Virus record (IMG/VR): IMGVR_UViG_3300021373_000005
DNA from: a virus
Length of the DNA stretch: 64,000 bases
Strand: one strand, 5' to 3'
Shown: one piece after another, positions 1-64,000 of the stretch
How the letters are laid out: each line of letters starts with the position of its first letter
How positions within the stretch are numbered: position 1 is the first letter of the stretch
Position numbers and translations under genes: made by a program
The notes under the pieces: model-generated
The model's database searches: none
What the model was told of the DNA's origin: nothing
Seen by the model: only the letters and a program-made list of their open reading frames with translations

Positions 1-706
1 CCAAATCTTGAGCAAACTTTTTCTCATTACCCATTTCAGCAAGAGCAGCTTTAACAATTGCGATTGCTTCTTTCTTTTCAGCTGAAGCTAATTGAGAACC
101 ACCTGCTTTCTTTAATGAAATCTTTTCGTTGAAGTCAGAAGATGCGATATCCGTCTTTGGAGTTTTATTCCTTGCGCCAGATTCTTTCCATATAGGACCA
201 AGACTTACTGAACCAATACCACGACCAGTTTGAACTAACTGTTTGGCAGATAAACCTTTCTTAAAGTTTTCGGCAATTGTAAATGATTGTTCTGAATACT
301 TATCCCAATATTTCATTGCGACTTCTTCTGTCGCAGGATCTGTACTTACACCATTTAATTTATTATAAGCAAATACAATAAGGTCTTCCCACTCTGCACC
401 AGAAGGAATACCTCCTCCTTCTTTATAATGAGTGAAGGCGGATGACTTATAGCCTTGACCGCCTTTTAATCTAATGACCTTACCATCAGGTCCTTTAATA
501 AACTTTTCAATTTCACCTGTTTCTTTACCTACTGAAACGGCTACTTTACCACCTGATACTATTTCAAATATATCACCCTTACTATAACCAAGTTTACCGA
601 GTTCAGCAAAGTCAGTGCCTTTCCATACAACCTTATGACCAATTACATAGTCGGGTTTCATTAGAGAAGCTTCATTGATAGAAGCAAATGTTTTAAATCT
701 GCGCAT
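1..706 (-). CDS. Partial ORF (runs off left edge), putative PD-(D/E)XK nuclease-fold protein
   Basis: Own translation from ATG at 706: MRRFKTFASINEASLMKPDY...SGAEWEDLI...TPKTDI...KISLKKAGGSQL; open to position 1; late promoter at 741-748. Not in the ORF track. Confidence 0.6.
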   Translation of the reverse strand, partial: MRRFKTFASINEASLMKPDYVIGHKVVWKGTDFAELGKLGYSKGDIFEIVSGGKVAVSVGKETGEIEKFIKGPDGKVIRLKGGQGYKSSAFTHYKEGGGIPSGAEWEDLIVFAYNKLNGVSTDPATEEVAMKYWDKYSEQSFTIAENFKKGLSAKQLVQTGRGIGSVSLGPIWKESGARNKTPKTDIASSDFNEKISLKKAGGSQLASAEKKEAIAIVKAALAEMGNEKKFAQDL

Positions 707-740
707 AAATAACCTGTGTTAAATATAGTGTACTTTAGTT

Positions 741-748
741 TATTTATA
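741..748 (-). promoter_or_regulatory. T4-type late promoter TATAAATA
   Basis: Exact TATAAATA on the minus strand 35 nt upstream of the ATG at 706. Confidence 0.65.
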
Positions 749-757
749 CAGATAAAA

Positions 758-2200
758 CTATCTAAGTTCTACATCTCCAAAGACATTTTTACCAGGTTTA
801 CGTTTATTTAGCCTAAGGCCAATATCGGTCTTGTCAAAAACAGGACCGTCATCATGACTCTGTTTCTTTCCCGGCGGCTGACCACCTCCAGGACCATCAA
901 GATTTATATTGCTCTGAGCCGATTCTTCCAACTCATAAACCTTCATCTTTGCTCTTTCGATACCAACCAGGAATCTTCGATAATAACTGATGTCTCCCCA
1001 ACGATTCTTCAACTGTTTAATCATCAGTTGATTCATTTCGTCAAGGTATTCAGAACTAACAAGACCAAAGATTGCATCTGCCGTATGAGTAATACCCATA
1101 GATTCAGAAGTATTTGTTAAGTCAACATCAGAGTTACCATAAGCATCTCTGTTATATTGAGAAGATGTAACGATTGCACAATTGTATTCCATTGCCAATC
1201 CACGAACTTCTTCTGCGATTGATTTAACTAAAGTATAACTGTTTGCCGCTGCTGCACCTTTAACTCGAGAGGAAGAACAAATATTCAGGTAATCTAAAAA
1301 GATAACATCAGGACTGAAGTTCTTTTTAAGTTTGAGTTCATTCAGCAAATGTCTGAAATGACCACTATGTGCAGAGCCTGTTGGAAATTCTTTAATAACC
1401 AACTTACCTGTTGTCTTTGTTTTGTAACGAGCCATTCTTTTTTCAAATACATCACGAGGTACTTCAGCAACTTCGTCCAAAGTAATATCCATAATGTTTG
1501 CGTCAATACGACGGCCGATTTCTTCAGCAGCCATTTCCATTGTAATATACAGAACATTCTTTCCATACATCAAATGATTTGCTGCCATGTGACATTTAAG
1601 TAAAGACTTACCACCACCTGTTGTTGCCAACAAGACAGTCATAGATTTACGAGGTATGCCACCTTTTGTAATTTTGTTAAGGATGTCAATATCAAATGGA
1701 ATCCTTTCTTCTTTGCGATGATAATGTTCATAACGATCGTCAACATCTTCAAGGAAATCATGACCTACTGATTGGTCAAAACTGATACCTAAACTATCAG
1801 ATAGCAACCTTGGTATTTCACCTTTTCCTTGGTCAGTATTTTGTCCGTCAAGAATAAGGATTGACTTTCTGATACTATTATATAAATCTTTGTCTTGACA
1901 AAACTTTTCTGTTTCATCAATCAAAAATTCTATATTGGTATCTTTATCAACAGTCATTTCACCAACTAGTTGATGAACACCTTGATATGTATCTTCAGTC
2001 AGATCCTTTCTTTTATCAACAGCAATCTTTAAAGCTTCAAGAGAAGGCGGCTCCTTGTACTTTTCTAGGTACTCGGAAGCCGTTTCAAATACTTTACGAA
2101 GAACGGTATCATCAAAGTAATCTTCTTTAAGATAAGGATATACCTTTCGGCAATAGTCCTCATTCAGAATCAGATTCGATAGTATCGTCTTCTCGAGCAT
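758..2200 (-). CDS. gp41: Replicative DNA helicase (DnaB-like)
   Basis: Walker A ATTGGGKS, ITMEM, IFLDYLNI, QLKNRWGD motifs; likely start MLEKTIL at 2200 after GAGGG (track start 2215). Confidence 0.95.
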   Translation of the reverse strand: MLEKTILSNLILNEDYCRKVYPYLKEDYFDDTVLRKVFETASEYLEKYKEPPSLEALKIAVDKRKDLTEDTYQGVHQLVGEMTVDKDTNIEFLIDETEKFCQDKDLYNSIRKSILILDGQNTDQGKGEIPRLLSDSLGISFDQSVGHDFLEDVDDRYEHYHRKEERIPFDIDILNKITKGGIPRKSMTVLLATTGGGKSLLKCHMAANHLMYGKNVLYITMEMAAEEIGRRIDANIMDITLDEVAEVPRDVFEKRMARYKTKTTGKLVIKEFPTGSAHSGHFRHLLNELKLKKNFSPDVIFLDYLNICSSSRVKGAAAANSYTLVKSIAEEVRGLAMEYNCAIVTSSQYNRDAYGNSDVDLTNTSESMGITHTADAIFGLVSSEYLDEMNQLMIKQLKNRWGDISYYRRFLVGIERAKMKVYELEESAQSNINLDGPGGGQPPGKKQSHDDGPVFDKTDIGLRLNKRKPGKNVFGDVELR

Positions 2201-3236
2201 CATTTCCCTCCACATTAGTCAGCTTGTACTTTCTTTCAACAAATTTATTAAATGAATCGTTTTTGATTAGGTCTTGGAAGAAACTATCATCTTCTTCAAT
2301 ATCCTTTCCTCTACGTTTCGGTTCAATAATTTCACCAGTTTCAAGGTCAGTCAAATTATACCATCCTTGTGTTGCCTTTGTAATATGACCAGATTCAATC
2401 GCAAGATCCATTAAGGAACTCCACTTTTGAATACCTGAATCATATAATACTTTAAACGGCAGCTTTGCTTTTTCTTTTACATATCTTGACTTTTCAATAT
2501 TGATAGTAAATTTCCAACCTGCTAGGTCAGTACCATCTTTCTCTTGAGCCTTAGATATAATAAAGATTTGATTCGCAGAATAGTAAATACCTGTACCACC
2601 TGAAATAATGTTCTTAGGAAATAACCCAATCTCTTTATATGTATGGTTAACTGCGATACAAGGAATATCCTTTGTAGTCAGTTTAGGTGTAATGATTCTG
2701 AACAATGACTTGAGTGCTTTTGCTCTCGACATATCCGCTACTGATTTTTCATTCATAGCATCCTCAACTTCTTTCTTCGAAGCAAGGTTACCGATTGAGT
2801 CAATCATTAGGAATACATTGTCACCTTTCGATACTTCATCCAATCTTTTCGTAATATCAAACTTTAGTTGTTCAACATCTTCAATTGGAATGTGAAGTAC
2901 TCTTGTTGTATCAATATCAAAAGATTCTAAATACTCAGGTGTAATACCATATTCAGAATCGTATAACAAAGCAACACCTTTCGGGTACTTTTTCAAATAA
3001 GCCTTCATACAATATAAGCCGAGCAAAGTTTTGAAACTTTTTGATTCTCCTGCTACAACTGTAAGACCTGGGATAAGACCACCTTTTAACGAACCACTAA
3101 ATGCAATATTTACAATAGGTAGTTCTGTTTGAATAGGATCCTTATCTTTAAAGAAAGCAGAATCGGATAGAGCAGATGCCTGCTTTATTGACCCGGCTTT
3201 TAACATTTTATCGAGTAAACTCATTTTATTCTCCAC
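2160..3236 (-). CDS. uvsX: RecA-like recombinase
   Basis: AGESKSFKT P-loop, YDSEYG, IDSIGNLAS, GGTGIYYSA; adjacent to gp41. Confidence 0.95.
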   Translation of the reverse strand: MENKMSLLDKMLKAGSIKQASALSDSAFFKDKDPIQTELPIVNIAFSGSLKGGLIPGLTVVAGESKSFKTLLGLYCMKAYLKKYPKGVALLYDSEYGITPEYLESFDIDTTRVLHIPIEDVEQLKFDITKRLDEVSKGDNVFLMIDSIGNLASKKEVEDAMNEKSVADMSRAKALKSLFRIITPKLTTKDIPCIAVNHTYKEIGLFPKNIISGGTGIYYSANQIFIISKAQEKDGTDLAGWKFTINIEKSRYVKEKAKLPFKVLYDSGIQKWSSLMDLAIESGHITKATQGWYNLTDLETGEIIEPKRRGKDIEEDDSFFQDLIKNDSFNKFVERKYKLTNVEGNDAREDDTIESDSE

Positions 3237-3510
3237 TTAAAATTTGATGTAACTTATCGGCAAACGCATCAAGTTTCTCATATCGGTTTGGCCAATATAT
3301 GTAATCCTTTTCTGGGTTAGCTTTTAAGTTATTCAATAGCGGTACAACCGCATCATATATTAATTGAGCCTTAGCAGCGTTCTGTTCAGCAGAAGCTGCA
3401 GTTGTAGTAACTGCTTCCTTTGCTTGTTGAACTACTTCCAATTCATCGGCGTCAACAGCAGTAAAACCAAAATCAAAATCAAGTATTGTGGTTTCTTTTT
3501 CTATAGACAT
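3226..3510 (-). CDS. Hypothetical protein
   Basis: 94 aa ORF with GGAG RBS between gp32 and uvsX; FDFGFTAVD motif. Confidence 0.75.
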   Translation of the reverse strand: MSIEKETTILDFDFGFTAVDADELEVVQQAKEAVTTTAASAEQNAAKAQLIYDAVVPLLNNLKANPEKDYIYWPNRYEKLDAFADKLHQILSGE

Positions 3511-3521
3511 ATAATCTCCTT

Positions 3522-3548
3522 AAAAAGGAGGGCACCGAAGTACCCTCC
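3522..3548 (-). terminator. Intrinsic terminator after gp32
   Basis: GGAGGGTAC-TTCG-GTGCCCTCC-TTTTT; cUUCGg tetraloop typical of T4-like phages. Confidence 0.85.
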
Positions 3549-3557
3549 GTGCTGTTA

Positions 3558-4484
3558 TTAACTACGTGCCAATTCCTTAAAGATACTAAGGTCATCATCA
3601 TCATCACTAGCGGTTGAGCCTACATCAGGTTCAGCCGTTGCCATTACTGGTTCAGCTGTATCGTTGGACATATCAGATAAATCCAATTCATCAGCAGTTT
3701 CAGTTACCGGTGCAGAAGCAGTCGGTTCATCATTTTGTAAATCAAGAACACGATAGAGTTTAGTTTTCAACTCGGAATATGACTTGAAGTTCTTTTCAGA
3801 AACAATTTCTTCGAGAGAATGTTGTTCTCCCCAAATTCTTTCCAACTCAGCATCGTCTTCAGACAATGGTGAAGCAGGGTCGAACTCAGACTTGTCATAG
3901 TTAGGATAACCTTCAAACTGTCTGATTTTGAGACGGAAGTTTGCTCCTTCCCATAGGTCAAACGGATTTACTGGATCCTCATCTTCAAAAGTTGGATTCA
4001 TTAAATCATTCAACTTATCAAAGATTTTCTTACCGAATTGATAAAGGAATACTTTACCTTCGTTTTCAGGATTGCCTGAATCTTTAACGATATAGACATT
4101 AGCAGTATACTTGAGCCTGCGCTTTTGCTTACGTGCTTGGTCTTTATCAGATTCAACTCCACTATTCCACAGTTTAGAATTAAACTCAGAAACAGGATCA
4201 TCCTGGTTCAATGTGGTTAGTGAATTTTCGATATACCATAAACCTGTAGGTCCTTGGAATCCATGATCCCACAACCTTACGAAAGGCATTTCTTCACCTT
4301 GAGGTGCAGGCAAGAAACGGATTACTGCGAATCCATTACCGGCTTTGTCTCTCGTTGGTTTCCAAAATTTTCCTGCGTTAGGGTCTTGGTATGATTTTGA
4401 AGATATCTTTTCAAGTTGAGAGTTCAACTTATCCAAGGTCTTCGTGCGATTCTTCTTCAGAGAAGAGAAGTCTGTTAGTGCCAT
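3558..4484 (-). CDS. gp32: Single-stranded DNA-binding protein
   Basis: FWKPTRDKAGNGFAVIRFLP, HGFQGPTGLWYIENSLTT, FGKKIFDK, GANFRLKI, acidic C-terminal tail. Confidence 0.95.
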   Translation of the reverse strand: MALTDFSSLKKNRTKTLDKLNSQLEKISSKSYQDPNAGKFWKPTRDKAGNGFAVIRFLPAPQGEEMPFVRLWDHGFQGPTGLWYIENSLTTLNQDDPVSEFNSKLWNSGVESDKDQARKQKRRLKYTANVYIVKDSGNPENEGKVFLYQFGKKIFDKLNDLMNPTFEDEDPVNPFDLWEGANFRLKIRQFEGYPNYDKSEFDPASPLSEDDAELERIWGEQHSLEEIVSEKNFKSYSELKTKLYRVLDLQNDEPTASAPVTETADELDLSDMSNDTAEPVMATAEPDVGSTASDDDDDLSIFKELARS

Positions 4485-4523
4485 AATTAGTTCTCCTTAT
4501 GTATAGCGTTATATTGCGTAGTA

Positions 4524-5129
4524 TTAAATATCAAACCGTTCTTTAACAATTGTCTTAAAACGATTTGGTTCAAACTCCAAGAAAGGTTTATACTTTCTGG
4601 ATTTGTCTATTATATCAAAACTAACATGTTTGTCAACTATTTTCTCACTCCAGTACGAAAATATATTCGCCATGAAAGCTAAAATAGTAAACGTCTCAAG
4701 ACTAATCTTCTTTTGTAATAACAATGTCATCACAAGAGGATGTTGTCCATCGACTGATATAAAGTTTCGCTTGTATTCATCATTAAGATGAGCAAGCTCG
4801 GATTTGAAGACATAACCTAATGATTCTATCTTTTTCCTCCAATTCATATATCTGGCTTCGCCTTCGCTGTCAAGCAAATCACGTACCCAGATGTTTTTAT
4901 TTATTAAAAGATTACTTAAAATGAGTCCTTGAACATCATCTTTTTTCGCTAATTTTGCGAATGAATAGGCATCGTTTCGAGACATAAATGTTTCGTAATT
5001 TGCACGTACCTTTCCATTGTATTTAAAGTAATCGTAATTGTCCGTCGTAAAATGTTTTTTCAATGCTAAGAATTTAACATAAGCATTAAAACTATCATCA
5101 CTCGCTAAAGTCTGTGATATCTTGTTCAT
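4524..5129 (-). CDS. gp59: Helicase loader
   Basis: YVKFLALKKHFTTDNYDYFKYNGK, ISLETF, KYKPFL; gp33-gp59-gp32 order. Confidence 0.88.
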   Translation of the reverse strand: MNKISQTLASDDSFNAYVKFLALKKHFTTDNYDYFKYNGKVRANYETFMSRNDAYSFAKLAKKDDVQGLILSNLLINKNIWVRDLLDSEGEARYMNWRKKIESLGYVFKSELAHLNDEYKRNFISVDGQHPLVMTLLLQKKISLETFTILAFMANIFSYWSEKIVDKHVSFDIIDKSRKYKPFLEFEPNRFKTIVKERFDI

Positions 5130-5373
5130 CTTCCTTCTTCACCATCTTTAAAGTAACTGCCTCAGTCCGAATCTTTTCTTTCAAGATAGAACTCTTCTTT
5201 ACGATTTGAGCAATTGTTTCTATTTCAATTCCATTCTTCTCGGAGAAGTCGACTAAGGCGTCAATATATGGAACTCCTTTTGAAATATGTTTGCTTATTT
5301 CGTGATGGATTTTATCGGGTGTTAGAGCTACAACGGACATATCAGTTTTTTCCTTTGAATTCTTTTTTGTCAT
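5098..5373 (-). CDS. gp33: Late transcription co-activator
   Basis: YIDALVDFSEKNGIEIETIAQIV...LKEKIRTEA; upstream of gp59. Confidence 0.85.
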   Translation of the reverse strand: MTKKNSKEKTDMSVVALTPDKIHHEISKHISKGVPYIDALVDFSEKNGIEIETIAQIVKKSSILKEKIRTEAVTLKMVKKEDEQDITDFSE

Positions 5374-5384
5374 GTATACCTTAT

Positions 5385-5413
5385 ATTATATACTAGTTAA
5401 CTGCGTATGTCAA
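5385..5413 (-). promoter_or_regulatory. Sigma70-type early promoter for gp33-gp59-gp32
   Basis: AACTATTGACA-17 nt-TATAAT on the minus strand. Confidence 0.8.
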
Positions 5414-5475
5414 TAGTTATTTTTTGAAATGTATAATAAACCTGCCCAGCTGAAGTATTTCAACCGGACAAGTCT

Positions 5476-5504
5476 ATTATAACAAAGTTTTACTTAGATG
5501 TCAA
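5476..5504 (-). promoter_or_regulatory. Second, upstream sigma70-type early promoter
   Basis: TTGACA-17 nt-TATAAT on the minus strand. Confidence 0.75.
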
Positions 5505-5512
5505 TCTATTTA

Positions 5513-5764
5513 TTAAGCCACTCTAAGGGGGTCGAGCGGCTCGCAAAAGTTGATGACACTGAGCGATTGTCTGTCACAAAGTTCAACGTGATGTTGAACG
5601 AGAGGGATACCATAGATTGGTGATTGAAAGGGCATGTATAAATGAGGCCAAATAATTGGTGCTAAGAATCCAGTAATACAAGCTCCAAAAAATAAAACAG
5701 CAAGGGTCCAATTTCGGACTGTCTTAATCATTTTATTGTACCTCGTTAACCTCTTTTTGACCAA
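5513..5764 (-). CDS. Hypothetical membrane protein
   Basis: One hydrophobic segment (WTLAVLFFGACITGFLAPIIW). Confidence 0.55.
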   Translation of the reverse strand: MVKKRLTRYNKMIKTVRNWTLAVLFFGACITGFLAPIIWPHLYMPFQSPIYGIPLVQHHVELCDRQSLSVINFCEPLDPLRVA

Positions 5765-5966
5765 CTAAGTAGCCAGCTTTTTCCCAACCTTCTAAGGTAC
5801 GGCAGCGAGTCTTGCGCGTGGTTAAACCATTGATACCTTGGATTTCTACTCGAGCACAATATAGACCATCGTCATTCAAACGTGCAACATAATCTTTTCC
5901 ATCAGCAACTGCTTGGGTGGCAATTCCTGAGGCCGCAAGACAGAGGGCAATTACTAAGTTCTTCAT
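5733..5966 (-). CDS. Small secreted protein with signal peptide
   Basis: MKNLVIALCLAASGIATQAVA signal peptide; GGAG RBS; two Cys. Confidence 0.7.
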   Translation of the reverse strand: MKNLVIALCLAASGIATQAVADGKDYVARLNDDGLYCARVEIQGINGLTTRKTRCRTLEGWEKAGYLVGQKEVNEVQ

Positions 5967-6137
5967 TTCTTTTTTTCACTCCTGTGTGAAATTATAAATT
6001 AGGGTTAAGTGTTACCAAAGGTAACGCTACTATATATAACAGGGTTGTGAAAAATTGTGTTAAGGTTTTGTTAAACTTTCACTATTATGACCATTCATGA
6101 GATTTATTCTTTGACAAAAGTATAACACCAAAAGTGT

Positions 6138-6833
6138 CTATACTTCTTCAAATAAAACATTCTCTACATATTGATTTTTGCGTTCTTCAGGTACACCCAT
6201 TGCGAGTATTGAAGAATGAAGCATCTTATTCATTTTCTGATTACGACAATATTTGTTCTGTGCTTCTTTTGTATTCAGACAATCTAATTTCTGATGAACA
6301 GGATTTCCCATCTCTGAACAATAAAAAGTAACTAGGTTCAAAGCCATCTGACAAAGTTGGTCTGTTTCTAATCCTTCTCTTATTGAACCTGCGCCTACAA
6401 TATTTTCAGAAAAGATTTCTTTTGCCCAGTCAGGCATCTCTCTTGCTCTTGTCCAAGTTAGTTCTTCGGTTTCGTATTTAAACTTATCTAGGAATACATG
6501 ACCTCGGTCGTGAAGTGGAGAGTAATCGCAAAAGCAACCTGATATCTTTTTAGGATTAGCAACAATATCTAAACCGAAGATAGGAAGGTCAACATCAAAC
6601 TCAGGAAACACATTAATATGCATTAACCATAATTTGTTTTTACCTACGGGTTCAATTGTTTTTAAATGACATTTGCGAATAATGTCGTTTGACCAAAAGT
6701 GATCTTCCCAACCGTTTAAGTCTGCTGTGTGTTTAGGATTATCATAACGTTCCATATAGGAATCAAACACATTACAGATTTCCTCTGATAAATTTCTCAA
6801 TCTATCAAAGAGAGGACTTTCAATTTTATTCAT
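6138..6833 (-). CDS. pcyX: Ferredoxin-dependent bilin reductase (PcyA/PcyX-like)
   Basis: RKCHLKT, MHINVFP, LPIFGLDIV, CDYSPL, N.YCRNQKMN match the FDBR pattern; likely start MNKIE at 6833 overlapping the heme oxygenase stop (track start 6947). Subfamily call is tentative. Confidence 0.75.
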   Translation of the reverse strand: MNKIESPLFDRLRNLSEEICNVFDSYMERYDNPKHTADLNGWEDHFWSNDIIRKCHLKTIEPVGKNKLWLMHINVFPEFDVDLPIFGLDIVANPKKISGCFCDYSPLHDRGHVFLDKFKYETEELTWTRAREMPDWAKEIFSENIVGAGSIREGLETDQLCQMALNLVTFYCSEMGNPVHQKLDCLNTKEAQNKYCRNQKMNKMLHSSILAMGVPEERKNQYVENVLFEEV

Positions 6834-7446
6834 TATCTTCCCAACCGCCCATCTGTCTTGCCATCGCATAATTTTCTGGTTCGTAATCTTCTGCGTTGTT
6901 TCGATAGTTTTCCATGAGCTCATGGAATAACCTTTCTGCATATTCAAAACATATCATTGCTTCGTCAGCCATTCCATCATGTAATAATTCTCTTACTTGT
7001 TTAATCAACTCTGCCCTGTTTTCAAATTCATACATAAGACCTGCACCAGGAACATTTCTTTTAATGATTTGACCACCGTGAGCATCTCCAAAGTGTCTTA
7101 CATACAAATGAGCAAGTAATGCTTCGTTATCACCATCTTCGAGAAGTTTATGAATATGTTTATTATATTCTATAACGGATTCAAAGTTTTCTTCAACTTC
7201 TTCTAAATCGTAAGTGGATTGTAATTCTGATAAATCTTCTTCAATTAAAGTTGACCTAAAGATAGGTTCTAATTCCATCGGTACTTCAACCGCTGATTCC
7301 AATACCATATAATTTTGTAATTGAGCGTGTAAATATTCTTGGTAAAGTTTAGGACTGATATTCCCAGAAAGTAACATATCGGCAAATTCAGTTCTTTCTG
7401 CGTTATCGTGGTGTTGCCTTGTTAGTTCTTTTAAATTGTTTGCCAT
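6826..7446 (-). CDS. hemO: Heme oxygenase
   Basis: LKELTRQHHDNAE proximal-His helix and HLYVRHFGDAHGGQII distal helix. Confidence 0.92.
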   Translation of the reverse strand: MANNLKELTRQHHDNAERTEFADMLLSGNISPKLYQEYLHAQLQNYMVLESAVEVPMELEPIFRSTLIEEDLSELQSTYDLEEVEENFESVIEYNKHIHKLLEDGDNEALLAHLYVRHFGDAHGGQIIKRNVPGAGLMYEFENRAELIKQVRELLHDGMADEAMICFEYAERLFHELMENYRNNAEDYEPENYAMARQMGGWEDNE

Positions 7447-7485
7447 TTCGTTTCCTCATGATTTAATTCATTTTGTATATGAAAG

Positions 7486-7497
7486 TATTTATAAATA
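7486..7497. promoter_or_regulatory. Palindromic bidirectional T4 late promoter (TATTTATAAATA)
   Basis: Perfect 12-bp palindrome containing TATAAATA on both strands between divergent hemO and lipase genes. Confidence 0.7.
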
Positions 7498-7537
7498 ATT
7501 GCTGAACTCAATTGTATATATCTCAATGGGAGAACTT

Positions 7538-8284
7538 ATGAAAAATAAAGTACAATTTGATGATGTAAAAAGTGAAGCCATTAAAAAAGCAGAAATGGCA
7601 AAAATTGCATATGAAGATGGTAAGGAAGCCAAACCATTATTCAAAGCATTAGGTTATACCGGTCATAAATTTATTGATAAAGACGGCGCACAAGCTCATT
7701 GTGTTTGGAATAAAGAAGAATTCGTTCTATGTTGCCGTGGTACTGAACCTACAGAACTCAACGACCTTAAAGCAGATTTAAATATTTGGCCTGATAAGGC
7801 TCAAGTTGGTGGTTGGGTACATAATGGTTTCCAAAATGAAATTGATGATATCTGGGAAGACGTTATGAAAGAATTTGGAAAACATTCAGATAAAAAGATT
7901 TCAATTTGTGGACATTCATTAGGTGGAGCAATGGCAACAATTGCTGCTTCAAGATTAAAAGTACACAAACCTGTTCTATATACATTTGGATCACCAAGAG
8001 TTGGTAATGCCGAGTTTGTAAAGAACATGTCAAGTGTTGAACATTATCGCTTTGTTAATAACAATGATTTAGTTACAGTTATACCACCTTGGGTTATGGG
8101 TTACCGTCATCACGGTACAGTTATGTATTTTAACTATAACGGTATTATCAAGAACCTTGCTTGGTGGAGAAAGTTGAAAGATAAACTAAGAGGTATTGTG
8201 ACTTCGTGGATTAATCTAAAGCCTTTTGACGGCCTTGCAGACCACTCAATGGATAACTACACAAAATATACTAAGGACAACTAA
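7538..8284 (+). CDS. Class 3 lipase (alpha/beta hydrolase)
   Basis: CRGTE, HNGF, GHSLGG nucleophile elbow, YTFGSPRVG, NDLVT..P, DHS; start after GGAGA at 7538. Confidence 0.9.
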   Translation: MKNKVQFDDVKSEAIKKAEMAKIAYEDGKEAKPLFKALGYTGHKFIDKDGAQAHCVWNKEEFVLCCRGTEPTELNDLKADLNIWPDKAQVGGWVHNGFQNEIDDIWEDVMKEFGKHSDKKISICGHSLGGAMATIAASRLKVHKPVLYTFGSPRVGNAEFVKNMSSVEHYRFVNNNDLVTVIPPWVMGYRHHGTVMYFNYNGIIKNLAWWRKLKDKLRGIVTSWINLKPFDGLADHSMDNYTKYTKDN

Positions 8285-8652
8285 TGGACATTTTAGAGAG
8301 GCTATTATCAGATACCTTATGGATTTATACAGCAATCCTTGGTTCAATCGCAGGCGCAGGATTCTTGTTTTGGTTTAAAGATACGAGAATGGCAACTTGG
8401 GCTGTAGCAAAATTTGACGGTATTTTAGAATATCTTGTAATTCGTTGGGGTTGGACTTGGTTACAAAATGACCCTGATGCTTGGAGAAAAAAGTATCCTC
8501 GTATTACTGGAAAAATTGATGAGCTTGAAGATAGAATAGAAATGCTTGAAGGAGATTCACATCCTCCTGTTGCTCCTGGTGGAACAGCTGAGCTTAAATC
8601 GTTGATTGATGATATCAACAAAAGATTAGATAATCTTGAAAAGAAAAAGTAA
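8284..8652 (+). CDS. Membrane protein with C-terminal coiled coil
   Basis: N-terminal TM segment (WIYTAILGSIAGAGFLFWF), heptad-like tail; translationally coupled to the lipase. Confidence 0.7.
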   Translation: MDILERLLSDTLWIYTAILGSIAGAGFLFWFKDTRMATWAVAKFDGILEYLVIRWGWTWLQNDPDAWRKKYPRITGKIDELEDRIEMLEGDSHPPVAPGGTAELKSLIDDINKRLDNLEKKK

Positions 8653-8966
8653 TGGAACTAACCGATGCAGCAATATCTAAAGCGATTGAAAGAACGGCAG
8701 GATCGCAACCTAGCTATATTAGGTTGGGTGTCACTGCTGGTGGGTGTGTTGGCTTTGAGTATATTATTGAATATGCTCGTGAAATTAGTAACGATGATAC
8801 TGTAACTGATTACGGAAAGTTTAAAATAGTCATGGATAAATTGTCCGAACCGTATTTTAAAGATGCAAAGTTGGACTGGGTAAAGGAAGGATTGAATGAA
8901 TCATTTAGAATTATCAATCCAAATGAAACCGCTTCTTGCGGTTGCGGAGAATCAATAGGATTTTAA
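8652..8966 (+). CDS. iscA: A-type Fe-S cluster carrier (IscA/HesB family)
   Basis: LTDAA, RLGVTAGGCVG, NPN...CGCGES motifs. Confidence 0.9.
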   Translation: MELTDAAISKAIERTAGSQPSYIRLGVTAGGCVGFEYIIEYAREISNDDTVTDYGKFKIVMDKLSEPYFKDAKLDWVKEGLNESFRIINPNETASCGCGESIGF

Positions 8967-8967
8967 A

Positions 8968-9129
8968 ATGGAATTTATATTATTAGCAATTATGCTAACT
9001 TCAGTGACCTACTGTATGGCAAGCTTGCTATTCATTAAGGAAGGAAGTAAAGGTATCACTAAACCTTACGTAACTAAAGACGGTAAGAAACATACCGCTC
9101 GGAAGTCTCGTATAGATTATATAGTGTAA
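8968..9129 (+). CDS. Small membrane protein (53 aa)
   Basis: Own translation MEFILLAIMLTSVTYCMASLLFIKEGSKG...IDYIV; starts 1 nt after the iscA stop. Confidence 0.55.
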   Translation: MEFILLAIMLTSVTYCMASLLFIKEGSKGITKPYVTKDGKKHTARKSRIDYIV

Positions 9130-9148
9130 AACAAAAAAGGAGAAAAAT

Positions 9149-9313
9149 ATGTTAGATTTTATTAAAGATAGATTAGTCGAAAGAACTTCATTAGACGGTG
9201 GTGTACTAATCGCAATATGCGGATCTATAATTTTATTCGGCGGTATTGTAAAACTTGCAGCTTGGGTTGGTCTAGGTTGGGGAGTATATACCTTACTTAA
9301 AGGCGAAAAATAA
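9149..9313 (+). CDS. Small two-TM membrane protein (54 aa)
   Basis: Own translation MLDFIKDRLVERTSLDGGVLIAICGSIILFGGIVKLAAWVGLGWGVYTLLKGEK; AAGGAG RBS. Confidence 0.7.
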   Translation: MLDFIKDRLVERTSLDGGVLIAICGSIILFGGIVKLAAWVGLGWGVYTLLKGEK

Positions 9314-9636
9314 TGGAAGAAGAATTAAAAGCAAGCGGACATCATCCTGCTGATACAAATGGAGACGGCAAAGTTTCCAAAGCCGAAGAGGCAATGTATT
9401 TAGAGTTTAAGAGAAAAGAACTCGAAGACCAGGATGCTATGAGAGATGCACAACGTAAGATGGCATGGTTCTCATTGTATGGAATGTTAGCATATCCTGT
9501 TTTAGTAATCGGATCCAATGTGGTCGGTTATGAAAAGGCAGCTGATATCTTGGGCGATATGGCAGGAGTATATTTTATTGCTGTTGCTGGTATTGTTGCT
9601 GCATTCTTTGGTGCGCAAGCTTGGACTAAAAAGTAA
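9313..9636 (+). CDS. Membrane protein with an N-terminal EF-hand-like loop and two TM helices
   Basis: DTNGDGKVSKAE fits the 12-residue EF-hand loop; two hydrophobic segments follow. Confidence 0.7.
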   Translation: MEEELKASGHHPADTNGDGKVSKAEEAMYLEFKRKELEDQDAMRDAQRKMAWFSLYGMLAYPVLVIGSNVVGYEKAADILGDMAGVYFIAVAGIVAAFFGAQAWTKK

Positions 9637-9639
9637 AGG

Positions 9640-9662
9640 AAGGGGCGCAATGCCCCTTTTTT
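9640..9662. terminator. Intrinsic terminator between convergent operons, likely bidirectional
   Basis: AAGGGGC-GCAAT-GCCCCTT followed by T tract. Confidence 0.8.
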
Positions 9663-9663
9663 A

Positions 9664-9927
9664 TTATTTCTCTACTGAATGTAGAGTTTCTATTTTGACG
9701 GTGTCATGATAATCACCATCGGAAAAATCTCTAATAGCGGTTTCTTTATATAAGTAACCATCTTTAACTTTATAAGAAACAACTTCTTTTCTAAATACAC
9801 CTTCCATTTTATCTAAAGATGTTTTGAAAGGCCCATCATTCAATGGCCCAAACGGTTTAGTTGCTTCATCAATAATCTTTTTCTTAAGAGGTGTTAATAC
9901 CTCAACGTTGTGTCCTTTATAATTCAT
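9664..9927 (-). CDS. Hypothetical protein
   Basis: 87 aa ORF in the minus-strand run. Confidence 0.65.
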   Translation of the reverse strand: MNYKGHNVEVLTPLKKKIIDEATKPFGPLNDGPFKTSLDKMEGVFRKEVVSYKVKDGYLYKETAIRDFSDGDYHDTVKIETLHSVEK

Positions 9928-9930
9928 AAT

Positions 9931-10665
9931 TTATTCCTCTTCAGGGGGTTGTTGGTCTGGGTGAGTACCCTCTAACCATTGTAATCTTTCTGGGTCGTCT
10001 TCAGGTTCAAATTCTCCATCAACTCCTTCCTCACCAGGTATTAGTGTTGATGTTGTTAATTTAAGTGAAGAATTACCGAGCTGATTTTCTTGCACTAAAT
10101 GAGCAGGAATGATAGATGTGTTTGCTTCAGAGGCAACAATTTCACCTCGCATATCTCCTTCTTTATCGCGTGCGAATCGAGCATTCCGAATCCATTCTGG
10201 ATTATTTTCTACTGTATCATTATAAACAGTTGCTATATGGTCGAAGAATGCAGTACCTGGTCCTAATGTTTGAAAATCCCAAGTTAAGTAATTTACTTCG
10301 TCCCAAAATGCTTCTCTTGCTACATGATATTCATCAGCATACATATATGATTTACTTCCCGCTTGGTTGCGACCAATTAATATCATTGTTCCAACGAAGT
10401 GAGTACCTTCTACAAATCCTGAAGACATTGTTAATGCATAACCATCTTCTGAACATACAAAAACAACTCCGCCTGCATCAGCTGAATTTAAATGAGATTG
10501 AAATTGTGTACGAATATATTCACGCTTTGCTTCATTGTCACCATCAGCGACAGGTGTGCCTTCCCAAGGATAGCTTCCATTATTTAAGTTATCAATACAA
10601 TCATCAAACATTCGGTTGAAGTCTGTATCGTTAATCTCTGTTATTAAATCAAATCTTATTGCCAT
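9931..10665 (-). CDS. Hypothetical acidic protein
   Basis: 244 aa ORF directly downstream of the adhesin-like gene. Confidence 0.7.
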   Translation of the reverse strand: MAIRFDLITEINDTDFNRMFDDCIDNLNNGSYPWEGTPVADGDNEAKREYIRTQFQSHLNSADAGGVVFVCSEDGYALTMSSGFVEGTHFVGTMILIGRNQAGSKSYMYADEYHVAREAFWDEVNYLTWDFQTLGPGTAFFDHIATVYNDTVENNPEWIRNARFARDKEGDMRGEIVASEANTSIIPAHLVQENQLGNSSLKLTTSTLIPGEEGVDGEFEPEDDPERLQWLEGTHPDQQPPEEE

Positions 10666-10680
10666 TATATAATCCTATAT

Positions 10681-11265
10681 CTATTGTGGAGTTTCTGGTG
10701 AAAGTACTGCTCCGTTTGAATAAGGTGCTGTACCAAAAACATAGCCGGATCCCCAAATCCAACTTGTCCTATTTTGGTTAAAGTCTCTGTTCCAACTTGC
10801 GTTCGCGGTGTATAAAGTATATGTACCATCGGTATATCGGTTAAACCAATTTCTTGGTAAAATACCTTGCATATAAATTACTTGAGAATAGTTTTGCTGA
10901 TTTTTAAATGTTGTCCAAACTCGATACATACCTTGTATTGTTGCTCCTCGGTAATTTGTCGGGTTGATTGAACCCATCGCAGGAATAATAGTTCCGTTTG
11001 AATAACCGTAGTTACGAATAAAGTTGGTACCGAAGTTAACTTGTCCACATACTAAATGCCAGCCTCTATGTGTATTATAGAAGTCTGCCATATCAATTGT
11101 TCCACTCGTAGGAACTGTTGTATTATGTCCTGAACCGTAACTATGAACTCTCGTCGCATTAACACCGCCTCTATAGTATTCGGCCATGTCAGGAGTACCA
11201 CTCGCACCAAACTGGTTACGAATGTCATTCATAGAAATTGTACCTGAACTTTGTAATCTACTCAA
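10681..11265 (-). CDS. Putative virion/tail-fibre adhesin-like protein
   Basis: N-terminal LQSSGTISMNDI..FG...EYYRGG...SGTI.MADFY anchor-like motif; Gly/Asn/aromatic-rich C-terminal domain. Confidence 0.55.
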   Translation of the reverse strand: MSRLQSSGTISMNDIRNQFGASGTPDMAEYYRGGVNATRVHSYGSGHNTTVPTSGTIDMADFYNTHRGWHLVCGQVNFGTNFIRNYGYSNGTIIPAMGSINPTNYRGATIQGMYRVWTTFKNQQNYSQVIYMQGILPRNWFNRYTDGTYTLYTANASWNRDFNQNRTSWIWGSGYVFGTAPYSNGAVLSPETPQ

Positions 11266-11292
11266 TTGAATATACCTCTTTAGATATATTTA

Positions 11293-11505
11293 TTAATCAA
11301 CGAGCAATTGGATTATTCCATTTTCCCAATTTTCTACAACGTCTCTTGCGTAAGATTCACTTTTACCAGGAAGCTTCCTTGATTCTACTACTTGACCATT
11401 TTCCAATAAGTCCACAATATACATCGTATCTGGGCCATTTGAGCCTGATTCATTATTACCGGTTACGGCTTCCTTACGAATATGTGCTTGTCGAGTTCTA
11501 CTCAC
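11293..11505 (-). CDS. Hypothetical protein
   Basis: 70 aa ORF, GTG start. Confidence 0.6.
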   Translation of the reverse strand: MSRTRQAHIRKEAVTGNNESGSNGPDTMYIVDLLENGQVVESRKLPGKSESYARDVVENWENGIIQLLVD

Positions 11506-11680
11506 TTTCTTTCTCCAATTCAGATTTTAAAACAGGTACACCATGATGTGTATACCCTATTACTTCATCTTTTTCAAATAAACTATATAAGCCTATTCCT
11601 ATAATTACAACCCATAGAATAACTCCACTCCATATTAGAAGCTTTGTTGATTCATATGCTAATTTATCCAAAAACGACAT
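11498..11680 (-). CDS. Small membrane protein
   Basis: Likely start MSFLDKL at 11680; single TM (LLIWSGVILWVVIIGIGLY). Confidence 0.55.
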   Translation of the reverse strand: MSFLDKLAYESTKLLIWSGVILWVVIIGIGLYSLFEKDEVIGYTHHGVPVLKSELEKESE

Positions 11681-11879
11681 TTGCCTTTCCAAGTTTATTA
11701 CGTCTTTCCAATTCAATTTTGATTTTTCTTTTATCTCTTTTCTTTGTACTCGAAGCATTATACTTTTCTATTAAAGCCCCATTGGAATATGCTTTGATAT
11801 AATCATGAGTATATTCAAATGAAGGCCTTGAGGCTCCTCTTACAATCTTTCTTGCGCTTCGTCCTAATTTAACTGGCAT
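11664..11879 (-). CDS. Hypothetical basic protein
   Basis: 71 aa Lys/Arg-rich ORF in the operon chain. Confidence 0.55.
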   Translation of the reverse strand: MPVKLGRSARKIVRGASRPSFEYTHDYIKAYSNGALIEKYNASSTKKRDKRKIKIELERRNKLGKANVVFG

Positions 11880-12162
11880 CTATTCTCCTTACTGCTTCAA
11901 TAATCCTATCCGCACATGGATCATTGAGATAACCATAAATTCCTGGGTCAGCCTGTTTATAGTCATCTAATATTTTTAATACTTCTTCGTAGGGCGGATC
12001 CTCGAAGTCTCCATCTTTGTTCATTATCGCAAGCTCCCAAAGTCCTTTCTTATAACCATAAGAACCTGGAAATTTAACTAATGAAATTATATATCCATTC
12101 TCAAAGTTAAATTCTTTACGTACACCACCATACCAAGATTGTGATTTAGGCCACTTCGCCAT
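11869..12162 (-). CDS. Hypothetical phage protein
   Basis: FENGY.ISLV...GSYGY..GLWELAI pattern resembles a common phage family. Confidence 0.65.
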   Translation of the reverse strand: MAKWPKSQSWYGGVRKEFNFENGYIISLVKFPGSYGYKKGLWELAIMNKDGDFEDPPYEEVLKILDDYKQADPGIYGYLNDPCADRIIEAVRRIDAS

Positions 12163-12439
12163 TTGTTGCTCCTGAAGGATAACCTTCCTCCCATGATATA
12201 ACTGTATTTAACCTAAAGGATCTCCACGCTTCTTTATCAATTGCCCATGCGGCAACATGATCTGAATCTGCGTTGAAATCTTTAATGATTGTTTTTACAG
12301 AATGTTCTTCAAGTACATCTGGGTTCAATGTACATGGCATAATACGAATCTCTTCAGTATTAATCTTTTTAAATACAACCGTCACAACGCCTTTCTTTAA
12401 AGCGTTAATCAAATTTTGTGTTTCTGTTCTTTCCATCAT
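12146..12439 (-). CDS. WYL_2/SH3-like (DUF2693-like) protein
   Basis: VTVVFKK...R.MPCTL...WAIDKEAWRSFRL. Confidence 0.65.
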   Translation of the reverse strand: MMERTETQNLINALKKGVVTVVFKKINTEEIRIMPCTLNPDVLEEHSVKTIIKDFNADSDHVAAWAIDKEAWRSFRLNTVISWEEGYPSGATNGEVA

Positions 12440-12449
12440 ATACTCCTGT

Positions 12450-12524
12450 TGGCGCCCTCGAAAGGAATCGAACCTCTAGTTGTCGGTTCGTAGCCGACTG
12501 TTTTATCCGTTAAACTACGAGGGC
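12450..12524 (-). tRNA. tRNA-Arg (ACG), CCA encoded
   Basis: GCCCTCG acceptor stem, GTCGG-CTACGAA-CCGAC anticodon arm, GGTTCGATTCC T arm. Confidence 0.92.
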
Positions 12525-12809
12525 TCATAATAAATTAGACCACCACTGCATCCACCATTGACCGTGATCTCTTACGATACCAATAGCCAATATAGCAAAA
12601 GCAGCTCCATTCAAAAGAATAAGTGCTCGGTCTTCCCAAAGCAAACTTACCCATAACCATAGGCCTATTCCAAAAAAGCTAAAATATAAATCAAGCAAAT
12701 GGAACTCTGCTCCTGCTGACCTAAAAATAATTGCTGATAGTACTAAAACGGATGCTACCCATTTTACATACCAATCAATTTTTCTTTCACCTTTTTCAGA
12801 ACGAATCAT
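12525..12809 (-). CDS. Multi-pass membrane protein
   Basis: Three hydrophobic segments; stop codon abuts the tRNA-Arg 5' end. Confidence 0.7.
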   Translation of the reverse strand: MIRSEKGERKIDWYVKWVASVLVLSAIIFRSAGAEFHLLDLYFSFFGIGLWLWVSLLWEDRALILLNGAAFAILAIGIVRDHGQWWMQWWSNLL

Positions 12810-12976
12810 TAACCTATGTCAACCTCTTCAATAATATTTTCTGTTGGCATATCAATAATATATCCATCAAGTCTACGGACGTATGTTCGTCCGCCTTCTA
12901 CTTTTTCAATTGTTCCAGCAACTTCGAGTGTTTGTTCTTCATGCAACTCGTGTGCATATGTTATTTTCTTTTTCAT
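12809..12976 (-). CDS. Hypothetical protein
   Basis: Likely start MKKKIT at 12976 (ATGA overlap with the HAD gene stop). Confidence 0.55.
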   Translation of the reverse strand: MKKKITYAHELHEEQTLEVAGTIEKVEGGRTYVRRLDGYIIDMPTENIIEEVDIG

Positions 12977-13680
12977 AATTCTTTTAACCTCTCCCAGGTG
13001 TCTTGCCAAGATTCAACAGGATAGTTCCATCCCATCTTACCTAAGTCAATTACTAATGCAAGTGGATAATCATTTCCACCATAAGCCATTCTATCTCCGA
13101 AGAAATGAATAAACTCATATTCTTTATTTAGGATTTTAGCCACTTGTGACTTATCATTACCTCTAGGAATAATATCAATACTTATCTGTCCACCGATACT
13201 TGCGTGTACTGCTGGATATAGACGATTAATATCTTCTACGATTTGATGTCTTTCCTTATTCTTTGAATCCCAATCATAATATTGTTGTCTTTGTTGTTCA
13301 TTTGCATTACGACCAACAACAGAGAAATTAATCATACCTGTTCTAATCTCTAAATGATCTCCTGCCTTAATTGGATATTTGCTTCTATGAACAAATTGAG
13401 TTAAGTAATGTTTAAATTCATAATCAGGAGTATAGTCATTTTTACTAACACGCCTATTCTTCTCCCAATACTCGTTTCCATTGCAGTGCCAGACTCCCTT
13501 GACAGACTCGTATAAATTTGGACCTATTTGTTCAAAGGTCTTTTGTCTGTCGGATCCAGTGACGAAATAGACGTCATTGTTTTTCGCAAATTCAATCATA
13601 TAGGATTCAAATTCAGAGTCAATAGGTTTCCGTGAATCTGTCAATGTTCCGTCTATGTCAAATACAAATACTTCTTTCAT
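12973..13680 (-). CDS. HAD-superfamily hydrolase, eukaryote-type phosphomannomutase-like
   Basis: FDIDGTLT, VTGSD, RTGMINFS.VGR, GGQISIDI, FFGDR...GGNDY. Confidence 0.85.
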   Translation of the reverse strand: MKEVFVFDIDGTLTDSRKPIDSEFESYMIEFAKNNDVYFVTGSDRQKTFEQIGPNLYESVKGVWHCNGNEYWEKNRRVSKNDYTPDYEFKHYLTQFVHRSKYPIKAGDHLEIRTGMINFSVVGRNANEQQRQQYYDWDSKNKERHQIVEDINRLYPAVHASIGGQISIDIIPRGNDKSQVAKILNKEYEFIHFFGDRMAYGGNDYPLALVIDLGKMGWNYPVESWQDTWERLKEL

Positions 13681-13691
13681 AATATTCCAAA

Positions 13692-13767
13692 TGGTGCCGG
13701 CTGAGAGAATCGAACTCCCGACCTACTGATTACAAATCAGTTGCTCTACCTGCTGAGCTAAGCCGGC
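13692..13767 (-). tRNA. tRNA-Thr (TGT), CCA encoded
   Basis: GCCGGCT acceptor stem, ACTGA-TTTGTAA-TCAGT anticodon arm, GTTCGATTC T loop. Confidence 0.93.
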
Positions 13768-13928
13768 AACTGTGCTTCAACTAATTCAAAGACCTTTTCT
13801 TTTTTGTACCAAAGACCACTATACATGGATTGACGTCCGTCTCCCCAATCAACGATATATCTTTTATACCCAAATGGTCTTTCGGAGAATATTCTAACAT
13901 CTCCATAATTCTTTTCTAACAATCTCAT
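13758..13928 (-). CDS. Hypothetical protein (56 aa) whose last codons overlap tRNA-Thr
   Basis: Own translation MRLLEKNYGDVRIFSERPFGYKRYIVDWGDGRQSMYSGLWYKKEKVFELVEAQLPA; ATGA coupling to the upstream ORF. Confidence 0.55.
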   Translation of the reverse strand: MRLLEKNYGDVRIFSERPFGYKRYIVDWGDGRQSMYSGLWYKKEKVFELVEAQLPA

Positions 13929-14137
13929 AAGTAGTTTTCAATGACAGGCTTTGGCATTTTATTAAATACGTAGTCAGCGTAATCATTATACATTTTCATA
14001 AGCAGATCGTTTTCCTGAGCTGCTGCCTGTATCTTTTGTCGAGCATTCCTTCCTTTTGTCCAAACTGAATGGTCGTCTGAGTATTCATAATACCAATCAT
14101 GACTTTGCAGTTCTTTAAAGTATTCTGTTAAGCTCAT
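13925..14137 (-). CDS. Hypothetical protein
   Basis: L.SHDWYYEYSDDHSVW..G pattern; AAGGA RBS. Confidence 0.65.
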   Translation of the reverse strand: MSLTEYFKELQSHDWYYEYSDDHSVWTKGRNARQKIQAAAQENDLLMKMYNDYADYVFNKMPKPVIENYL

Positions 14138-14258
14138 TGTTTATTCCTTTATGTTTTGTATAACCACGGCTTGCTGCCTTCTTACGATCTTTGTGCGTAG
14201 CAGGCTTATTGAACTTATTACAGTTCTTCGCTACTGGATTTGATTTGTTCCTTTCCAT
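14115..14258 (-). CDS. Small basic hypothetical protein
   Basis: NPVAKN..KFNKP.THKDRKK; likely start at 14258. Confidence 0.5.
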   Translation of the reverse strand: MERNKSNPVAKNCNKFNKPATHKDRKKAASRGYTKHKGINNELNRIL

Positions 14259-14403
14259 TTTTTCTAAACCTTTTGTTATAACCTTTCTTAATACTTTTAG
14301 TAACACCTGACTTAGTCAAGTATACATACCACTTACGTGCAGATGTTAATGCATCCTCTTCAGCACCGCCTTTGAGTGGTATTCTTTCTTTCTTCTTAGA
14401 CAT
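14218..14403 (-). CDS. Small basic hypothetical protein
   Basis: 61 aa; preceded by a late promoter at 14408-14415. Confidence 0.6.
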   Translation of the reverse strand: MSKKKERIPLKGGAEEDALTSARKWYVYLTKSGVTKSIKKGYNKRFRKNGKEQIKSSSEEL

Positions 14404-14407
14404 TACC

Positions 14408-14415
14408 TATTTATA
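14408..14415 (-). promoter_or_regulatory. T4-type late promoter TATAAATA
   Basis: Exact match on the minus strand. Confidence 0.5.
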
Positions 14416-14429
14416 CCCCTCTTTGTATT

Positions 14430-14506
14430 TGGCGCGCCCACCAGGACTCGAACCTGGAACCTACAGCTTAGAAGGCTGTTGCACTATCCAGTTGTGCTAT
14501 GAGCGC
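14430..14506 (-). tRNA. tRNA-Arg (TCT), CCA encoded
   Basis: GCGCTCA acceptor stem, ACAGC-CTTCTAA-GCTGT anticodon arm, GGTTCGAGTCC T arm. Confidence 0.93.
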
Positions 14507-14517
14507 ATTTCCAAATA

Positions 14518-14943
14518 CTAACTCTGTTCAAACTCATTCATAAATCCAATCATGAGTTTCTTCTGTAACCTTCGAGCCTCTTTTTCCCAAGGCTGTTCCC
14601 AATACGCAGTTTCGGTGTGGTCCTTACCTTTCCAATACTGTAAATTTTCTGTAAGCTCCTTACGAGCAAACTGTTTCACATGAACTAATTCATGAGCTAA
14701 TGTCGACATCCAATTCCCATACAATGCGACATCAATAATAAAATTTCTCGGATCCACCGACTCGCAAAGTCCTTCACTGTGGGAGTTGTCTACAAAGAGC
14801 TTGTGATGGAACTTAATATGAATGTTGGTACGGAGTCGATTTATACCAAGTTCTTTTGTAAAGAACCTGACTGCCATCAAAGCCTGTGCCTTTAAATTCA
14901 TATCTAACTGTCCGTCGCGAGGACCCGAGAAATAAACTTGCAT
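14518..14943 (-). CDS. HExxH zinc metallopeptidase-like protein
   Basis: TLAHELVHVKQF and PWEKEA motifs. Confidence 0.7.
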   Translation of the reverse strand: MQVYFSGPRDGQLDMNLKAQALMAVRFFTKELGINRLRTNIHIKFHHKLFVDNSHSEGLCESVDPRNFIIDVALYGNWMSTLAHELVHVKQFARKELTENLQYWKGKDHTETAYWEQPWEKEARRLQKKLMIGFMNEFEQS

Positions 14944-14946
14944 ATT

Positions 14947-15099
14947 TTATAATCCAAAAATTAAAAATAATATTAATAGAGAGAACAGCAAAAATGTGTT
15001 TTCCCAAACTGTTTCCGCAAGCCATAAACAAATCTTAATGACTGCGAAGAAACAAATGGCTACTACGAGAGCAGCCGCAAAAAACCAGATTAGTTCCAC
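14947..15099 (-). CDS. Small membrane protein (50 aa, GTG start)
   Basis: Own translation MELIWFFAAALVVAICFFAVIKICLWLAETVWENTFLLFSLLILFLIFGL; fills the gap in the operon. Confidence 0.4.
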   Translation of the reverse strand: MELIWFFAAALVVAICFFAVIKICLWLAETVWENTFLLFSLLILFLIFGL

Positions 15100-15329
15100 T
15101 CTTGGTCGAACCCTCCTTCATTATACGTTGGAGTCAATCCTAGCTCAATGGCTGGGTCAAACTTGTCGTCAGAATATAACGCAAAGTCTTTCATTTTCGC
15201 AAGCTTAGCAGCAGCACGTTCGTTCTTAGCGTTTTCTCGTGCTTCAGCAGTTGCCATTTCCTTTTCGTACTTTACCTTTTCCTTTTCTAGGAATTTCTTA
15301 ATCTGTTCAAATGTCATTGACTTACTCAT
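15090..15329 (-). CDS. Hypothetical protein
   Basis: 79 aa ORF with GGAGG RBS. Confidence 0.65.
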   Translation of the reverse strand: MSKSMTFEQIKKFLEKEKVKYEKEMATAEARENAKNERAAAKLAKMKDFALYSDDKFDPAIELGLTPTYNEGGFDQEWN

Positions 15330-15658
15330 TACGCAACCTCCATTTCATTTTCAAAGTATTCATTGATGTAAGCAGATACAATCCCTGCATTACCACCAAT
15401 GTGCCAATTGTAAGACTCAGACGACATGGCAAAATAACCACCGTCATAATCTTTCCAATTATAAATGGTAATAGGATAGACTTGACCGTCTTCCTCTATG
15501 ATTTTAAGTTCCCACTCAATGTCGACTTTACCGTCACCGGAAGTTTCAGTACATTGTGGATGACCAAAGACCTTGACTAGGTCTGCGTAAGATGCCTCAA
15601 TATAACCTTGAAGCGAGGTGGACACGAATGTTGTCCTTGGTTTGATTTCATAATTCAT
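15329..15658 (-). CDS. Hypothetical early protein
   Basis: TSLQGYIEASY..LV..FG.P...DGKV..EW pattern; directly behind an early promoter. Confidence 0.7.
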   Translation of the reverse strand: MNYEIKPRTTFVSTSLQGYIEASYADLVKVFGHPQCTETSGDGKVDIEWELKIIEEDGQVYPITIYNWKDYDGGYFAMSSESYNWHIGGNAGIVSAYINEYFENEMEVA

Positions 15659-15691
15659 AACAACTCCCATTGTTTTCAAATTTCAGATTAT

Positions 15692-15720
15692 ATTATACTC
15701 TATTTGGGCTATCTTGTCAA
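15692..15720 (-). promoter_or_regulatory. Sigma70-type early promoter
   Basis: CTATTGACA-17 nt-TATAAT with an upstream TTTTTTCA tract. Confidence 0.8.
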
Positions 15721-15779
15721 TAGCTAATCTGAAAAAAGTTCTATAATTTTTAGGAATATCCATAGAACTTTTAGTTATA

Positions 15780-15965
15780 TCAGACACCATGCGTCATATG
15801 TTCGTATGCATCAGGACACGTATTGATGTCTTCTCCGCAACCACAGGTATTATCCTCGTCAATATCTGGAGCTCCAACCAGAGACCTTATTTGTGCCTCT
15901 GTATACCTTTGTTCTCCATTTCTGATTGACTGTTCAGCTAACAATTTAATATATTCGTTTTTCAT
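15780..15965 (-). CDS. Hypothetical protein
   Basis: 61 aa, AAGGAG RBS, CGCG...CP motif. Confidence 0.65.
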   Translation of the reverse strand: MKNEYIKLLAEQSIRNGEQRYTEAQIRSLVGAPDIDEDNTCGCGEDINTCPDAYEHMTHGV

Positions 15966-15974
15966 AATAACTCC

Positions 15975-16172
15975 TTATTGTGGACCATCAGGCAAGGCGT
16001 CGAACCTTTCCTCGGTAATCCTAATTAATATTTCATCTCTATCATCATCGGCATGTAAACCAGTCTCGATAACAATATCTCTTATTTCGGACTCTAAAAG
16101 TCCTTTCTCGTCTGCATCAAGAACGTCCTGGTGGATGTTCTCAAGCATCATATCATTTTGTAAACAACTCAT
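15975..16172 (-). CDS. Hypothetical acidic protein
   Basis: 65 aa, AAGGAG RBS, behind an early promoter. Confidence 0.65.
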   Translation of the reverse strand: MSCLQNDMMLENIHQDVLDADEKGLLESEIRDIVIETGLHADDDRDEILIRITEERFDALPDGPQ

Positions 16173-16205
16173 AATTTAACTCCTTTTCCGATTTGTTATA
16201 CTACC

Positions 16206-16234
16206 ATAATAAACTATCTCACAATGAATGTCAA
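16206..16234 (-). promoter_or_regulatory. Sigma70-type early promoter
   Basis: CTATTGACA-17 nt-TATTAT with an upstream TTTTTTCA tract. Confidence 0.7.
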
Positions 16235-16308
16235 TAGCAAATATGAAAAAATTTGATTTTTTTCTCCTTATACAATATATAGATACCAGACGATAGTAAA
16301 ATTAACTA

Positions 16309-16337
16309 TTGACATTCACAATGAAACCTGTTAGAAT
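16309..16337 (+). promoter_or_regulatory. Sigma70-type early promoter
   Basis: AACTATTGACA-17 nt-TAGAAT. Confidence 0.75.
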
Positions 16338-16349
16338 GGTATCATAATG

Positions 16350-16410
16350 AATTGCTCGAGAGGGTGGTAAGGCGCGAACTCGTAGAGAAGGTGCAGCCCT
16401 GAAAGCAATT
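16350..16410 (+). ncRNA. Candidate structured RNA between tandem promoters
   Basis: GC-rich island (32 of 61 nt) with nested stems AATTGCT/AGCAATT, AGGGT/GCCCT, GCGC/GTGC. Confidence 0.4.
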
Positions 16411-16415
16411 AACTA

Positions 16416-16444
16416 TTGACATTGACCTTCAACTGTGGTATAAT
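16416..16444 (+). promoter_or_regulatory. Sigma70-type early promoter for topoisomerase
   Basis: AACTATTGACA-17 nt-TATAAT. Confidence 0.8.
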
Positions 16445-16469
16445 GGCAATTGATGATGGAGACAATATA

Positions 16470-18299
16470 GTGGCAACGAACACTGAACAATTTAGAATAC
16501 TTACGGCACGACAGCATGTTCGTGAACGTATCGGTATGTACATGGGTTCAAGTTCTCAGGAAGACATCGAAAGATTTGTTCTTGGAGAATGGAAGAAAGC
16601 AAAGTATGTACCTGCACTATCAAAGATGGTTGATGAAATTCTTGATAATGCAATTGACGAAGCAATTCGTACTAATTTTAAATACGCAAATAAAATCAAT
16701 GTAAGCATTCGCGGTAATTCTATTACAGTGACAGATAACGGTCGCGGTATTCCTCAAGATAAAATATTTGACGAAACAAGTAAAGAAGAACTTTTACGAC
16801 CTGTTGCTGCTTGGACTAAAGTTAATGCAGGTACCTCATTTGATGATGAACGAGTTACGATTGGAACTAACGGTGTCGGCTCTGCTGCTACGAACTTCCT
16901 ATCGGAATCTTTCTCAGGTAAAACTTGGTCTAATAAAAAATACATACAAGTTGATTGTAAAGATGGTGCTGATACATTAAAAATTAAAACAGGTGATAGA
17001 GCAGGTCATGGTACCGAAGTAACCTTTACTCCTGACTTTAGTTTATTTGAGGTTGATAGTTTAGAAGAACTTGATACGATTACATTAATTGAAGATCGTC
17101 TTATCAGTTTACAAATGGCTTTCCCAGAAATCCAATTTAGCTTCGATAAGAAAAGAGTTAAAGTAAAAGACATTAAACAGTATGCTGCTTTATTCAGTGA
17201 TACTACAATTCTTGAGAAGACTGATAATCTGTCATACTTTATTGCACCTTCAGAGGATGGATTTAGAACGAATAGTTTTATAAATGGTGTTAACACAAGA
17301 CAAGGTGGTACTTATGTAGATGTCTTTATGAACGCCATTATAGATGAACTCGTTGTTAAAATTAAAAGACGTCATAAAGTCGAAGTATTAAAAACTACAA
17401 TTAAGAGTGGTTTAACCTTTGTGATGTTTGCTAGGAACTTTACGAATCCTAAATTTGATTCTCAAACAAAAGAAAGGTTAACGAATCCTTGGGGAGAAAT
17501 CAAATCCCACATGGAATCTTGCGGTGTTCGTGATGGTGCTTGGCTTGCTCAAAAGATTTTAAATACACCTGATATTATTGACCCAATTATTGAAGCGCAG
17601 TTAGCAAAGAAACTTGCTGCGGATAAAAGAGCTGCTACATTGGCTCAAAAGAAACTCCGTAAGGTTAAGGTTGCTAAACATATATCAGCAAATAAAGATG
17701 ATGCAACATTAAAGATTGTGGAAGGTGATTCTGCGATGGGATTCTTATTAAAGGTTCGTGACCCTGATAAGGTTGGAGCATTTCCACTCCGTGGTGTTAT
17801 TATGAATACCTGGGATATGAAACCTGCTGAGGTATTAAAGAACAAAGAACTATCTGAATTGGTTGCTGTATTAGGATTGGATATTAACGATCCTAATTCT
17901 GTTGACAATATGTCTTATCAACATATCGCAACATTAACTGATGCTGACCATGATGGTATTGGACATATCAGTCCATTGCTGATTGCGTTCTTTTACAAAT
18001 TTTGGCCTCGTCTGTTAACTGAACAGAGAGTAATGATTACAAGAACGCCTATTATGATTAGTTCAAAAGGTGATGAAGTGGAATGGTTCTATACTTATGA
18101 AGAAGCAAGTTCGTTTAAGAATAAGCAATCTACATATAAGCACAGATACATTAAGGGTCTAGGTTCATTAACTGAAGATGAGTATAGTACTATTATTAAT
18201 TGTCCGAAGTATGATGTAGTCACGGTTGATGATGCATCAGTATTTCAAATGATGTTTGGTAAGGACAGTAATTTAAGAAAGGAGTATATGTTTGGATAA
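16470..18299 (+). CDS. gp39: Type II DNA topoisomerase large subunit (gp39 and gp60 regions in one ORF)
   Basis: GHKL motifs EILDNAIDE, DNGRGIP, GTNGVG; TOPRIM VEGDSA, PLRG, TDADHDG, RYIKGLGSL; GTG start at 16470 after GGAGA. Confidence 0.95.
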   Translation: MATNTEQFRILTARQHVRERIGMYMGSSSQEDIERFVLGEWKKAKYVPALSKMVDEILDNAIDEAIRTNFKYANKINVSIRGNSITVTDNGRGIPQDKIFDETSKEELLRPVAAWTKVNAGTSFDDERVTIGTNGVGSAATNFLSESFSGKTWSNKKYIQVDCKDGADTLKIKTGDRAGHGTEVTFTPDFSLFEVDSLEELDTITLIEDRLISLQMAFPEIQFSFDKKRVKVKDIKQYAALFSDTTILEKTDNLSYFIAPSEDGFRTNSFINGVNTRQGGTYVDVFMNAIIDELVVKIKRRHKVEVLKTTIKSGLTFVMFARNFTNPKFDSQTKERLTNPWGEIKSHMESCGVRDGAWLAQKILNTPDIIDPIIEAQLAKKLAADKRAATLAQKKLRKVKVAKHISANKDDATLKIVEGDSAMGFLLKVRDPDKVGAFPLRGVIMNTWDMKPAEVLKNKELSELVAVLGLDINDPNSVDNMSYQHIATLTDADHDGIGHISPLLIAFFYKFWPRLLTEQRVMITRTPIMISSKGDEVEWFYTYEEASSFKNKQSTYKHRYIKGLGSLTEDEYSTIINCPKYDVVTVDDASVFQMMFGKDSNLRKEYMFG

Positions 18300-18600
18300 T
18301 CTTTGCTTTGATTGTGGTCTCTGTTGTAATGGTACACTATTTGATAAAGTTGACATACCAGGAGAAGATGATTTGTTATTACCTTGTGTTAACCTAACAT
18401 CAACTAACAGATGTGCAATATACGAAAACAGACCAAAGCCTTGTCAAGATTATGTATGTATAATGTTACACAACTATACAGTGGGTAAAATGACAAAGGA
18501 AAATGCGTTACGATTAATTGATGATGTAAAATCTGGAGTCGTAACAAAACAAGAATTTAAAAGAGTGGATAATAACAAGATTATAGGTAATTATTTATGA
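18292..18600 (+). CDS. YkgJ-like CxxCxxCC Zn/Fe-chelating protein
   Basis: CFDCGLCC...C..L....RCAIYENRPKPCQDYVC. Confidence 0.75.
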   Translation: MDNLCFDCGLCCNGTLFDKVDIPGEDDLLLPCVNLTSTNRCAIYENRPKPCQDYVCIMLHNYTVGKMTKENALRLIDDVKSGVVTKQEFKRVDNNKIIGNYL

Positions 18601-19946
18601 GTGATTTAACAGCTTACATTAGTGAAAACAATTTAGGAACAGAGTATCCTATTTCAAAGGTAGCAGCTAACGAATGGAAATCATTCGCAATGTATACCGT
18701 TGAATCTCGTGCTATTCCAAATATGATTGATGGACTTAAACCTGTTCAAAGGTTCTATCTCTATTCGTCAATCCTTAATAGTAAGAAAGATTTTAAAAAG
18801 GTCTCTGCTGTCTCAGGTATTATATCAGATTATGGTTATAATCATGGTGAAGCATCTGCGGCAGGCGCAGGTCAATTAATGGCAGCAACTTGGAATAATA
18901 ACATTTGCCTAATTGAAGGTCGAGGCTCATTTGGTACTCGACTTGTTCAAGAAGCAGGTGCTCCTCGTTATGTCTATTCTCGACTCTCTGACAATTTTAA
19001 CAAATATGTTAAAGATATTGATTTGAGTCCAGTGCATGAAGATCCTGAGCACGAACCACCTCAATTCTATTTACCTATCATTCCTATGGTACTTGTAAAT
19101 GGAACAAAAGGTATTGCGACAGGGTTTGCTACAAACATTCTTCCGCACGATCCTCAAGATCTTGCTAAGGCTTGTCTTCAGTATATTAATAATAATGCAA
19201 TACGAACTCCAATCCGAGTTAAGTTTCCGGATTACACAGGACAAGTTGAGCAGAGTACTGAAGATCCCACCAAGTATGTTTCGTATGGTACTTTTAAACG
19301 ACAGGGTAAAACCTTAGTCTCCATCACAGAAGTACCATACGGCTTTGACCGAGAAGGTTATGTTAAGGTACTTGATAAGTTGGAAGAAGATGGAGATATT
19401 GTATCTTACGACGATCTTTGCGATAAGAATGGATTTAGGTTTGAGGTTAAACTCAAATTGGCTTCTGCGAAATGGAATGATTCTAAGCTTATTTCTAAGT
19501 TTAAGTTATCCAAGCCATATTCGCAAAACATCACAGTCATTGATTTTGACGGCAAACTCCGAGAATATGCGGATGCAAAAACACTTCTAAAGGACTTTTG
19601 TGACTACCGCCTTGGGATACTACAGCAGAGAATTGACGCTGAAGTAGCAAAGTATACTGAAGAGGTTCGATGGCTTAAAGTTAAGATGGAGTTTATTCAA
19701 GCGTTTATTGATAGTCGTATTGTAATGAAAGACAATACAAAGGCACAGGTCGTTAAACAAATAATGCAAGAGACATCTGCACTAGGAGGTGACACAAACA
19801 GATTGCTCGCATTAAGTATCATTAACCTTACAAAAGACGAAATTGTAAAGTTAATGAAACAGATTGAAGAAACAAATAAAACTTTGAGCTTTTGGACTAA
19901 GACAACACCTACTGAACAATTTAATACAGACTTGGAGAATATATAA
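18597..19946 (+). CDS. gp52: Type II DNA topoisomerase medium subunit
   Basis: RAIPNMIDGLKPVQR, YNHGEAS, GAPRY catalytic Tyr motif, NGTKGIATGF. Confidence 0.95.
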   Translation: MSDLTAYISENNLGTEYPISKVAANEWKSFAMYTVESRAIPNMIDGLKPVQRFYLYSSILNSKKDFKKVSAVSGIISDYGYNHGEASAAGAGQLMAATWNNNICLIEGRGSFGTRLVQEAGAPRYVYSRLSDNFNKYVKDIDLSPVHEDPEHEPPQFYLPIIPMVLVNGTKGIATGFATNILPHDPQDLAKACLQYINNNAIRTPIRVKFPDYTGQVEQSTEDPTKYVSYGTFKRQGKTLVSITEVPYGFDREGYVKVLDKLEEDGDIVSYDDLCDKNGFRFEVKLKLASAKWNDSKLISKFKLSKPYSQNITVIDFDGKLREYADAKTLLKDFCDYRLGILQQRIDAEVAKYTEEVRWLKVKMEFIQAFIDSRIVMKDNTKAQVVKQIMQETSALGGDTNRLLALSIINLTKDEIVKLMKQIEETNKTLSFWTKTTPTEQFNTDLENI

Positions 19947-19947
19947 A

Positions 19948-20139
19948 ATGGTAGACGGAAAATTTACACAAATTAAAAATACGTTAGTACAGCAGTTCCC
20001 TGATGGATTTAGAATTCTTAAAGAATCAGATCCTGATGATAAGTTCTTGGTTGTTGACGAACTTGATTTGAAACCTGGGTCAACATATAGAGTAGGTCCT
20101 AATGGATTTTTTGAATATGTTGGTAATGATTACGAATGA
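19948..20139 (+). CDS. Hypothetical protein
   Basis: 63 aa ORF after gp52. Confidence 0.55.
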   Translation: MVDGKFTQIKNTLVQQFPDGFRILKESDPDDKFLVVDELDLKPGSTYRVGPNGFFEYVGNDYE

Positions 20140-20297
20140 AAAATATATGGACAATATGGAAGTATGCATTAGGAGGGTTCTCTGATGAAAAGACCGAACC
20201 CTATGATAATTATGTGGCTTTGCTTCGGACTCTTATTGTGGGGGTTAACTTTTTAACCTGCTTCTTTATTATGGCAAATGTCATACACAATTGGTAG
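20136..20297 (+). CDS. Small membrane protein (53 aa)
   Basis: Own translation MKNIWTIWKYALGGFSDEKTEPYDNYVALLRTLIVGVNFLTCFFIMANVIHNW; ATGA coupling. Confidence 0.6.
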   Translation: MKNIWTIWKYALGGFSDEKTEPYDNYVALLRTLIVGVNFLTCFFIMANVIHNW

Positions 20298-20300
20298 ATT

Positions 20301-21005
20301 ATGGAAAAGAAACATTTAAACTTAAACTTATTAACTGAGGGACTTCCGTTAACGGATGTTCAAACTTTATATCATGAATTCTTTTATAGAAAAGATTATC
20401 AATGGTGGCGTGACGTTGAGCCTGGTGATACTGTTGTCGATATTGGTGCTTGTGTTGGCTTTTTTGTATGTCACGCTTTGGATCGTGGTGCTAATCGTAT
20501 CATTGCCGTTGAGCCTTCTCGCCCTCATCTCAAAACGCTTATAAGAAACATATCGGATTATTTTATTGACCACGGAAAGGTTCCTGTCTTACCTATTGAG
20601 GCTGGGATTGGTTCAACAGCAAATCATTTTGCGAATGTCTATTCAGACCATAAAGATTATAAAAAGATGTCTTTCTTGGATCTTGTAGTTGATTACGATA
20701 TCCCAAAGATAGATTATTTAAAAATTGATTGTGAAGGTGGAGAGTATGGTATCTTTACTGAAATGAATCTTCCGTATTTGAAAAATAACGTAAAACATAT
20801 TGCTTGCGAGTTTCATTTAAACGCATACAGCGGTTGTGTTAAACAATGGCAAAAATTTCGCGATGGTCTATTGAGAGAATTTGATGTTAATCAAGTAAGG
20901 TTCCTCGAACACGAAGATAGAGAAAAAGCTTACGACGATGAGTTTTTAAATAAAGGAGACTTTAAAAAGTGGAGTTCCTTTATGTTGTTTATTACCAATT
21001 CCTAA
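20301..21005 (+). CDS. FkbM-family SAM-dependent methyltransferase
   Basis: VVDIGACVGFF, AVEP, LKIDCEGGEY. Confidence 0.85.
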   Translation: MEKKHLNLNLLTEGLPLTDVQTLYHEFFYRKDYQWWRDVEPGDTVVDIGACVGFFVCHALDRGANRIIAVEPSRPHLKTLIRNISDYFIDHGKVPVLPIEAGIGSTANHFANVYSDHKDYKKMSFLDLVVDYDIPKIDYLKIDCEGGEYGIFTEMNLPYLKNNVKHIACEFHLNAYSGCVKQWQKFRDGLLREFDVNQVRFLEHEDREKAYDDEFLNKGDFKKWSSFMLFITNS

Positions 21006-21690
21006 CGTATATCATAAAAGTATTTGGAAGGTGATCTTCCCAATCATCATACCAAATCTTTTCTCTCAAAGCTTCATCTTTAAATAGTAACCTATCCTTA
21101 AGTGGAGTTAAAATTTCTTCTCTCCATTTCTCAAAGATCTTTTTCGTATTGTATCGTTTATCCATATAACAACGAATCGCAATGAATCGTGTTCGGTCCA
21201 TACAGAAAGGTAATATATCAGGACATAAGATATTATATTCTGCTCCCCAAGCATCTATCTTTAAATAATCAATAAACTCTAAATTATTCCAATAAGTGAT
21301 TTCAGCAAGAGTCATAACTCTAGGTTCTTCGCCTTCAACCATCGTTTGTGATTTGTAAATTGTTTGTCTATCGACATCCTTTCCAATCGCAGCGTTGATT
21401 GCTTTAACTTTGACTTGCTCAGGTGGTGTATCAATTATGTGGTCAGATACATTTTTAATCGCGGCTTTAAGTAATCGTCTGTTAGGTTCAATCATTAAGA
21501 CTTTGCCTGCGCCTGCATCTAAAGCTTTCTTTGAAAACAATCCAATGTTTGCTCCAATGTCGACGACAGTACCACCTGCCTGTACTTCAGACCACCAATC
21601 GTAGTCCTTTCCAAGTATAATTTGATTATGTAATGTTGAGATTTCTTGAATAGTCAGCCCAGCTGTATCAAGGTCGTGAATGTTTTGCAT
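20992..21690 (-). CDS. FkbM-family methyltransferase paralog
   Basis: VVDIGANIGLF, MIEP, LKIDAWGAEY; shares the N-terminal pattern with 20301..21005. Confidence 0.8.
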   Translation of the reverse strand: MQNIHDLDTAGLTIQEISTLHNQIILGKDYDWWSEVQAGGTVVDIGANIGLFSKKALDAGAGKVLMIEPNRRLLKAAIKNVSDHIIDTPPEQVKVKAINAAIGKDVDRQTIYKSQTMVEGEEPRVMTLAEITYWNNLEFIDYLKIDAWGAEYNILCPDILPFCMDRTRFIAIRCYMDKRYNTKKIFEKWREEILTPLKDRLLFKDEALREKIWYDDWEDHLPNTFMIYVRNW

Positions 21691-21735
21691 GATTTAGTCC
21701 AATCTAATAAATAGTATAATAACAATTGATAAATC

Positions 21736-21743
21736 TATTTATA
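21736..21743 (-). promoter_or_regulatory. T4-type late promoter TATAAATA
   Basis: Exact match on the minus strand upstream of the second FkbM gene. Confidence 0.55.
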
Positions 21744-21754
21744 GGAATTAGTAG

Positions 21755-22246
21755 ATGACAGAAATAATTAATAATTACTTATCTCCGACAAACTTCTCTG
21801 TTAGTATTCAGAGGTTGCCTCATGTTGAGTTTTTTACGCAAAAGGCATCTGTTCCAAGTTTGTCTGCTACGGCAATAGAACTAAGTTCTCCAACGAATCC
21901 TTTTTACGAAGTGCCACAAAACATTTCATATACTGATTTGGAATTGTCGTTTATCGTTGACGAGAATATGAATAATTATAAAGAAGTGCTTAATTGGATG
22001 GAAGGTATTTCTGGACCAGAATCAACCAAACAAACAAAAAGCTTACTTGCTCAGAATGGATTTAAATCAGATATTATATTAACGATTACCAATTCTCATA
22101 AAAATCCACATGTGCAGTTTACATTTAAAGATAGTTTCCCTACATCGTTAGGAGCAATTAATCTTGACGTAAATGTTCAAGATGTTTCTTATGCAACATG
22201 TTCGGTCACAATGAGATACGATACATTTACAATGGAACAACTGTAA
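21755..22246 (+). CDS. gp3: Tail completion/sheath stabiliser protein
   Basis: NYLSPTNF...LPHVEFF.Q...P...L..SFIVDENMNNY.E..NW; gp3-uvsY-uvsW synteny. Confidence 0.75.
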   Translation: MTEIINNYLSPTNFSVSIQRLPHVEFFTQKASVPSLSATAIELSSPTNPFYEVPQNISYTDLELSFIVDENMNNYKEVLNWMEGISGPESTKQTKSLLAQNGFKSDIILTITNSHKNPHVQFTFKDSFPTSLGAINLDVNVQDVSYATCSVTMRYDTFTMEQL

Positions 22247-22253
22247 ATAACTA

Positions 22254-22282
22254 TTGACATTTATATACAAATAGTGTATAAT
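22254..22282 (+). promoter_or_regulatory. Sigma70-type early promoter for uvsY
   Basis: AACTATTGACA-17 nt-TATAAT. Confidence 0.8.
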
Positions 22283-22312
22283 GGATATGTAATTAATAGT
22301 TTGAGATAGATT

Positions 22313-22750
22313 ATGGACACAAATGATATAGCGGCCATTTGGGCGCAAGACTCACCAATCGATGAAACGAACTTGGTCGGTGAAAGTAAAAGAATTCCCC
22401 AACTTCATAGTAAGTACTATAATCTTTATTATAGAGAAGTCTTACGTGTAAAGAAACTTAAAGCCGAATATAAAGAACTTGAAATGGAGAAGCGTAATTA
22501 TTACGACGGCTCAATGGATGAGTTAACTTTAAAAGAAAAAGGTTGGAAGCCGTTTCAGTTAAAAGTATTAAGAAACGATTTAGACAAATACATTCAAGCA
22601 GATAAAGATATTATTAAGTTAAGTCTTACAATTGATTTCCATAGTGCAAATGCAAACTATCTTGAAGATATAATTAAAACAATACACAGTAGGAATTTTG
22701 TAATTAAGAATATGATTGATATTCTAAAATTCCAATCCGGAGATTATTAA
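22313..22750 (+). CDS. uvsY: Recombination mediator
   Basis: W..DSPID...L..ES.RIPQLHSKY, YIQAD, I.SRNF.IKN.ID. Confidence 0.9.
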   Translation: MDTNDIAAIWAQDSPIDETNLVGESKRIPQLHSKYYNLYYREVLRVKKLKAEYKELEMEKRNYYDGSMDELTLKEKGWKPFQLKVLRNDLDKYIQADKDIIKLSLTIDFHSANANYLEDIIKTIHSRNFVIKNMIDILKFQSGDY

Positions 22751-22971
22751 TGTGGAATAAATTTATGGAATGGGCGTGGAAGCAGGAGGAGACAAAACCT
22801 GAACCTAAAGTAATTGATATGATGGCAGATGATGTTGACCCAAACGAGGTCACTATCGAAAATGCTTATAAGACAAGATGGATTTGGTATCATACTATTT
22901 TGGCAATAGGTATCTTTTTCACCAACATATTATTAACAGCAATCCTGGTGGTCTTGGCACTTAAATTATGA
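22750..22971 (+). CDS. Small membrane protein
   Basis: C-terminal TM; coupled between uvsY and uvsW. Confidence 0.65.
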   Translation: MWNKFMEWAWKQEETKPEPKVIDMMADDVDPNEVTIENAYKTRWIWYHTILAIGIFFTNILLTAILVVLALKL

Positions 22972-24458
22972 GTGAACGAATAGAAGTAGAATATATTAAT
23001 TCGGTATATATGCGTATCAAAGCAGATGCGGGTATGAAGTCTGAATTATCTGAGTTCTTTGCTTTCAAACCTGAAGGTTATCAATTCAGTCCAAAATATA
23101 AAGCAAGAGTGTGGGATGGTACGATTCGTTTGTTTCAACCTATGCGACCTGTTCTATATGTTGGTTTATATCCTCACTTACAAAAGTTTTGCGAACAGCG
23201 CGATTATATATTAGATGCTCCATCTGAAATTGGTGAAAAGGAAATTATTGAAAAAGGTTATGTTGAAGAACTTGCGGAATCTATTAATTGTAAGTTCAAG
23301 CCTCGTGATTATCAGATAGAGTATATTGAAAATGCGTTAAAGAATCGTAGGTCTTTATCACTATCTCCGACTTCATCAGGTAAGTCGTTAATCATTTATT
23401 TAATTCAGCAGCACTATTATCAAACATTTGGTTTACGAACATTGATTATTGTTCCGACCATTTCATTAGTACATCAAATGTCAGGTGACTTTGTAGATTA
23501 TGGTTGTGAAGATGAAATATACACAATTCAAGGTGGAGTAGATAAGAACACTAAAGCTCCTATTGTTATCTCAACATGGCAATCTTTAATTAAACAACCC
23601 AAGGATTGGTTCCGTCAATTTGGTTGTGTGATGGGAGATGAAGCCCATACCTTCCAAGCAAAGTCATTAACAAAAATTATGCATAACCTTGAGGACTGTC
23701 AATTCCGTCATGGATTTACAGGTACACTCAAATCTTCAGAAAGTAAAACACATAGGTTAGTATTAGAAGGTTGCTTTGGAGAAGTTAAGAAGGTTGTATC
23801 AACAAAGAAACTTATGGACGAAGGTACTGTTGCTAACTTTGAAGTTAAAGCAATTGTATTGAATCATAGTAACGAAGCAAAGGGCAACTTTAAGAAAGCA
23901 ATGGCTTCGGTTAAAGAGTCGGTTAAAAAGTGGCCGGCTGAAAGAGAATTTATTGTTAACCATGAAAAGAGAAACAATTTTATTCGTAATCTCGTTCATT
24001 CTCTTAAAGACCAAAATAATTTGATTCTATTTGACTTGGTTGAGAAACATGGTAAGATCCTTGCTCCTTTATTAGAAAAAGAAGGACGCGAGTTACATTT
24101 TATATACGGTGCAACAAAAGGAGAAGAACGTGAAAGAATTCGACATTTGGTTGAAAATGATCCTGACAAGAAACATGATATTCTTGCCTCATACGGAGTA
24201 TTTAGTACCGGTGTTAATATACGTAGGCTCGACAATATAATCTTTGCCTCTTCGAGTAAATCGGAGATTAAAGTATTACAATCAATTGGTAGAAGCTTGC
24301 GTAAAGCGGAGGACTCGCAGAATGCGGTCCTCTATGATATCGCTGATGATTTATCGGTGGGGAGTTTTGAAAATTATACTCTCAAACATTTTAAACAGAG
24401 AATTGAAATTTACTCGACTGAGGAATTTCCATTTAAAATATTTACAATTGACATTTAA
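22968..24458 (+). CDS. uvsW: SF2 DNA/RNA helicase
   Basis: PRDYQ, SPTSSGKS, GDEAH, GFTGT, GVFSTGVNI, LQSIGRSLR. Confidence 0.95.
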   Translation: MSERIEVEYINSVYMRIKADAGMKSELSEFFAFKPEGYQFSPKYKARVWDGTIRLFQPMRPVLYVGLYPHLQKFCEQRDYILDAPSEIGEKEIIEKGYVEELAESINCKFKPRDYQIEYIENALKNRRSLSLSPTSSGKSLIIYLIQQHYYQTFGLRTLIIVPTISLVHQMSGDFVDYGCEDEIYTIQGGVDKNTKAPIVISTWQSLIKQPKDWFRQFGCVMGDEAHTFQAKSLTKIMHNLEDCQFRHGFTGTLKSSESKTHRLVLEGCFGEVKKVVSTKKLMDEGTVANFEVKAIVLNHSNEAKGNFKKAMASVKESVKKWPAEREFIVNHEKRNNFIRNLVHSLKDQNNLILFDLVEKHGKILAPLLEKEGRELHFIYGATKGEERERIRHLVENDPDKKHDILASYGVFSTGVNIRRLDNIIFASSSKSEIKVLQSIGRSLRKAEDSQNAVLYDIADDLSVGSFENYTLKHFKQRIEIYSTEEFPFKIFTIDI

Positions 24459-24487
24459 CTTAGATATACCTTAAAGCCGATAGACTT

Positions 24488-24516
24488 ATTATACAAGGAG
24501 TTCGGAGACTTGTCAA
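24488..24516 (-). promoter_or_regulatory. Consensus sigma70 promoter pointing antisense into uvsW
   Basis: TTTTTTCA...CTATTGACA-17 nt-TATAAT on the minus strand; no convincing minus-strand ORF follows. Confidence 0.6.
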
Positions 24517-24565
24517 TAGAAAAAATGAAAAAAGTTTAATTAATTTCATATTTGTACATTGTCTA

Positions 24566-24594
24566 TTGACAAAACAGCAAATATAGATTATAAT
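24566..24594 (+). promoter_or_regulatory. Sigma70-type early promoter for gp55
   Basis: CTATTGACA-17 nt-TATAAT. Confidence 0.8.
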
Positions 24595-24628
24595 AACTAC
24601 TAATTTAATACAAGGAGACTAGCTTGAA

Positions 24629-25111
24629 ATGGCTAAGAAAAGAAATTACGTAAACAACAAAGATCTCCTTGCCGCATTAATTGATTATAGAGAAAGATGC
24701 GCTGAGGCAGAAGAATGTGGAGAAACCAATCCACAAGTACCCGATTATATCGGTAAATGTATTATGATGATTGCACAAAGATTGGCAACAAGACCAAACT
24801 TCAGCGGTTATATGTATAAGGAAGAAATGATTTCGGATGGAATTGAAAACTGCCTACAATATATACATAACTTTAATCCAGAAAAATCTCAAAACCCATT
24901 TGCCTATTTTACTCAAATCATTTGGTATGCATTCCTAAGAAGGATCTCTAAAGAGAAAAAGCAAATGTATATCAAGTTCAAAGCATCTCAAAGACAAATG
25001 CATGAAAACGAAGTGTTTGATTCTATGGGACAAGAGGTAACTGGCAATCAGCTACCTGACTATATTAACGAATTCATTGATGACTTCGAAAATAAACTAA
25101 AGAAAAAATAA
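24629..25111 (+). CDS. gp55: Late-transcription sigma factor
   Basis: NYVNNKDL, YIGKCIMMIA, RPNFSGY.Y.EEMISDGIENC, NPFAYFTQI...AF.RRI.KEKKQ. Confidence 0.95.
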   Translation: MAKKRNYVNNKDLLAALIDYRERCAEAEECGETNPQVPDYIGKCIMMIAQRLATRPNFSGYMYKEEMISDGIENCLQYIHNFNPEKSQNPFAYFTQIIWYAFLRRISKEKKQMYIKFKASQRQMHENEVFDSMGQEVTGNQLPDYINEFIDDFENKLKKK

Positions 25112-25121
25112 TAAGGACGTA

Positions 25122-25553
25122 ATGAAAGTATTAGTATTTGGATTACCAGGTAGTGGTAAGAGCACGTTATCAGAACCGCTCGCAGAGCAGGTTGAAGGTG
25201 TCTGGATTAACGCAGACGCAGTAAGAGAAAAATATAATGATTGGGATTTCAGCGCTGAAGGCCGAATGAGGCAAGCAGCTCGTATGAGACATCTCGCAGA
25301 CGGAGTAAGTATGGCAGGTAAGATTGCGATTACTGATTTTGTTTGTCCTTTTCAAAAGGCAAGAGATGAGTTTGAACCTGATTATGTTATTTGGATGGAC
25401 ACCATTGAGGAAGGAAGATTTGAAGATACAAATAAAGTATTTGAGAAACCTCAACTCCTCGATGTAAACTATGTCGTAGATTCCTTTCGACATCAAGAAG
25501 AATTGAAACTTGCACCAATCTTAGAAAAGGCTTTCAGGCAATGGCAGAGTTAG
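25122..25553 (+). CDS. Adenylylsulfate (APS) kinase-like P-loop kinase
   Basis: GLPGSGKST, NAD.VR...DWDFS.EGR.RQA.R, FVCP, FEKP. Confidence 0.75.
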   Translation: MKVLVFGLPGSGKSTLSEPLAEQVEGVWINADAVREKYNDWDFSAEGRMRQAARMRHLADGVSMAGKIAITDFVCPFQKARDEFEPDYVIWMDTIEEGRFEDTNKVFEKPQLLDVNYVVDSFRHQEELKLAPILEKAFRQWQS

Positions 25554-25750
25554 AAAAGAAACGTCATTTGGCGAAAGCAGTTACTTGGAGAATCATCGCA
25601 TCGACAGTTACCGCTCTCATTGCATTATATTTTGGTTTACCTCAAAAAGCAGTAGGAGCAGTATTCTTTGCTGATTTGGTTATAAAGTTTTTCTTGTATT
25701 ACGGTCACGAAAGATTATGGTATAAGTATATAAAATATGGAGTTAAATAA
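25541..25750 (+). CDS. DUF2061-like membrane protein
   Basis: RHLAKAVTWRI...K...YY.HERLW. Confidence 0.75.
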   Translation: MAELEKKRHLAKAVTWRIIASTVTALIALYFGLPQKAVGAVFFADLVIKFFLYYGHERLWYKYIKYGVK

Positions 25751-25752
25751 AA

Positions 25753-26178
25753 ATGTTTGAAATGGAAAACGCATTCGATTTTAAGAAACCAACAGTTCAA
25801 ATGTTGGGAAGATGGCAACCCTGGCATGAAGGTCATACAAAATTATTTGAAAAGGCCTTGACATTGACGGGACAAGTTGTTATAATGGTACGTGAAGTAT
25901 ATGGATTTGAAGGTGATGCTGGTGCAGGACGCACTGTTGCTCAAACCGATAATCCTTTTGGAGAGATTGCTGTCATTGACGGTATTAAGAAAGGTCTTGG
26001 TGAAGCGGGCTATGAAGAAGGTCGCGAATATATGATTATGGCCGTTCCTAATATCGTCGACATCAGTTACGGTCGTGGAGTAGGTTATACATTTACAGAA
26101 CACGATCTTGGTGAAGATGTACATAAAATCTCTGCAACCAAAATTCGCGAACAAATGAGAGAAGAAGGTAAATTATGA
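25753..26178 (+). CDS. HIGH-family nucleotidyltransferase (cytidylyltransferase-like)
   Basis: GRWQPWHEGH, DNPF, ISATKIR. Confidence 0.75.
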   Translation: MFEMENAFDFKKPTVQMLGRWQPWHEGHTKLFEKALTLTGQVVIMVREVYGFEGDAGAGRTVAQTDNPFGEIAVIDGIKKGLGEAGYEEGREYMIMAVPNIVDISYGRGVGYTFTEHDLGEDVHKISATKIREQMREEGKL

Positions 26179-26753
26179 ATTTAGTAAAAAGCACAGACCC
26201 AATCTTAAGAAAAGAATTAGCTGATGTTGATTTGAAGAATCCGGGATTCGACCCAAAAGAATTAAAAGAACAAATGACAGAGTTAATGGTTTCCAAAAGA
26301 GGTCTAGGTCTGTCTGCTTGTCAAGTTGGCCTTGACCATAAGTTGTTTATTATTGGAGAGAATAAAGAAAACTGCATGATGTTTATCAATCCTGAAGTTA
26401 TTTCAGTATCAGAAGAAACTGAATTGGACGTTGAAGGTTGTTTAAGTTTCCCAGATATGTTTATTCGATTAGCAAGGCCTAAACAAGTTGAAGCAAAATG
26501 GTATGATGAAGAACTCAAAGAACAGAGCGGTTCTTTTGAAGGTTATACCGCAAGATGTTTCTTACATGAATTTGACCACTTATATGGAGTTGTATATAAA
26601 GATAAAGTATCTCGACTCAAGTGGGATCGTGCAAGAACAAAGAAAGATAAAATTACAAAACAACGAAATAAGCTTATGGCATATTTACAATCTGCTCAAT
26701 CAACAATTAATCAAGTTGAGTTGAGAGGACAAGAAGTAGCTGCCGAGGATTAA
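26175..26753 (+). CDS. def: Peptide deformylase
   Basis: GLGLSACQVG, EGCLS, HEFDHL. Confidence 0.93.
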   Translation: MNLVKSTDPILRKELADVDLKNPGFDPKELKEQMTELMVSKRGLGLSACQVGLDHKLFIIGENKENCMMFINPEVISVSEETELDVEGCLSFPDMFIRLARPKQVEAKWYDEELKEQSGSFEGYTARCFLHEFDHLYGVVYKDKVSRLKWDRARTKKDKITKQRNKLMAYLQSAQSTINQVELRGQEVAAED

Positions 26754-26754
26754 T

Positions 26755-27816
26755 ATGAAGATTGCGATCGTTACCGATATTCACATCGGTGCTCGTGGTG
26801 ATAGTAAAGTATTCCACGAAGTCCAAAGAAAATTTTTTGAAGAAGTATTCTTTCCGTATATTGATGAACACAACATTACAACCGTGTTCGACCTTGGAGA
26901 TACATTTGATAGACGGAAATATATAAATTATGTATCTCTACAGAAAGGTAAAGAATTTCTATTTGACAATTTAGCAAAGCGTAATATAGATTTCCATGCT
27001 CTTATTGGAAACCATGATACCTATTACGTAAATAGTAATGAAGTCAATAGTATGAATCTTCTAACAAAGGAATATCCACAATTTAACTTGTATCAAGACA
27101 AAGCAAAACATCTTGAGATTGGTTCAACTAAATTCTGTATGCTTCCTTGGATTAATAAAGAAAATGCAGAAGAGAATCTAAAATTCGTATCTGAATCTGA
27201 TGCTCATATACTTATGGGTCATTTGGAAGTAAAAGGTTTCGAGATGATGAAAGGTGCTTTATGTACTCATGGACTTGATATGAATGTATTTAAGAATTTT
27301 GAATCTGCATACTCTGGACATTTTCACCATCCTTCAAGATATGGCAATGTCGAGTACCTTGGTGCACCATACGAAATGACTTGGTCTGATTACAAAGGTA
27401 GTCGAGGTTTCCATGTATTTGATACTGAAACTCGAGAGATGACAAAAATTGAAAATCCAAATCGTGTATTTTATAAAGTATTTTATGATGATGCTGAATG
27501 GACAGTTGATACTGTTGCACAATACGATGTTGACCAATATAAAGATACCTATGTTAAAGTAATTGTTCAAAATAGAACTAATGCTTATCTTTATGATATG
27601 TTTATGAGTCGTATGTCAGAATGCGGAGCAGTCGATGTTCGAGCAGTTGACGATCATATGAATTTGGATGCAGAAGGAGTTGAAGAGATTCTTGATGAGA
27701 CAAAAGATACAACAGAAATATTATCACAATACATTGACTCTCTTGAGACGAATGTCGATAAAGGCAAAGTAAAAAGTTTAGTTGATGAGTTATATCACGA
27801 GGCACTTAGTTTATAA
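26755..27816 (+). CDS. gp47: Recombination endonuclease subunit (Mre11/SbcD-like)
   Basis: TDIHIG, LGDTFD, IGNHD, GHLE, SGHFH, YLGAP. Confidence 0.95.
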   Translation: MKIAIVTDIHIGARGDSKVFHEVQRKFFEEVFFPYIDEHNITTVFDLGDTFDRRKYINYVSLQKGKEFLFDNLAKRNIDFHALIGNHDTYYVNSNEVNSMNLLTKEYPQFNLYQDKAKHLEIGSTKFCMLPWINKENAEENLKFVSESDAHILMGHLEVKGFEMMKGALCTHGLDMNVFKNFESAYSGHFHHPSRYGNVEYLGAPYEMTWSDYKGSRGFHVFDTETREMTKIENPNRVFYKVFYDDAEWTVDTVAQYDVDQYKDTYVKVIVQNRTNAYLYDMFMSRMSECGAVDVRAVDDHMNLDAEGVEEILDETKDTTEILSQYIDSLETNVDKGKVKSLVDELYHEALSL

Positions 27817-29528
27817 TGCGAATTAATTTTGAGAAGGTAAAATATAAAAACATATTATCCACAGGAAATGTATATACAACTATTGAACTAAATCAAGTAC
27901 CTAGTACATTAATTGCTGGGTCAAACGGTTCAGGTAAATCCACATTGCTTGATGCAATTGTATTTGGGTTATACGGTCGACCTTTCCGTAATATCAATAA
28001 AGCACAGCTTGTTAACTCTATTAATAATAAAGAACTTGTTGTAGAATTATATTTTAATGCTGGCGGTGATAAGTATATGATTCGTCGTGGTATTAAACCA
28101 AACATCTTTGAAATTTGGAAAAACGGAGCAATGATAAATCAAGACGCATCAGTTCGTGATTATCAAGAGTTCCTTGAATCTAATATTCTAGGTATTAACT
28201 TTAAAGCTTTTAATCAAATTGTAGTACTTGGTTCTGCTACTTATATTCCTTTTATGGAATTGCGTGCATATCAACGTCGTGAGATTATTGAAGACTTGCT
28301 TGATATTGGTGTGTTCTCTGTTATGGGTACATTAGCAAAAGATCGTATGTCAAGTATTAAGACTGAAATCAATGACAACAAATATGAGATTGAGATTACA
28401 GAAAACAATATGCAAGCAGCTGAAGAGAACAACGAAGAGATTCGTAAACTTAAAACAGTTGAGGTTGATAAGATTAAAGAAAAGATGTCTGGTCATATTG
28501 ATGATATTGAAGAAAAGAATACTCGCATTGATACTCAAGATGAAATACTTAAAGTACTATACGATGATATATCTGATAAACCTGATGAGAAACAAAAATT
28601 CCAAGATGCCACAGAACAAAGAGCAGAGCTTGAAAGAAATCGTATTGCGTTTGATAAGGAACTATCCTTTTACGAACACAACGATGATTGTCCAACTTGT
28701 AAGCAAGGTATTGCTCATGATTTCAAAGAAGGTCAGATTATAGAAAAGAATCAAAAGAAAGCTCAAATTGAAACAAGTCTTCAAACAACAGATATAGTCA
28801 TTAGGAAACACCAAGAAAGACTAAATGCAATTTCAAAAATTGAAGACCAAATCCAAGAAATCAATTTCAAGATATCTGAAATCCGAGCTGAGATTAAAAT
28901 GTCGAAGAACGCGTTGATTACATACAAGAAAGACTTAGACAATGCTCAGAAAGAGGTTGATGAAGTTGATACAAGTAAGATTGATAATCTACAGAAGAAA
29001 CTAAATAAGCAAGTAGAGATACGAACAAAGCTACTCGATGAACATGAAGTATTGAATATTGTGCAAACCATTTTAAGAGATGGTGGTATCAAAGCTAAGA
29101 TCATATCTCAGTACATTCCTGTTATTAATAAACTCATCAACAAGTATCTTGCAGCATTTGACTTATTTGTTGACTTTCAATTGGATGAAGAGTTCAATGA
29201 AGTTATTCGTTCAAGGTTCAGAGACAAATTTACTTATGCTAGTTTTTCCGAAGGTGAGAAACTACGTATCACATTATCAATTATGTTGGCATGGAGGTCT
29301 GTTGCGAAACTTCGTTCTTCCGTATCCACTAACTTATTGATACTTGATGAAACTCTTGACGGCGCTTTAGATGGCGTAGGTATTGAGAGTTTAATTGAAA
29401 CACTACATGGATTGAATTCCGATGACAATATCTTTGTGATATCACATCGTGGAGACCAATTTGCTGAAAAGTTTGAAAACAACCTTAAGTTTGAGAAAAT
29501 CAAGAACTTCTCGGAGCTCGCAGCATAA
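27816..29528 (+). CDS. gp46: Recombination ATPase subunit (Rad50/SbcC-like)
   Basis: GSNGSGKST, CPTC zinc hook, FSEGEK signature, LILDE, VISH. Confidence 0.95.
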   Translation: MRINFEKVKYKNILSTGNVYTTIELNQVPSTLIAGSNGSGKSTLLDAIVFGLYGRPFRNINKAQLVNSINNKELVVELYFNAGGDKYMIRRGIKPNIFEIWKNGAMINQDASVRDYQEFLESNILGINFKAFNQIVVLGSATYIPFMELRAYQRREIIEDLLDIGVFSVMGTLAKDRMSSIKTEINDNKYEIEITENNMQAAEENNEEIRKLKTVEVDKIKEKMSGHIDDIEEKNTRIDTQDEILKVLYDDISDKPDEKQKFQDATEQRAELERNRIAFDKELSFYEHNDDCPTCKQGIAHDFKEGQIIEKNQKKAQIETSLQTTDIVIRKHQERLNAISKIEDQIQEINFKISEIRAEIKMSKNALITYKKDLDNAQKEVDEVDTSKIDNLQKKLNKQVEIRTKLLDEHEVLNIVQTILRDGGIKAKIISQYIPVINKLINKYLAAFDLFVDFQLDEEFNEVIRSRFRDKFTYASFSEGEKLRITLSIMLAWRSVAKLRSSVSTNLLILDETLDGALDGVGIESLIETLHGLNSDDNIFVISHRGDQFAEKFENNLKFEKIKNFSELAA

Positions 29529-29533
29529 ACCTA

Positions 29534-29562
29534 TTGACATTCTCTGTCAATTAGTGTATAAT
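29534..29562 (+). promoter_or_regulatory. Sigma70-type early promoter for gp43, containing a TTGACA-N5-TGTCAA palindrome
   Basis: CTATTGACA-17 nt-TATAAT. Confidence 0.8.
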
Positions 29563-29588
29563 GGTTATCTAAATTTACAAAAAGGCTT

Positions 29589-32147
29589 ATGGCATTGACA
29601 AAATTCTATACATCCGTTGAAAGGTATGGTAATAATATCTTACATCGTGGTTATGAAAACGGCAAACGTTTTTCGTATCGCGTACCTTTTCAACCAACTC
29701 TATATGTTCATACTCCGAAAGCTGGAGAAGAAGGTTATCGTTCTTTAGAAGGTGACCTGCCTGTATCTCCACACAAGTTTGGTGATATGCGTGAAGCAAA
29801 GAACTTCATTGAAGAATATAAAGGTGTTCATGGTATGAAGACCTTCGGTTCAACAAACTATGTTACTCAATTTATTCAAGAAGAATATCCTGACAAGATT
29901 ACATATGATGTAAGTCATGTGAATATTGTTTCATTTGATATTGAGGTTGACATCAGCGACGGTTATGCCAATATGGAAACGGCTGATAAACCTATTACTT
30001 CAATTGCTTATCATAGTTCAAGAAATGATACCTATTATGTACTTGGTCGTAAAGATTACGACAAGACAAAAACTGTAACTGATATTCCACACGACAAGAT
30101 TGAGTTTGTATTATTTGATGGAGTTGATGGTGAACGTGCTTTACTTCAATACTTTATGAAATTATGGACTAACGATTATCCAGATATCGTAACAGGTTGG
30201 AACGTTGAGTACTTTGATATTCAATACATCGTAACTCGTATCATAGCATTACTTGGAGAAGATACTGCAAGACGGTTATCTCCACATAAATCAATCAAAC
30301 AAAGATCCCGTGAAATCTTTGGTAAAGTCAATTCAACATATTCTATTATGGGTGTTGCTGTTATTGACTACATGGATTGCTTCAAGAAATTTGGTTATAA
30401 GTATGGTCCTCAAGAATCATATCGACTTGACCATATTGCTTATGTTGTCCTTGGTGAAAAGAAAATTGATTACTCTGAATATGGTTCGCTGACTGGATTG
30501 TGGGAAGAGAATCCACAATTATATTTGGACTATAACCTTAAAGATACTCAATTGATTGCTCGTCTTGAAGAAGAGACAGGATTGCTTGCTTTGGTTATGA
30601 CTGTTGCTTATGATGGTGGAGTTAATTATGGAGATGCTTTCGGAACGGTAGGTATTTGGGAATCAACCATTTATCGTAAACTGATGAAAGATAAAATTGT
30701 TCCTCCACTTAAAGGTAGTCCTGGTCAAAGAGCAGGAGATCTTGTAGGTGGTTATGTAAAAGATCCTAAAGTCGGAATGCATCCTTGGGTTGTATCATTT
30801 GACCTTAACTCTCTATATCCTCACTTGATGCTACAATATAATATGTCACCTGAAACATATATGCCTGATGACCGAGAATATGTAACTCAAGATATGGTTC
30901 TGAAAGGTGAATATCAAAATGATCGTCCAAATGTATCAGTTGCTGCCAACGGTGTTTGTTTCTCAAATAAGAAACTTGGAATCATTCCTGAAATCATTGA
31001 TGAATATTATAATAACCGTTCAGTTATCAAAAAGCAAATGATTGCTGCTGAACAACAGTTTGAGATTGAAAAAGATCCTGCTGAACTGAAAAGACTGAAA
31101 CGCGAAATCAATCAACTTCACAATTCACAAATGTCAATTAAGATTGCCATGAACAGTTTGTATGGTGCAACTGCTAACGTATATTTCTTATACTATATTA
31201 ACGAAATGGCAGAAGCAATTACAACTTCAGGTCAGTTAAGTATTCGTTATGCTCAAAAATCTGTAAACGATTATTTGAATAAAGTTCTTGGAACCGATGA
31301 TGTTGACTATATCATTTATATTGATACTGACTCTATCTATGTTGACTTTGGTCCTTTGATTACTGAAGTGTTCGGTACAACTGATATTGATAAAGACAAA
31401 GGTGAAGAGTTCCTTGACCGAGTATGTTCAACAAAGATTGAGCAAATCATTGAAGATGGTTACGAAAAGCTTGCCGCTGATTTAGGTACTTATCGTAATG
31501 CAATGGTAATGAAACGTGAAAAGATTGCTCACCGTGGAATTTTTGTTGCTAAGAAAAGATATATACTGAATACATTGAACTCTGAAGGAGTTCATTATGA
31601 TACTCCAAAGATATCAGTAACAGGTTTGGAATCAGTAAGATCCTCAACTCCTGAAATCTGTCGAGAGAAACTCAAGAAATGTTTTGAAGTTATTATGAAT
31701 ACTGACGAAGAAACAACTCAAGAGTTTATCAAAGATTTCAAAGAAGAATTTAAAAAGTTGGATCCGATTGCTATCGCAAAGACTTCAGGTGTATCTGAAC
31801 TTAAAAAGTATCAAGAGAAAGGATCCATATATAAGAAAGGTACTCCGATGCATGTTCGTGGTTCCTTGATGTATAATCATTTCTTAAAGGAAAAAGGACT
31901 TGATAAGAAATTTGAAACTATCCAAGGTGGAGATAAAGTCAAGCTACTTTATTTAAAGGTACCAAATCCTATTCGAGAAAACGCAATCTCGGTTCCTGGG
32001 TTATTGCCTAAACAACTTGGATTACATGAATATATTGATACTGAACTTCAGTTTGATAAAGTATTCTTAAATCCTATTCAATCAATCCTAGATGCGGTTG
32101 GTTGGTCAGCTGAACGAGTAAATACGATTGAAGATTTTTTCAGCTAA
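29589..32147 (+). CDS. gp43: Family B DNA polymerase
   Basis: FDIE, GWNVEYFD, SFDLNSLYP, KIAMNSLYG, YIDTDS, KKRY; no intron or intein seen. Confidence 0.97.
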   Translation: MALTKFYTSVERYGNNILHRGYENGKRFSYRVPFQPTLYVHTPKAGEEGYRSLEGDLPVSPHKFGDMREAKNFIEEYKGVHGMKTFGSTNYVTQFIQEEYPDKITYDVSHVNIVSFDIEVDISDGYANMETADKPITSIAYHSSRNDTYYVLGRKDYDKTKTVTDIPHDKIEFVLFDGVDGERALLQYFMKLWTNDYPDIVTGWNVEYFDIQYIVTRIIALLGEDTARRLSPHKSIKQRSREIFGKVNSTYSIMGVAVIDYMDCFKKFGYKYGPQESYRLDHIAYVVLGEKKIDYSEYGSLTGLWEENPQLYLDYNLKDTQLIARLEEETGLLALVMTVAYDGGVNYGDAFGTVGIWESTIYRKLMKDKIVPPLKGSPGQRAGDLVGGYVKDPKVGMHPWVVSFDLNSLYPHLMLQYNMSPETYMPDDREYVTQDMVLKGEYQNDRPNVSVAANGVCFSNKKLGIIPEIIDEYYNNRSVIKKQMIAAEQQFEIEKDPAELKRLKREINQLHNSQMSIKIAMNSLYGATANVYFLYYINEMAEAITTSGQLSIRYAQKSVNDYLNKVLGTDDVDYIIYIDTDSIYVDFGPLITEVFGTTDIDKDKGEEFLDRVCSTKIEQIIEDGYEKLAADLGTYRNAMVMKREKIAHRGIFVAKKRYILNTLNSEGVHYDTPKISVTGLESVRSSTPEICREKLKKCFEVIMNTDEETTQEFIKDFKEEFKKLDPIAIAKTSGVSELKKYQEKGSIYKKGTPMHVRGSLMYNHFLKEKGLDKKFETIQGGDKVKLLYLKVPNPIRENAISVPGLLPKQLGLHEYIDTELQFDKVFLNPIQSILDAVGWSAERVNTIEDFFS

Positions 32148-32151
32148 ACTA

Positions 32152-32180
32152 TTGACATTTATATTAAAGTGTGATATAAT
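32152..32180 (+). promoter_or_regulatory. Sigma70-type early promoter
   Basis: AACTATTGACA-17 nt-TATAAT. Confidence 0.8.
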
Positions 32181-32204
32181 AAACAACACTAAAGGAGAAT
32201 TGCT

Positions 32205-32495
32205 ATGAGCGATGTACAAATTGTAAGACTATCAACCGGAGAAGAGGTTGTAGCAAAAGTGGTATATGATAAAGGTTTCTATACATTAACAGATGGAATC
32301 TTGTTAGTACCAGCAGGTGAAGGTAAAATTGGAATGGTTCCTTTCGTACCTTACGCAAAAAGAAAACCAGTATCTATTGGTGAACAACATGTGATGTTTG
32401 TTGTAGAACCTGCAGATGAATTAAAGAAACAAGTTATAGAAGCAACATCAGGAATCGCACTACCTGACAGTCAAGGAGGACTGAAGTTAGTATGA
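32205..32495 (+). CDS. Hypothetical protein (Sm-like phage family, tentative)
   Basis: IVRLSTGEEVVA...P; AAGGAG RBS. Confidence 0.7.
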   Translation: MSDVQIVRLSTGEEVVAKVVYDKGFYTLTDGILLVPAGEGKIGMVPFVPYAKRKPVSIGEQHVMFVVEPADELKKQVIEATSGIALPDSQGGLKLV

Positions 32496-32707
32496 TAAAA
32501 ATTTACGGTAAAGACAATTGTGCATACTGTAATATGGCAAAACAGCTATGCGAATCAAAAGGACTTGATTACGAATACTTAATGCTTGATGAAGATTACA
32601 AGCAAGAAGAATTTTTTGAAACTTTTCCCGGTGCAAGAACCTTTCCTCAAATTCAAAAGGATGGAGAAAACATCGGTGGCTTTATGGAATTAAGAGAATT
32701 ATTATGA
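32492..32707 (+). CDS. nrdC: Glutaredoxin
   Basis: CAYC active site, RTFPQI, IGGF. Confidence 0.88.
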   Translation: MIKIYGKDNCAYCNMAKQLCESKGLDYEYLMLDEDYKQEEFFETFPGARTFPQIQKDGENIGGFMELRELL

Positions 32708-33123
32708 GTAAAGATTGGGTTAAAGATATACAAGATATGCAAACCAAATATCAGACAAGAGATTGGGTTGCGAATAACGCAAATGACATTAACAAATTAA
32801 AAGCGTTTTTGAGATTTAGAATTGATTTCTTGGAAGAGGAATTAACTGAAACTCGAAATGCGCAAAAAGTTATCGACTCCGAAGAAATCGTAGATGGTTT
32901 AGTTGACCTTTGTGTAGTGGCAATCGGTACTCTTGATGCCTTCGGAGTCGACCCTTATAAAGCTTGGGACGCAGTTCTCGAAGCAAACATGGCAAAAGAA
33001 GTAGGTGTAAAGGAAGGAAGGCCAAATCCACTTGGTGTACCTGACTTAATGAAACCAGAAGGATGGACGGCTCCATCTCATGAAGGAAATCATGGAGTCC
33101 TACCAACATTAAAAGGAGAATAA
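32704..33123 (+). CDS. MazG/PRA-PH-like all-alpha NTP pyrophosphatase
   Basis: LEEELTE, EEIVDGLVDL.VV..GT, V.EANM.K...KPEGW..P. Confidence 0.8.
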   Translation: MSKDWVKDIQDMQTKYQTRDWVANNANDINKLKAFLRFRIDFLEEELTETRNAQKVIDSEEIVDGLVDLCVVAIGTLDAFGVDPYKAWDAVLEANMAKEVGVKEGRPNPLGVPDLMKPEGWTAPSHEGNHGVLPTLKGE

Positions 33124-33124
33124 T

Positions 33125-33352
33125 ATGGCTATGAGTGAATTATTAGTAAATGCGTTAATCGCAAAGTATGAAGGACAGATTGCTGAACATTCAGCAAACA
33201 TTGCTGTCTTTTTGGAAAATGGAGTTGGAGTAGCAGAACATCCTGGTACGGTTGAAACTCTTGATGCAGAAGTGGCAAAACTTGCTGAGGCTGAAGATAA
33301 ATTACAGTCAATTAGGCAGTTTGCTCTACCTGTTCCACCAAAAGTTGTATAA
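33125..33352 (+). CDS. Hypothetical protein
   Basis: AL...YEG.I....ANI...L.N.VGVAEHP pattern; AAGGAG RBS. Confidence 0.7.
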   Translation: MAMSELLVNALIAKYEGQIAEHSANIAVFLENGVGVAEHPGTVETLDAEVAKLAEAEDKLQSIRQFALPVPPKVV

Positions 33353-33378
33353 ATTTCAACTCTTTATAGTTTTCTTTG

Positions 33379-33386
33379 TATAAATA
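33379..33386 (+). promoter_or_regulatory. T4-type late promoter TATAAATA
   Basis: Exact match upstream of 33451. Confidence 0.55.
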
Positions 33387-33389
33387 ATT

Positions 33390-33428
33390 GTAACACAAAT
33401 GTAACATTTTTGTTTCATTAGTGTAACA
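33390..33428 (+). repeat. Four direct repeats at exact 11-bp period (GTAACA, GTAACA, GTTTCA, GTAACA)
   Basis: Repeats start at 33390, 33401, 33412 and 33423. Confidence 0.7.
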
Positions 33429-33450
33429 TAAACAAACAAGGAGAACGCCA

Positions 33451-33795
33451 ATGATAAAGGTAGCAACTTTATCAGTAATGTTTAGCCTGTTGTTCTCTAC
33501 TGCCGCGATGGCAGCAGACCACATCTCGCAAAAATCTATACAAGATATAAACATTACTGAGACAGGAAAAATATTTTTCCATACAAAAACAGATATATTT
33601 GGAGGAGAATTCATCCAACATTGTCCAGTAAAGAAGTATATAGATAAAACTATAAACTCCGAATCCGATAACTTAGGACTCTACGCTCACGGTGTTAGAA
33701 TTCGAGAAGGAACAAGAATTTCCTTTTTAGATGCAGGAACCCGAAACAAAAGTATGGGATCTTGTAAAATCCAAAACTTGGAGAGACTCGGATGA
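33451..33795 (+). CDS. Secreted hypothetical protein
   Basis: Signal peptide MIKVATLSVMFSLLFSTAAMA; AAGGAG RBS; two Cys. Confidence 0.7.
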   Translation: MIKVATLSVMFSLLFSTAAMAADHISQKSIQDINITETGKIFFHTKTDIFGGEFIQHCPVKKYIDKTINSESDNLGLYAHGVRIREGTRISFLDAGTRNKSMGSCKIQNLERLG

Positions 33796-33863
33796 AATAC
33801 TTACATAAATTGATGAAATCCAGCAGAATACAAAATGTTTGGAGAGTAATCTTAAAATAACTA

Positions 33864-33892
33864 TTGACATTTCGTAGGAAGTATAGTATAAT
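33864..33892 (+). promoter_or_regulatory. Sigma70-type early promoter
   Basis: AACTATTGACA-17 nt-TATAAT. Confidence 0.8.
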
Positions 33893-33922
33893 ATATCTAT
33901 AAATTGAAATAGACTTTATATT

Positions 33923-34429
33923 ATGCAAACAGAAATGTTTAACGAAGACCTGTCGGTAGATGGGTCTTTATTAAAAGAACATCTAAGTAAGATGATATTC
34001 ATCGGCACGTTAAAAATAGACGGAGAGCAGCTTGAGTATCAAAAATCACCAAACATTCAACGCAAAGAACTAAATGAAGATTTAGTATATTATATGGTGT
34101 GTAAAGGTCAATTAATGAAAATTGGCATAGCAGGCGGTATGATGGGTTGGAATGGTCGTGTAGGAATGTACCGAAAAGGTATTCTTAACGGCAAAGGTGA
34201 TGGAACAAATCACAGAATCTTTCGTATTATGAAAGAACGCGGATTAACCAAAGAACTTATTTACGTATTTGGAATCTATACACCTCCACAGGTTGTTGAT
34301 GTAATATGTCCTATGAATGGAAAAGTTATGCAGCAAGAAGTTCAAATACATCGTAATATAGAAAGGTCTTTAACCGCAGAGTTTTTATCAGAAGGTTATG
34401 AGTTACCTTTCAGTAAGCAATTAAATTAA
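33923..34429 (+). CDS. denA: GIY-YIG nuclease resembling T4 endonuclease II
   Basis: LVYYMVCKGQLMKIG, R...YR, DGT..RI, IE...F and PF..Q line up by eye with T4 EndoII (VIYAIAINDELVYIG, RINYYR, DST, EE.LF, PWN.Q). Confidence 0.55.
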   Translation: MQTEMFNEDLSVDGSLLKEHLSKMIFIGTLKIDGEQLEYQKSPNIQRKELNEDLVYYMVCKGQLMKIGIAGGMMGWNGRVGMYRKGILNGKGDGTNHRIFRIMKERGLTKELIYVFGIYTPPQVVDVICPMNGKVMQQEVQIHRNIERSLTAEFLSEGYELPFSKQLN

Positions 34430-34434
34430 AACTA

Positions 34435-34463
34435 TTGACATTGTACACAAAATAATTTATAAT
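34435..34463 (+). promoter_or_regulatory. Sigma70-type early promoter
   Basis: AACTATTGACA-17 nt-TATAAT. Confidence 0.8.
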
Positions 34464-34483
34464 AGTACTTTACATTATGGAGA

Positions 34484-34834
34484 TTGCCTATGAGCAAACA
34501 AACAAACCCAGTTTCGGTTGATGTACTACAAGAGTGCGTTGACCTTCAGTTGAAAAAGTCTCGCGATTATCAGAATCCGAACTCAACTGTTCAACAAGCC
34601 GACTACTATCCTAACGGTATTACAACCATTCATGATATTATGCATGCAAAAATGCTTCGTATGAAATCTGTTATGGAAGCAATGCAGTCGGATGATTATG
34701 ATCCTAACTTTGAATCCCTTGAAGATTCAGCAAAAGATTTAATTAACTATTCAAGTTTCTTTGTCTCTTACTGTCGTAAAGGTATTAAAGGTCAAGATCC
34801 AACTAAAGATGTATTTAATAGGAGTACTAAATAA
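34484..34834 (+). CDS. Nucleotide-modification-associated all-alpha protein (Nmad1/DUF1599-like)
   Basis: ECVDLQLKKSRDY, K..R..S, SLEDSAKDLINY. Confidence 0.6.
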   Translation: MPMSKQTNPVSVDVLQECVDLQLKKSRDYQNPNSTVQQADYYPNGITTIHDIMHAKMLRMKSVMEAMQSDDYDPNFESLEDSAKDLINYSSFFVSYCRKGIKGQDPTKDVFNRSTK

Positions 34835-35088
34835 TGAGTAATGTGATATTACCGTCAAGTGACGAAGACAAGAAAAGAATCCGTGGCTGCATGGAAGAAA
34901 TGAGCAATTCATTTACAAGAATGGAATCAGAACGTGATTTTCAAAAAGAAGCAATTAATGCTTTGGCTGAAGAAGTACAGATTCCAAAATCAATCCTAAG
35001 GAAAACCGCAAGAGCTTTCCATAATCAAAATGTTTCAGATCTCGTTGCTGAAGTATCGGATATTGAAGCGTTAATGGAAACAATTTAA
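34834..35088 (+). CDS. DsbA-like dsDNA-binding protein
   Basis: Helical pattern E.S....ESERD..KEAI..L.EE..IPK..LRK.AR..H. Confidence 0.55.
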   Translation: MSNVILPSSDEDKKRIRGCMEEMSNSFTRMESERDFQKEAINALAEEVQIPKSILRKTARAFHNQNVSDLVAEVSDIEALMETI

Positions 35089-35762
35089 TGGACAGAGTTT
35101 CTAATATTCAACAAACCATCATTGACAAATATCTCAGTGAAGATTTTGTCATTGACAAGACAGGTGTAAAAACTGTTGAAATTATTGGTGCAACATTTAT
35201 TGCTGATAGAGATTATGTCATTCGTAAACCTGCGTATGAATATATCCAACGCGAATTAGAATGGTATAAATCACAATCATTATATGTTGATGATATTCCT
35301 GGTGGTGCTCCACAAATTTGGAAAGATGTCTCATCTGACGAAGGTAAGATTAATTCAAATTATGGTTGGTGCATTTACTCTGAAGAGAATGGTAATCAAT
35401 ACAAACATGTTCAGCGTGAATTGAGAAACAATCCAAACTCTCGTAGAGCAACAATGATTTATAATCGACCAAGTATGCATTTGGATTACAACCGAGATGG
35501 TATGTCTGACTTTATGTGTACCTATGCAAATACTTTTTATATTCGCGATGGTAAACTTGACTCACATTACCTAATGCGTTCTAACGACGCAGTCTTTGGT
35601 TATAATAATGATTATGCTTGGGCAAGATATGTTCAGAATCAACTTGCTGAAGATCTTGGTATTGAAGTTGGTAATCTGATTTGGACAGCATCAAACTTCC
35701 ATGTATATGAAAGACATTTCAACTTTATTGAGGAATTAATTGATGGACTCAAAGTGGGATAA
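35088..35762 (+). CDS. gp42: dCMP hydroxymethylase (thymidylate synthase fold)
   Basis: INSNYGW, SRRATMIY.RPSM, MSDFMCT catalytic Cys, MRSND..FG..NDY with Asp at the TS Asn177 position (cytosine specificity), HVYERHF. Confidence 0.88.
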   Translation: MDRVSNIQQTIIDKYLSEDFVIDKTGVKTVEIIGATFIADRDYVIRKPAYEYIQRELEWYKSQSLYVDDIPGGAPQIWKDVSSDEGKINSNYGWCIYSEENGNQYKHVQRELRNNPNSRRATMIYNRPSMHLDYNRDGMSDFMCTYANTFYIRDGKLDSHYLMRSNDAVFGYNNDYAWARYVQNQLAEDLGIEVGNLIWTASNFHVYERHFNFIEELIDGLKVG

Positions 35763-36195
35763 ACGCTTTATGCGTGTTGCTCAGGAAATATCTTCTTGGA
35801 GCAAAGATCCTTCAAAACAAATAGGAGCAGTGGCAGTTAACTCTGACCGTCGTATCCTAGCAACTGGGTATAATGGATTTCCAAAAGGAATTGAAGATAT
35901 ACCTGCTCGGTATGAAGATAGAACAATTAAATATGACTTGGTTGTTCATGCCGAGATGAACTGTATATACAATGCGACCTTTTCTGGCATTTCATTAAAG
36001 GATTCTACAATGTATGTATGGGGATTACCAGTTTGCCACGATTGTGCAAAAGGTATTATCCAAGTAGGCATAAATAGAATTGTCATTGGTATGTTGGATT
36101 CTCCACAAAAGTGGTTAGATTCATTTGAAAAATCAAGACGTATGTTTGACGAAGCAGATATTGCTATTGACTTTTTACATGATACTGTCAACTAA
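35740..36195 (+). CDS. cd: dCMP deaminase
   Basis: SKDPSKQIGAV, TGYNGFP, HAEMN, PVCHDCAK. Confidence 0.9.
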   Translation: MMDSKWDKRFMRVAQEISSWSKDPSKQIGAVAVNSDRRILATGYNGFPKGIEDIPARYEDRTIKYDLVVHAEMNCIYNATFSGISLKDSTMYVWGLPVCHDCAKGIIQVGINRIVIGMLDSPQKWLDSFEKSRRMFDEADIAIDFLHDTVN

Positions 36196-36199
36196 TCTA

Positions 36200-36228
36200 T
36201 TGACATTTATAGTAAACCATGTTATAAT
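36200..36228 (+). promoter_or_regulatory. Sigma70-type early promoter
   Basis: CTATTGACA-17 nt-TATAAT. Confidence 0.8.
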
Positions 36229-36256
36229 GGTAGTTAAATTTTAAGGATATTATATT

Positions 36257-36457
36257 ATGAAAGAAATTATTACAGATATGACTTATGGCATCGCGTTCGT
36301 TGCTATTATTTTCGGAACACTAGCAGGCGCTGTATTTTTAATGGAAGCAATCAATATGACTAAAGATAGTATTCGTATTGCTATTGCCGTTCCTTTATTC
36401 CTCTTCTTCTGTTATCACTTTGGTGGATTAACAAGATCCATTATCTTCAAGAAATAA
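36257..36457 (+). CDS. Small two-TM membrane protein
   Basis: Two hydrophobic segments. Confidence 0.65.
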   Translation: MKEIITDMTYGIAFVAIIFGTLAGAVFLMEAINMTKDSIRIAIAVPLFLFFCYHFGGLTRSIIFKK

Positions 36458-36459
36458 TT

Positions 36460-37494
36460 ATGGCATTACACAAAAGAATAGTACTTGACTTTGACGACAC
36501 ATTAGCGTTTACGTCAAACAGAGATTGGGAAAACGCAGAACCCAACATTGCTTTGATTGAAAAATGTAATGAATTATATAATGCAGGTTGGCAAGTAGAT
36601 ATTTTTACTGCTCGTGGTTCTATTTCTTGTAGGAGTAGAGTTGAAGCAGAAGAAAAGTATGGAGAACAAATACGGTCTTGGTTAGAAAAGCATCATGTAA
36701 AATATCATATGTTATCTTTTGATAAACCACTTGCTGCATATTATATTGATGATAAAGGTATTACACCTGAAGATTTTATATATGCTGACATTCGTGAATT
36801 AGAAGGTGGTCTATCAGGATCTGATATTTACACTGATGGTATGTTAGTACATAAGACCGCAAGTAATGCTCATGAAGTAGCAAAGTGGTACAAAGAAACA
36901 GGTTCAGCAGTTATGACTCCTGAAATCCATAGAGTGGTTGGTGATACAATTACAATGGATTACATTGACCACGATGAAGAGTTCTTCAAGCATTCTCCAT
37001 ATAAAGCATTAGCAATGATTCAAGAAGCACTTGATGAATTCGGTCATATACCTACTAAAAAGTTTTTAACATTTGATGACTATATCGCAAGGATTGTAGG
37101 TCATGTTCAGTTAGCTGATGTACCTGTGTTTAATGATATTGTTGAAAGAATGGCAAATATTAATTTAGAATACGGATATTGTCACGGAGATTTTGGTGTT
37201 AAGAACATGCTCTTTACAGAACATAACATGCACTTAATTGACCCTATCCCTAATGTATTTGGTTGTCGTGAACTTGACATAGCAAAATTTATCGCAAGCT
37301 TACTAATTAATCGTTATAACATTGAACTACAAGATCTTTCAATCAATACACTGTTAGCTTACAATCCTCAAATAGAAAGAAACACATTAATAATTTTAAC
37401 AGCAGCTGAGATTATTCGTGTATATAAGTATCACCCTGATAAAGATTTTATTATACAATGTGTTAACGACATTACGGAAGAATTATGTTTTTAG
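36460..37494 (+). CDS. HAD phosphatase (EcbF/BcbF-like) fused to an APH/choline-kinase-like domain
   Basis: N-terminal DFDDTL, FTARG, KP.A.YYIDDK; C-terminal CHGDFGVKNML and LIDP. Confidence 0.8.
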   Translation: MALHKRIVLDFDDTLAFTSNRDWENAEPNIALIEKCNELYNAGWQVDIFTARGSISCRSRVEAEEKYGEQIRSWLEKHHVKYHMLSFDKPLAAYYIDDKGITPEDFIYADIRELEGGLSGSDIYTDGMLVHKTASNAHEVAKWYKETGSAVMTPEIHRVVGDTITMDYIDHDEEFFKHSPYKALAMIQEALDEFGHIPTKKFLTFDDYIARIVGHVQLADVPVFNDIVERMANINLEYGYCHGDFGVKNMLFTEHNMHLIDPIPNVFGCRELDIAKFIASLLINRYNIELQDLSINTLLAYNPQIERNTLIILTAAEIIRVYKYHPDKDFIIQCVNDITEELCF

Positions 37495-37919
37495 ATAGAA
37501 AGAAATTACCTCAAGATTTTAAAGTAGGATTTACATGTTCTACTTTTGATTTGTTTCACGCAGGTCATATTGTAATGTTACAAGAAGCAAAGACATTGTG
37601 TGATTATTTGATTGTTGGATTATTAATTGACCCAACAGTGGATCGTCCTGAGTCAAAGAACAAGCCTATTCAAACTCCTTTTGAGAGATACATACAGGTT
37701 TCATCTTGTAAGTATGTTGACGAAGTTATTCCTTTTACAACAGAACAAGAAATCGTTGATATGATCTTGACGATTAATCCTGACATAAGAATTGTTGGTG
37801 AAGAATATAAAGACCAAGAACATACAGGTAAAGGCTTATGTCCTGTTCATTATAATAGACGAAGACACTCATTCAGTTCAACAGAGCTCAGACAACGTGT
37901 AGTCAATTCTAATAAATAA
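37485..37919 (+). CDS. Cytidylyltransferase (TagD/HldE-C-like)
   Basis: STFDLFHAGH, LIVGL, ER...V.SCKYVDEVIP, SFSST. Confidence 0.85.
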   Translation: MFLDRKKLPQDFKVGFTCSTFDLFHAGHIVMLQEAKTLCDYLIVGLLIDPTVDRPESKNKPIQTPFERYIQVSSCKYVDEVIPFTTEQEIVDMILTINPDIRIVGEEYKDQEHTGKGLCPVHYNRRRHSFSSTELRQRVVNSNK

Positions 37920-37944
37920 AAATACAGTCGGATAATTATACATT

Positions 37945-39204
37945 ATGAAAAACATTGGATTCGCAAAGATTGGCAAGTCAGTCAAGTTTAAACGCAATAG
38001 GTTCTCACCTATCGGTGGAGACAACGAGCCATCTTCAGTTCTAATTGCACTCGCAAATAATAACCCAGACAAAACATTTTATATTATCGGTCGTTCTGAC
38101 TTCAGCACTCTTTCTGAATCTGAAGCTTTGGATTTATTTCCGTATGATAATGTAATTGATATTTGGAAAGGTATTAAGAATGATGAAACCGATAGCTTTT
38201 ATCGTCATGTGATTAACTATTTTAATCAGAGAGGATTTAAGTTAGATTATACTGTTATGATGGTAGGTCAAGTTGGTACTGTTACGATCCCAGGTAAGAT
38301 TACTCAAGTGAAACATTTAAAAGAAGGTATCACTGACGGTAAACCTGCTTCTGTGATTGATATGACAAAGAACTATACTTCTCCTATTGCGATTTGGTTA
38401 AATGAAGAAAAGCCTGACTACGTTGAGATTGTAAATGATCCACGATATGTAATGAATCAATCAAGAGATATCTTTCATTTACCAAATAAGTCGTTAGGTC
38501 AATATGATTATAAGTATAAAGCAAGTACAATAGAATCATATGAAAACCAAGAACGATCCGACAAATTTGTAGAATCTGTATATGCAGGAATGGAAACAAA
38601 CTTTTGTGTTCGTTACGACTATACAGAAGAATTTAATACAACAAGAAACATTCCTTTTATGGTCATATTGAATGAAGGTAAACCTTCAAGATATGGATTG
38701 ATGAAGGAATGGGTATTGAACGATTTTGAAGATGTTGAAGTTTATGGAAAATGGGAACACCCAGATACAGAAACTGATGCTAGGTTCAAAGGTTCTATTC
38801 ATCTTGACGATGTAATTCGTAAATTGGATAATGTTAAATTTACGTTTATTATTCCAATTGAAAAAGGTTGGGTAACAGCAAAGTATATTGAAATGATACA
38901 CGCAGGAGTTGTTCCTTTCTTACATCCAACATATGATGAACAGAAACATTTACCTATACCTGACTTCTTACGACCAAAAACTCCAACTGAGTTTAAAGAA
39001 AGAATGGATAGATTACTAAATAATGAAGAAGAGTACTTATCAGTAGTTAAAGGATTGCGTAAACTTATATGCAAGCCTGAGTTATATGATGGCACCTTCT
39101 TAAACAATAAAATTATGACAGCAATTGATGAAGATTATATCGCTACTGATATATCACAATACGAAAAGAAAACTGCTGCTACACTTGAGGACTTTTTTGG
39201 ATGA
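37945..39204 (+). CDS. Putative GT-B glycosyltransferase (DNA-modifying candidate)
   Basis: C-terminal YGKW...FKG...L..VKFTFIIPI..GWVTAKY.E...AGVVPF resembles a GT-B nucleotide-sugar domain; context; C-terminal TLEDFFG. Confidence 0.5.
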   Translation: MKNIGFAKIGKSVKFKRNRFSPIGGDNEPSSVLIALANNNPDKTFYIIGRSDFSTLSESEALDLFPYDNVIDIWKGIKNDETDSFYRHVINYFNQRGFKLDYTVMMVGQVGTVTIPGKITQVKHLKEGITDGKPASVIDMTKNYTSPIAIWLNEEKPDYVEIVNDPRYVMNQSRDIFHLPNKSLGQYDYKYKASTIESYENQERSDKFVESVYAGMETNFCVRYDYTEEFNTTRNIPFMVILNEGKPSRYGLMKEWVLNDFEDVEVYGKWEHPDTETDARFKGSIHLDDVIRKLDNVKFTFIIPIEKGWVTAKYIEMIHAGVVPFLHPTYDEQKHLPIPDFLRPKTPTEFKERMDRLLNNEEEYLSVVKGLRKLICKPELYDGTFLNNKIMTAIDEDYIATDISQYEKKTAATLEDFFG

Positions 39205-40421
39205 AACAAGATATAACATGGGCACCACTTATTCCGCTTATTGGTGGACAAATGCTAGGAGCGGAAAAAGCTTTCGGTAAACCACCCGAAGCAATTTATT
39301 CTTATAGTGGATTTGAAGCTAACGATGGACATTATGTCAATTATCAACAAGTAACGAAAGGACGTGATATTCCTTATGTATTACTTGATTCTGAAAATCC
39401 AAATATTAAACAAGTGGATGTAGTATCAGGTACTCCACCTTGCGCTGCATTATCACAATTAAATACTGGATTAACTGAAGAATCAAAAGGTGCTAAATGT
39501 GCAAAGAACGAATTTATGTATCAGGTCTTTCAAGATGGTATTGATGTTTTAGGAGCAAAGGTTGTTATTGTTGAGAACGCTCCTGCACTATATACAAACA
39601 AAGGTCGTCCAGTCGCAAATAGACTGTATGAAATTTGTGCTGAGAGAGGTTATTCTTTATCTCTGTATAAAACCTCAACGAGATATCATGGAGTTCCTCA
39701 GGGACGAGATAGAACGTTTGCGATTGGTTGGAAGTCAAGTACTTCTCCTGTATTAAACTGGTATAACCGTGATCGTAAATCATTTGCCGAATATCTTAAA
39801 GAAATTCCTGATGATGCATTACAACACGATTTGATTATTAATAAGAATGTACCTGAAGAACCTTACTATACATTTATTAAAACAAAAACAAACCGTGATG
39901 TAAGAGAGATTATGTTAGAAGAAGATGTAAAGACAACTCTCAATTATGTTAACAAAAAAGGTTGGATGAAAGAAGCAAACGAATGGTTCCATAAGACAGG
40001 ACATGAAAAAGGTATTAAGTATTCTGACCACGCAATTAAAAAGTATGCTGATGGATTAGGTGTATGGGATGGTTCAGTACATGTCTTTGGTGATTATATG
40101 AATGCAGTCATTGGTCGTAATATGGTTGATACGATTCACCCAACTGAAGATAGGTCATTAACTATTCGTGAAGCTCTACATATGATGGGATTCCCAGAAG
40201 ACTTTGAACTATTAGGTGGATTGCCTAAAGTAAATCATATTGCTCAAAATGTTCCTGTACCTACATCAAGAGATTTACATTCTGAGATTGGTAAATTTTT
40301 AAGAGGCGAACTAACATTATCTGATACCACTTATTTAAGACAAAACAATCATAAACAATTAATGGAGTTTGACCCTAACGGAAAAGATACAACTCCATCT
40401 CTTGAAGAATTTATGTCATAA
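39201..40421 (+). CDS. DNA cytosine-C5 methyltransferase homolog with atypical motif I
   Basis: Motif IV GTPPC, VI VENAP, VIII PQGRDR, IX R.LTIREA..MGFPEDF, X AQNVP; motif I reads LIPLIGG. Confidence 0.8.
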   Translation: MKQDITWAPLIPLIGGQMLGAEKAFGKPPEAIYSYSGFEANDGHYVNYQQVTKGRDIPYVLLDSENPNIKQVDVVSGTPPCAALSQLNTGLTEESKGAKCAKNEFMYQVFQDGIDVLGAKVVIVENAPALYTNKGRPVANRLYEICAERGYSLSLYKTSTRYHGVPQGRDRTFAIGWKSSTSPVLNWYNRDRKSFAEYLKEIPDDALQHDLIINKNVPEEPYYTFIKTKTNRDVREIMLEEDVKTTLNYVNKKGWMKEANEWFHKTGHEKGIKYSDHAIKKYADGLGVWDGSVHVFGDYMNAVIGRNMVDTIHPTEDRSLTIREALHMMGFPEDFELLGGLPKVNHIAQNVPVPTSRDLHSEIGKFLRGELTLSDTTYLRQNNHKQLMEFDPNGKDTTPSLEEFMS

Positions 40422-40425
40422 ACTA

Positions 40426-40454
40426 TTGACATTCAATAAAAAATAGAGTATAAT
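40426..40454 (+). promoter_or_regulatory. Sigma70-type early promoter
   Basis: AACTATTGACA-17 nt-TATAAT. Confidence 0.8.
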
Positions 40455-40461
40455 ATACACC

Positions 40462-41100
40462 ATGAGAAATGATTTAATAATAGACTTTGAAACAATGGGT
40501 CAAGACGTACATAATTGTGCTGTCATTGATATGTCAGTAATGGTATTTCAATGGGACAAGTTTACGTCTGACGATCCATACAATTTAGGCGATGTATTCA
40601 AGGTGAAGAAATTCAAATTGAATGTATCGGAGCAAGTCAAGAATTACAATTGGGTAGTTGATAAAGGTACATTGGACTTTTGGTCGCAGCAGGATTCTGA
40701 AGTAAGAAAGAATATTGCTCCTAAGAGTTCTGATTTATCTGTTGCTGATTTTGTAAAACAATTCACAGATTTTTTAATTGATAGCCCAAAGATTGATTTT
40801 TGGTGGTCAAGGTCTAATTCATTTGACCCAGTTATTCTGGAAAGATTATTTAAATCTCAGAATAAAGTAAATCATTTACAATCACACTTACAACATTGGA
40901 AAGTTAGAGATACAAGAACTTTTATTGATGCAAAGTTTGATTTTGGTTTGAAGAAGAATGGATTCCCTCCTTGTGCTAATGAAGATAAATGGGATTCTGT
41001 ATTTAAAGCACATGATTCAGCTTGGGATATATTGGCAGACGTAATGAGATTACAATCAATCACAAGAGCTGAAAATGATATGGAGCAAATCACAGTATGA
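40462..41100 (+). CDS. dexA: 3'-5' exonuclease (DEDDh, DexA-like)
   Basis: IIDFETMG, WSRSNSFD..IL, W.VRD.RTF, HDSAWD. Confidence 0.75.
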   Translation: MRNDLIIDFETMGQDVHNCAVIDMSVMVFQWDKFTSDDPYNLGDVFKVKKFKLNVSEQVKNYNWVVDKGTLDFWSQQDSEVRKNIAPKSSDLSVADFVKQFTDFLIDSPKIDFWWSRSNSFDPVILERLFKSQNKVNHLQSHLQHWKVRDTRTFIDAKFDFGLKKNGFPPCANEDKWDSVFKAHDSAWDILADVMRLQSITRAENDMEQITV

Positions 41101-41966
41101 AATTAGAAGTAAAAACAGAAGAACTACAAAAACAACGACTCTTTATTGGAACACCTATGTATGGTGGATCTTGTGCAGGATTATATACAAAGTCAACAAA
41201 TGATTTAAGTATGTTATGTTCATCGCATAAAATTCCAATGAAATACTATTTCTTATTTAACGAAAGTTTAGTACAAAGAGCTAGGAATTATATTGTTGAT
41301 GAATTCCTTCGTTCTGACTGTACTCATTTATTGTTTATAGATTCAGATATTGGATTTGACCCAAGAGATGCATTAGCATTACTTGCATTACAAATATCAG
41401 ACCCAGAGAAGTATGATATTGTATGCGGTCCATATCCAAAGAAAACAATTGCATGGGAAAAGGTTTCTGTAGCAGCACAGCAAGGTGTTGGAAAGGAAAA
41501 TCCTTTTGAACTTGAACAATATACATCAGATTTTGTCTTTAACCCTGTTGCGGATATAAGACAATTTAAACTCTCCGACCCTGTTGAAGTGGCAGAAGGT
41601 GGAACTGGGTTTATGTTAATTACAAGAGATGCTCTCGAAAGATATCGAGACACATATCCAGAGTTATCATATAAACCTGACCATGTTCGTACTGACAAGT
41701 TTGACGGTACTCGTGAGATTCATGCTTTCTTTGATTGTGTCATTGACCCAGAGTCAAAGAGGTACTTATCCGAGGATTACTTTTTCTGTAAGATGGCTCG
41801 TAAAGCAGGTCTTTCAGTTTGGATGTGTCCTTGGATGAAAATCAACCATGTTGGTTCTTATATCTTTAAGGGTGACATGGGTGCTCTAGGTCAACTAGGA
41901 GTTACTGCTACTGCAGATTCTAAATCTAATAAGAAAGCTTATAATCCTGTTGACAAGTCCAAGTAA
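41097..41966 (+). CDS. GT-A-like glycosyltransferase-related protein
   Basis: IGTPMYGG, ESLVQRARN, THLLFIDSDI (DxD-like), GTGFMLI, YLSEDY.FC. Confidence 0.7.
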   Translation: MKLEVKTEELQKQRLFIGTPMYGGSCAGLYTKSTNDLSMLCSSHKIPMKYYFLFNESLVQRARNYIVDEFLRSDCTHLLFIDSDIGFDPRDALALLALQISDPEKYDIVCGPYPKKTIAWEKVSVAAQQGVGKENPFELEQYTSDFVFNPVADIRQFKLSDPVEVAEGGTGFMLITRDALERYRDTYPELSYKPDHVRTDKFDGTREIHAFFDCVIDPESKRYLSEDYFFCKMARKAGLSVWMCPWMKINHVGSYIFKGDMGALGQLGVTATADSKSNKKAYNPVDKSK

Positions 41967-41978
41967 ATGGTATATAAT
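41950..41978 (+). promoter_or_regulatory. Sigma70-type early promoter for gp45, embedded in the upstream CDS end
   Basis: TTGACA-17 nt-TATAAT. Confidence 0.75.
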
Positions 41979-42013
41979 ATACCACAAATAATATCAATGG
42001 AGAAACTTATATT

Positions 42014-42676
42014 ATGAAATTTTCTAACGAAACTTTGACGGTCTTAAAAAGCTTTACTCAAATCAACAAGTCAATCTTGATGAAAGAAGGTAATGTTCTT
42101 AAGACTATCACTCCGGAGAAGACATTAATTGCTATCGCAGACATTCCTGATGAAATTCCATCAGATGCATGTGTATACGATCTTTCAAGATTTTTATCAA
42201 TTTTGTCTTTATATAATGACCCAGATGTAGAGTTTTTTGATAAATACTTTATTATCTCGGAAGGTAAGCGTAGAACGAAATATGTCTATGCAGATTTATC
42301 AATGATACATACACCACCTGAAAAGGATATTACTATTCCTTCAGCAGATGTTGTAGTTAATGTATCTAATGATGAATTAACTTCAGTGCTCAAAGCAGCA
42401 GGGGTATTACAATTTTCAGAGATTGCGTTTGTAGGCGAAGGCGGCAAATGCTATCTGAAAGCAATCGACAGTACGAACGAAGGCGCAGATGACTTTGGCG
42501 TTGAAATCGGGGATACTGCCGACGAGTTTAAAATTATTATTAAAACTGATAATTTAAAACTCATGCCTTTGGATTATGAGGTTACGCTTTGTTCAAAAGG
42601 TATCTCAGAATTTAAAGGTCAAGGTGTCACATATTATGTGGCTATAGATTCAAAGTCGACTTATAATAAAAGGTGA
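42014..42676 (+). CDS. gp45: Sliding clamp
   Basis: MKFSNETLTVLKSF..IN.SI, VYDL..FLS.LSL, F.IIIK..NLKL. Confidence 0.93.
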   Translation: MKFSNETLTVLKSFTQINKSILMKEGNVLKTITPEKTLIAIADIPDEIPSDACVYDLSRFLSILSLYNDPDVEFFDKYFIISEGKRRTKYVYADLSMIHTPPEKDITIPSADVVVNVSNDELTSVLKAAGVLQFSEIAFVGEGGKCYLKAIDSTNEGADDFGVEIGDTADEFKIIIKTDNLKLMPLDYEVTLCSKGISEFKGQGVTYYVAIDSKSTYNKR

Positions 42677-42680
42677 AATT

Positions 42681-42968
42681 ATGAATGAACCAGTACAAGG
42701 TAACTTTGGTCAACAACAAGGCCAAGAACAAGAAGTGGTTATCAATCTTGGAGACCTATCAACTGTGTTGCAGATTATTGACGTAGTCTCTCAGCGTGGT
42801 GGATTCCAAGGACAGGAACTTGCTGGAATAGGAATGCTAAGAAATAAAATCGAAGCATTTTTAAGACAGAAAGGACCTCAGCAAGACGCAAGTCTTGGTG
42901 AACAGGATGCCAATGTTGATACATCAGTAACTGAAGGTGCTCCTTTAGCTGATAAAGTTGTTGAGTAA
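42681..42968 (+). CDS. Hypothetical protein
   Basis: IID..SQRG.F.G.EL..IG.LR.K pattern; AAGG RBS. Confidence 0.7.
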   Translation: MNEPVQGNFGQQQGQEQEVVINLGDLSTVLQIIDVVSQRGGFQGQELAGIGMLRNKIEAFLRQKGPQQDASLGEQDANVDTSVTEGAPLADKVVE

Positions 42969-42991
42969 TCAATAACTCATTTCTCGAGAAG

Positions 42992-43021
42992 TGAGGGTGG
43001 TCAAACGCCCTCAACTTTTTC
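42992..43021 (+). terminator. Probable intrinsic terminator
   Basis: TGAGGGT-8 nt-GCCCTCA followed by a T tract. Confidence 0.55.
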
Positions 43022-43052
43022 TCAAATTTTTATATTATGTTTATGGTGAATT

Positions 43053-44006
43053 ATGATTGATGCAAAATCAAACGAAGTCTTATGGGTTGAGAAATATCGT
43101 CCGCAAGTAGTTGCTGATACTATTCTACCTGATAAGACAAAAGAAACATTCCGTAAGTTCGTATCAGACGGCAGTGTTCCAAATCTATTATTAACAGGCG
43201 GTCCTGGTGTAGGTAAAACTACAATCGCAAAGGCAATGCTTGAAGAACTTGGTTGCGATTATATCGTAAAGAATGGTTCTCTTAATGTTAATATTGATAC
43301 TCTCCGATACGATATCTCTACTTTCGCATCTGCTGTTTCTCTAACAGGTACAGGTCGTAAGTATGTAATTTTTGATGAAGCAGATTATCTGAACGCAGCA
43401 AATGTTCAGCCTGCTCTTCGTAACTTTATTGAAGAATATTCCTCTAACTGTGGATTTATCTTTACTTGTAATTTCAAGAATCGTATTATCAGTCCATTAC
43501 GTTCAAGACTATCTGAAGTTGACTTTTCAATTGATACCGAAGATCGTCCAATGATGGCAATGGCATTCTTCAAACGTGTTAAGGCAATTCTTGACCGAGA
43601 AGAAGTTCAATATGATCCTAAGGTAGTTGCTAAAGTAATTGAAAAACACTTCCCTGATTTCCGTCGTGTATTAACTGAACTACAATCATATGCAGCTTCA
43701 GGTAAAATTGACGAAGGTATCTTTGTTAATCTGAAACAAGAATCTATTGATGACCTATTTCGTTTATTAAAAGGTAAACAATTTACCGATATGCGTAAAT
43801 GGGTAGCAAAGAATTCTGACCAAGATATGAATGAAATGTTTCGTCGTATCTACGATATGTGTTCAGAAAAGGTAACTTTACAATCACAAGCTGGATTTAT
43901 AGTTACATTAGCTGATTATATGTACAAGTCAGGTTTAGTTGCTGACCAAGAAATTAATATGGTTGCATTCTTAACTGAGGTTATGATTGAATGTGAGTAT
44001 GTATAA
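43053..44006 (+). CDS. gp44: Clamp loader large subunit (AAA+)
   Basis: LWVEKYRP, GGPGVGKTT, IFDEADYL, LRSRL, FPDFRR. Confidence 0.96.
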   Translation: MIDAKSNEVLWVEKYRPQVVADTILPDKTKETFRKFVSDGSVPNLLLTGGPGVGKTTIAKAMLEELGCDYIVKNGSLNVNIDTLRYDISTFASAVSLTGTGRKYVIFDEADYLNAANVQPALRNFIEEYSSNCGFIFTCNFKNRIISPLRSRLSEVDFSIDTEDRPMMAMAFFKRVKAILDREEVQYDPKVVAKVIEKHFPDFRRVLTELQSYAASGKIDEGIFVNLKQESIDDLFRLLKGKQFTDMRKWVAKNSDQDMNEMFRRIYDMCSEKVTLQSQAGFIVTLADYMYKSGLVADQEINMVAFLTEVMIECEYV

Positions 44007-44188
44007 TGTTAAAGACAAGATGTTTTAACTGTAATACAACAACGACAAAAAAGAAAGCATATACTGTTGAAATGAATACTTCGGAAGGTAAGCATAAAGT
44101 TACTTTGTGTGAATCTTGTGGTAAAGACTTTGACATATTAGCAAAAGAGCTTCAGGAGGTACTTGATGAAAGACCTAACACCATTTGA
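44006..44188 (+). CDS. Small zinc-finger protein
   Basis: CFNC...CESC. Confidence 0.6.
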   Translation: MLKTRCFNCNTTTTKKKAYTVEMNTSEGKHKVTLCESCGKDFDILAKELQEVLDERPNTI

Positions 44189-44558
44189 TTTTATGAATGC
44201 TGCATCCTTTACAAAGGAAGATATTATTCGTAACTCAGATATACCTGAACATACTGAAAAGATGTACAACGCCTTTATCGTGAACCGTGGCTTCGTTAAT
44301 TTTGAAGATACGATATTACATGCAAACGAAATGAATATGCGACATCATTTATTTGATGGAGCTCAGTTTGATTATTATCGTTCTGTTCTAAGAAAGCGTA
44401 AAAGATTTTCCAAATGGCCTAAAGCCGAAAAGGATACAAATCTTGACGCAATCCAACAAGTATATCAATGTAATCGTACCGTAGCAAAACAATATCTTAA
44501 AGTTCTATCAAAAGAACAACTTGAAGTTGTCCATGAAAAATTAAATGAAGGTGGTTAA
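44163..44558 (+). CDS. gp62: Clamp loader small subunit
   Basis: PFDFMN, YNAFIVNR, ANEMN, QFDYY...LRKRKRFSKW.K. Confidence 0.9.
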   Translation: MMKDLTPFDFMNAASFTKEDIIRNSDIPEHTEKMYNAFIVNRGFVNFEDTILHANEMNMRHHLFDGAQFDYYRSVLRKRKRFSKWPKAEKDTNLDAIQQVYQCNRTVAKQYLKVLSKEQLEVVHEKLNEGG

Positions 44559-44569
44559 GATATGATTTT

Positions 44570-44577
44570 TATAAATA
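44570..44577 (+). promoter_or_regulatory. T4-type late promoter TATAAATA
   Basis: Exact match upstream of regA. Confidence 0.55.
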
Positions 44578-44635
44578 AATCTTATATGGTTATATACCAT
44601 GCCACTAAAAATAATTAATAAGGTGAATATAAATC

Positions 44636-45040
44636 ATGGACACAGATATTTTCAAAGGAGTTGGCGTAGAAGTCGAACTCCCCACACAAGATAGCTTCCT
44701 CAAGATTAAAGAAACATTGACTCGTATCGGTATATCGAGTCGCAAAGAAAAGAAACTTTATCAATCTTGTCACATCCTTCATAAGAAAGGAAGATATGCT
44801 ATCCTACATTTTAAAGAATTGTTTATTTTAGACGGTAAGCACAATACATTAACAGAAGAAGACATTTCACGTCGTAATACGATTGTGAACCTATTAGAAG
44901 AATGGGAACTTGTTAAGATTGTGGATCCTTCAAAATCAGCGGATCCAATTGCTTCTCTAAATCAAATAAAAATCATTTCATTTAAAGAAAAGAATGAATG
45001 GGATTTAACAGTTAAATATAATATTGGTAAAAAAGAATAG
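44636..45040 (+). CDS. regA: Translational repressor
   Basis: FLKIKETLTRIGI, LYQSCHILHK.G.Y.I.HFKELF.LDG, KIISFKEK.EW.L..KY.IG. Confidence 0.96.
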   Translation: MDTDIFKGVGVEVELPTQDSFLKIKETLTRIGISSRKEKKLYQSCHILHKKGRYAILHFKELFILDGKHNTLTEEDISRRNTIVNLLEEWELVKIVDPSKSADPIASLNQIKIISFKEKNEWDLTVKYNIGKKE

Positions 45041-45078
45041 TTGACATTCTTATCAAACTAGTATATAATATATAAATA
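45041..45078 (+). promoter_or_regulatory. Tandem early (TTGACA-17-TATAAT) and late (TATAAATA) promoters for hsp20
   Basis: TTGACA 45041-46, TATAAT 45064-69, TATAAATA 45071-78. Confidence 0.7.
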
Positions 45079-45165
45079 ATTTAGTAAGGTGCCGTAAGGG
45101 CTTTACAAAAGGTGATGGGTAATAACCATCGAATAATAATATCTAGCTTATTAAAGGAGATAAAA

Positions 45166-45615
45166 ATGACTGGATTAAATATAAATCAACTACACCCTTT
45201 TGCTGTAGGATTCGATAGAGTCTTCGACAGATTGGTGGAGTTCCCTCAAGTACATCAATCACAAGGCTTCCCGCCTTACAATATCAGAAGAGACGAAGAC
45301 AAGTTCTATATTGACCTTGCTTTGGCAGGACTTGATATTGATGATGTAGAAATCGAAGTAAAAGAAGATGTATTAACCATTCGTTCCACATGGGATGAAG
45401 CAGGTGATTACTTCAATGGCGGCGGTGAGTATGTTCACCGTGGTATTTCTTTCAAGAAGTTCAAAAGAAGCTTTACTCTTGCGGACGATATTGAAGTAAT
45501 TGACGCCAACTTCGCAAACGGTCTTTTAACTGTCTCATTGGAAAGAATTATTCCTGAGGCAAAGAAAGCACGTAAAATTAAGATTAAAACTGAGAAAGAA
45601 CTTCTCAAAGGTTAA
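45166..45615 (+). CDS. hsp20: Small heat-shock protein (Hsp20/IbpA-like)
   Basis: GFDRVFD, FPPYNI, YVHRGIS...F.RSF.L, A.F.NGLL.V.LE...PE; start after AAGGAG at 45166. Confidence 0.93.
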   Translation: MTGLNINQLHPFAVGFDRVFDRLVEFPQVHQSQGFPPYNIRRDEDKFYIDLALAGLDIDDVEIEVKEDVLTIRSTWDEAGDYFNGGGEYVHRGISFKKFKRSFTLADDIEVIDANFANGLLTVSLERIIPEAKKARKIKIKTEKELLKG

Positions 45616-45669
45616 TCTATTTTAATCCGGGAGGTCGCAATGGCCTCCCAACTAAAAGGAAACTATATT

Positions 45670-46179
45670 ATGAAACAAGTACCTAACGTTACTTTCAAAG
45701 TAAGAAGCAGAAATGTAGACACAGGTGATTTTGAATGGCAACATCCAACAACCAATGATTATTTTGGTGGTAAGAGAGTTGTAATGTTCTCATTACCTGG
45801 CGCATTTACACCAACCTGTTCTAATAATCAAGTACCAGGATTCGATGTCCTATATGACCAAATTATTGAAGCAGGTATTGATGAAGTATATTGCGTATCC
45901 TGTAATGATACATTCGTTATGAATGCATGGGCTGAAGATCTTAGAGTCAAGAATGTTAAATTCATTCCTGATGGATCTTGTGAATTTACAGCAGGTATGG
46001 AAATGTTAGTCGCAAAGGATAATCTTGGTTTCGGTAAAAGATCTTGGAGATATGCTGCTGTCGTAGAAGACGGTGTTGTTGAAAAGATGTTTGTTGAACC
46101 TGGATTTGAAGATGACTGTCCAACAGATCCTTATGGTGAATCTTCGCCTGAAACTGTTCTTGCTTATTTAAAACAATAA
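45670..46179 (+). CDS. Peroxiredoxin (Prx5/Redoxin family)
   Basis: SLPGAFTPTCS, SCND.FVM.AW, DG..EFT, RSWRYA. Confidence 0.92.
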   Translation: MKQVPNVTFKVRSRNVDTGDFEWQHPTTNDYFGGKRVVMFSLPGAFTPTCSNNQVPGFDVLYDQIIEAGIDEVYCVSCNDTFVMNAWAEDLRVKNVKFIPDGSCEFTAGMEMLVAKDNLGFGKRSWRYAAVVEDGVVEKMFVEPGFEDDCPTDPYGESSPETVLAYLKQ

Positions 46180-46233
46180 AAACAATCCTCGTTGGACAAC
46201 ACTGATAAAGTTGCACCCAGCTCGGCCGTTTTT

Positions 46234-46259
46234 AGGGGATCCTTCGGGGTCCCTTTTTT
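46234..46259. terminator. Intrinsic terminator between convergent operons
   Basis: GGGGATCC-TTCG-GGGTCCCT-TTTTT. Confidence 0.85.
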
Positions 46260-46261
46260 AT

Positions 46262-48223
46262 TTAACCACCGTTTGGATTCAATAGTGCGTCAATACCTGC
46301 GGCACTAAAGTTATATTTTGAATTTGTAGATTTATCTGAGCTATCAATATTTGTCTGTGAATCGCCTGCTTTGATAATTGTGATTGCTTGGTCTGGAGTA
46401 ATTGCTCCGGAACTGATTGCATCTAATGCTTGGTTCATTACTTCTTCACTAGCTTTAAAATCAATTTTACCATCACCGTCAACATCAGATCCTTCGTAAT
46501 CTTCAAACATTTTTCTGAAGTCTTCTAATCTATCTTCTCGTCTATCGCTTGAGTCTTCCCATATATCTTTAAAGCCTTCCCAGAAACCTTTTGGTGCAAG
46601 ATAAATGAAATTGTCTTCATCAGCACCTTCAGCAACTCTCTTATCACGCCTTGCTTCTAATTCTGCCATTACTCTTAATTGTTCTGCTAGGTTTGCATCT
46701 CGTTGTGCTTGCAGTTCAGCAATTCTTGTAGCATCTGTTATATCAATATATGTACCACCGCCCATTCCGTCAGGAACGAACTGTTGATATACTCCACTCT
46801 CTTGTTGCTTTTTTGCTCTCTCTAATATATTCTTTTGTTTGTTTAGTTGTTCTGCTAAGACTGTGTCTGTTTCTAATCTTACTTCTTGGATTTGTTGGTC
46901 AAGTTGACTTTGCCCATCAATCATCGGTTCACCAGTTTCAGGATTTAAACCAGCTTGTATTCTTAAAGCTTTAAGTGATGCATCTGATAGAGTAAAGGAT
47001 GCATCTTCCGCGTGTCTCTTTAACATTTCTAACGCTGCTAAACGATCCGCTTCTATTTCATCCATTTTTAATCGTTCTTCAATTTCAGCAACATCTACCT
47101 TTTCTTCAGTTGTTCTTTGCATTGCTTCAAAGACTAATTTACCTGCACCAACAGCGGCACCAATTGCGAGTCCGATTAAGGCTCCTTTTTTTCCAAAATA
47201 TGAACCAAGTGTTGCACCTGCTGCAGCATAACCAGTAATTGAAATTGCTGTACTCTTCGGTGTTTGGAAATTAGCACGTTCTGCTTTTAATACTTCGTCA
47301 TCAGTTAAGTTTTCATAAGCTACGCTCTCGGCAAGTTTTTCTGTGATTCCGGCAATTGCTATCCCAGCCAATGCAAGCATACCACCCTTTAATGCTTTTT
47401 GAGCGCTGAAGAATCCTGGAGCTGATTTAATTTGGCCCGGTGACATTTTTGCCAATGTAGTTGTTAGGGCGTTTGTTCTTAATGCCTCTCCAACAATGTT
47501 AACTGCTAAAGGTGCACCAAAGTCAACTAATAACCAACTTCCAAGTACAGCGGCAAAAGCAGACCATTTATTACTAAATAATAAATCAGAAAACGATTTG
47601 ATTGATTGTCCAAGACCTTCCCAGTCAATGTCTTCAATAAATTTAGACATTGCTCCACCAGTAAATGCGTCAACAACTCCTCTTATAACATTGAACCCAA
47701 TAAAACCAATCATTGCGCCTTTTATTACTTTGGTCAAGAAACTTACAGGGTTAGACACCAATTGTCCAGTTACTGTATTTTCTTTTAGATTTTTTATATT
47801 TTCATCGCCTTGCTTTTTCAGACGATCTTTCTTTTCCTGTTCTTGTTTCTCTTTTTCTTCTAATTCTTTTCTAGTTAATTCAGCATCATCAAGATCCGCT
47901 TGACGTCTCATTTGGTCTCTTAACTGTTCTAAGACTTCTGTTTGGTCTTCTTGACCTTCAAATGCTTCCCTTAAAGCAGCGGCTTGTCCTGCTGCACCAC
48001 CGACTGATATTGTACCTTCCGCGCCTTCTCCTCCAACCATCTGTCTCATCGAAGCGGATATATCTGCTAATACCTGATTCATAGCATTAAAGCTTTCTTG
48101 GAATTTCTCAAGCTTAATGTTAACAGTTTTTATTGAATTAGTTCTACCATCATTACGCAATAGTCTGCCCTGCTCCGTTAGAGCATCTATTATTGCTTGT
48201 GTATCTGCACTTAATTCAGCCAT
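46262..48223 (-). CDS. Probable tail tape-measure/baseplate hub protein (gp29-like)
   Basis: 653 aa, coiled coils plus Gly/Ala-rich hydrophobic helices; position after gp26/gp51. Confidence 0.55.
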   Translation of the reverse strand: MAELSADTQAIIDALTEQGRLLRNDGRTNSIKTVNIKLEKFQESFNAMNQVLADISASMRQMVGGEGAEGTISVGGAAGQAAALREAFEGQEDQTEVLEQLRDQMRRQADLDDAELTRKELEEKEKQEQEKKDRLKKQGDENIKNLKENTVTGQLVSNPVSFLTKVIKGAMIGFIGFNVIRGVVDAFTGGAMSKFIEDIDWEGLGQSIKSFSDLLFSNKWSAFAAVLGSWLLVDFGAPLAVNIVGEALRTNALTTTLAKMSPGQIKSAPGFFSAQKALKGGMLALAGIAIAGITEKLAESVAYENLTDDEVLKAERANFQTPKSTAISITGYAAAGATLGSYFGKKGALIGLAIGAAVGAGKLVFEAMQRTTEEKVDVAEIEERLKMDEIEADRLAALEMLKRHAEDASFTLSDASLKALRIQAGLNPETGEPMIDGQSQLDQQIQEVRLETDTVLAEQLNKQKNILERAKKQQESGVYQQFVPDGMGGGTYIDITDATRIAELQAQRDANLAEQLRVMAELEARRDKRVAEGADEDNFIYLAPKGFWEGFKDIWEDSSDRREDRLEDFRKMFEDYEGSDVDGDGKIDFKASEEVMNQALDAISSGAITPDQAITIIKAGDSQTNIDSSDKSTNSKYNFSAAGIDALLNPNGG

Positions 48224-48235
48224 TTCTTATTCCTG

Positions 48236-48418
48236 TTAACCTCTGTTATTTTCCCGTGCTTCTTTTTGCTTTTCCAAAAACTCTAATAGCATTTGAAAAT
48301 ATAAATCTCTTTCCCAAGGCATCATACCTTCTATATCACTCAAACTCCATTTATGGTGTTGAGTTAAACCGAATATAATTTGATAATAATGCCCTAGACT
48401 TATATGACTAAGGCCTAG
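48236..48418 (-). CDS. gp51: gp51-like baseplate hub assembly protein; no start codon, probably made by -1 frameshift from gp26
   Basis: Own translation LGLSHISLGHYYQIIFGLTQHHKWSLSDIEGMMPWERDLYFQMLLEFLEKQKE; QHHKWSL..IE.M.PWER is the gp51 signature. Not in the ORF track. Confidence 0.8.
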   Translation of the reverse strand, partial: LGLSHISLGHYYQIIFGLTQHHKWSLSDIEGMMPWERDLYFQMLLEFLEKQKEARENNRG

Positions 48419-48427
48419 GTAAAAAAA
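48391..48427 (-). promoter_or_regulatory. Putative -1 ribosomal frameshift signal
   Basis: U-UUU-UUU, 6-nt spacer, 7-bp stem GCCUUAG/CUAGGGC with a 10-nt loop. Confidence 0.6.
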
Positions 48428-49116
48428 GTACGAATGCCCTCTACGACAAACGTCTTATCATCTCCATTACTATTTGTATATTTCAGTTCTTGTTTTAATT
48501 TTGGCATTGTTTCAAAAAATCTTGTGATCTTTTTAATTACGTCTCCAGACATATTATCCATAAAGTCAGCAATCTCTTGTTCACTATGTTCTTTAAATGA
48601 AATTACTTCATCTTCAGTTGCGATCTTATCTAAACATGCAACCATAATTGTATAATTCAATAATGGGTCGTTTGGACTCATCTCAAGAATACCAGCAAAG
48701 TCATCAATAGATGGGTAATTCAAAAATAAAACTAAGTCATCATTAATTTGAATTTCCTTAGAGTGTTCTGGGTCATGAATTACTTCCATTGTTTCAACAT
48801 CAAAATCAAGTTTAACTTGTTCCTTTGTGTCAGGATCTGTAATCATAAATTCTGTCATATTACTTACAGAGCTTGCTCTTAATTTTAAAAAGACATATTC
48901 TAAATCTATCATTGAGATGTTAGATACATCAACATCAAATAAGCAATTACCTACAACTTGCTTAATTGCCATCATTTCAGCATAAGGGTCTTTAGTCTCT
49001 GCTGCTACTAATAAAATCTTTTCTTCTTTAACCGTAAACGGTCTATATTTAATCTTCTCACCTGAGCTGGGTAATGCCAACTCATTCAAAGGTAAATCAA
49101 TTTTTGGTAATGCCAT
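48415..49116 (-). CDS. gp26: Baseplate hub subunit/assembly chaperone
   Basis: MALPKI...LPS.GEKIKYRPFTVKEEKILL, D.EY.FL.LRA.S, FFETMPKL, V.EG...FF. Confidence 0.9.
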   Translation of the reverse strand: MALPKIDLPLNELALPSSGEKIKYRPFTVKEEKILLVAAETKDPYAEMMAIKQVVGNCLFDVDVSNISMIDLEYVFLKLRASSVSNMTEFMITDPDTKEQVKLDFDVETMEVIHDPEHSKEIQINDDLVLFLNYPSIDDFAGILEMSPNDPLLNYTIMVACLDKIATEDEVISFKEHSEQEIADFMDNMSGDVIKKITRFFETMPKLKQELKYTNSNGDDKTFVVEGIRTFFT

Positions 49117-49130
49117 AATATATCTCCTAT

Positions 49131-49934
49131 TTAAGTACCTGTACCATTATTTTGTGGAATGTTATCTGAAACGCTATCAACTGCGTTTCCTAATCTTTGT
49201 AATCTATTCACTGCGTCTTGTATTGACCTTGGCTTCCCAGCTTTAAGTGTTCCTCTTACTGTATCAGCGAATCCTGCGATATCACCAAGAAGGTCTAATA
49301 AACCTCCTCCTCTTGTTGAACGAGCTCCTGTGTTTCCTGCTTTATCAGAACTGAACTTATAATCTTCAATAGCAAAGTCAACTGTTATCATAGCAACTCC
49401 ACCATTTGTCCAATCTAAACTTAAAGGTGATACTTTAGTAGGAAACGCTCTTTGAATTTCTGTAGAGTAATATACTCCTGGCTGACTATCAGTTGAATAG
49501 TGTCGTATTTCTAAATCAGAAACATAGTTATCAGGAAATCCTGCTTCTCCTTTTAACTTACCACCAAACTCAGAATGTATTCCGCCTGCAGAACTATAGT
49601 TCATTACTTCTCTCATCCATCTATGAAAGAACCTTACTGTATTATGATCTGAATCGCAATAGAAAGTACAAGAGATTGGACCGGGTGTTGTTACTGAAGC
49701 AGGTATTGACCTTGATAGTTGTCCTACATAATCCATTGGAGTCGTAGCTAAATCAACACCAGGAAAATCAACTTTATTACAAAATAAACTAAAGTCTCTT
49801 TCGTTAAACTCTGTAAACTTTTCAGTATCATTCATCCATCTAGGTCTGCCCATTCTTACTTCAAATAAAGAAAGCTTACCAGGACCACCCATTCTTTCCA
49901 TGGACGATTTAAATTTATTAATGTTAAACGACAT
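49131..49934 (-). CDS. gp54: Baseplate-tail tube junction protein (gp54-like)
   Basis: Tail-tube fold pattern FC..V.FPG, I..TFY.D..H...FF..W, AFP..V, V.FA. Confidence 0.65.
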   Translation of the reverse strand: MSFNINKFKSSMERMGGPGKLSLFEVRMGRPRWMNDTEKFTEFNERDFSLFCNKVDFPGVDLATTPMDYVGQLSRSIPASVTTPGPISCTFYCDSDHNTVRFFHRWMREVMNYSSAGGIHSEFGGKLKGEAGFPDNYVSDLEIRHYSTDSQPGVYYSTEIQRAFPTKVSPLSLDWTNGGVAMITVDFAIEDYKFSSDKAGNTGARSTRGGGLLDLLGDIAGFADTVRGTLKAGKPRSIQDAVNRLQRLGNAVDSVSDNIPQNNGTGT

Positions 49935-49940
49935 ATTTTA

Positions 49941-50555
49941 TTATCCTGCTATTATCTTTCTTGAATCTGCCCAAACGGTTCTAGCACCTTTTTTCTGGAA
50001 TTGCGATACTGGTAAGAATAAAGCAATGTCCCATTCAGAAGCTTCTATTTTAATAAACCTAGACTGAACGTGTTTTGCTAAGTACCTTTTAATACAAGGC
50101 TTAAATGCTTTAAACTGTCCTGCCTTTGCTAATACCTCATAGCTTAATTGTAATCTTGTATCTTCGTTATATCTATCATCACTCGATAAACTATACAACG
50201 CATCCATTAATTGTGCTCTTAACTGTGGTGGTAAGTAATGCATATTCAATCCATAGAAACCACCTTTTGCTTTATTTATTGGAAATACAAGTGGAAATGT
50301 ATCGTAATAAGGTAGATCCTCTTTTGTCTTTGGATCATATTTAAAAAAGTACATTTCTCCAATAAATCCTTCGCCTTGTAATCTTGCCTTGGATCTTCCT
50401 TTTTCTGTAGTACTTGTAATTGCTTCTGCTGTGATTTCTCGACCAGCTTTTGATGTAGCTTGGTTACGATACCATTCTCGGGCGGACTTTGTCCTAGCAG
50501 GTATTTCACCGCGTCTTACACCTTTTGCTAATATATCTGAAAATAAGGTTGCCAC
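49941..50555 (-). CDS. gp2: DNA end protector protein
   Basis: G.MYFF.YDPKTK..LPYYD.FPLVFP, GLN.HYLPP..RA, PC.KRYL..HV. Confidence 0.9.
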   Translation of the reverse strand: MATLFSDILAKGVRRGEIPARTKSAREWYRNQATSKAGREITAEAITSTTEKGRSKARLQGEGFIGEMYFFKYDPKTKEDLPYYDTFPLVFPINKAKGGFYGLNMHYLPPQLRAQLMDALYSLSSDDRYNEDTRLQLSYEVLAKAGQFKAFKPCIKRYLAKHVQSRFIKIEASEWDIALFLPVSQFQKKGARTVWADSRKIIAG

Positions 50556-51017
50556 TTATCGAGCTCCTGGAATATGTTTTTCGGTCATAATTGTAAATTG
50601 CCAACCTCTATCTGCACAAAAGGATTTTGCTGCCTTCCATTTGGCTTCATTGATTCCCCATGTTTTAACTTCATTTAAATATCTTCTTGATATTCTACCT
50701 GTCTTTGTTTTATTTTTATTCTTCGGATCTGGTGGTCTACATTGAGCACTTGGTTTAATCTCAATCATAATCGTTTGAGGATTACCAAGATTATCTTTCT
50801 TGTGTACTATCACATCCGGAAAATATCTGTGCACTTTACCATCTATCGGAGACCTGTAAGGAACAATCACTTCTTCGGATTGCCACCATATAACATCACG
50901 ATGCATATCCATCCATTTAAACACTTTAAATTCCCATAAAGACCTATAAATAATCTTAGTAGGATCACCTTTATACTTATCGGGATTTTTTGGTCTAAAT
51001 TTACCCTTATATGCCAT
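50556..51017 (-). CDS. gp4: Head completion protein (TnsA-like nuclease fold)
   Basis: YKGKF.P.NP.KY.GDP..I.YRSLWE, W.SEE..VPY.SP.DG..HRYFPD, IEIKP, NEAKW.AA. Confidence 0.93.
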   Translation of the reverse strand: MAYKGKFRPKNPDKYKGDPTKIIYRSLWEFKVFKWMDMHRDVIWWQSEEVIVPYRSPIDGKVHRYFPDVIVHKKDNLGNPQTIMIEIKPSAQCRPPDPKNKNKTKTGRISRRYLNEVKTWGINEAKWKAAKSFCADRGWQFTIMTEKHIPGAR

Positions 51018-51038
51018 TATATACTTTCCGTCTACTGT

Positions 51039-51046
51039 TATAAATA
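51039..51046 (+). promoter_or_regulatory. T4-type late promoter TATAAATA
   Basis: Exact match upstream of the gp48-gp7 operon. Confidence 0.7.
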
Positions 51047-51106
51047 ATCTATTATCCGTACTACATATTTATTAGAATTAAACGGAATGATCCGAGGAAA
51101 TCATCG

Positions 51107-52165
51107 ATGGCAAGACCTAAAAACGTAAAGTCAAACGCATACAAAACTGGAACTGATAGGTTACAATGGCCTTCAGCTTCATTTCCTCATGGAATTCAAA
51201 TGATTTTCAAGAAATATGACTATAAGGAATTTGTGTCAGGTTCAAAAGTTGGTAATTTATCTTCTGCAGCAGCGGCTGCAGGCGGAGCAGCAGGTTCAAC
51301 TCAATGGAGAACGGCAGAACAAAGAAGAGCAGTGGAATCTGAAGCCTTTGTATTAGAATTACCTATTCCAAAATCTCTCACTGATAGTACAGGAGTTCAA
51401 ATCAGTTCATTTGAAAGAAGCTTCATCGAAGAATTTTTAGTATCGTCAGGTCTTGCAGCAGCAGGCGATCCAATTGGTACTGCCAAGAAACTTGGTAATG
51501 CAATTGCTGGTGGAACAACCGCATTACTTACAGGTAAAGGCGGTGATGTAATTGACGGTGATATAGGAAAAACCTTTGCTCGTCTTATCGGTACATTAGG
51601 AACAAGTGTACTTGGTGGTTTAGGTATCGGAGAAAAATCAATTGGTGCTGCAATGGGTTCAGTTACAAATCCTTTAACAACATTACACTTTAGTGGAGTT
51701 GACCTTCGTTCATTTACTTTTGATTGGCAATTATATCCAGCAAATCCTCAAGAAGCAGATAGTATACGTGATATTGTTAAAAAAGTAAAAGCAAAAATAT
51801 TACCTAAAGTTCAAGGACTAGTTCCATCAGAACAATCAGCTGCAGCACTTACCGCATCTTCAATAGGAAAAGCTTATTTAGAATATCCTTCAGTTGTTTA
51901 TATTAATCTTTTAGGTGTTAATGAAGATCACTATCCTAAATTTAAACCATGTTTGTGTAGTAATATTACAATTAATTATGCAGAAGGAAATGTCTTGACA
52001 GTTGCCGAAGGTGGTGTACCGATGGGCATTTCAATTCAAATGGCTTTCCAAGAACTCGAAATACAAACTGCAGAAGATTACGATGCAGATCCGAACGCAG
52101 GAGTCTCGTTTGACTTGGTTGCTGAAGTATCAAACGCCACACCTACAGATACAGGAACAGAATAA
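51107..52165 (+). CDS. gp48: Baseplate tail tube cap
   Basis: NP....F.GV.LRSF.F.W.L.P.N..EA..I..IV, YP, K.KPC...I..NY. Confidence 0.8.
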   Translation: MARPKNVKSNAYKTGTDRLQWPSASFPHGIQMIFKKYDYKEFVSGSKVGNLSSAAAAAGGAAGSTQWRTAEQRRAVESEAFVLELPIPKSLTDSTGVQISSFERSFIEEFLVSSGLAAAGDPIGTAKKLGNAIAGGTTALLTGKGGDVIDGDIGKTFARLIGTLGTSVLGGLGIGEKSIGAAMGSVTNPLTTLHFSGVDLRSFTFDWQLYPANPQEADSIRDIVKKVKAKILPKVQGLVPSEQSAAALTASSIGKAYLEYPSVVYINLLGVNEDHYPKFKPCLCSNITINYAEGNVLTVAEGGVPMGISIQMAFQELEIQTAEDYDADPNAGVSFDLVAEVSNATPTDTGTE

Positions 52166-52545
52166 TGAGTAAGAAATATTTTGAAGATTTTCCAATTATT
52201 AATTATCAAGGCCGAAAGGTTAGAGATATATCAAGAAGAGCTTCTTTTGTAAGAGCAGTATCTACTAACCCCTATGTATATTATTCTTATACAGTTCAAG
52301 AAGGTGAAAGAGCTGAAGATATTGCTTTGGAATATTACGGTTCAGTGGATTATGTTTGGTTAGTTTATATGGCTAACAATATTGTTGACCCGTATTACGA
52401 ATGGCCGATGGATGCACAAACGTTTAATGATTATTTAGTTTATAAGTACACAGACCAGTCAGGTGAAGTTGGAGAGGATGTTGTCACTTGGACGAGAAGA
52501 GAAGACATTGATGAAAACATATTATATTATATCAAAAAAGTATAG
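52165..52545 (+). CDS. gp53: Baseplate wedge protein gp53, N-terminal part (LysM-like)
   Basis: YF..FP.I.Y, Y.VQEGERAEDIA..YYG...Y.WLV...NNI.DP..EWP. Confidence 0.85.
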   Translation: MSKKYFEDFPIINYQGRKVRDISRRASFVRAVSTNPYVYYSYTVQEGERAEDIALEYYGSVDYVWLVYMANNIVDPYYEWPMDAQTFNDYLVYKYTDQSGEVGEDVVTWTRREDIDENILYYIKKV

Positions 52546-52554
52546 GAATAGCAA

Positions 52555-52812
52555 ATGGCAGTAAATGATATTATTTTAGCACCGGAATCATTCCGAACGA
52601 TTTATCTTCGTAGAGAAGACCGCGTCATTCTGCGTACCGAACGTGGTGAAAAGATAATCATCAAAAGAATTATTCCTGACGATTGGGTAGCTTATCGTAT
52701 TTATGAATACGAAGAAACCATTAATAACAATAAGAAAGAAATCTTTTTGTTTGATAACGCATACTTAAATCAACTTAATCGAGAATTTACTAAAAGTATA
52801 ACTGGTACATAA
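52555..52812 (+). CDS. gp53 C-terminal part as a separate in-frame ORF
   Basis: YEYE...N..K..I.L....Y...L..EF tail typical of gp53; own AGGA RBS. Confidence 0.65.
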   Translation: MAVNDIILAPESFRTIYLRREDRVILRTERGEKIIIKRIIPDDWVAYRIYEYEETINNNKKEIFLFDNAYLNQLNREFTKSITGT

Positions 52813-54113
52813 TGGAAACTTTTAACCCTGGATATTGCACAATAGAATCTGCTATCCTTACGAATCATCGTGGGGATGAAGAGAATATTACTGGAATGAT
52901 TGGAGGTCTTTCTTTACTTCAGTCAATGGCGTCTGTTGCTTTATCAGGTGAAATTGAATTATTAGACGGTGTAGGACTTATTAATAGTCTTCCTATTCGT
53001 GGTGAAGAAGGATTAAAGATACAACTTAAATGTCACGATTTACAAACCGAAGTTAATTTAGATTTACAAGTGATTGAAATTGCTGATGTAGTTCAGCAGC
53101 CAGGCTCAGGTGATATGTATGCTTATGTTTTAAAGTTTATCACAAAGTCTTCTTTTAATGCAGCAAAACAAAATGTCATTACTGCGTTTAGAGATAAGAA
53201 GGCTTCTTTTGCTGTTAATAATATTTTTAAGAAATATTTTAAACCAAATTTTGAAGCATCAAGAAAATTTAATGTTGAAGAGTCAGAAGGTAATATGAGA
53301 GTTATTATTCCTGACTATACTCCACAAGAAGCAATGAAATTCTTAGCAGCAAAGGCATTCTCTAAAAGTTCAAAGTCAGCAACATATAGATTCTTTGAAA
53401 CGACAAGAGGTTATAATTGGGTTACTGATGAATGGTTATTATCTGAAGCACAAAAAGGTGAAATTAAAAAATTAAAGTACACTGCGGTTGTTGATAGAAA
53501 TCCTTTAGATGGTCCTGTCATTATGGAAACATTAGAAACTTTTAATCAAGCATCTCACGTTTCAACAATGAACGATATGCATAAAGGTGCTTATAAGAAT
53601 GTTGTTATGGAGATAGATTTAACAACACACAAGAAAAGAGAATTTCATTATGATTACCTAAAGAAGAAAGGTTCTTATAAAGGAATGCAAGGACAAATTG
53701 GTGGAATCTCTGGTGGTAAACATACTGTTGAATTTATTAACGATACATTTACAAAAGAAAATGCACCTCAAAGTATTGTGTATAGAGATTGGACTCCTTC
53801 TGGGAAAGAAGTAGCAGACGGTCAAGTAAATCGTGAAGAACAACATATGACTGAGATTATTCAAAATAGAAAAGCATATAATTATCATATGACAAATAAT
53901 ATGTGTACTGCTGGAATGAGAGGAAGAATAGATTTAATTCCAGGTGAAGTAATTAATTTATCAATTGTAGAACCTAATGCTCTTATGGAAGGAGAGCAAA
54001 ATAAAAGATTAAGTGGTTATTATTTAATTTATGCTACTGCGCATAATATGACAGGCGATAGTTTAGAAACATCTCTACAGCTTGTTAAATTTGATTGGGA
54101 AACTGACGTATGA
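52812..54113 (+). CDS. Baseplate hub protein (gp27-like)
   Basis: P.RGEE.L.I, IPD..P..A..FL, Y.FFET..G...F, G.VI.L, SG.YLI...H; between gp53 and gp5. Confidence 0.7.
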   Translation: METFNPGYCTIESAILTNHRGDEENITGMIGGLSLLQSMASVALSGEIELLDGVGLINSLPIRGEEGLKIQLKCHDLQTEVNLDLQVIEIADVVQQPGSGDMYAYVLKFITKSSFNAAKQNVITAFRDKKASFAVNNIFKKYFKPNFEASRKFNVEESEGNMRVIIPDYTPQEAMKFLAAKAFSKSSKSATYRFFETTRGYNWVTDEWLLSEAQKGEIKKLKYTAVVDRNPLDGPVIMETLETFNQASHVSTMNDMHKGAYKNVVMEIDLTTHKKREFHYDYLKKKGSYKGMQGQIGGISGGKHTVEFINDTFTKENAPQSIVYRDWTPSGKEVADGQVNREEQHMTEIIQNRKAYNYHMTNNMCTAGMRGRIDLIPGEVINLSIVEPNALMEGEQNKRLSGYYLIYATAHNMTGDSLETSLQLVKFDWETDV

Positions 54114-55828
54114 TTAATCAGTCGGGTATAGGACAGCCTCAATTCTTTATAGGAATTGTAGAGAATAATGTAGACGAATCTCGAGAAGGGAAGATTCAAG
54201 TACGTGCGTTTGGAATACACGGAACACATTCTGATATTAAAACTAAAGATTTACCTTGGGCACTATGTGCTTCAGGTTCTTACGATCCTAATAATCCACC
54301 ACCTCCTCTTAATTCTTTTGTATATGGTATGTTCCTTGATGGAAGAATGGCACAACATCCATTAATACTAGGACTTATCCCAGGTACTTATAATACTGAA
54401 TTAAATCCTAATGAAGATGGGTATGGTGTTGTTGCTGCTAAAGATGGTGAATTGTTAGGTGGCACTTATGCTCCTAGAAATTTCAATGCAGGTGGCGGTC
54501 CTGATAAATTAGCAACAGGTGAAAAGTTATTAGAAACATACTTATTAGCAATGGCAGCTAATCGTGTTCATGACCAAAAGATTGCTAACAGCGATGAAAC
54601 TTGGGCTGAACCTACTCCTGCTTATAATGCAAAGTATCCTTATAACAAAGTAATTAAAACAGCAAGACATTCAATTGAAATTGATGATTCTCCCGGCGCT
54701 GAAAGAATTATGATACATCACAATAGTGGTGCTTATATTCAAATAGATGCAAAAGGAACAGTTTCAGAAAAAGCAACAGCAGATCGTTATGAAGTTAATA
54801 TTGGAACAAAACATGAATCGTCAGGTCATAGTGTAGTTACGATTAACGGTAATGCTCATGTATATGTAAAAGGTAATAAGACCGAAGAAATTGAAGGTGA
54901 TTATAGAATGCTTGTTCATGGCAATGCCGAGTTTGGTGTTGGTGGTCAAATGAATTTGAATGGTGGTGAACAAGTTCAGTTAAGAGGTGGAGATGTTAAG
55001 TTAGAAGCCAACGCAGGTATTATGACTGTCTTTGGTAAAAAGGAAATACAGTTTGAGTCAGTCAATCAATTAAACTTCGTTGCTAAGAACATTAAAAATA
55101 CAGCATTAAATACTTATGATGTATTCTCAACAAAAGCAATTAAATTATCTACACCAGGTGATATACATAATACTGCTTCAAATATAATCAGTTTAGCAAG
55201 TGGATTAATACCTCCTACTCCTTTAACAGGAACATCAGTACCAACACCAGGATGGAGTTTAACAACGCCTGCTATGCAAATTGCTTCTATCACAACTTCA
55301 CATACTGGAGTATTTAATACAACTGCTGTGAATTCAGGTGCAATTACTTCAAGCAGTGTTGTCAATTCTCCATCAGTTATTGCTACATCAGTCGCGGCAA
55401 CAAGTGGTGACTTTACAACATTAGGTGCTCCACTTATGACTGCTACAGGTGCTGCATATAATGGTGCTTATCGTCCACCAGTTGTAAGCGTATCAATACC
55501 AACTGTACCTGGTTTAATACCTCCTGCTGTTTCCGCACCTGTCGTTGCTCCTCTTCCTGGGATTACTTCAGGTTGGGCATATCCTACAGGTAATAGTGCA
55601 GAGTTCTATGCTAAGATATTAAATCCTGTATCTGCTTTCTTATCTGTTGTAGCTGACTTTACACCTTTTGATTTTGGTGCTTGGGGTATGACACAAGCTA
55701 AGATGCCTGAACCACCAAGCAAGTCAACATCTATTGTTCCTCAAGGATATTTCGCAATGGGTTATTCGGCAGGTGTTCTTGCACCTATTGATGATTCTGC
55801 AGTTGACACAACTAGGAGTATTTTATAA
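54110..55828 (+). CDS. gp5: Baseplate central spike/hub without a lysozyme domain
   Basis: OB-fold F.G.VEN..D....G...VRAFG.H, LPWA, YPYNKV..T..H..E.DD.PG.ERI...H.SG, beta-helix repeats. Confidence 0.88.
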   Translation: MINQSGIGQPQFFIGIVENNVDESREGKIQVRAFGIHGTHSDIKTKDLPWALCASGSYDPNNPPPPLNSFVYGMFLDGRMAQHPLILGLIPGTYNTELNPNEDGYGVVAAKDGELLGGTYAPRNFNAGGGPDKLATGEKLLETYLLAMAANRVHDQKIANSDETWAEPTPAYNAKYPYNKVIKTARHSIEIDDSPGAERIMIHHNSGAYIQIDAKGTVSEKATADRYEVNIGTKHESSGHSVVTINGNAHVYVKGNKTEEIEGDYRMLVHGNAEFGVGGQMNLNGGEQVQLRGGDVKLEANAGIMTVFGKKEIQFESVNQLNFVAKNIKNTALNTYDVFSTKAIKLSTPGDIHNTASNIISLASGLIPPTPLTGTSVPTPGWSLTTPAMQIASITTSHTGVFNTTAVNSGAITSSSVVNSPSVIATSVAATSGDFTTLGAPLMTATGAAYNGAYRPPVVSVSIPTVPGLIPPAVSAPVVAPLPGITSGWAYPTGNSAEFYAKILNPVSAFLSVVADFTPFDFGAWGMTQAKMPEPPSKSTSIVPQGYFAMGYSAGVLAPIDDSAVDTTRSIL

Positions 55829-57375
55829 TGGCTGAAGTATGTATTGACAGAAATGACCAAACAACTCAGAATAAGTTATCCTTAAGTCCTAAACCTATTG
55901 TTGACCAAGAAGGTAGATATACTCTTGCTCAGATTGATGCAGTGACTGCAGAGATTGCACAAAGTATTGTTAATGAAGCAGAAACGAATCCATTATCAAA
56001 AGCAGTTAACAAATATGGACAAACATTATATAATGCAACCGATTATTTAAATAACTTATTAAGACAAAAGATTGGTAATTTAGATTCTTATCCTGACCTC
56101 GCAGGAAGATGGGAAAGAGGTAATATTTCTAATTTGGAAATGGCTGACTTTCTACAAAATTATAATTACACTCCTGATGGATTTTTAAACGAAAACGATA
56201 CAGTAAGACTTGCTCGTAATTTAGATGCTTATTATAAAAACGATTTCAGTACAAGTATCCTTGGTGGATTCTGTGATAGGTTTGATTCTCTCTTTGCTTC
56301 AATTGATGCATTCTTTGATTTAATCGGACAAGTTGAAGCTCTCGTAGGTCAAGTATTAGATATTATTAATAAAATAAGAACATACGATGGTATAAAAGAT
56401 TTAACCGTCGCAGGTTTAGTTGAAAAACTAATTGATGAAGTTAAGAAAAAGATTGAAGATGTTATTGATAAAATCTTTCAAGAAGTACAAGACAAAATAG
56501 ATAACTTTGACCCAGCAGGTATTGTCGCAGGATTTGAAACTTTTGTAGACGCAAAGGTTGTAAAAGGTATTATGACAGTAAGAGAACAATCTTGTGCATT
56601 CTTTACTGACGCAAATAAAAAAGGTATTAAAGATAAAATAAGTGGATTAATTGATTACGCAGTAAGTTTATTTGAATCACCTGGAATCGAAGAAATACAA
56701 TTCCTCATTGCTCGTATATGTGCTCTTGCTGGAAACATAGAAGCCCTTATTAAGGACATTAATTCTCCACTTGATAATTATACATCCAGGTACAGTACGA
56801 TTGTAAACCGCCTTAAACGAATCTCTCAAATCAATGAATCGTCAGCGGTAAGAGCCGGAGCTATAAGGTATTCCCCAACAACTCGTCAAGAGGTAATAAA
56901 TAGATTAGAAGGCAGATGGACTGAGACGGGTGGAGAGGTCATTACAAATACAGGTGAACCTCCACAAAATATAGCACCAATTACTGCAGCAGATTATAGA
57001 GATCTTCCAAGATGTGGAGCAGTATTTAAAGGTAGTGATACAAGCTTTGGAGTTGAAGGAGATTCTTTTGACGAAAAAGAAGGTGATGGAATATATGCTT
57101 ACACAAGAGTTGACCTTGATGTTAAAGTATATTTGAAAAGAGTACAACAGGAAATCGGTACCAAGCTTATTATTACAAATGGTTGGGTAAGTAAAGCTTA
57201 TAATAAAAAGAAAGAATACGCAGAGGATAATTCACATTTAAGTGGAATGGTAGTTGACATTAAGAAGACAGATTTTGAAGCAGACCAATTTATTGAATCT
57301 GCATTTAAAAATGGATTTAAATATGTTAAAGAATACGACGATTTCATTCATTTAGATTTAAGAGAAATATTATAA
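55828..57375 (+). CDS. Virion protein with C-terminal peptidase M15-like domain
   Basis: SH-x6-D (NSHLSGMVVD) and FIHLD Zn-ligand motifs; helical middle region. Confidence 0.65.
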   Translation: MAEVCIDRNDQTTQNKLSLSPKPIVDQEGRYTLAQIDAVTAEIAQSIVNEAETNPLSKAVNKYGQTLYNATDYLNNLLRQKIGNLDSYPDLAGRWERGNISNLEMADFLQNYNYTPDGFLNENDTVRLARNLDAYYKNDFSTSILGGFCDRFDSLFASIDAFFDLIGQVEALVGQVLDIINKIRTYDGIKDLTVAGLVEKLIDEVKKKIEDVIDKIFQEVQDKIDNFDPAGIVAGFETFVDAKVVKGIMTVREQSCAFFTDANKKGIKDKISGLIDYAVSLFESPGIEEIQFLIARICALAGNIEALIKDINSPLDNYTSRYSTIVNRLKRISQINESSAVRAGAIRYSPTTRQEVINRLEGRWTETGGEVITNTGEPPQNIAPITAADYRDLPRCGAVFKGSDTSFGVEGDSFDEKEGDGIYAYTRVDLDVKVYLKRVQQEIGTKLIITNGWVSKAYNKKKEYAEDNSHLSGMVVDIKKTDFEADQFIESAFKNGFKYVKEYDDFIHLDLREIL

Positions 57376-57795
57376 ATGGCATTAGTAGATTACATATCAC
57401 CGAAAGCAAAGAAGGTTAATCTTTATTCTGATTTCAGAAAGGATTTAACTACGAGTCCTGTATCAAAAGACATTGTCTTACTTAAAGATGAAAATGCAGT
57501 TAAAGACGCAATTAAGAATTTAATTTTAACCGACCGTGGTGAAAGACCAATGCAGCCTTTCTTGGGTGGAAGTATACGTGATATGCTTTTTGAAAATCTT
57601 ACACCAGGTACAATGAAACTCATTAAAGATAGAGTAGCATCTACAATAAAAACATATGAACCGCGCGCTGAGTTATTAGACGTATATGTTTCTGGAGATT
57701 TGGATAATGGTCAAGTTGTTGTAAGAATTACGTTTTATGTTCAAAACGAGCAACAACCAATTAATTTAGATGTTATATTAAAAAGGAATAGATAG
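57376..57795 (+). CDS. gp25: Baseplate wedge subunit
   Basis: YSD, AVK.AIKNL.LT..GERP..P..G..I...LFE, I...EPR. Confidence 0.93.
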   Translation: MALVDYISPKAKKVNLYSDFRKDLTTSPVSKDIVLLKDENAVKDAIKNLILTDRGERPMQPFLGGSIRDMLFENLTPGTMKLIKDRVASTIKTYEPRAELLDVYVSGDLDNGQVVVRITFYVQNEQQPINLDVILKRNR

Positions 57796-57797
57796 AG

Positions 57798-59663
57798 ATG
57801 GCAAATCCAAAAACACCAATTACCGAATTAGATTTCGCGGCAATTAAAGAACAGTTTAAAGTATATCTTCAAACGCAAACGCAGTTTAAAGATTACAACT
57901 TTGAAGGTTCAAATATGTCTGCACTACTTGATGTACTTTCATTTAACAGTTATCAAAATAACTTCTATACAAATATGGCACTTAACGAAATGTTTCTTGA
58001 CTCTGCCGTCCTCAAGAATTCAATCGTATCTCATGCAAAAGAATTAAATTATATTCCAAGATCACGTAAGTCTGCCAAGGCTGTTTTAAATCTAACTATT
58101 AATGATACAACAACGAATGCTTCAACAATTACAGTTCCTCAGTATTTTGAATTGTCTGCTAACTATCAAGGTGAAAGTTATAACTTTGTTACTAATGAAG
58201 CTTATACAGCAAGAAGAACTGCACCAGGAGTATATGAAGCACAAAATGTTGAATTCTTTGAAGGAGAAATGTTACAGAGTTTCCAAAGAGAAGGATTTAT
58301 TGTTGATGCTGATGGAGTATTAAGAGTTTATTTAACAAACAATGAAGTAGATACTGATTCACTTGTTGTGTTTGTTGATGCTGAAGCAACTGACGATGCA
58401 AATGTATTTACAAGAGCAACAACTATCTTTGGTGTTAATCCTACAGATAAAGTATTTTATTTAGAACCTTATCTCGATGATCGTTATTCTATTTACTTTG
58501 GTAAGAATCAGTTTGGTTTACAACCTGAAGAATTTGAAGATGTAAGAGTAAGGTATAGAATCTGTTCAGGTGCAGAACCTAACGGTGCCGCAGAATTTGG
58601 AACTGGTTCTATTAACGATACAGGAACAGTATCAGCAACAGTTGTTCAAGCAGCAGCAGGTGGTCAAGAAAGAGAGTCAATGGAATCTATTCGATACTTT
58701 GCTCCTAAGGCATTACAGGTTCAGGAAAGAGCAGTAACGACAAAAGATTACGAAGTATTATTACAACAGGCTTTCCCTGAAATTACAGCGGTTTCTGCTT
58801 ATGGTGGTGAACAACTTGACCCACCTCAATATGGCCGTGTTGCTATTTCAGTTTACTTAAATGATAATACTGAAATCATTTCTTCAACATTATCTAATTC
58901 ATATATTGCATATTTAAAAGAAAGAGCACCACTAGGTATTGAACCAATCTTTGTGGCAACTGAATTTGTATACGGTGATATGGCAGTTAATGTAACTTAT
59001 ACGAGAAAGAATACAGAAAAATCAAAAGCTGAATTAGAATCATTAGTACGAGCTGCGATTCAAAAATATTCTGACGACAATCTCGAAGGATTTGATAAAT
59101 CATTACGTGTATCAAAACTTTCAAGTATTATTGATGGATTAGACACAGGTATTGAGAGTAATGAAATTTCTGTATTGCCTATTATTGAATATTCACCTCC
59201 ACTTAATTTTAATACAAATCCTGCATTTAGATTTGAAGCAGAATTAATTAAGCCCTATCCTTTCAAGAGTGCAAACGGTTTCGTAGATTATAAACCTGCG
59301 ATTAAGTCAACAGTATTTGATGTTGATGGTACTTGTGTATTCTTACAGGATGATGGTCAAGGTAATGTGATGACAATTACAGATGAAGTTACGAATCCAC
59401 AAATTATTAATCCTACTGCAGGAACGGTTGATTATAAAACAGGTGAAGTTAAATTAACAAACTTTAAAGTAGAAACATTTACAGGCTCAGCAATTAAGAT
59501 TAGTGCAAAAACTAAAACTGCTGATATTAAAGCGCCAAAAGGAAGAGTATTCATTATAAGAGATACTGATGTTAAAGTAACGATGAACTTGTCAGAATTT
59601 AATAGACCTATTGCTACGCAATCAGCAACGAATCCTCCAACAGGAACAACGACATCTTATTAA
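57798..59663 (+). CDS. gp6: Baseplate wedge subunit
   Basis: ELDF..IK, DYNFEGSNMS.LLDVL, NEMFLDSA..KNSIVSHAKEL.Y.PRS, QERAVT..DY. Confidence 0.95.
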   Translation: MANPKTPITELDFAAIKEQFKVYLQTQTQFKDYNFEGSNMSALLDVLSFNSYQNNFYTNMALNEMFLDSAVLKNSIVSHAKELNYIPRSRKSAKAVLNLTINDTTTNASTITVPQYFELSANYQGESYNFVTNEAYTARRTAPGVYEAQNVEFFEGEMLQSFQREGFIVDADGVLRVYLTNNEVDTDSLVVFVDAEATDDANVFTRATTIFGVNPTDKVFYLEPYLDDRYSIYFGKNQFGLQPEEFEDVRVRYRICSGAEPNGAAEFGTGSINDTGTVSATVVQAAAGGQERESMESIRYFAPKALQVQERAVTTKDYEVLLQQAFPEITAVSAYGGEQLDPPQYGRVAISVYLNDNTEIISSTLSNSYIAYLKERAPLGIEPIFVATEFVYGDMAVNVTYTRKNTEKSKAELESLVRAAIQKYSDDNLEGFDKSLRVSKLSSIIDGLDTGIESNEISVLPIIEYSPPLNFNTNPAFRFEAELIKPYPFKSANGFVDYKPAIKSTVFDVDGTCVFLQDDGQGNVMTITDEVTNPQIINPTAGTVDYKTGEVKLTNFKVETFTGSAIKISAKTKTADIKAPKGRVFIIRDTDVKVTMNLSEFNRPIATQSATNPPTGTTTSY

Positions 59664-59675
59664 GAGAGAAGAAAC

Positions 59676-62600
59676 ATGCCTCAGGGTGAAATAGAAAAAA
59701 ATATATCGCTTTTTATAAAGCGCCAATTCCCTGCCATTTATCGGGAAGATGGACCTGAGCTTGTTCAATTAGTAGAAGATTACTATAAGTGGTCGGAAAC
59801 TCAAGAGAATCAACATATCTATCAGCAAAGAAGATTCTTTGAAACAAAAGATATTGATACTACATTAGAGAATATGATTATATTCTTTAAGAAAAAGTTT
59901 CTTGCTGACCTACCACTTAAAACGGATATCATCAAGTTTATTATTAAAAATATTCTTGACTTATATCGTTCAAAAGGTACTGCTCGTGGTATCGAATTAT
60001 TCTTTGCGATATTTTATCAAGAGTTTGATATTGAAATCATATATCCTTCAGAAAGAATGGCAAAGATTTCTGATTCTGATTGGAAGCAAGGTGTATACTT
60101 ACAAATGTTTCCAAATCAAAACAAATTTACATCAAAGAGTGGTAAAGAATATACTTACTTTGATTTATTATCTCGTAACATTACAGGTGCCTTCTCTGGT
60201 GCAAAAGCATCAGTCCGTTCAGTTAACTTCTTTATCTTAAATGGAATTAAAACTGCGGTTGTATATCTCGATGGAATTAAAGGTAACTTTGATAAGTTTG
60301 AAGATATCACAACAAAAATAAGTGGTGAAGTTGTTTCGTTTGGTAAAGTAAATGGTTCCTTATCAGGTTTCATTATTGATACTTTTGATAAAGGAATGAC
60401 AGGAAGGTCAGTTGGTGAAATCTTTGACGTAAAACAAAAAGACGGTAATTCAGGTAAAGCAATCGTTACTGCTATTTCCGATGAAACAACAGGAAGAATT
60501 TCATATGATGTTCTTGACGGTGGTTATGGTTATACAATTGATAATACACGCTTATTAGTTTCTAATCAATCTCTCATAACAAATAATGAAGATTTAAATT
60601 ATGTCATAGGCGAAACCGTTGAAGACCAAGGTGGTAACGAAGGTATTGTCATTGGACAAAATGCAAGTTCTGTTGGATTCAGAATGAATGCAGGTAATGC
60701 ATTTAACGCAGGAAGTGTTATTACAACAACTCGTGGTTCAAATGAATATGTAGTTACAGTTTCTTCACAAGGTAATGAAGTTACGCAGAAAAATGAATCG
60801 TCTCCTGGTCCGTTATATCCTGACACTTCTGATACTGATGATGTTATTGTATCAAGTTTGGCAGATACTTCTGTCGCTTCTGTTATTACTGATTTAATTC
60901 AACCTCATTTAGGAACAACATTAAATATAGCTGATTACGAAGCCGTAGCTCCATTCTCAGGAACCGCATCTCCAGTTAATTTATCAACTCCTTTAGAAGA
61001 TGCATTCGCAATACAAGATTTAACAATAGGTACTATATCTGGGTTTAATAATATTAATCCAGGTTCTGAATATAAAAACGATGTATTTGCGATAGCACAA
61101 GACAGTGTGTTCAAAAACTTTGAACGCAAAAATCAAATACTTCAATTTGCCGATGCAGGCGTCGCAGGAAACTTTTCAATAGGCGATCGTATTGTTGGTA
61201 TAGGTACTGGAATTACTGCTGTTGTTAAAAGAACAAATTTAGAAGCTGGAAGTATTACGGTTACTCCATTTGCTTATTACGGTTTCAGTGGAGAAGATAT
61301 ACGTTTTGAATCTTCACCTGAGCCTGACTTTGAAGTTATCGCAGTTGAAACCGATTATGAGAATAGTCTATCATTTGGTGATAACGCAATCATTAATCCA
61401 GAAACTGAATTCGCAATAGGAAGAGTTAAAGAAGTTAATATTTTATCTTCAGGATTTGGATATGTTGATTATGGAACTGAGCCAGAAATATTTGCTGAAG
61501 GTAAAGGTGAATTAAGAGATGCAAATAATGACATTGTTGCTACAGGTTGGATTGAAGCAACACAACAAGGTGTCACATCAGGTTATTGGTCAATTGAAAA
61601 TTCTCATTTAAGTGGATATAGAACAGAGCCAGGTCAATCTTCAGATAATACATTAGAATATTATGATTCAGGAGCAAGAATACAAGATAGTGACTTCTAT
61701 CAAGAGTATTCATATCAAATTAAATCTACATTACCTTTACAAGAATACCAAACATTATTAAGAGAAAATGTTCACCTAGCAGGTTCAAAATTGTTTGGTG
61801 ACTTTATCTTTAAGGCATATGTTGGTTCAGGAATGAAACAACGATTCTTGAGATTGTTTAATGACCAAGGTACTGGATCACCATTTGATTTAGCTGACAT
61901 TGAAAGCTTAAGAGCTTCAGTTACAAACTATACTTCTGATAGTACTTATGTATCAGCTGACCATATACCGGGCGGTTCAGGTGGTTTAACATTAAGTACA
62001 GCTTCAGCAACAGATTTAACAATTACAAAGAATTGGAGTCAAGGCTTCCATGATTACGAAGTAACAGTACAAATGCCTACAGTAGGAACGGCTCCTTACC
62101 CAGTTGCTATTTTATTACACGGTAATGGTGGAACAGGTGCTGGTTCAGTTTCGCAATTTGCTGATAACTTAACAGGACATATATTAATTGGAGTTGATGG
62201 ATTTGCGAATTCATGGAACATTGCGAATGAAACTTCAAAAGGTCCTGACATTGAAATGTTAGAAGAACTTATTGAAATGTTAAAAATATATAATAACGTT
62301 GATGAGAATAAGATTCGTATTGTAGGTACAAGTAATGGTGGTGCTCTTGCATTAAGGGCAGCAGTTGAAATTGGTGATACTGCAGTTGATACTATTGTCT
62401 GTATGATATCACAAGCACACAACGAACAATATAGAAACGGTTATTTCTATTACCCATCTAATGAAGAAATAACTGGAGGGGCAACTCCAAATCTTGGTTA
62501 TGATTATATCAAGAACCCAATACCTCAAAGAAGGCTTGTTCTAATGAATGGTCTTCAAGATAATGTAGTCCCATACGCAGGTGGAACGGCGTTAGGAGTG

Positions 62601-62819
62601 GAGTTCTTAAAGGCTCAAGATAGTGCATATAGATTTGCACAAGCACAAGGATGGACAGGAAATCAAAATCTTGGTGGAGCCGCTTATGGGGCAGACAGTT
62701 TAATTGTTGATTATGATACAGTTATCTTCTTGAAGGACGATGTAGGACATACCGTTTCTGACGATATGAAGAACCTATTGAATAAGTACCTTGAAGATGA
62801 CTACAATATAACATATTAA
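59676..62819 (+). CDS. gp7: Baseplate wedge protein (gp7-like) with C-terminal alpha/beta-hydrolase domain
   Basis: P....E.G...V.....YY, I..I..LY..KGT..GI..FF, QDS.FYQEYSY.I.S, H.AG.K.FG; tail with LHGNGG, GTSNGG, GLQD.VVP, GH. Confidence 0.8.
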   Translation: MPQGEIEKNISLFIKRQFPAIYREDGPELVQLVEDYYKWSETQENQHIYQQRRFFETKDIDTTLENMIIFFKKKFLADLPLKTDIIKFIIKNILDLYRSKGTARGIELFFAIFYQEFDIEIIYPSERMAKISDSDWKQGVYLQMFPNQNKFTSKSGKEYTYFDLLSRNITGAFSGAKASVRSVNFFILNGIKTAVVYLDGIKGNFDKFEDITTKISGEVVSFGKVNGSLSGFIIDTFDKGMTGRSVGEIFDVKQKDGNSGKAIVTAISDETTGRISYDVLDGGYGYTIDNTRLLVSNQSLITNNEDLNYVIGETVEDQGGNEGIVIGQNASSVGFRMNAGNAFNAGSVITTTRGSNEYVVTVSSQGNEVTQKNESSPGPLYPDTSDTDDVIVSSLADTSVASVITDLIQPHLGTTLNIADYEAVAPFSGTASPVNLSTPLEDAFAIQDLTIGTISGFNNINPGSEYKNDVFAIAQDSVFKNFERKNQILQFADAGVAGNFSIGDRIVGIGTGITAVVKRTNLEAGSITVTPFAYYGFSGEDIRFESSPEPDFEVIAVETDYENSLSFGDNAIINPETEFAIGRVKEVNILSSGFGYVDYGTEPEIFAEGKGELRDANNDIVATGWIEATQQGVTSGYWSIENSHLSGYRTEPGQSSDNTLEYYDSGARIQDSDFYQEYSYQIKSTLPLQEYQTLLRENVHLAGSKLFGDFIFKAYVGSGMKQRFLRLFNDQGTGSPFDLADIESLRASVTNYTSDSTYVSADHIPGGSGGLTLSTASATDLTITKNWSQGFHDYEVTVQMPTVGTAPYPVAILLHGNGGTGAGSVSQFADNLTGHILIGVDGFANSWNIANETSKGPDIEMLEELIEMLKIYNNVDENKIRIVGTSNGGALALRAAVEIGDTAVDTIVCMISQAHNEQYRNGYFYYPSNEEITGGATPNLGYDYIKNPIPQRRLVLMNGLQDNVVPYAGGTALGVEFLKAQDSAYRFAQAQGWTGNQNLGGAAYGADSLIVDYDTVIFLKDDVGHTVSDDMKNLLNKYLEDDYNITY

Positions 62820-62864
62820 GAATAAATAATAAATTAAATAAATTAATTTTAGGAAAGAACAGCT

Positions 62865-64000
62865 ATGGCCAAGCAAACAATTAATATTGGTGTATCGGCG
62901 AATGACGGAACAGGTGATCCGCTTCGTAATGCATTCGATAAAACAAACGATAACTTTAATGAGTTATACCTTGCATTAGGAGGTTCGCAAAACGCAACCG
63001 ACTTATTTGATACAGAAGGTAATTTAGATTTATTGGGTAAACCCCACAAGGTATCATTCTTATATTCAACAGAAGCAGAACTGCTTGCCGTTGACCCAAG
63101 TACTTATCACGGTGCAATCGGACACGCTCATGATACAGGATCTTTATATTACGCTCATGGATCTTGGAGAAAATTATTATCTGATACCTCAGCAGGAACA
63201 ATTACTAATCACACAGACCCACTTAACTCATTTGTATATTCGGCCAATATATTAAATAGTGAAACCGATGGTTATGTTCTTGGAACAAGTGCAAACGGTT
63301 CTTACAGTTGGGTTGAAGCTGGTGGTGGAAGTAGTTTTGGAACTGGAGATGTTGATACACATTTAAATATTTCGGGTGCAAGCTCTAATGATATCTTATC
63401 TTGGGATGGTTCTGATTATGCTTGGATTTCTCAAGCAGGTGGCGGTTCTTATTCTGATAACGATGTAAGTGCTCATTTAAATATAAGTAGTGCACAAGCT
63501 AACGAAGTATTACAATGGAGTGGTTCTGATTATCAATGGGCTGCTTTACCAGCAACATTTGCTACAAGTGATGTTGATACACATCTGAATGTTTCGGGCG
63601 CAGGTACAGGTGAAATACTTAGTTGGGATGGTTCAGACTATGCTTGGATTTCAGCTGGCGGTGGTAGCGGATATACAGATGCTGATGTTAATAATCATTT
63701 AAATCAAGGCACGGCAGGAACTAATGAAGTATTAAGTTGGGATGGTTCTGATTATGCTTGGGTTGCTCAAAGTGGTGGCGGTGGCGGTTCTTCAACACTA
63801 GCCGCTTTAACTGAAGTTAATACAGCAGATCTTGATGTACATGATATGGCATATCCTGCTACAACAGTTCATGTTATGACACCAAACGGTTCAAGTGCAT
63901 ATCGTTCAGATCATTATGGCACAACAGATAATCCAACACTATATGTTAATGCAGGTGAAACAATTGCTTTTGATTTAACTAGTGTTACTGCTTCGCATCC
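62865..64000 (+). CDS. Partial virion structural protein with gp9/gp10-like N-terminus and internal repeats
   Basis: Own translation MAKQTINIGVSANDGTGDPLRNAFDKTNDNFNELY...; open to the window edge; AATAAATA upstream. Confidence 0.8.
   Translation, partial: MAKQTINIGVSANDGTGDPLRNAFDKTNDNFNELYLALGGSQNATDLFDTEGNLDLLGKPHKVSFLYSTEAELLAVDPSTYHGAIGHAHDTGSLYYAHGSWRKLLSDTSAGTITNHTDPLNSFVYSANILNSETDGYVLGTSANGSYSWVEAGGGSSFGTGDVDTHLNISGASSNDILSWDGSDYAWISQAGGGSYSDNDVSAHLNISSAQANEVLQWSGSDYQWAALPATFATSDVDTHLNVSGAGTGEILSWDGSDYAWISAGGGSGYTDADVNNHLNQGTAGTNEVLSWDGSDYAWVAQSGGGGGSSTLAALTEVNTADLDVHDMAYPATTVHVMTPNGSSAYRSDHYGTTDNPTLYVNAGETIAFDLTSVTASH
63348..63765 (+). repeat. Four in-frame ~37-aa repeats (DV..HLN..GA..NE.LSWDGSDYAW)
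   Basis: Repeated TGGGATGGTTCTGATTATGCTTGG-like DNA and matching peptide units. Confidence 0.85.

What the first reader, a model, noticed from the sequence alone, without database searches (positions are those of the whole stretch)
33923..41966. Cytosine hypermodification island with an unusual enzyme set (lead candidate)
Seen, co-oriented under four early promoters: EndoII-like nuclease, Nmad1-like protein, DsbA-like protein, dCMP hydroxymethylase with the cytosine-specific Asp, dCMP deaminase, phosphatase-kinase fusion, cytidylyltransferase, GT-B-like protein, C5-MTase homolog, DexA-like exonuclease and GT-A-like protein; a MazG-like pyrophosphatase lies just upstream. Established: T4 makes hmdCMP, glucosylates DNA with host UDP-glucose and degrades unmodified host DNA; some T4 relatives make their own arabinose donor. 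Inference: this phage builds its own activated sugar or polyol and installs a cytosine modification that may be undescribed. A gp42-type enzyme and a C5-MTase in one island is not the T4 or TET-type scheme.
Basis: partly seen in the sequence, partly recalled or inferred. Interest (0 to 1): 0.88.

Follow-up and report, generated by a model that had tools for sequence, protein, structure and literature searches.

The report
Phage hydroxymethylcytosine sugar-coating gene island
A marine T4-like phage carries genes to replace cytosine with hydroxymethylcytosine and coat it with a phage-made sugar, probably heptose; the sugar pathway is already published, but a conserved methyltransferase-like partner enzyme remains unexplained.

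Summary
The island is real. All genes are co-oriented and sit behind perfect sigma-70 consensus promoters.

It encodes:
- a true T4 gp42-type dCMP hydroxymethylase (E 9e-74 to T4 gp42). It keeps every residue diagnostic for making 5hm-dCMP rather than 5ho-dCMP;
- a dCMP deaminase;
- a HAD-phosphatase/APH-like-kinase fusion and a cytidylyltransferase-family enzyme;
- a GT-B whose model best matches T4 beta-glucosyltransferase;
- a divergent C5-methyltransferase-family protein (MT).

The three-enzyme sugar module has the architecture of the published 'contig 53' cluster, which makes heptosyl-5hmC. The sugar chemistry is therefore probably not new.

Three points go beyond the literature I read:
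1. 5hmC comes from gp42, not from MT plus TET.
2. The MT belongs to a large phage-only subfamily (about 400 clusters). Its signature is IPLxGG/PCA/ENAP/QNVP. It lay beside a hydroxymethylase-type ThyA homolog in nine of the ten lineages with enough flank, usually with DNA glycosyltransferases between. I saw no TET.
3. GT-B and MT both end in the polymerase's own C-terminal tail, which suggests tethering to the sliding clamp.

What the MT does on DNA that should hold no unmodified cytosine is unknown.

This scan reached the same reading on another genome (e1-5376904).

The parts
32704..33123 (+). MazG-like nucleotide pyrophosphohydrolase (139 aa). It is a candidate dCTPase that would clear dCTP (gp56 analogue); its specificity is not shown.
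   Evidence: Pfam PRA-PH 9e-9; PHROG 671 'nucleotide pyrophosphohydrolase' 2.4e-21; weak matches to MazG-like DR2231 structures.
33864..33892 (+). Perfect sigma-70 consensus promoter ahead of ORF 33923-34429.
   Evidence: 12/12 match, TTGACA-N17-TATAAT.
33923..34429 (+). 168-aa protein of unknown family, possibly a GIY-YIG (EndoII-like) nuclease. It is a variable gene, present in only some relatives.
   Evidence: No Pfam, PHROG or NCBIfam hit. The only PDB lead is Hpy188I at E 0.96. Found in L004, L023, L024 and L026 only.
34435..34463 (+). Perfect consensus promoter of the unit o116 - DsbA - gp42 - cd.
   Evidence: 12/12 match.
34484..34834 (+). 116-aa all-alpha MazG/DUF1599 (Nmad1)-like protein.
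   Evidence: PHROG 18404 'hydrolase' 5.4e-13; PF07659 E 0.026. A DUF1599 gene sits at the same place in L105.
34834..35088 (+). T4 DsbA-like small transcription regulator (84 aa).
   Evidence: PHROG 639 4.1e-13; Pfam Phage_DsbA 4.6e-4, below its cut-off.
35088..35762 (+). gp42-type dCMP hydroxymethylase (5hm-dCMP synthase), 224 aa.
   Evidence: E 8.6e-74 to T4 gp42 structures. Motifs DFMC and MRSND...NND give Cys144, an acidic residue at the L143 position, Asp kept at the D169 position and Asp at the N177 position. The diagnostic comes from PMC13326640.
35740..36195 (+). dCMP deaminase (151 aa) with HAE and PCxxC zinc motifs.
   Evidence: Pfam 6.8e-21; PHROG 174 1.3e-44; sequence.
36200..36228 (+). 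Perfect consensus promoter of the operon o66 - HAD/kinase - NT - GT-B - MT.
   Evidence: 12/12 match with an extended -10 TG.
36257..36457 (+). 66-aa protein with two hydrophobic helices. It is the first gene of the sugar operon and its role is unknown.
   Evidence: Sequence; conserved at 45-97% in relatives.
36460..37494 (+). Bifunctional enzyme. Residues about 1-110 are an AfhF/GmhB-like HAD phosphatase. Residues about 120-344 are an APH/choline-kinase-like sugar kinase. Predicted reaction: sugar-omega-P to sugar-1,omega-P2 to sugar-1-P.
   Evidence: TIGR01689 2.2e-14. 1xpj 1.7e-11 and 9iqw 2.2e-10. 33% identity to the JS09/RB69 gp51 homolog. The kinase part matches L082's NT-kinase at E 0.002. 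33% identity over the full length to a like fusion in L090. Motifs.
37485..37919 (+). HIGH-motif nucleotidyltransferase (144 aa) of the HldE-domain-II / TagD / ECT family. It would make the NDP-sugar; the nucleotide is unknown, ADP or CDP being most likely.
   Evidence: PF01467 3.3e-15; TIGR02199 rfaE_dom_II 1.4e-21; PHROG 7878 4e-32; 3elb 5.6e-23 and 1coz 1.1e-14; FHAGH and SSTELR motifs.
37945..39204 (+). GT-B DNA glycosyltransferase (419 aa), T4 beta-GT-like, ending in the polymerase-type tail TLEDFFG.
   Evidence: Model pLDDT 88.6. Its top six PDB matches are T4 beta-GT, E 1e-8 to 3e-7. Atlas features point to Glyco_trans_1_2 and T4-Gluco-transf clusters. Tail.
39201..40421 (+). C5-cytosine-methyltransferase-family enzyme (406 aa) of a distinct phage subfamily. 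Its start overlaps the GT-B stop, and it ends in the tail SLEEFMS. Its reaction is unknown.
   Evidence: PF00145 4.3e-22. Model pLDDT 89.7 matches M.HaeIII, M.HhaI and DNMT1. Motifs. 401 clusters at E<=1e-30. Tail.
40426..40454 (+). Perfect consensus promoter of dexA - PHROG 1574.
   Evidence: 12/12 match.
40462..41100 (+). DexA-like 3'-5' exonuclease (212 aa). It is a neighbour; a role in modification is not shown.
   Evidence: Rv2179c-like 1.4e-18; PHROG 255 'exonuclease' 6e-32.
41097..41966 (+). PHROG 1574 protein (289 aa), probably a GT-A-fold glycosyltransferase (R...DSD...EDY). Its target is unknown. It has no clamp tail, so whether it belongs to the DNA pathway is open.
   Evidence: PHROG 1574 1.2e-58; weak Glyco_transf_21. 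Homologs occur in Cr30, phiM12, DLP6, cyanophage ACG-2014f and HTVC027P. Tail.
42014..42676 (+). gp45 sliding clamp, the presumed docking partner of the polymerase, GT-B and MT tails.
   Evidence: gp45-slide_C 6.4e-14.
32124..32147 (+). C-terminal tail of DNA polymerase gp43 (TIEDFFS). It is the reference for the tails of GT-B (39181-39204) and MT (40398-40421).
   Evidence: Of 275 ORFs of 45 aa or more in all six frames, only these three end in [LIVM][DE][DE]F[FMLIW]x0-2.

Best explanation
The island is a two-stage cytosine hypermodification system of a marine T4-like phage.

Stage 1, before replication:
- A gp42 ortholog converts dCMP to 5-hydroxymethyl-dCMP.
- MazG-type pyrophosphatases probably clear dCTP.
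- dCMP deaminase feeds dUMP to a ThyX enzyme encoded elsewhere in the genome.
- The polymerase therefore builds DNA with 5hmC in place of C.

Stage 2, after replication, from one operon (36257-40421):
- The kinase half of the HAD/kinase fusion phosphorylates C1 of a host sugar phosphate. This is most likely D-glycero-D-manno-heptose 7-phosphate; arabinose 5-phosphate is the alternative.
- The HAD half removes the distal phosphate.
- The HldE-domain-II-like nucleotidyltransferase makes the NDP-sugar.
- The T4 beta-GT-like GT-B transfers the sugar to the hydroxyl of 5hmC in DNA. It is held at the fork by a C-terminal tail that copies the polymerase's clamp-binding tail.

The last gene encodes a clamp-tailed C5-methyltransferase-fold enzyme. 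It keeps the catalytic Cys, Glu and Arg-x-Arg and the acidic residues that hold the adenosine of SAM. It differs at the three positions that line the C5/methyl pocket: PCQ becomes PCA, ENV becomes ENA and GN becomes QN. My best guess is that it acts on C5-substituted cytosine (5hmC), or transfers something other than a plain methyl group, rather than making ordinary 5mC.

Shown here: the gene identities, the diagnostic residues, the folds, the conservation and the gene associations.

Inferred: the sugar's identity, the nucleotide carrier, clamp docking, and the MT reaction. I give about 0.45 to the non-canonical reading of the MT and 0.35 to plain methylation of residual C.
For: Hydroxymethylase:
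- E 8.6e-74 to T4 gp42 structures.
- Asp at the N177 position, an acidic residue at L143 and Asp kept at D169, read against the published D169N test for 5ho-dCMP synthases.
- Relatives have ThyX and only one ThyA-family gene.

Sugar module:
- The HAD part is homologous to AfhF/1xpj.
- The NT matches rfaE domain II at 1.4e-21 and the HldE PHROG at 4e-32.
- The architecture equals that of 'contig 53', where all three enzymes were needed for heptosyl- and di-heptosyl-5hmC.

GT-B: T4 beta-GT gives its top six structural matches.

Operon: a perfect promoter at 36200 and overlapping stop/start codons.

Tails:
- Only the polymerase, GT-B and MT carry the tail, out of 275 ORFs.
- The tail is kept down to 51-53% identity.
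- In L104 the polymerase and an MT paralog both end in VNTLF.

MT:
- C5-MTase fold.
- Family-wide signature IPLxGG/PCA(S)/ENAP/QxRxR/xQNVP, with Asp retained at motifs II and III.
- 401 clusters at E<=1e-30.
- Almost absent from cellular genomes: one hit, on a 3.5-kb MAG contig.
- A hydroxymethylase-type ThyA homolog lies beside it in the window clade, L072/L068, L082, XG4, L091, L102, L103, L104 and L105. DNA glycosyltransferases usually lie between them.
Against: - No chemistry was measured.
- I could not compare sequences with contig 53, which is not available, so the heptose call rests on architecture and on family hits below the curated equivalog cut-offs.
- The HAD domain is equally close to the arabinose-pathway phosphatase AfhF.
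- More distant relatives use the AfhE/AfhF layout of the arabinose pathway.
- The best solved relatives of the NT are ethanolamine-phosphate and glycerol-3-phosphate cytidylyltransferases.
- The specificity of the MazG proteins is unknown, so complete replacement of C is assumed, not shown.
- No gp1-type dNMP kinase was identified in the window.
- The pocket argument for the MT rests on sequence alignment and on recalled M.HhaI engineering work (Q82A/N304A), not on a modelled cofactor.
- Related phages use canonical C5-MTs that are active as 5mC methylases.
- The TET search had no positive control.
Confidence: 0.6

Rival explanations
1. Same scheme, but the sugar is arabinose or another pentose, as in the RB69/HY126/DLP3 pathway. 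Host arabinose 5-phosphate is phosphorylated at C1, dephosphorylated at C5, activated and transferred. The product would be arabinosyl-5hmC.
For: - The HAD domain is 33% identical to the JS09/RB69 gp51 (AfhF) homolog and matches 9iqw at 2.2e-10.
- More distant members of the same GT-B/MT lineage (L072, L082, XG4, L102, L103) carry the AfhE-like NT-kinase fusion plus a separate AfhF-like HAD.
- The published pathway is described.
Against: - The window's NT belongs to another family, HldE-II/TagD type rather than MurU type.
- Its fusion pattern (HAD+kinase) equals that of the heptose-producing contig 53.
- No SIS isomerase is found in the window or in relatives.
- The GT-B matches the HY126 glycosyltransferase only at rank 35.
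Confidence: 0.2
2. The MT-like enzyme is an ordinary SAM-dependent DNA C5-methyltransferase. It rides the clamp and methylates whatever unmodified cytosine escapes replacement (early replication, repair or recombination patches). This would give 5mC as a back-up protection against C-specific nucleases or restriction.
For: - All catalytic motifs are kept, as are the acidic residues of motifs II and III.
- Related marine T4-like phages use C5-MTs that methylate GpC in E. coli.
- Clamp tethering fits a scanning enzyme.
Against: - If replacement is as complete as in T4, there is almost no substrate.
- Yet the family is conserved in about 400 clusters and sits in the same gene block as ThyA-type hydroxymethylases and glycosyltransferases.
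- PCQ, ENV, GN and FxGxG are all altered family-wide.
- Burke et al. found no methylase activity for C5-MT clades with disturbed motifs.
Confidence: 0.35
3. The donor is a CDP-activated polyol or alcohol phosphate (glycerol-, ribitol- or ethanolamine-phosphate). The 'GT-B' then acts as a TagF-like phosphotransferase and gives a phosphodiester-linked group on 5hmC.
For: The best solved relatives of the NT are ethanolamine-phosphate and glycerol-3-phosphate cytidylyltransferases (TIGR01518 3.6e-14).
Against: - The best structural matches of the GT-B are T4 beta-GT, HMW1C/NGT and BshA. No TagF-type enzyme is among the matches listed.
- A kinase plus a phosphatase is the logic of a sugar-1-phosphate route and is not needed for glycerol 3-phosphate.
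- The contig 53 enzymes gave heptose.
Confidence: 0.07
4. The glycosyltransferases do not act on DNA. They act on host envelope glycans or virion proteins, and the phage carries plain 5hmC.
For: - The window holds other glycan genes: phosphomannomutase and two FkbM methyltransferases.
- The PHROG 1574 GT-A-like protein has no clamp tail. It also occurs in phages not checked here for any cytosine-modification genes.
Against: - The GT-B resembles the DNA enzyme T4 beta-GT best.
- It carries the polymerase's tail.
- It is translationally coupled to a DNA-methyltransferase-fold enzyme.
- It always lies with a dCMP hydroxymethylase.
- This rival stays open only for PHROG 1574.
Confidence: 0.05

Closest known systems
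'Contig 53' subclass III cytosine-glycosylation gene cluster (Pyle, Lund, O'Toole, Saleh; bioRxiv 10.1101/2023.12.21.572611)
   Same: - The same three-enzyme sugar module: a HAD-like/APH-like bifunctional enzyme, a cytidylyltransferase, and a GT-B with a T4 beta-GT-like fold.
- A C5-MT in the cluster.
- It comes from a metavirome screen whose contigs show the same kind of genomic setting (DNA polymerase, clamp loader A, HSP and redoxin neighbours).
- Product in E. coli: mono- and di-heptosyl-5hmC.
   Different: - There, 5hmC is made after replication by C5-MT plus a TET-type dioxygenase, at GpC-type sites.
- Here a gp42 ortholog makes hm-dCMP before replication, which implies replacement of all C. 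No TET is found in the island or in a 156-kb relative.
- Sequence-level homology to contig 53 could not be tested.
T4 glucosyl-hmC system (gp42, gp56, gp1, alpha-GT, beta-GT)
   Same: - A gp42 ortholog (53-56% identity to T-even gp42).
- dCMP deaminase.
- A beta-GT-like GT-B.
- From my own knowledge, not checked here: T4 alpha-GT has been reported to interact with gp45.
   Different: - T4 uses host UDP-glucose and has no sugar-activation genes and no C5-MTase-fold enzyme.
- Here the phage makes its own NDP-sugar, and both DNA-acting enzymes carry an explicit polymerase-type tail.
RB69 / DLP3 / HY126 arabinosyl-5-hydroxycytosine system (PMC13326640)
   Same: - The logic of the donor pathway: kinase at C1, HAD phosphatase at the distal phosphate, nucleotidyltransferase, GT-B.
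- The HAD domain is homologous to AfhF.
- More distant relatives of the window's island (L072, L082, Pseudoalteromonas phage XG4) keep the AfhE-like NT-kinase fusion.
   Different: - The base is 5hoC, made by a flavin-dependent ThyA homolog with D169N. The window and all its relatives keep Asp.
- No arabinose-5-phosphate isomerase here.
- A different NT family and a different fusion pattern.
- No MT-like enzyme is listed in the RB69 or DLP3 clusters.
Non-methyl C5 transferases of the C5-MTase fold, e.g. CmoX carboxymethyltransferase of Synechococcus phage S-B43 (PMC12783734)
   Same: - A phage C5-MTase-fold enzyme.
- The residue at the M.HhaI N304 position is changed, and that change re-tunes what is transferred to C5.
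   Different: - CmoX has SPPC and Arg at the N304 position and travels with CmoA. The window's enzyme has TPPC-A and Gln there, with no CmoA nearby.
- CmoX acts on unmodified C.

Membership tests
T4 gp42-type dCMP hydroxymethylase (5hm-dCMP synthase) | ThyA fold with close similarity to T4 gp42 | tested here: met
   Pfam 4.4e-22; 1b49/1b5e E 8.6e-74 over residues 17-215; 53-56% identity to T-even gp42.
T4 gp42-type dCMP hydroxymethylase (5hm-dCMP synthase) | Catalytic Cys, Asp at the E. coli ThyA N177 position (cytosine specificity) and an acidic residue at the L143 position | tested here: met
   SDFMC and NNDYAW motifs; criteria from PMC13326640.
T4 gp42-type dCMP hydroxymethylase (5hm-dCMP synthase) | Asp kept at the D169 position (Asn would mark a 5ho-dCMP synthase) | tested here: met
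   MRSND in the window and in all relatives, against MRSQN in the RB69-type JS09 enzyme (criterion).
T4 gp42-type dCMP hydroxymethylase (5hm-dCMP synthase) | Produces 5hm-dCMP from dCMP and methylene-THF | not testable with these tools
   Needs an enzyme or in vivo assay.
'Contig 53'-type heptosyl-5hmC cluster | A HAD-like/APH-like bifunctional enzyme, a cytidylyltransferase and a GT-B DNA glycosyltransferase in one cluster | tested here: met
   description of contig 53.
'Contig 53'-type heptosyl-5hmC cluster | 5hmC supplied by C5-MT plus 5mYOX/TET | tested here: not met
   No Tet_JBP hit in five relatives' records, including a 156-kb contig (that search had no positive control). None is listed in the Pfam tables of ten neighbourhoods. 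A gp42 ortholog is present instead.
'Contig 53'-type heptosyl-5hmC cluster | Sequence homology to the contig 53 proteins; heptose as the product | not tested
   The contig 53 sequences and supplements are not held. The product needs LC-MS.
RB69/HY126 Afh arabinosyl-5hoC pathway | 5ho-dCMP synthase (D169N) | tested here: not met
   Asp retained.
RB69/HY126 Afh arabinosyl-5hoC pathway | AfhF-type HAD phosphatase | tested here: met
   9iqw 2.2e-10 and 1xpj 1.7e-11; 33% identity to JS09 gp51.
RB69/HY126 Afh arabinosyl-5hoC pathway | AfhE-type MurU-like NT fused to a kinase, plus an arabinose-5-phosphate isomerase | tested here: not met
   The kinase is fused to the HAD domain instead, and the NT is of the PF01467 family. 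No SIS domain is found in G001-G004. The AfhE-type layout is present in relatives L072, L082 and XG4.
Canonical DNA cytosine-5 methyltransferase (PF00145) | C5-MTase fold with motif IV Pro-Cys, motif VI Glu-Asn and motif VIII Arg-x-Arg | tested here: met
   PF00145 4.3e-22; Foldseek E about 5e-14 to M.HaeIII and 2e-13 to M.HhaI; C81, E125, R169 and R171 invariant.
Canonical DNA cytosine-5 methyltransferase (PF00145) | Consensus cofactor/target pocket: FxGxG (I), PCQ (IV), ENV (VI), GN (X) | tested here: not met
   The family has IPL[IV]GG, PCA/PCS, ENAP and (A/C/S/T)QNVP throughout. The acidic residues of motifs II and III are kept by alignment.
Canonical DNA cytosine-5 methyltransferase (PF00145) | Transfers methyl from SAM to C5 of unmodified cytosine in DNA | not testable with these tools
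   Needs an assay on C DNA and on 5hmC DNA.
CmoX DNA C5-carboxymethyltransferase | Arg at the M.HhaI N304 position, an SPPC motif and a CmoA neighbour | tested here: not met
   Gln at that position, TPPC, and no CmoA in the island (criteria).
Clamp-binding C-terminal tail (T4/RB69 gp43 type) | The extreme C-terminus copies the cognate polymerase's tail and co-varies with it | tested here: met
   Window: TIEDFFS (polymerase), TLEDFFG (GT-B), SLEEFMS (MT); 3 of 275 ORFs. Conserved in relatives. In L104 the polymerase and an MT both end in VNTLF.
Clamp-binding C-terminal tail (T4/RB69 gp43 type) | Physical binding to gp45 | not tested

The most novel reading that the evidence does not exclude
The clamp-tethered MT-like enzyme is not a methylase of unmodified cytosine. 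It would be a new kind of DNA-modifying enzyme that uses the C5-MTase covalent mechanism (Cys attack at C6) on 5-hydroxymethylcytosine. It might exchange or remove the hydroxymethyl group, or attach a group other than methyl. Virions of this very common marine phage group would then carry a cytosine derivative not yet described, alongside glycosyl-5hmC.
Probability: 0.3. Interest if true: 0.9.

Novelty: new variant of a known kind. Interest (0 to 1): 0.6.

Why it matters
Phage DNA hypermodifications decide which restriction, CRISPR and type IV defence systems work against a phage. They have also repeatedly yielded tools such as T4 beta-GT, TET and CmoX.

This island shows that the published heptose-type donor module also serves pre-replicative, gp42-based 5hmC. 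The phage lineage that carries it is abundant in ocean metagenomes.

More importantly, it points to a large, phage-restricted branch of the C5-methyltransferase fold. That branch travels with dCMP hydroxymethylases and DNA glycosyltransferases, has a re-shaped C5/cofactor pocket, and is docked to the replication clamp. In a genome that should hold no unmodified cytosine, such an enzyme has no obvious job. Finding that job could reveal new DNA chemistry or a new quality-control step in base replacement.

Tried and rejected
Searches that gave nothing:
- Megablast of the island against 50,697 phage records: no match. The window's own genome is not held, so genome-wide absences rest on relatives' contigs (G002 is 73% complete).
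- Sequence searches are almost blind to the GT-B. Pfam, PHROG and NCBIfam gave nothing at default thresholds, and a PDB profile search gave nothing. Only the fold search identified it.

Readings rejected:
- 5ho-dCMP synthase, because Asp is kept at D169.
- TET scheme: no Tet_JBP hit in five relatives. That search had no positive control, so the result is weak on its own.
- The extra 308-aa gene of some relatives was suspected to be a TET. It looks like a GT-A/GT8-type transferase instead.
- CmoX-type carboxymethyltransferase.
- SIS isomerase: none found.

Tools unavailable or material not held:
Nothing was folded.
- Supplements of the TET paper are not held, so I could not place this MT among the C5-MT clades I-VI or compare it with contig 53.

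Inconclusive:
- PDB sequence searches of the PHROG 1574 protein and of the 168-aa ORF gave nothing usable.
- Fused family members (768 to 1462 aa) showed no second Pfam domain, apart from one zf-CXXC.

Full report
**What is there.** The interval lies in the early/replication region of a T4-like phage. DNA polymerase gp43 is upstream (29589-32147). The clamp gp45, the clamp loader gp44/62, RegA, HSP20 and a redoxin are downstream. Six perfect TTGACA-N17-TATAAT promoters sit in the intergenic gaps at 32152, 33864, 34435, 36200, 40426 and 41950. They define four units:
- o116 - DsbA - gp42 - cd
- o66 - HAD/kinase - NT - GT-B - MT
- dexA - PHROG 1574
- gp45 onwards

The nearest isolates by polymerase are only 43-45% identical (Phage C48C1 and T4-like cyanophages). 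Even so, 80 IMG/VR loci carry the MT at 51-99% identity, and every one with 12 kb or more keeps the same gene order.

**The base.** ORF 35088-35762 is a genuine gp42 ortholog.
- It matches the T4 dCMP hydroxymethylase structures at E 8.6e-74. It matches the HY126-type enzymes (9iqu/9iqc) at only about 5e-15.
- Lee et al. (NAR 2026, PMC13326640) showed that RB69-type ThyA homologs make 5-hydroxy-dCMP and are marked by D169N.
- The window's enzyme and all its relatives keep Asp there. They also have Asp at the N177 position and an acidic residue at the L143 position.
- Relatives' contigs carry ThyX and only this one ThyA-family gene, so the gene is not needed for dTMP.
- I therefore read it as a 5hm-dCMP synthase.
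- A MazG-like pyrophosphatase (32704-33123) and a second MazG/DUF1599-like protein (34484-34834) are candidates for clearing dCTP. Their specificity is not shown.

**The sugar.**
- The HAD half of ORF 36460-37494 is homologous to the arabinose-1,5-bisphosphate phosphatase AfhF and to 1xpj.
- Its C-terminal half is an APH/choline-kinase-like kinase with an intact HGDxxxxN motif.
- ORF 37485-37919 is a HIGH-motif nucleotidyltransferase. It is closest to HldE domain II (TIGR02199 1.4e-21; PHROG 7878 4e-32) and to TagD/ECT structures.
- The GT-B model (pLDDT 88.6) has T4 beta-glucosyltransferase as its six best PDB matches. T4 alpha-GT, BshA and the HY126 glycosyltransferase come further down.
- This trio is the architecture of 'contig 53' in Pyle et al. 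(bioRxiv 10.1101/2023.12.21.572611). There, a HAD-like/APH-like bifunctional enzyme, a cytidylyltransferase and a GT-B were all required in E. coli to put one or two heptoses on 5hmC.
- The pathway logic is that of ADP-heptose synthesis: kinase at C1, HAD phosphatase at the distal phosphate, then nucleotidyl transfer. The arabinose route of HY126 follows the same logic.
- I favour heptose at about 0.55 and arabinose at about 0.2.
- No phage isomerase is present, so the starting sugar phosphate must come from the host.

**Plasticity of the donor module.** The GT-B/MT pair is constant across lineages, while the genes upstream of it vary.

| Lineage | Genes ahead of GT-B/MT |
|---|---|
| Window clade, L090 | HAD-kinase fusion plus cytidylyltransferase |
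| L072, L082, XG4, L102, L103 | AfhE-like NT-kinase fusion plus a separate AfhF-like HAD |
| L105 | PFK-like kinase |
| L104 | None; an alpha-GT-like enzyme only |

Many close relatives have a second, GT8-like transferase between the kinase and the NT. The window lacks it.

**The MT-like enzyme.** ORF 39201-40421 overlaps the GT-B stop codon. It folds confidently (pLDDT 89.7) as a DNA C5-methyltransferase.
- The catalytic Cys81, Glu125 and Arg169/Arg171 are invariant.
- By alignment with canonical phage C5-MTases, the acidic residues of motifs II and III, which hold the SAM adenosine, are kept.
- The whole family differs at four positions: FxGxG becomes IPL[IV]GG, PCQ becomes PCA/PCS, ENV becomes ENAP and GN becomes QN.
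- From my own knowledge, not checked here: Gln82, Val121 and Asn304 of M.HhaI line the space around the transferred methyl and C5, and Q82A/N304A were used to make room for larger groups.
- In CmoX, a change at the N304 position sets the cofactor. The window's enzyme is not a CmoX.
- The family is large: 401 clusters at E<=1e-30.
- It is essentially phage-only. The single hit in 185,579 species genomes lies on a 3.5-kb MAG contig.

**Gene association.** Ten lineages gave enough flank to judge.
- In nine, the MT lies in one gene block with a ThyA homolog that carries the hydroxymethylase signature. These are the window clade, L072/L068, L082, XG4, L091, L102, L103, L104 and L105. The MT usually lies directly after DNA glycosyltransferases.
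- The exception is L094/L095. No ThyA-family gene is listed within 9 kb of its MT.
- L089, L090 and L093 are contigs of 2-6 kb and cannot show a neighbourhood. L090 has a HAD-kinase fusion and a cytidylyltransferase directly before its MT.
- In cyanophage S-TIM5 a 'ThyA' gene lies about 2.4 kb from the MT homolog, on the opposite strand. It has Asp at the N177 position.
- No TET was seen in any of these neighbourhoods.
- This MT is therefore not the methyl donor of a TET pathway. Its substrate in DNA built from hm-dCTP is unexplained.

**Clamp tails.** I followed a note from this scan (e1-5829938) and tested it.
- Of 275 ORFs in six frames, only the polymerase (TIEDFFS), the GT-B (TLEDFFG) and the MT (SLEEFMS) end in [LIVM][DE][DE]F[FMLIW]x.
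- The tails persist in relatives down to 51-53% identity, while the linkers ahead of them drift.
- They co-vary with the polymerase. In L104 the polymerase and one MT paralog both end in VNTLF.
- The cytosolic sugar enzymes, DexA and PHROG 1574 lack the tail.
- This argues that the GT-B and the MT work on newly replicated DNA.
- The binding prediction could not be run.

**Verdict.**
The 'EndoII-like', 'Nmad1-like', 'DsbA-like' and 'GT-A-like' labels are only weakly supported.
The phage does make its own donor, and it is neither T4-type nor TET-type. However, the donor/GT module is already described and experimentally reconstituted.
- The open question is the MT family.
- A follow-up on another genome in this scan (e1-5376904) reached the same reading. 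I arrived at it independently from the literature and from the contexts above.

Noticed in passing
window 12973-13680 (-), 20301-21005 (+), 20992-21690 (-): The window holds a eukaryotic-type phosphomannomutase (PF03332, 3e-34) and two FkbM-family methyltransferases (3e-10 and 8e-12). These are further glycan-type genes outside the island. They could serve virion or envelope glycosylation, or sugar methylation.
   Followed up: no
window 25122-25553 and 25753-26178: A small P-loop kinase (APS_kinase/AAA_33-like, 1.7e-9) and a second, weak cytidylyltransferase-like protein lie next to a peptide deformylase (26175-26753). The kinase might be the nucleotide kinase that hm-dCMP needs; no gp1-type kinase was identified.
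   Followed up: no
L045:5382-6308, and the same position in L040, L023, L024, L026 and L057: Many close relatives carry an extra 308-aa gene between the HAD/kinase and the NT. It has a DDD motif, and its Atlas neighbours are Nucleotid_trans/Glyco_transf_8 clusters. It is probably a second glycosyltransferase, and the window lacks it.
   Followed up: partly
L001:7022-7552 (phage XG4), L102:7481-8002, L103:9272-9799, L104:8330-8848: A conserved 172-176-aa all-alpha protein (37-52% identity, ExxE-type motifs, MazG-like by eye) follows the MT gene in four other lineages. It is absent from the window.
   Followed up: partly
L091:2204-4652 and L104:5951-8321: Two lineages carry tandem paralogs of the MT-like gene. 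In the second copy in L104, simple pattern searches for the PLxGG, Pro-Cys and QNVP motifs found nothing, so it may be non-catalytic.
   Followed up: partly
L002:4757-5593 (-), cyanophage S-TIM5: The annotated 'ThyA' of S-TIM5 has Asp at the N177 specificity position. It lies about 2.4 kb from an MT-family homolog, so this cyanophage may also modify cytosine at the nucleotide level.
   Followed up: partly
protein P0323 (598 aa): One member of the MT family is fused to a zf-CXXC domain (6.6e-7), a reader of unmethylated CpG that is typical of eukaryotic DNMT1/TET proteins.
   Followed up: no
window 36257-36457: A conserved 66-aa protein with two hydrophobic helices opens the sugar/GT/MT operon directly behind its promoter. 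Its role is unknown.
   Followed up: no
window 7499-8284, 45112-45615, 45640-46179: The window encodes a class 3 lipase, an HSP20 and an AhpC-type redoxin. HSP and redoxin neighbours were also reported beside the TET-type clusters of marine phages (PMC8256090). This suggests that both kinds of modification island occupy the same genomic slot.
   Followed up: partly

Follow-up and report, generated by a model that had tools for sequence, protein, structure and literature searches.

A virus-only protein family with a predicted C5-methyltransferase fold and an altered cofactor site is coupled to gp42-type dCMP hydroxymethylases in marine phages

What use would a phage that makes hydroxymethylcytosine (hmC) before replication have for a homologue of the cytosine C5-methyltransferases? 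The question is raised by an open reading frame in a 64,000-nucleotide stretch of DNA from a marine T4-like phage (IMG/VR record IMGVR_UViG_3300021373_000005; the whole stretch is hereafter the window). In T4 and its cultured relatives, glucosyl-hmC arises with no such protein taking part. The window, in contrast to T4, has a C5-methylase-like gene, and its start ATG overlaps the stop TGA of the upstream DNA glycosyltransferase gene as ATGA (Table 1). Because the methyl-donor site has been rewritten and members of the family accompany the enzyme by which hmC is made in advance, the real reaction may differ from plain methylation. The reading we favor, with a probability of roughly 0.4, is that the protein is a post-replicative, replisome-riding enzyme of hmC-sugar hypermodification that acts on the hmC of newly made DNA by non-SAM chemistry, and not an ordinary sequence-specific methylase.

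Table 1 Features of the window that bear on the methylase-like gene
Feature	Position	Strand	Basis or remark
gp43 DNA polymerase	29589..32147	+	phrog_262, E 7.5e-294; tail T-I-E-D-F-F-S at 32124-32144
Second MazG-like pyrophosphohydrolase	32704-33123		PF01503; PHROG match (phrog_18404 / phrog_671)
MazG-like pyrophosphohydrolase, candidate dCTPase	34484..34834	+	Just upstream of the hydroxymethylase; PHROG match (phrog_18404 / phrog_671)
dCMP hydroxymethylase, T4 gp42 type	35088..35762	+	E 8.6e-74 to PDB 1b49
dCMP deaminase	35740..36195	+	phrog_174, E 1.3e-44
HAD phosphatase fused to APH/CotS-like kinase, sugar activation	36460..37494	+	phrog_1238; TIGR01689 and TIGR02906 below cut-offs
Cytidylyl/adenylyl-transferase, RfaE domain II-like	37485..37919	+	PF01467, 56.9 bits; TIGR02199, E 1.4e-21
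T4 beta-glucosyltransferase-like DNA glycosyltransferase (GT-B), 419 aa	37945..39204	+	Fold match; tail T-L-E-D-F-F-G at 39181-39201
C5-methyltransferase-fold ORF, 406 aa	39201..40421	+	PF00145, AlphaFold2, Foldseek
Altered motif I, L-I-P-L-I-G-G, residues 10-16	39228..39248	+	Aligned to Dcm D-L-F-A-G-I-G-G; conserved family-wide
Motif IV, P-P-C (P79-P80-C81), catalytic Cys81	39435..39443	+	C81 in 135/135
Motif VI, E-N-A (canonical E-N-V), E125-N126-A127	39573..39581	+	E125 135, N126 133, A127 133 of 135
Motif VIII, Q-G-R-D-R, Q167 to R171	39699..39713	+	Q167 131, R169 135, R171 135 of 135
Motif X variant, Q-N-V-P, Asn kept	40245..40256	+	Q349 132, N350 130, V351 132, P352 130 of 135
Tail S-L-E-E-F-M-S, probable sliding-clamp anchor	40398..40418	+	Same kind of tail as polymerase and glycosyltransferase
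GT-A-like protein, 289 aa, possible second sugar transferase	41097..41966	+	phrog_1574, E 1.2e-58; weak PF13506
gp45 sliding clamp	42014..42676	+	phrog_223, E 1.9e-68; PF09116

By its structural model, the protein has the C5-methyltransferase fold: the AlphaFold2 prediction has a pLDDT of 94.8, and Foldseek matches it to M.HaeIII and M.HhaI at E about 1e-13 with target-normalised TM-scores of 0.66-0.71. Pfam PF00145 is matched at E 4.3e-22 and 79.4 bits (cut-off 22). This alignment spans residues 63-364 only (profile positions 56-323 of 324), so that motifs I-III fall outside it, and the whole-protein profile of the family likewise begins matching past motifs I-II. The NCBIfam dcm profile (TIGR00675) gives a score of 62.1, under its cut-off of 100.65.

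Conservation was counted in 135 sequences, namely the query and 134 cluster representatives of 33-68% identity. In this alignment the cytosine-attacking apparatus is complete, with Cys81, Glu125, Arg169 and Arg171 all kept, and their invariance argues for catalysis. Motif IX Arg-Glu is present as R323-E324, and in motif X a Gln stands for the Gly ahead of the Asn in 132 of 135 members. The family shares with M.HhaI, M.HaeIII and E. coli Dcm (PF00145) the fold, the motif IV Cys, the motif VI Glu, the motif VIII Arg-x-Arg, the motif IX Arg-Glu and the motif X Asn. It differs from them in reading P-C-A-G-L-S for P-C-Q-x-F-S, E-N-A-P for E-N-V, Q-N-V-P for G-N-x-V and, in motif I, P-L-I-G-G for F-x-G-x-G-G; in apparently having no conserved motif II acid; in its clamp-type C-terminal tail and virus-only distribution; and in being coupled to a dCMP hydroxymethylase and not to a restriction enzyme. 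The first-pass annotation had described intact PC, EN and QxRxR-like motifs next to a motif I reading LIPLIGG; the translation and the 135-sequence family both bear this out.

Aligned by hhalign to E. coli Dcm (probability 89%), P-L-I-P-L-I-G-G stands opposite D-L-F-A-G-I-G-G. The family motif I is (I/V/Q)-P-L-I-G-G and not the canonical, SAM-binding F-x-G-x-G: the first Gly is replaced by Leu in 128 of 135 members, and the Phe by Ile, Val or Gln. Since P12, L13, G15 and G16 are kept in 122, 128, 130 and 129 of 135 members, respectively, the altered motif is a family signature and not decay. A degenerate gene was accordingly rejected, given the family-wide conservation of the altered motifs and the confident AlphaFold2 model. 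Motif II normally supplies an acidic residue, placed after strand 2, that binds the ribose of SAM. At positions 36-40, ahead of model helix 39-52 and, by secondary-structure correspondence, the likely place of this residue, no acid is conserved (Asp and Glu together never exceed 36 of 135 in any one column); N41-D42 is conserved on that helix. When a profile was built from the first 140 residues, its matches to solved C5-methyltransferases (E <= 1) set in at about position 52, and the initial ~58 residues of the family profile match none of them. The N-terminal part is under selection, with a mean pairwise identity of 0.37 against 0.21 in the target-recognition part. The latter is the most variable region of the protein (3 of 125 columns conserved), and for this reason the idea of a strongly conserved target-recognition domain pointing to one common target was dropped. 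Taken together, sequence, profile and secondary-structure correspondence suggest a cofactor-binding part that is rewritten yet conserved.

In this fold, the features on which SAM binding most generally depends are the motif I aromatic, its first Gly and the acid of motif II. Their family-wide replacement, apparent in the case of the acid, along with the dcm score under cut-off, speaks against a competing explanation, in which the protein is an ordinary SAM-dependent C5 methylase of relaxed specificity that is tethered to the clamp and methylates the cytosines missed by hmC, such that every cytosine of new DNA receives a C5 group. Several features agree with this explanation, however: the protein retains every catalytic motif as well as the Asn of motif X, it folds like M.HhaI and M.HaeIII, and the Pfam score exceeds its cut-off. 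An altered mode of SAM binding may persist, as hinted by the retained motif I G-G, the motif X Asn and the fairly conserved Asp63 (83 Asp, 20 Asn and 11 Glu of 135). We regard a clamp-tethered methylase as somewhat less likely than the non-SAM reading.

Another phage C5-methyltransferase homologue, CmoX, offers an instructive comparison. With carboxy-SAM as its donor, CmoX carboxymethylates cytosine at C5 in phage DNA (PMC12783734; PDB 8YF3). It keeps the SAM-adenosine contacts Phe25, Glu47, Phe48 and Asp69 and has Arg350 where motif X otherwise has its Asn; this Arg, an S-P-P-C motif and a CmoA partner are its hallmarks (PMC12783734). The present protein would resemble CmoX in serving a hypermodification pathway, and CmoX 8YF3 is found at Foldseek rank 48 for its model. 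In the alignment, however, the family does the opposite of CmoX, keeping the motif X Asn and apparently losing the adenosine contacts. The protein reads T-P-P-C where CmoX has S-P-P-C, and a PHROG scan of 58 window ORFs gave no CmoA-like hit. A CmoX-type carboxymethyltransferase was rejected because N350 is kept in 130 of 135 members.

Outside the protein itself, genomic context couples the family to two partners, dCMP hydroxymethylases of the gp42 type and DNA glycosyltransferases. The gp42 homologue of the window has 55% identity to the T4 type (tblastn) and, in E. coli ThyA numbering, Asp at both L143 and N177, Thr at H147 and a retained D169. A hydroxymethylase is present in 31 of 31 loci of the window's own lineage with at least 5 kb upstream. 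In a distant sub-clade, 31 of 80 loci have a ThyA-family gene no more than 10 kb away, and all 30 of these that are readable bear the gp42 signature D143/T147/D169/D177. Five further genomes without a nearby copy (G002, G005-G008; 45-100% complete) all have the hydroxymethylase elsewhere. Of all neighbours, the enzyme is the one that occurs in the largest number of methylase-like groups (25 of 47, against 12 for the DNA polymerase), and its co-occurrence is spread across all major clades of the family tree. As a control, a ThyA-family match was found in 0 of 42 Dcm-type viral loci, which essentially represent one lineage; the base rate of the dCMP hydroxymethylase among cultured phages is 967 in 50,697 records. 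No hydroxymethylase was seen in 17 of 49 family groups, represented by short contigs or ones of 9-37% completeness of which a part was searched, and five extra contigs of hydroxymethylase-negative groups, fragments of 9-30% completeness, held no gp42-type gene. Two of these five fragments carry a canonical ThyA with L143/H147/N177. The related-locus searches used narrower family alignments, the full-family alignment being too diverse.

The same signature bears on 5-hydroxycytosine. In the 5hoC arabinosylation systems of RB69 and DLP3, the ThyA homologue carries Asn where the E. coli enzyme has D169 (PMC13326640). This pathway was rejected here, as Asp169 is kept in the window enzyme and in all 30 readable family neighbours.

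The second partner is the glycosyltransferase. Its gene has no match in Pfam, PHROG or NCBIfam; its AlphaFold2 model (pLDDT 86.8), however, finds T4 BGT (1j39 and 1bgu) as best Foldseek matches, at E 6e-7 and TMt 0.58-0.64. Among the 61 related loci whose flank extends far enough, 60 have a homologue immediately upstream of the methylase-like gene, the GT-A-like gene is syntenic in related loci, and sugar-activation genes recur near family members. The window thus holds the pair characteristic of a T4-type hmC system, that is, a gp42-type hydroxymethylase and, by fold, a T4 BGT-like glycosyltransferase. With the T-even glucosyl-hmC system (gp42, gp56, gp1, cd, alpha- and beta-glucosyltransferase) it has in common the gp42 homologue, the dCMP deaminase and the beta-glucosyltransferase-like enzyme; unlike that system, it has its own sugar-activation genes and no detectable gp56.

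Phage clusters of a C5-methyltransferase, a TET enzyme (5mYOX) and glycosyltransferases have been described in which 5hmC is made after replication by methylase plus TET (PMC8256090; bioRxiv 10.1101/2023.12.21.572611). Pyle et al. 2023 report that E. coli made heptosyl-5hmC with no more than the HAD-APH enzyme, cytidylyltransferase and GT-B of contig 53. The window has a three-enzyme sugar module of the same architecture beside a C5-methyltransferase-like gene. Provided the modules are the same, the methylase-like partner would be unneeded for sugar attachment. A methylase step would also be without an obvious role, since in the window, as opposed to the contig 53-type clusters, hmC is made before replication by the gp42-type enzyme. 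Tet_JBP (PF12851) was found in 0 of 4 related records, by a search whose control was also silent in all 14 genomes, and in none of the annotated window ORFs; a TET-coupled pathway has no support from these data. Our literature searches returned no paper on the family; the supplements of PMC8256090 and of the bioRxiv preprint (tested C5-MT clades, contig 53), which lay outside these searches, may hold an assayed member.

The completeness of the substitution by hmC bears on the clamp-tethered methylase. A phmmer search with the T4 gp56 dCTPase against 250 open frames of the 64-kb window gave nothing at E <= 10, and with no gp56-type dCTPase found in the window, unsubstituted cytosine may exist as a substrate. 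The earlier premise that hmC occupies C5 is well founded, through the gp42-type enzyme and its signature residues, but unproven. Against this, the two MazG-like pyrophosphohydrolases upstream of the hydroxymethylase, which show no similarity to T4 gp56, could be the dCTPase. A mop-up role would further account for the exclusive association of the family with hydroxymethylases. It would also complement 5-methyl-dCMP, a product that the ThyA homologue of phage S-TIM5 may make, judging from its D177 combined with C143 and H147.

The C-terminal tail indicates where the protein might act. The pattern (T/S)-(I/L)-E-(D/E)-F-(F/M)-x ends the polymerase, the glycosyltransferase and the methylase-like protein, which are the only three to do so of the 40 listed ORFs of the window. 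Other lineages likewise show co-variation of the tail class. Of 14 groups in which the methylase-like protein and the transferase occur together, 8 have tails of matching class, and none pairs one class with the other. The shared tail is probably a clamp anchor. Such tethering would suit a maintenance-type methylase, as with DNMT1 and PCNA, and it would equally be used in our favored scheme. Together with the overlap with the DNA glycosyltransferase gene, the polymerase-type tail points to nascent phage DNA as the site of action. This tells against a further explanation, that the protein modifies no phage DNA at all and is instead a base-flipping binder shielding hmC DNA from modification-dependent nucleases, or a methylase of host DNA or RNA. 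The C5-methyltransferase fold can indeed act on RNA, as DNMT2 does. Moreover, some divergent metavirome C5-methyltransferases gave no methylation in E. coli, although the inactive clades had disrupted motifs VIII-X (PMC8256090), which are intact in the present protein. Given also the invariant Cys81, Glu125 and two Arg, we consider such a role improbable.

In the non-SAM scheme that we favor, the tail would anchor the protein to the gp45 clamp, and 5-hydroxymethylcytosine or its sugar derivative would be flipped out of freshly copied DNA. Cys81 would add to C6 in the fashion of the methylases, and enamine or exocyclic-methylene chemistry would then exchange or tailor the 5-CH2-OH group, with the reaction partner sitting in the rebuilt pocket and no methyl being transferred from SAM. 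There is precedent for such chemistry in the laboratory. PMC7176277 describes an engineered M.SssI that couples thiols to 5hmC and the conversion by M.HhaI of cytosine and formaldehyde to 5hmC in vitro, and PMC11347137 describes M.MpeI, which appears to strip the hydroxymethyl group as formaldehyde. The reactions cited in the first-pass annotation, removal of the hydroxymethyl group and coupling of thiols to hmC, are thus in print, and the proposed chemistry is feasible, since C5-methyltransferases can do this, and add formaldehyde, with no methyl being transferred.

The first-pass annotation had left a choice between partial hmC substitution plus methylation and an enzyme repurposed for hmC. 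Both still lead, and the computed evidence settles neither. For repurposing there are the conserved altered motif I, the apparent absence of a conserved motif II acid, the unmatched N-terminus, the virus-only family and the gp42-type coupling; for partial substitution plus methylation, the catalytic motifs, the motif X Asn, the retained motif I G-G and the lack of a detectable gp56-type dCTPase in the window. A more specific form of the repurposed enzyme, which we put forward tentatively, is a SAM-independent, replisome-clamped enzyme of the C5-methyltransferase fold that would tailor 5hmC through Cys-C6 covalent catalysis toward an undescribed cytosine hypermodification, the cytosine counterpart of the hmU kinase/transferase pathways.

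The rebuilt pocket and retained cytosine chemistry could also fit a post-replicative DNA cytosine hydroxymethylase, acting on leftover cytosine with a non-SAM one-carbon donor (formaldehyde or folate), after which the glycosyltransferase would finish every site. Its product would supply the adjacent transferase, the coupling to hmC pathways would be explained, and the formaldehyde reaction of M.HhaI would be its in vitro precedent. However, no natural enzyme of this kind is known to us; no folate-binding feature was identified in the protein; and the idea misfits S-TIM5 if that phage makes 5-methyl-dCMP. We hold it to be unlikely.

A family that does more than plain methylation would represent a new reaction type in phage DNA hypermodification. 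Should the non-SAM scheme be true, nature would have put a methyltransferase fold to use for a kind of chemistry known until now only from side reactions in the laboratory, and the enzyme would provide a ready tool for site-selective 5hmC labelling. Even a protein that is no more than a mop-up methylase tethered to the clamp would reveal a route to complete cytosine protection without a T4-type dCTPase. The family is virus-only, the three nearest Atlas clusters among the matches listed being 94-100% viral among members with known taxon. It comprises 296 clusters at 50% identity (E <= 1e-30). Being abundant in marine T4-like and jumbo phages and almost absent from cultured ones (6 of 50,697 records), it marks a large unexplored part of phage biology.

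It is almost certain that the C5-methyltransferase-fold protein of the window, hereafter the methylase-like protein, acts covalently at C6 of cytosine in newly made phage DNA, within a pathway of hydroxymethylcytosine (hmC) formation and sugar attachment. Its start codon and the TGA that closes the ORF before it overlap as ATGA. The translation bears out the motifs read in the first-pass annotation, namely L-I-P-L-I-G-G (residues 10–16), P-P-C81, E125-N-A and Q167-G-R-D-R, and motif X takes the variant form Q-N350-V-P. Pfam PF00145 scores 79.4 bits, aligned only from residue 63 (profile position 56), and the AlphaFold2 model (pLDDT 94.8) matches M.HaeIII and M.HhaI with target-normalised TM-scores of 0.66–0.71. 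By hhalign, D-L-F-A-G-I-G-G of E. coli Dcm pairs with P-L-I-P-L-I-G-G; thus, the aromatic residue and the first Gly of the SAM loop are replaced.

Among 1.84 billion cluster representatives searched, 1803 proved related to the window protein at E ≤ 0.001, of which 296 reached E ≤ 1e-30; the three nearest Atlas clusters listed are 94–100% viral among members with known taxon. When the query was aligned with 134 full-length representatives (33–68% identity; 135 sequences), the catalytic C81, E125, R169 and R171 were each conserved in 135/135, and the altered motif I was nearly as strict (P12 in 122, L13 in 128, G15 in 130 and G16 in 129). The variants P-C-A-G-L-S, E-N-A-P and Q-N-V-P are likewise almost strictly conserved. 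Judged from this alignment, the unusual form of motif I characterises the family.

In canonical C5-methyltransferases, a ribose-binding Glu sits between strand 2 and the next helix. In the model, residue 34 is the last of strand 2 and residue 39 the first of the helix, and the 135 aligned sequences have no conserved acidic residue at positions 36–40; the CmoX counterpart is Glu47 (PMC12783734). A profile built on residues 1–140 of 36 members matched solved C5-methyltransferases (E ≤ 1) only from about position 52, and the NCBIfam dcm model gave 62.1, under its cut-off of 100.65. Since the N-terminal part is conserved within the family (mean pairwise identity 0.37), it appears rebuilt, not eroded. 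To judge from the sequence, SAM binding may have been lost. That the protein is itself a CmoX was rejected, as the motif X Asn is kept (criterion from PMC12783734). Burke et al. described inactive, divergent phage C5-methyltransferases with disrupted motifs VIII–X (PMC8256090); in the window protein, by contrast, these motifs are intact.

The window comes from a marine T4-like myovirus; its GC content is about 0.34, and it carries genes for gp41, UvsX, gp32, topoisomerase II, gp55, gp46/47, gp43 and gp45, as well as gp44/62, RegA and the baseplate. Features with coordinates are collected in the table.

Coordinates of features in the window and in related loci
Feature	Location	Strand	Remark
Methylase-like ORF	window 39201..40421	+	406 aa
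BGT-like transferase	window 37945..39204	+	GT-B protein
gp42-type hydroxymethylase	window 35088..35762	+	E 8.6e-74 to solved T4 dCMP hydroxymethylase
FkbM-family methyltransferase (PF05050)	window 20301-21005	+	convergent with next, 3' ends overlapping
FkbM-family methyltransferase (PF05050)	window 20992-21690	-	
APS kinase-like ORF	window 25122-25553		first half of phrog_10255 ('kinase')
Weakly nucleotidyltransferase-like ORF	window 25753-26178		second half of phrog_10255; ~200 nt from preceding
Marine auxiliary genes	window 6138-6947, 26175-26753, 45112-46179		ferredoxin-dependent bilin-reductase-like, peptide deformylase, Hsp20, peroxiredoxin
S-TIM5 ThyA homologue	L002:5757-6593	-	annotated thymidylate synthase
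Second ThyA homologue	L178:14524-15516, L179:11339-12331		Glu at L143, Asn at N177
PF18723 protein	L140:8547-9989		E 3.4e-7

The first-pass annotation assumed that hmC already occupies C5. This premise stands in so far as the window encodes a hydroxymethylase with Asp at the positions of E. coli ThyA L143 and N177, Thr at H147, and D169 retained, the last marking the hydroxymethyl as opposed to the 5-hydroxycytosine type (PMC13326640); membership of a 5-hydroxycytosine system was rejected on that residue. Complete substitution is counted against, because no homologue of the T4 gp56 dCTPase was found among 250 frames of the window, where the only dCTPase candidates are two MazG-like pyrophosphohydrolases upstream of the hydroxymethylase. 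The missing gp56 also helps a rival explanation, that of a SAM-dependent methylase mopping up unsubstituted cytosine, as do the retained G-G, Asp63 and motif X Asn.

The transferase just upstream has no family match in Pfam, PHROG or NCBIfam; its model (pLDDT 86.8) is structurally closest to T4 beta-glucosyltransferase (BGT). It is preceded by a HAD-phosphatase/APH-like kinase fusion and an RfaE-domain-II-like nucleotidyltransferase. According to Pyle et al. (bioRxiv 10.1101/2023.12.21.572611), a three-enzyme set of the same architecture, from contig 53, yields mono- and di-heptosyl-5hmC in E. coli. Sugar attachment as such seems not to require the methylase-like protein, if the two modules are the same; T4, too, manages without one. 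A non-catalytic role, or one away from phage DNA, seems improbable to us.

Among 80 IMG/VR loci of the protein's own lineage (68–99% identity), a hydroxymethylase is present in 31/31 with at least 5 kb upstream, and a transferase homologue lies directly upstream in 60/61 with enough flank. Because these represent one lineage, a distant sub-clade (33–57% identity to the window protein) was scanned with a separate alignment, A3. A ThyA-family gene lies within the available stretch of 31 of its 80 loci, and all 30 readable ones carry the gp42 signature (D143/T147/D169/D177). When 1662 neighbouring ORFs were clustered and counted over 47 groups of methylase-like proteins, the hydroxymethylase was the most widespread neighbour (25 groups); others were HAD phosphatase (16), BGT-like transferase (15), dCMP deaminase (13), DNA polymerase (12) and a RecA-like protein (11). 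Sugar epimerases/dehydratases, nucleotidyltransferases, an aminotransferase, glycosyltransferases and FkbM methyltransferases also recur.

In the related genomes G002 and G005–G008 (45–100% complete; whole records searched), a gp42-signature gene occurs elsewhere and none nearby. Seven fragments of 9–37% completeness have no gp42-type gene, and two of them carry canonical ThyA. On a tree of 49 groups, the hydroxymethylase is nearby in 27 and elsewhere in the genome in 5, the other 17 being assigned neither way; the positive groups are scattered over all major clades. The same procedure gave any ThyA-family match in 0/42 viral loci of a Dcm-type control, mostly one lineage, and a gp42-like gene occurs in only 967 of 50,697 cultured phage records. 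Just six cultured records hold the family: Pseudoalteromonas phage vB_Psh_XG4, with a gp42-signature gene near the methylase-like gene, and five TIM5-like cyanophages. The ThyA homologue of cyanophage S-TIM5 has Asp at the N177 position and Cys at L143, and retains H147; dCMP may be its substrate and 5-methyl-dCMP a possible product.

C-terminal tails offer a possible link to replication. In T4 and RB69, the DNA polymerase attaches to the gp45 clamp by its tail. Only 3 of 40 listed window ORFs have similar C-termini: the polymerase (...NTIEDFFS), the transferase (...ATLEDFFG) and the methylase-like protein (...PSLEEFMS). A different lineage has K-x-K-x-L-F at the C-terminus of both the methylase-like protein and the transferase, and hydrophobic-F at that of its polymerases. 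Tail classes of the two proteins agree in 8 of the 14 groups having both and conflict in none; in the other 6, one or both tails are unclassified. The shared tails suggest that both proteins would ride the gp45 clamp on new DNA. Across 134 family representatives, 30 have a hydrophobic-Phe end, often K-x-K-x-L-F, which resembles beta-clamp-binding tails, and 25 have a T4-like S/T-L-x-x-F-F-x end.

As to the reaction itself, we tentatively favour SAM-independent tailoring of 5hmC, at a probability of roughly 0.4, because of the rebuilt pocket, because the family seems to keep exclusive company with hydroxymethylases, and because such chemistry is known: the SAM-free reactions cited in the first-pass annotation are indeed published as side reactions of ordinary enzymes (PMC7176277, PMC11347137). 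The mop-up methylase explains the same co-occurrence and is a somewhat less likely, though serious, competitor; that the protein is itself a DNA cytosine hydroxymethylase is improbable. Membership of a TET pathway is unsupported: 0/4 related records matched Tet_JBP, in a search whose control also gave no match. In the literature, the supplements of two NEB-group C5-methyltransferase papers aside, we found no published description of the family, and there is a real chance that its chemistry is new.

Several further observations concern the surrounding genes. The FkbM-family proteins might O-methylate sugars of the DNA glycan; genes of this kind also occur close to the methylase-like gene in 8 further groups. 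The two ORFs matching phrog_10255 correspond to a fused enzyme that is here either split or encoded by two genes. Two methylase-like paralogues occur in some phages, in tandem (L109, L110) or 25 kb apart (L100, L102 in G002), all with P-L-x-G-G. At L140 and at 10 further loci, spanning 8 groups, a 5-hmdU DNA kinase helical-domain protein (PF18723) adjoins the methylase-like gene; these phages encode the dCMP-type, not the dUMP-type, hydroxymethylase, and the protein could phosphorylate 5hmC in DNA. Finally, the second ThyA homologue that L178 and L179 carry besides the gp42-type gene is, by its residues, a candidate dUMP hydroxymethylase, so that one phage may modify both pyrimidines.

Follow-up and report, generated by a model that had tools for sequence, protein, structure and literature searches.

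How does a T4-like phage obtain the long form of a tail assembly chaperone when the DNA analyzed shows only one gp26-like gene and the gp51-like frame behind that gene offers no start codon ahead of its conserved core? The question is raised by a locus in the window, by which we mean the whole 64,000-nucleotide stretch analyzed here, from IMG/VR virus record IMGVR_UViG_3300021373_000005. An earlier note on this DNA had proposed that gp26 is fused to gp51 by a ribosomal slip and had taken such a frameshift to be undescribed in T4-like phages. The latter belief is probably wrong. The paper by Vladimirov, Gautam and Davidson (Virology 2022;566:9-15; pmid 34826709; doi 10.1016/j.virol.2021.11.003) reportedly identifies gp26 (TAC-N) and gp51 (TAC-NC) as the tail assembly chaperones (TACs) of T4-like phages. 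In two further papers, the same work is cited for poly-T -1 slippery sequences in T4-like TAC-N genes (PMC12846349) and for the statement that in some T4-like phages the short and long TACs come from separate genes in place of a frameshift (the PRFect paper, PMC10885494). Because the core idea of a poly-T frameshift in T4-like phages seems to have been published in 2022, we present this locus as a new example and not as a discovery.

Organization of the Locus

Two overlapping frames, the gp26-like gene and a -1 ORF, lie between a tube-family gene and a 653-aa tape-measure-like gene (Table 1). The 267-aa tube-family protein is similar to the protein annotated as "baseplate tail tube initiator" in Pelagibacter phage HTVC008M (E 2e-6), and the gp26-like protein has more than 7,800 homologues, the best 120 of which are almost all 233 aa long. 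Megablast of the locus against phage records gave no match, and an NCBIfam search likewise returned no matches.

Table 1. Features of the gp26/gp51 locus, in window coordinates
Feature	Coordinates	Strand	Remarks
gp4-like head completion gene	50556-51017	minus	
gp2-like DNA end protector	49941-50555	minus	
Tail-tube-family gene (gp54-like tube initiator), 267 aa	49131-49934	minus	directly upstream of the gp26-like gene; phrog_45 "tail tube", E 1.9e-35
gp26-like gene, short product (TAC-N), 233 aa	49116-48415	minus	PF12322, E 6.8e-50; phrog_150, E 1.3e-50; stop TAG 48417-48415
Putative slippery heptamer T_TTT_TTT	48427-48421	minus	X_XXY_YYZ phase; one codon 5' of the gp26 stop
-1 frame extension, matching the gp51 C-terminal tail	48421-48236	minus	61 codons from TAC (48421-19); stop TAA 48238-36
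Hairpin	48391-48414	minus	7-bp stem GCCUUAG (48414-08)/CUAGGGC (48397-91), 10-nt loop; 6 nt 3' of the heptamer
Tape-measure-like gene (gp29 position), 653 aa	46262-48223	minus	ATG at 48223; coiled-coil ends, Gly/Ala-rich hydrophobic middle

The gp26-like gene ends with the codons ACT (48429-27), TTT (48426-24), TTT (48423-21), ACC (48420-18) and TAG (48417-15), and it can be read directly from these letters, as the earlier note had done, that a -1 slip on U_UUU_UUU would enter the gp51-like frame. From stop to stop, this frame occupies 48454-48236, with TGA (48460-58) and TAA (48457-55) closing its 5' side. The first ATG, GTG or TTG that it contains is a TTG at 48343-41, which is codon +26 and falls within the conserved HHKWSLSD core, and its first ATG is found at 48325-23, codon +32; the earlier description of a frame that is closed upstream and that finds a start only inside its core is therefore accurate. 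The product of the slip would read ...GIRTFF|YLGLSHISLGH... and total 293 aa. Its -1 portion, from the slip onward, is YLGLSHISLGHYYQIIFGLTQHHKWSLSDIEGMMPWERDLYFQMLLEFLEKQKEARENNRG, and the predicted tryptic peptide across the junction is TFFYLGLSHISLGHYYQIIFGLTQHHK. The homology assigned to both frames also stands, with the PF12322 match for gp26 and, for the -1 peptide, a match to phrog_634 "baseplate hub assembly catalyst" (gp51) at E 1.5e-22 that is confined to the C-terminal end of the profile (positions 56-114 of 121).

The gene that follows, which the earlier note had rightly placed next in line, is less securely named. The syntenic gene of HTVC008M is annotated "putative tail tape measure", and ESM Atlas leads for the 653-aa protein include a PF25671 T4_Tape_measure cluster at 0.89 together with other TMP clusters. 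A tblastn search with this protein found nothing, Pfam gave no match, and PHROGs offered nothing useful. Its assignment as the tape measure is the weaker one at this locus and draws on position, composition, the HTVC008M annotation and the language-model leads.

Proposed Mechanism

With high probability, this tail assembly chaperone gene of a T4-like phage undergoes a programmed -1 ribosomal frameshift. The majority of ribosomes would read gp26 through to its TAG and release the 233-aa short form (TAC-N). A minority would slip back by one base with tRNA-Phe in both the P and A sites on U_UUU_UUU, where each tRNA could re-pair perfectly in the -1 frame, and these ribosomes would add 61 residues to give a 293-aa long form (TAC-NC) laid out as in T4 gp51. 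Slipping may be made more frequent by the zero-frame stop that comes one codon later and, in this lineage, by the hairpin 6 nt downstream. We infer the slip itself, the ratio between the two forms and their binding partners from the anatomy of the site, its conservation, the homology of the two frames and the similarity in fold that are observed below.

Conservation of the Slippery Heptamer

To follow the junction across relatives, we assembled 84 loci, consisting of the window, 80 IMG/VR loci whose gp26 is 55-99% identical, and three cultured phages (34-39%), namely Synechococcus phages S-WAM2 and S-ShM2 and the Pelagibacter phage HTVC008M. The sequence T_TTT_TT(T/C) is located one codon 5' of the stop in 82 of the 84 junctions, as T_TTT_TTT in 72 and as T_TTT_TTC in 10, and it persists while gp26 identity among the relatives that bear it falls to 34%, Kyanoviridae (T_TTT_TTC) included. 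The two exceptions are one relative (L037) with G_TTT_TTT and HTVC008M, in which T_TTT_TTT occurs one codon later and abuts the stop. Outside this set, the KVP40-like Vibrio phage D482 has the same arrangement, GAT-TTT-TTC-GTC-TAA-TG.

The manner in which the site varies is as informative as its presence. Among 68 distinct ORFs, the codon before the Phe-Phe pair ends in T in 67, although the residue that it encodes changes (S/T/A/N), and the first Phe codon is invariably TTT, whereas elsewhere in these genes 19% of Phe codons are TTC. Within the heptamer only the Z position varies, between T and C. The constraint on the slip site is on nucleotides and not on amino acids. The composition of the window adds to this picture: its 64 kb contain five T7/A7 runs, against an expectation of 72 +/- 10.5 from dinucleotide-preserving shuffles, and this strong depletion suggests that slippery homopolymers are avoided genome-wide. 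The five runs are located at 5970, 16257, 47186, 48421 and 59695, and the one at the end of gp26 is among the few retained. Because such runs are avoided in the window and because this particular run is conserved in phase across distant relatives, the arrangement of the heptamer is not a matter of chance.

A run of seven T's could also mislead a polymerase. If RNA polymerase were to add one U within the T7 run, some mRNAs would encode the fusion directly, and the predicted protein would be identical, which means that a comparison of sequences can only partly separate the two mechanisms. The homopolymer that such transcriptional slippage calls for is present; however, polymerase slippage usually needs about nine identical bases, and the junctions of S-WAM2, S-ShM2 and D482, along with 10 of the 84 loci, read TTTTTTC, a run of six T's that suits the re-pairing of tRNA-Phe. 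The pattern of variation, in which only Z is free, fits X_XXY_YYZ, and the hairpin follows the run on its 3' side, a position from which it would affect ribosomes. We regard slippage by the polymerase as improbable on these grounds and continue with the ribosomal frameshift.

The -1 Frame as a Coding Sequence

In each of the 84 loci, the -1 frame stays open over 55-64 codons, so that the conservation of slippery site and frame at gp26/gp51 junctions, which the earlier note had named as a check, comes out in its favor on both counts. The residues H5, L8, Y12, F16, Q20, H22, K23, S25 and E30 of the -1 peptide are invariant, and the tail is under strong purifying selection. None of the 84 loci contains a start codon in the -1 frame 5' of the slip. 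Depending on the lineage, the first start in this frame is at +2, +3, +6, +8, +14, +18, +19, +26 or +32, while the heptamer stays in place. Residue +1, which precedes every candidate start, is L, I or V throughout, and the gp26 codon that overlaps it varies among T, I, S, V, A and G.

These observations bear on a second alternative, in which the tail is a separate small protein that is translated independently, starting either at an internal near-cognate codon or, through reinitiation or coupling, behind the gp26 stop. Many records do list a "baseplate hub assembly catalyst" ORF of 45-60 aa, and 20 of 50 distinct relatives have an ATG or GTG that overlaps the stop of gp26 (TAATG type); in lineages of this type, reinitiation after the stop could yield a free tail peptide. 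For the window, however, initiation at the first ATG, GTG or TTG, at +26, would start beyond invariant residues and could not produce the conserved domain. Candidate starts wander from +2 to +32 against a fixed heptamer, and the conserved L/I/V at +1 is 5' of all of them. Taken with the fused T4 homologue discussed below, this makes independent translation a very improbable source of the tail, and the frameshift remains our preferred account.

The public annotation of the gp51 tail reflects the difficulty of calling it from start codons. The tail is absent from the S-WAM2 record (L001), and in those of S-ShM2 (L002), HTVC008M (L003) and Vibrio phage D482 (L085), it appears as an ORF of 45-60 aa whose start differs from record to record; none of these four records annotates a joined or frameshifted CDS for the tail. 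Likewise, the called ORFs of 627 cluster representatives that match the tail start at many different positions. In one group, probably cyanophages and comprising P0121, P0125 and about 25 other clusters, an ATG is found in the -1 frame exactly 14 codons 5' of the T run, and gene callers use it to give ORFs of about 80 aa. This ATG probably arises incidentally from a conserved Asn-Val (AAT-GTG) of gp26. A few database proteins (P0143, P0146 and P0167) have the gp26 C-terminus and the gp51 tail in a single frame (e.g., ...EGSANFF|LLILSH...), as either natural gp51-type long-form genes or homopolymer errors. In two others (P0176 and P0195), the frame of the gp51 tail runs on into the C-terminal half of gp26 or into an unrelated protein; these odd ORFs are probably artefacts of assembly or of circular permutation.

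That the T run is a homopolymer sequencing error within a single fused gene, or that the tail is a dead remnant, has a negligible probability: homopolymers are indeed error-prone and a few in-frame fusion proteins exist, such as those named above, but the same two-frame layout recurs across the 84 loci, which come from many independent samples, and is shared by cultured phages of three families, contigs from independent metagenomes (99%, 99% and 95% identity) retain the T7 run, which disposes of the sequencing error that the earlier note had named as a refutation, and the selection on the tail speaks against decay.

Relation to T4 gp26 and gp51

In T4, as the earlier note had stated, the two proteins come from separate genes: gp26 (208 aa) and gp51 (249 aa) are encoded by divergent neighbors and have been described as baseplate-hub assembly factors (PMC3004832). 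The same family is present here, as PF12322 and a gp51 tail. PF12322 matches T4 gp26 at E 8.8e-64 and residues 1-201 of T4 gp51 at E 3.9e-52, to be set beside the E 6.8e-50 of the window protein, and the last ~50 residues of T4 gp51 (~198-249) align without gaps to the -1 peptides, with DVF|KLL falling exactly on TFF|YLG. This profile match and the gapless alignment across the junction indicate that T4 gp51 is a gp26-like domain plus a C-tail, the same architecture that the slip would create here. The relationship is one that only profiles reveal, as pairwise BLAST of the window proteins against T4 gp51 and gp26 gave little or nothing, and for the tail nothing. A T4 homologue with its tail fused to a gp26-like domain also argues against a tail that is made on its own.

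T4 lacks the heptamer and keeps two divergent genes, where this phage has a single gene and, as proposed, a slip. No separate paralogous short and long genes of the T4 kind are found in the window, and the tail is in the -1 frame of the window's only gp26 gene. A complete genome of a relative (194.6 kb, with terminal repeats) contains one PF12322 gene only, and the long form in that clade would therefore arise only via recoding. T4 gp26 ends in ...GLKEFFELL (L004:3803-3830), with its Phe-Phe encoded by TTC-TTT, which is non-slippery, so that T4 is a natural control for the constraint on the site. In T4 gene 26, the peptide motif of the slip site would thus have survived without the slippery bases, as expected once the long form has its own gene 51.

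The comparison also offers an account of the short gp51 proteins noted earlier in marine phages. Sullivan et al. reported that cyanophage gp51 is ~20% of the T4 length and is without the first ~200 residues (Sullivan et al. 2010, PMC3037559). The short gp51 of cyanophages and marine vibriophages in that paper is the same short tail as that found here, but it is treated there as a reduced stand-alone gene, with no mention of a frameshift and no explanation offered. At the locus described here, the ~200 missing residues would be supplied by gp26 through the proposed slip. With the heptamer in 82 of 84 loci, in the pelagiphage and in the vibriophage, with residues conserved ahead of any start, and with a product that is colinear with T4 gp51, the frameshift reading of the earlier note is well borne out.

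Sequences Flanking the Slippery Site

The E. coli dnaX-type signal combines an upstream Shine-Dalgarno-like element, a slippery heptamer and a downstream hairpin. The window locus resembles it in having the heptamer, a 3' hairpin at a 6-nt spacer and GAGGG 9 nt upstream. It is unlike the dnaX-type signal in that the upstream element is inseparable here from Glu-Gly codons and that the hairpin is not conserved across the family.

The stem of the hairpin belongs to the minimum-energy fold (-10.9 kcal/mol), whose stability is modest: z is -1.7, and 13 of 200 shuffles do equally well. For 46 distinct junctions, the paired share of cells is 73%, compared to 61% in shuffles and 25-51% in slid controls, and the two outer stem pairs covary (GC, UG, CG, UA). 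RNAalifold found no consensus structure across the relatives, and Rfam gave no match at the junction, and no frameshift element. At least 6 of the 7 stem pairs are kept in 23 of the 46 junctions, at most 4 are kept in 19 of the 46, and the TTTTTTC lineages have essentially no structure at this position. The 7-bp stem that the earlier note had placed 6 nt after the heptamer is thus present in the predicted fold of the window, but it is not general, being absent in ~40% of lineages. The hairpin is plausibly a stimulator in this lineage, but it does not define the family. As for the upstream element, GAGGG or GAAGG is found 9 nt 5' of the heptamer and resembles a Shine-Dalgarno stimulator. We rejected it as evidence because it is fully dictated by conserved Glu-Gly codons; T4 gene 26, which is without the heptamer, has a Shine-Dalgarno-like AGAGG from Arg-Gly codons at about the same place.

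Fold of gp26 and the Comparison with Lambda G/GT

An AlphaFold2 model of gp26 (pLDDT 86.8) was compared to 48,161 PDB chains in a wide VIA-align search. The top three matches, all of which cover gp26 residues 1-93, were 3fgx_B (Z 8.2, rmsd 3.9, 84 aligned), 2ob9_B (Z 7.0, rmsd 3.3, 80 aligned) and 3klu_A (Z 6.6), followed by a phage-satellite protein at Z 5.3 and the rest at or below 4.3. We take 3fgx to be the tail assembly chaperone of Pell et al. 2013. The other two, the HK97 protein (2ob9) and YqbN (3klu), have been named as TACs (PMC9603447). When the same model was searched against the PDB by Foldseek, no match reached significance (2ob9, E 0.34). We have moderate confidence that the N-domain of gp26, as modeled, has the TAC fold, given that Z values of ~7-8 can arise from common arrangements. 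Residues 85-233 (window 48418-48862) gave noise-level matches only, to Hsp40/DnaJ C-terminal domains and small zinc-ribbon proteins (Z 2.8-3.7).

[quoted passage not shown] Xu et al. 2014 is cited on the same topic in PMC9603447. Lambda G/GT and this locus share overlapping frames between the tube-family and tape-measure genes, an in-phase heptamer near the end of the first frame, a second frame without a start, short and long products with a common N-domain, and a TAC-like fold of that domain. They differ in that gp26-51 has no detectable sequence similarity to gpG/gpT and in that gp26 is larger (233 aa) and has an additional region at its C-terminus. Since solved tail assembly chaperones are the best matches to the N-domain model, the analogy is strengthened, and the gene order and the fold result fit the lambda G/GT pattern. 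By this analogy, the tape-measure protein of the following gene would be coated by both forms, which may be made at the fixed ratio that the earlier note had proposed, and the C-tail of the long form would recruit hub or tube proteins.

Conclusions

A broader interpretation would join several of these observations, and we put it forward as a tentative and rather unlikely one. In its first part, the layout of a heptamer, one sense codon and a stop is common to Kyanoviridae, KVP40-like vibriophages and this uncultured clade, with HTVC008M differing only in being without the sense codon; one gene plus a slip would then be ancestral for the T4 superfamily, and T4 genes 26 and 51 would be a later duplication. 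In its second part, stimulators would be lineage-specific, with a hairpin here and none in the TTTTTTC lineages. In its third part, reinitiation in TAATG lineages may yield a free tail peptide as well, for a total of three products. All three parts would be new points if the 2022 work leaves out this marine clade or the geometry of the site.

Because the rule itself seems to be in the literature already, the value of the locus is in confirmation and in providing a well-documented test site, and no new principle is involved. A practical consequence is the correction of annotation: public records and gene callers have missed the tail or called it, from arbitrary starts, a "hub assembly catalyst" of 45-80 aa, and it should be entered as a joined CDS of ~293 aa. 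For the biology of these phages, the finding would mean that a large marine T4-like clade follows the long-tailed-phage rule for making short and long tail chaperones and that T4, with its separate genes 26 and 51, is the exception.
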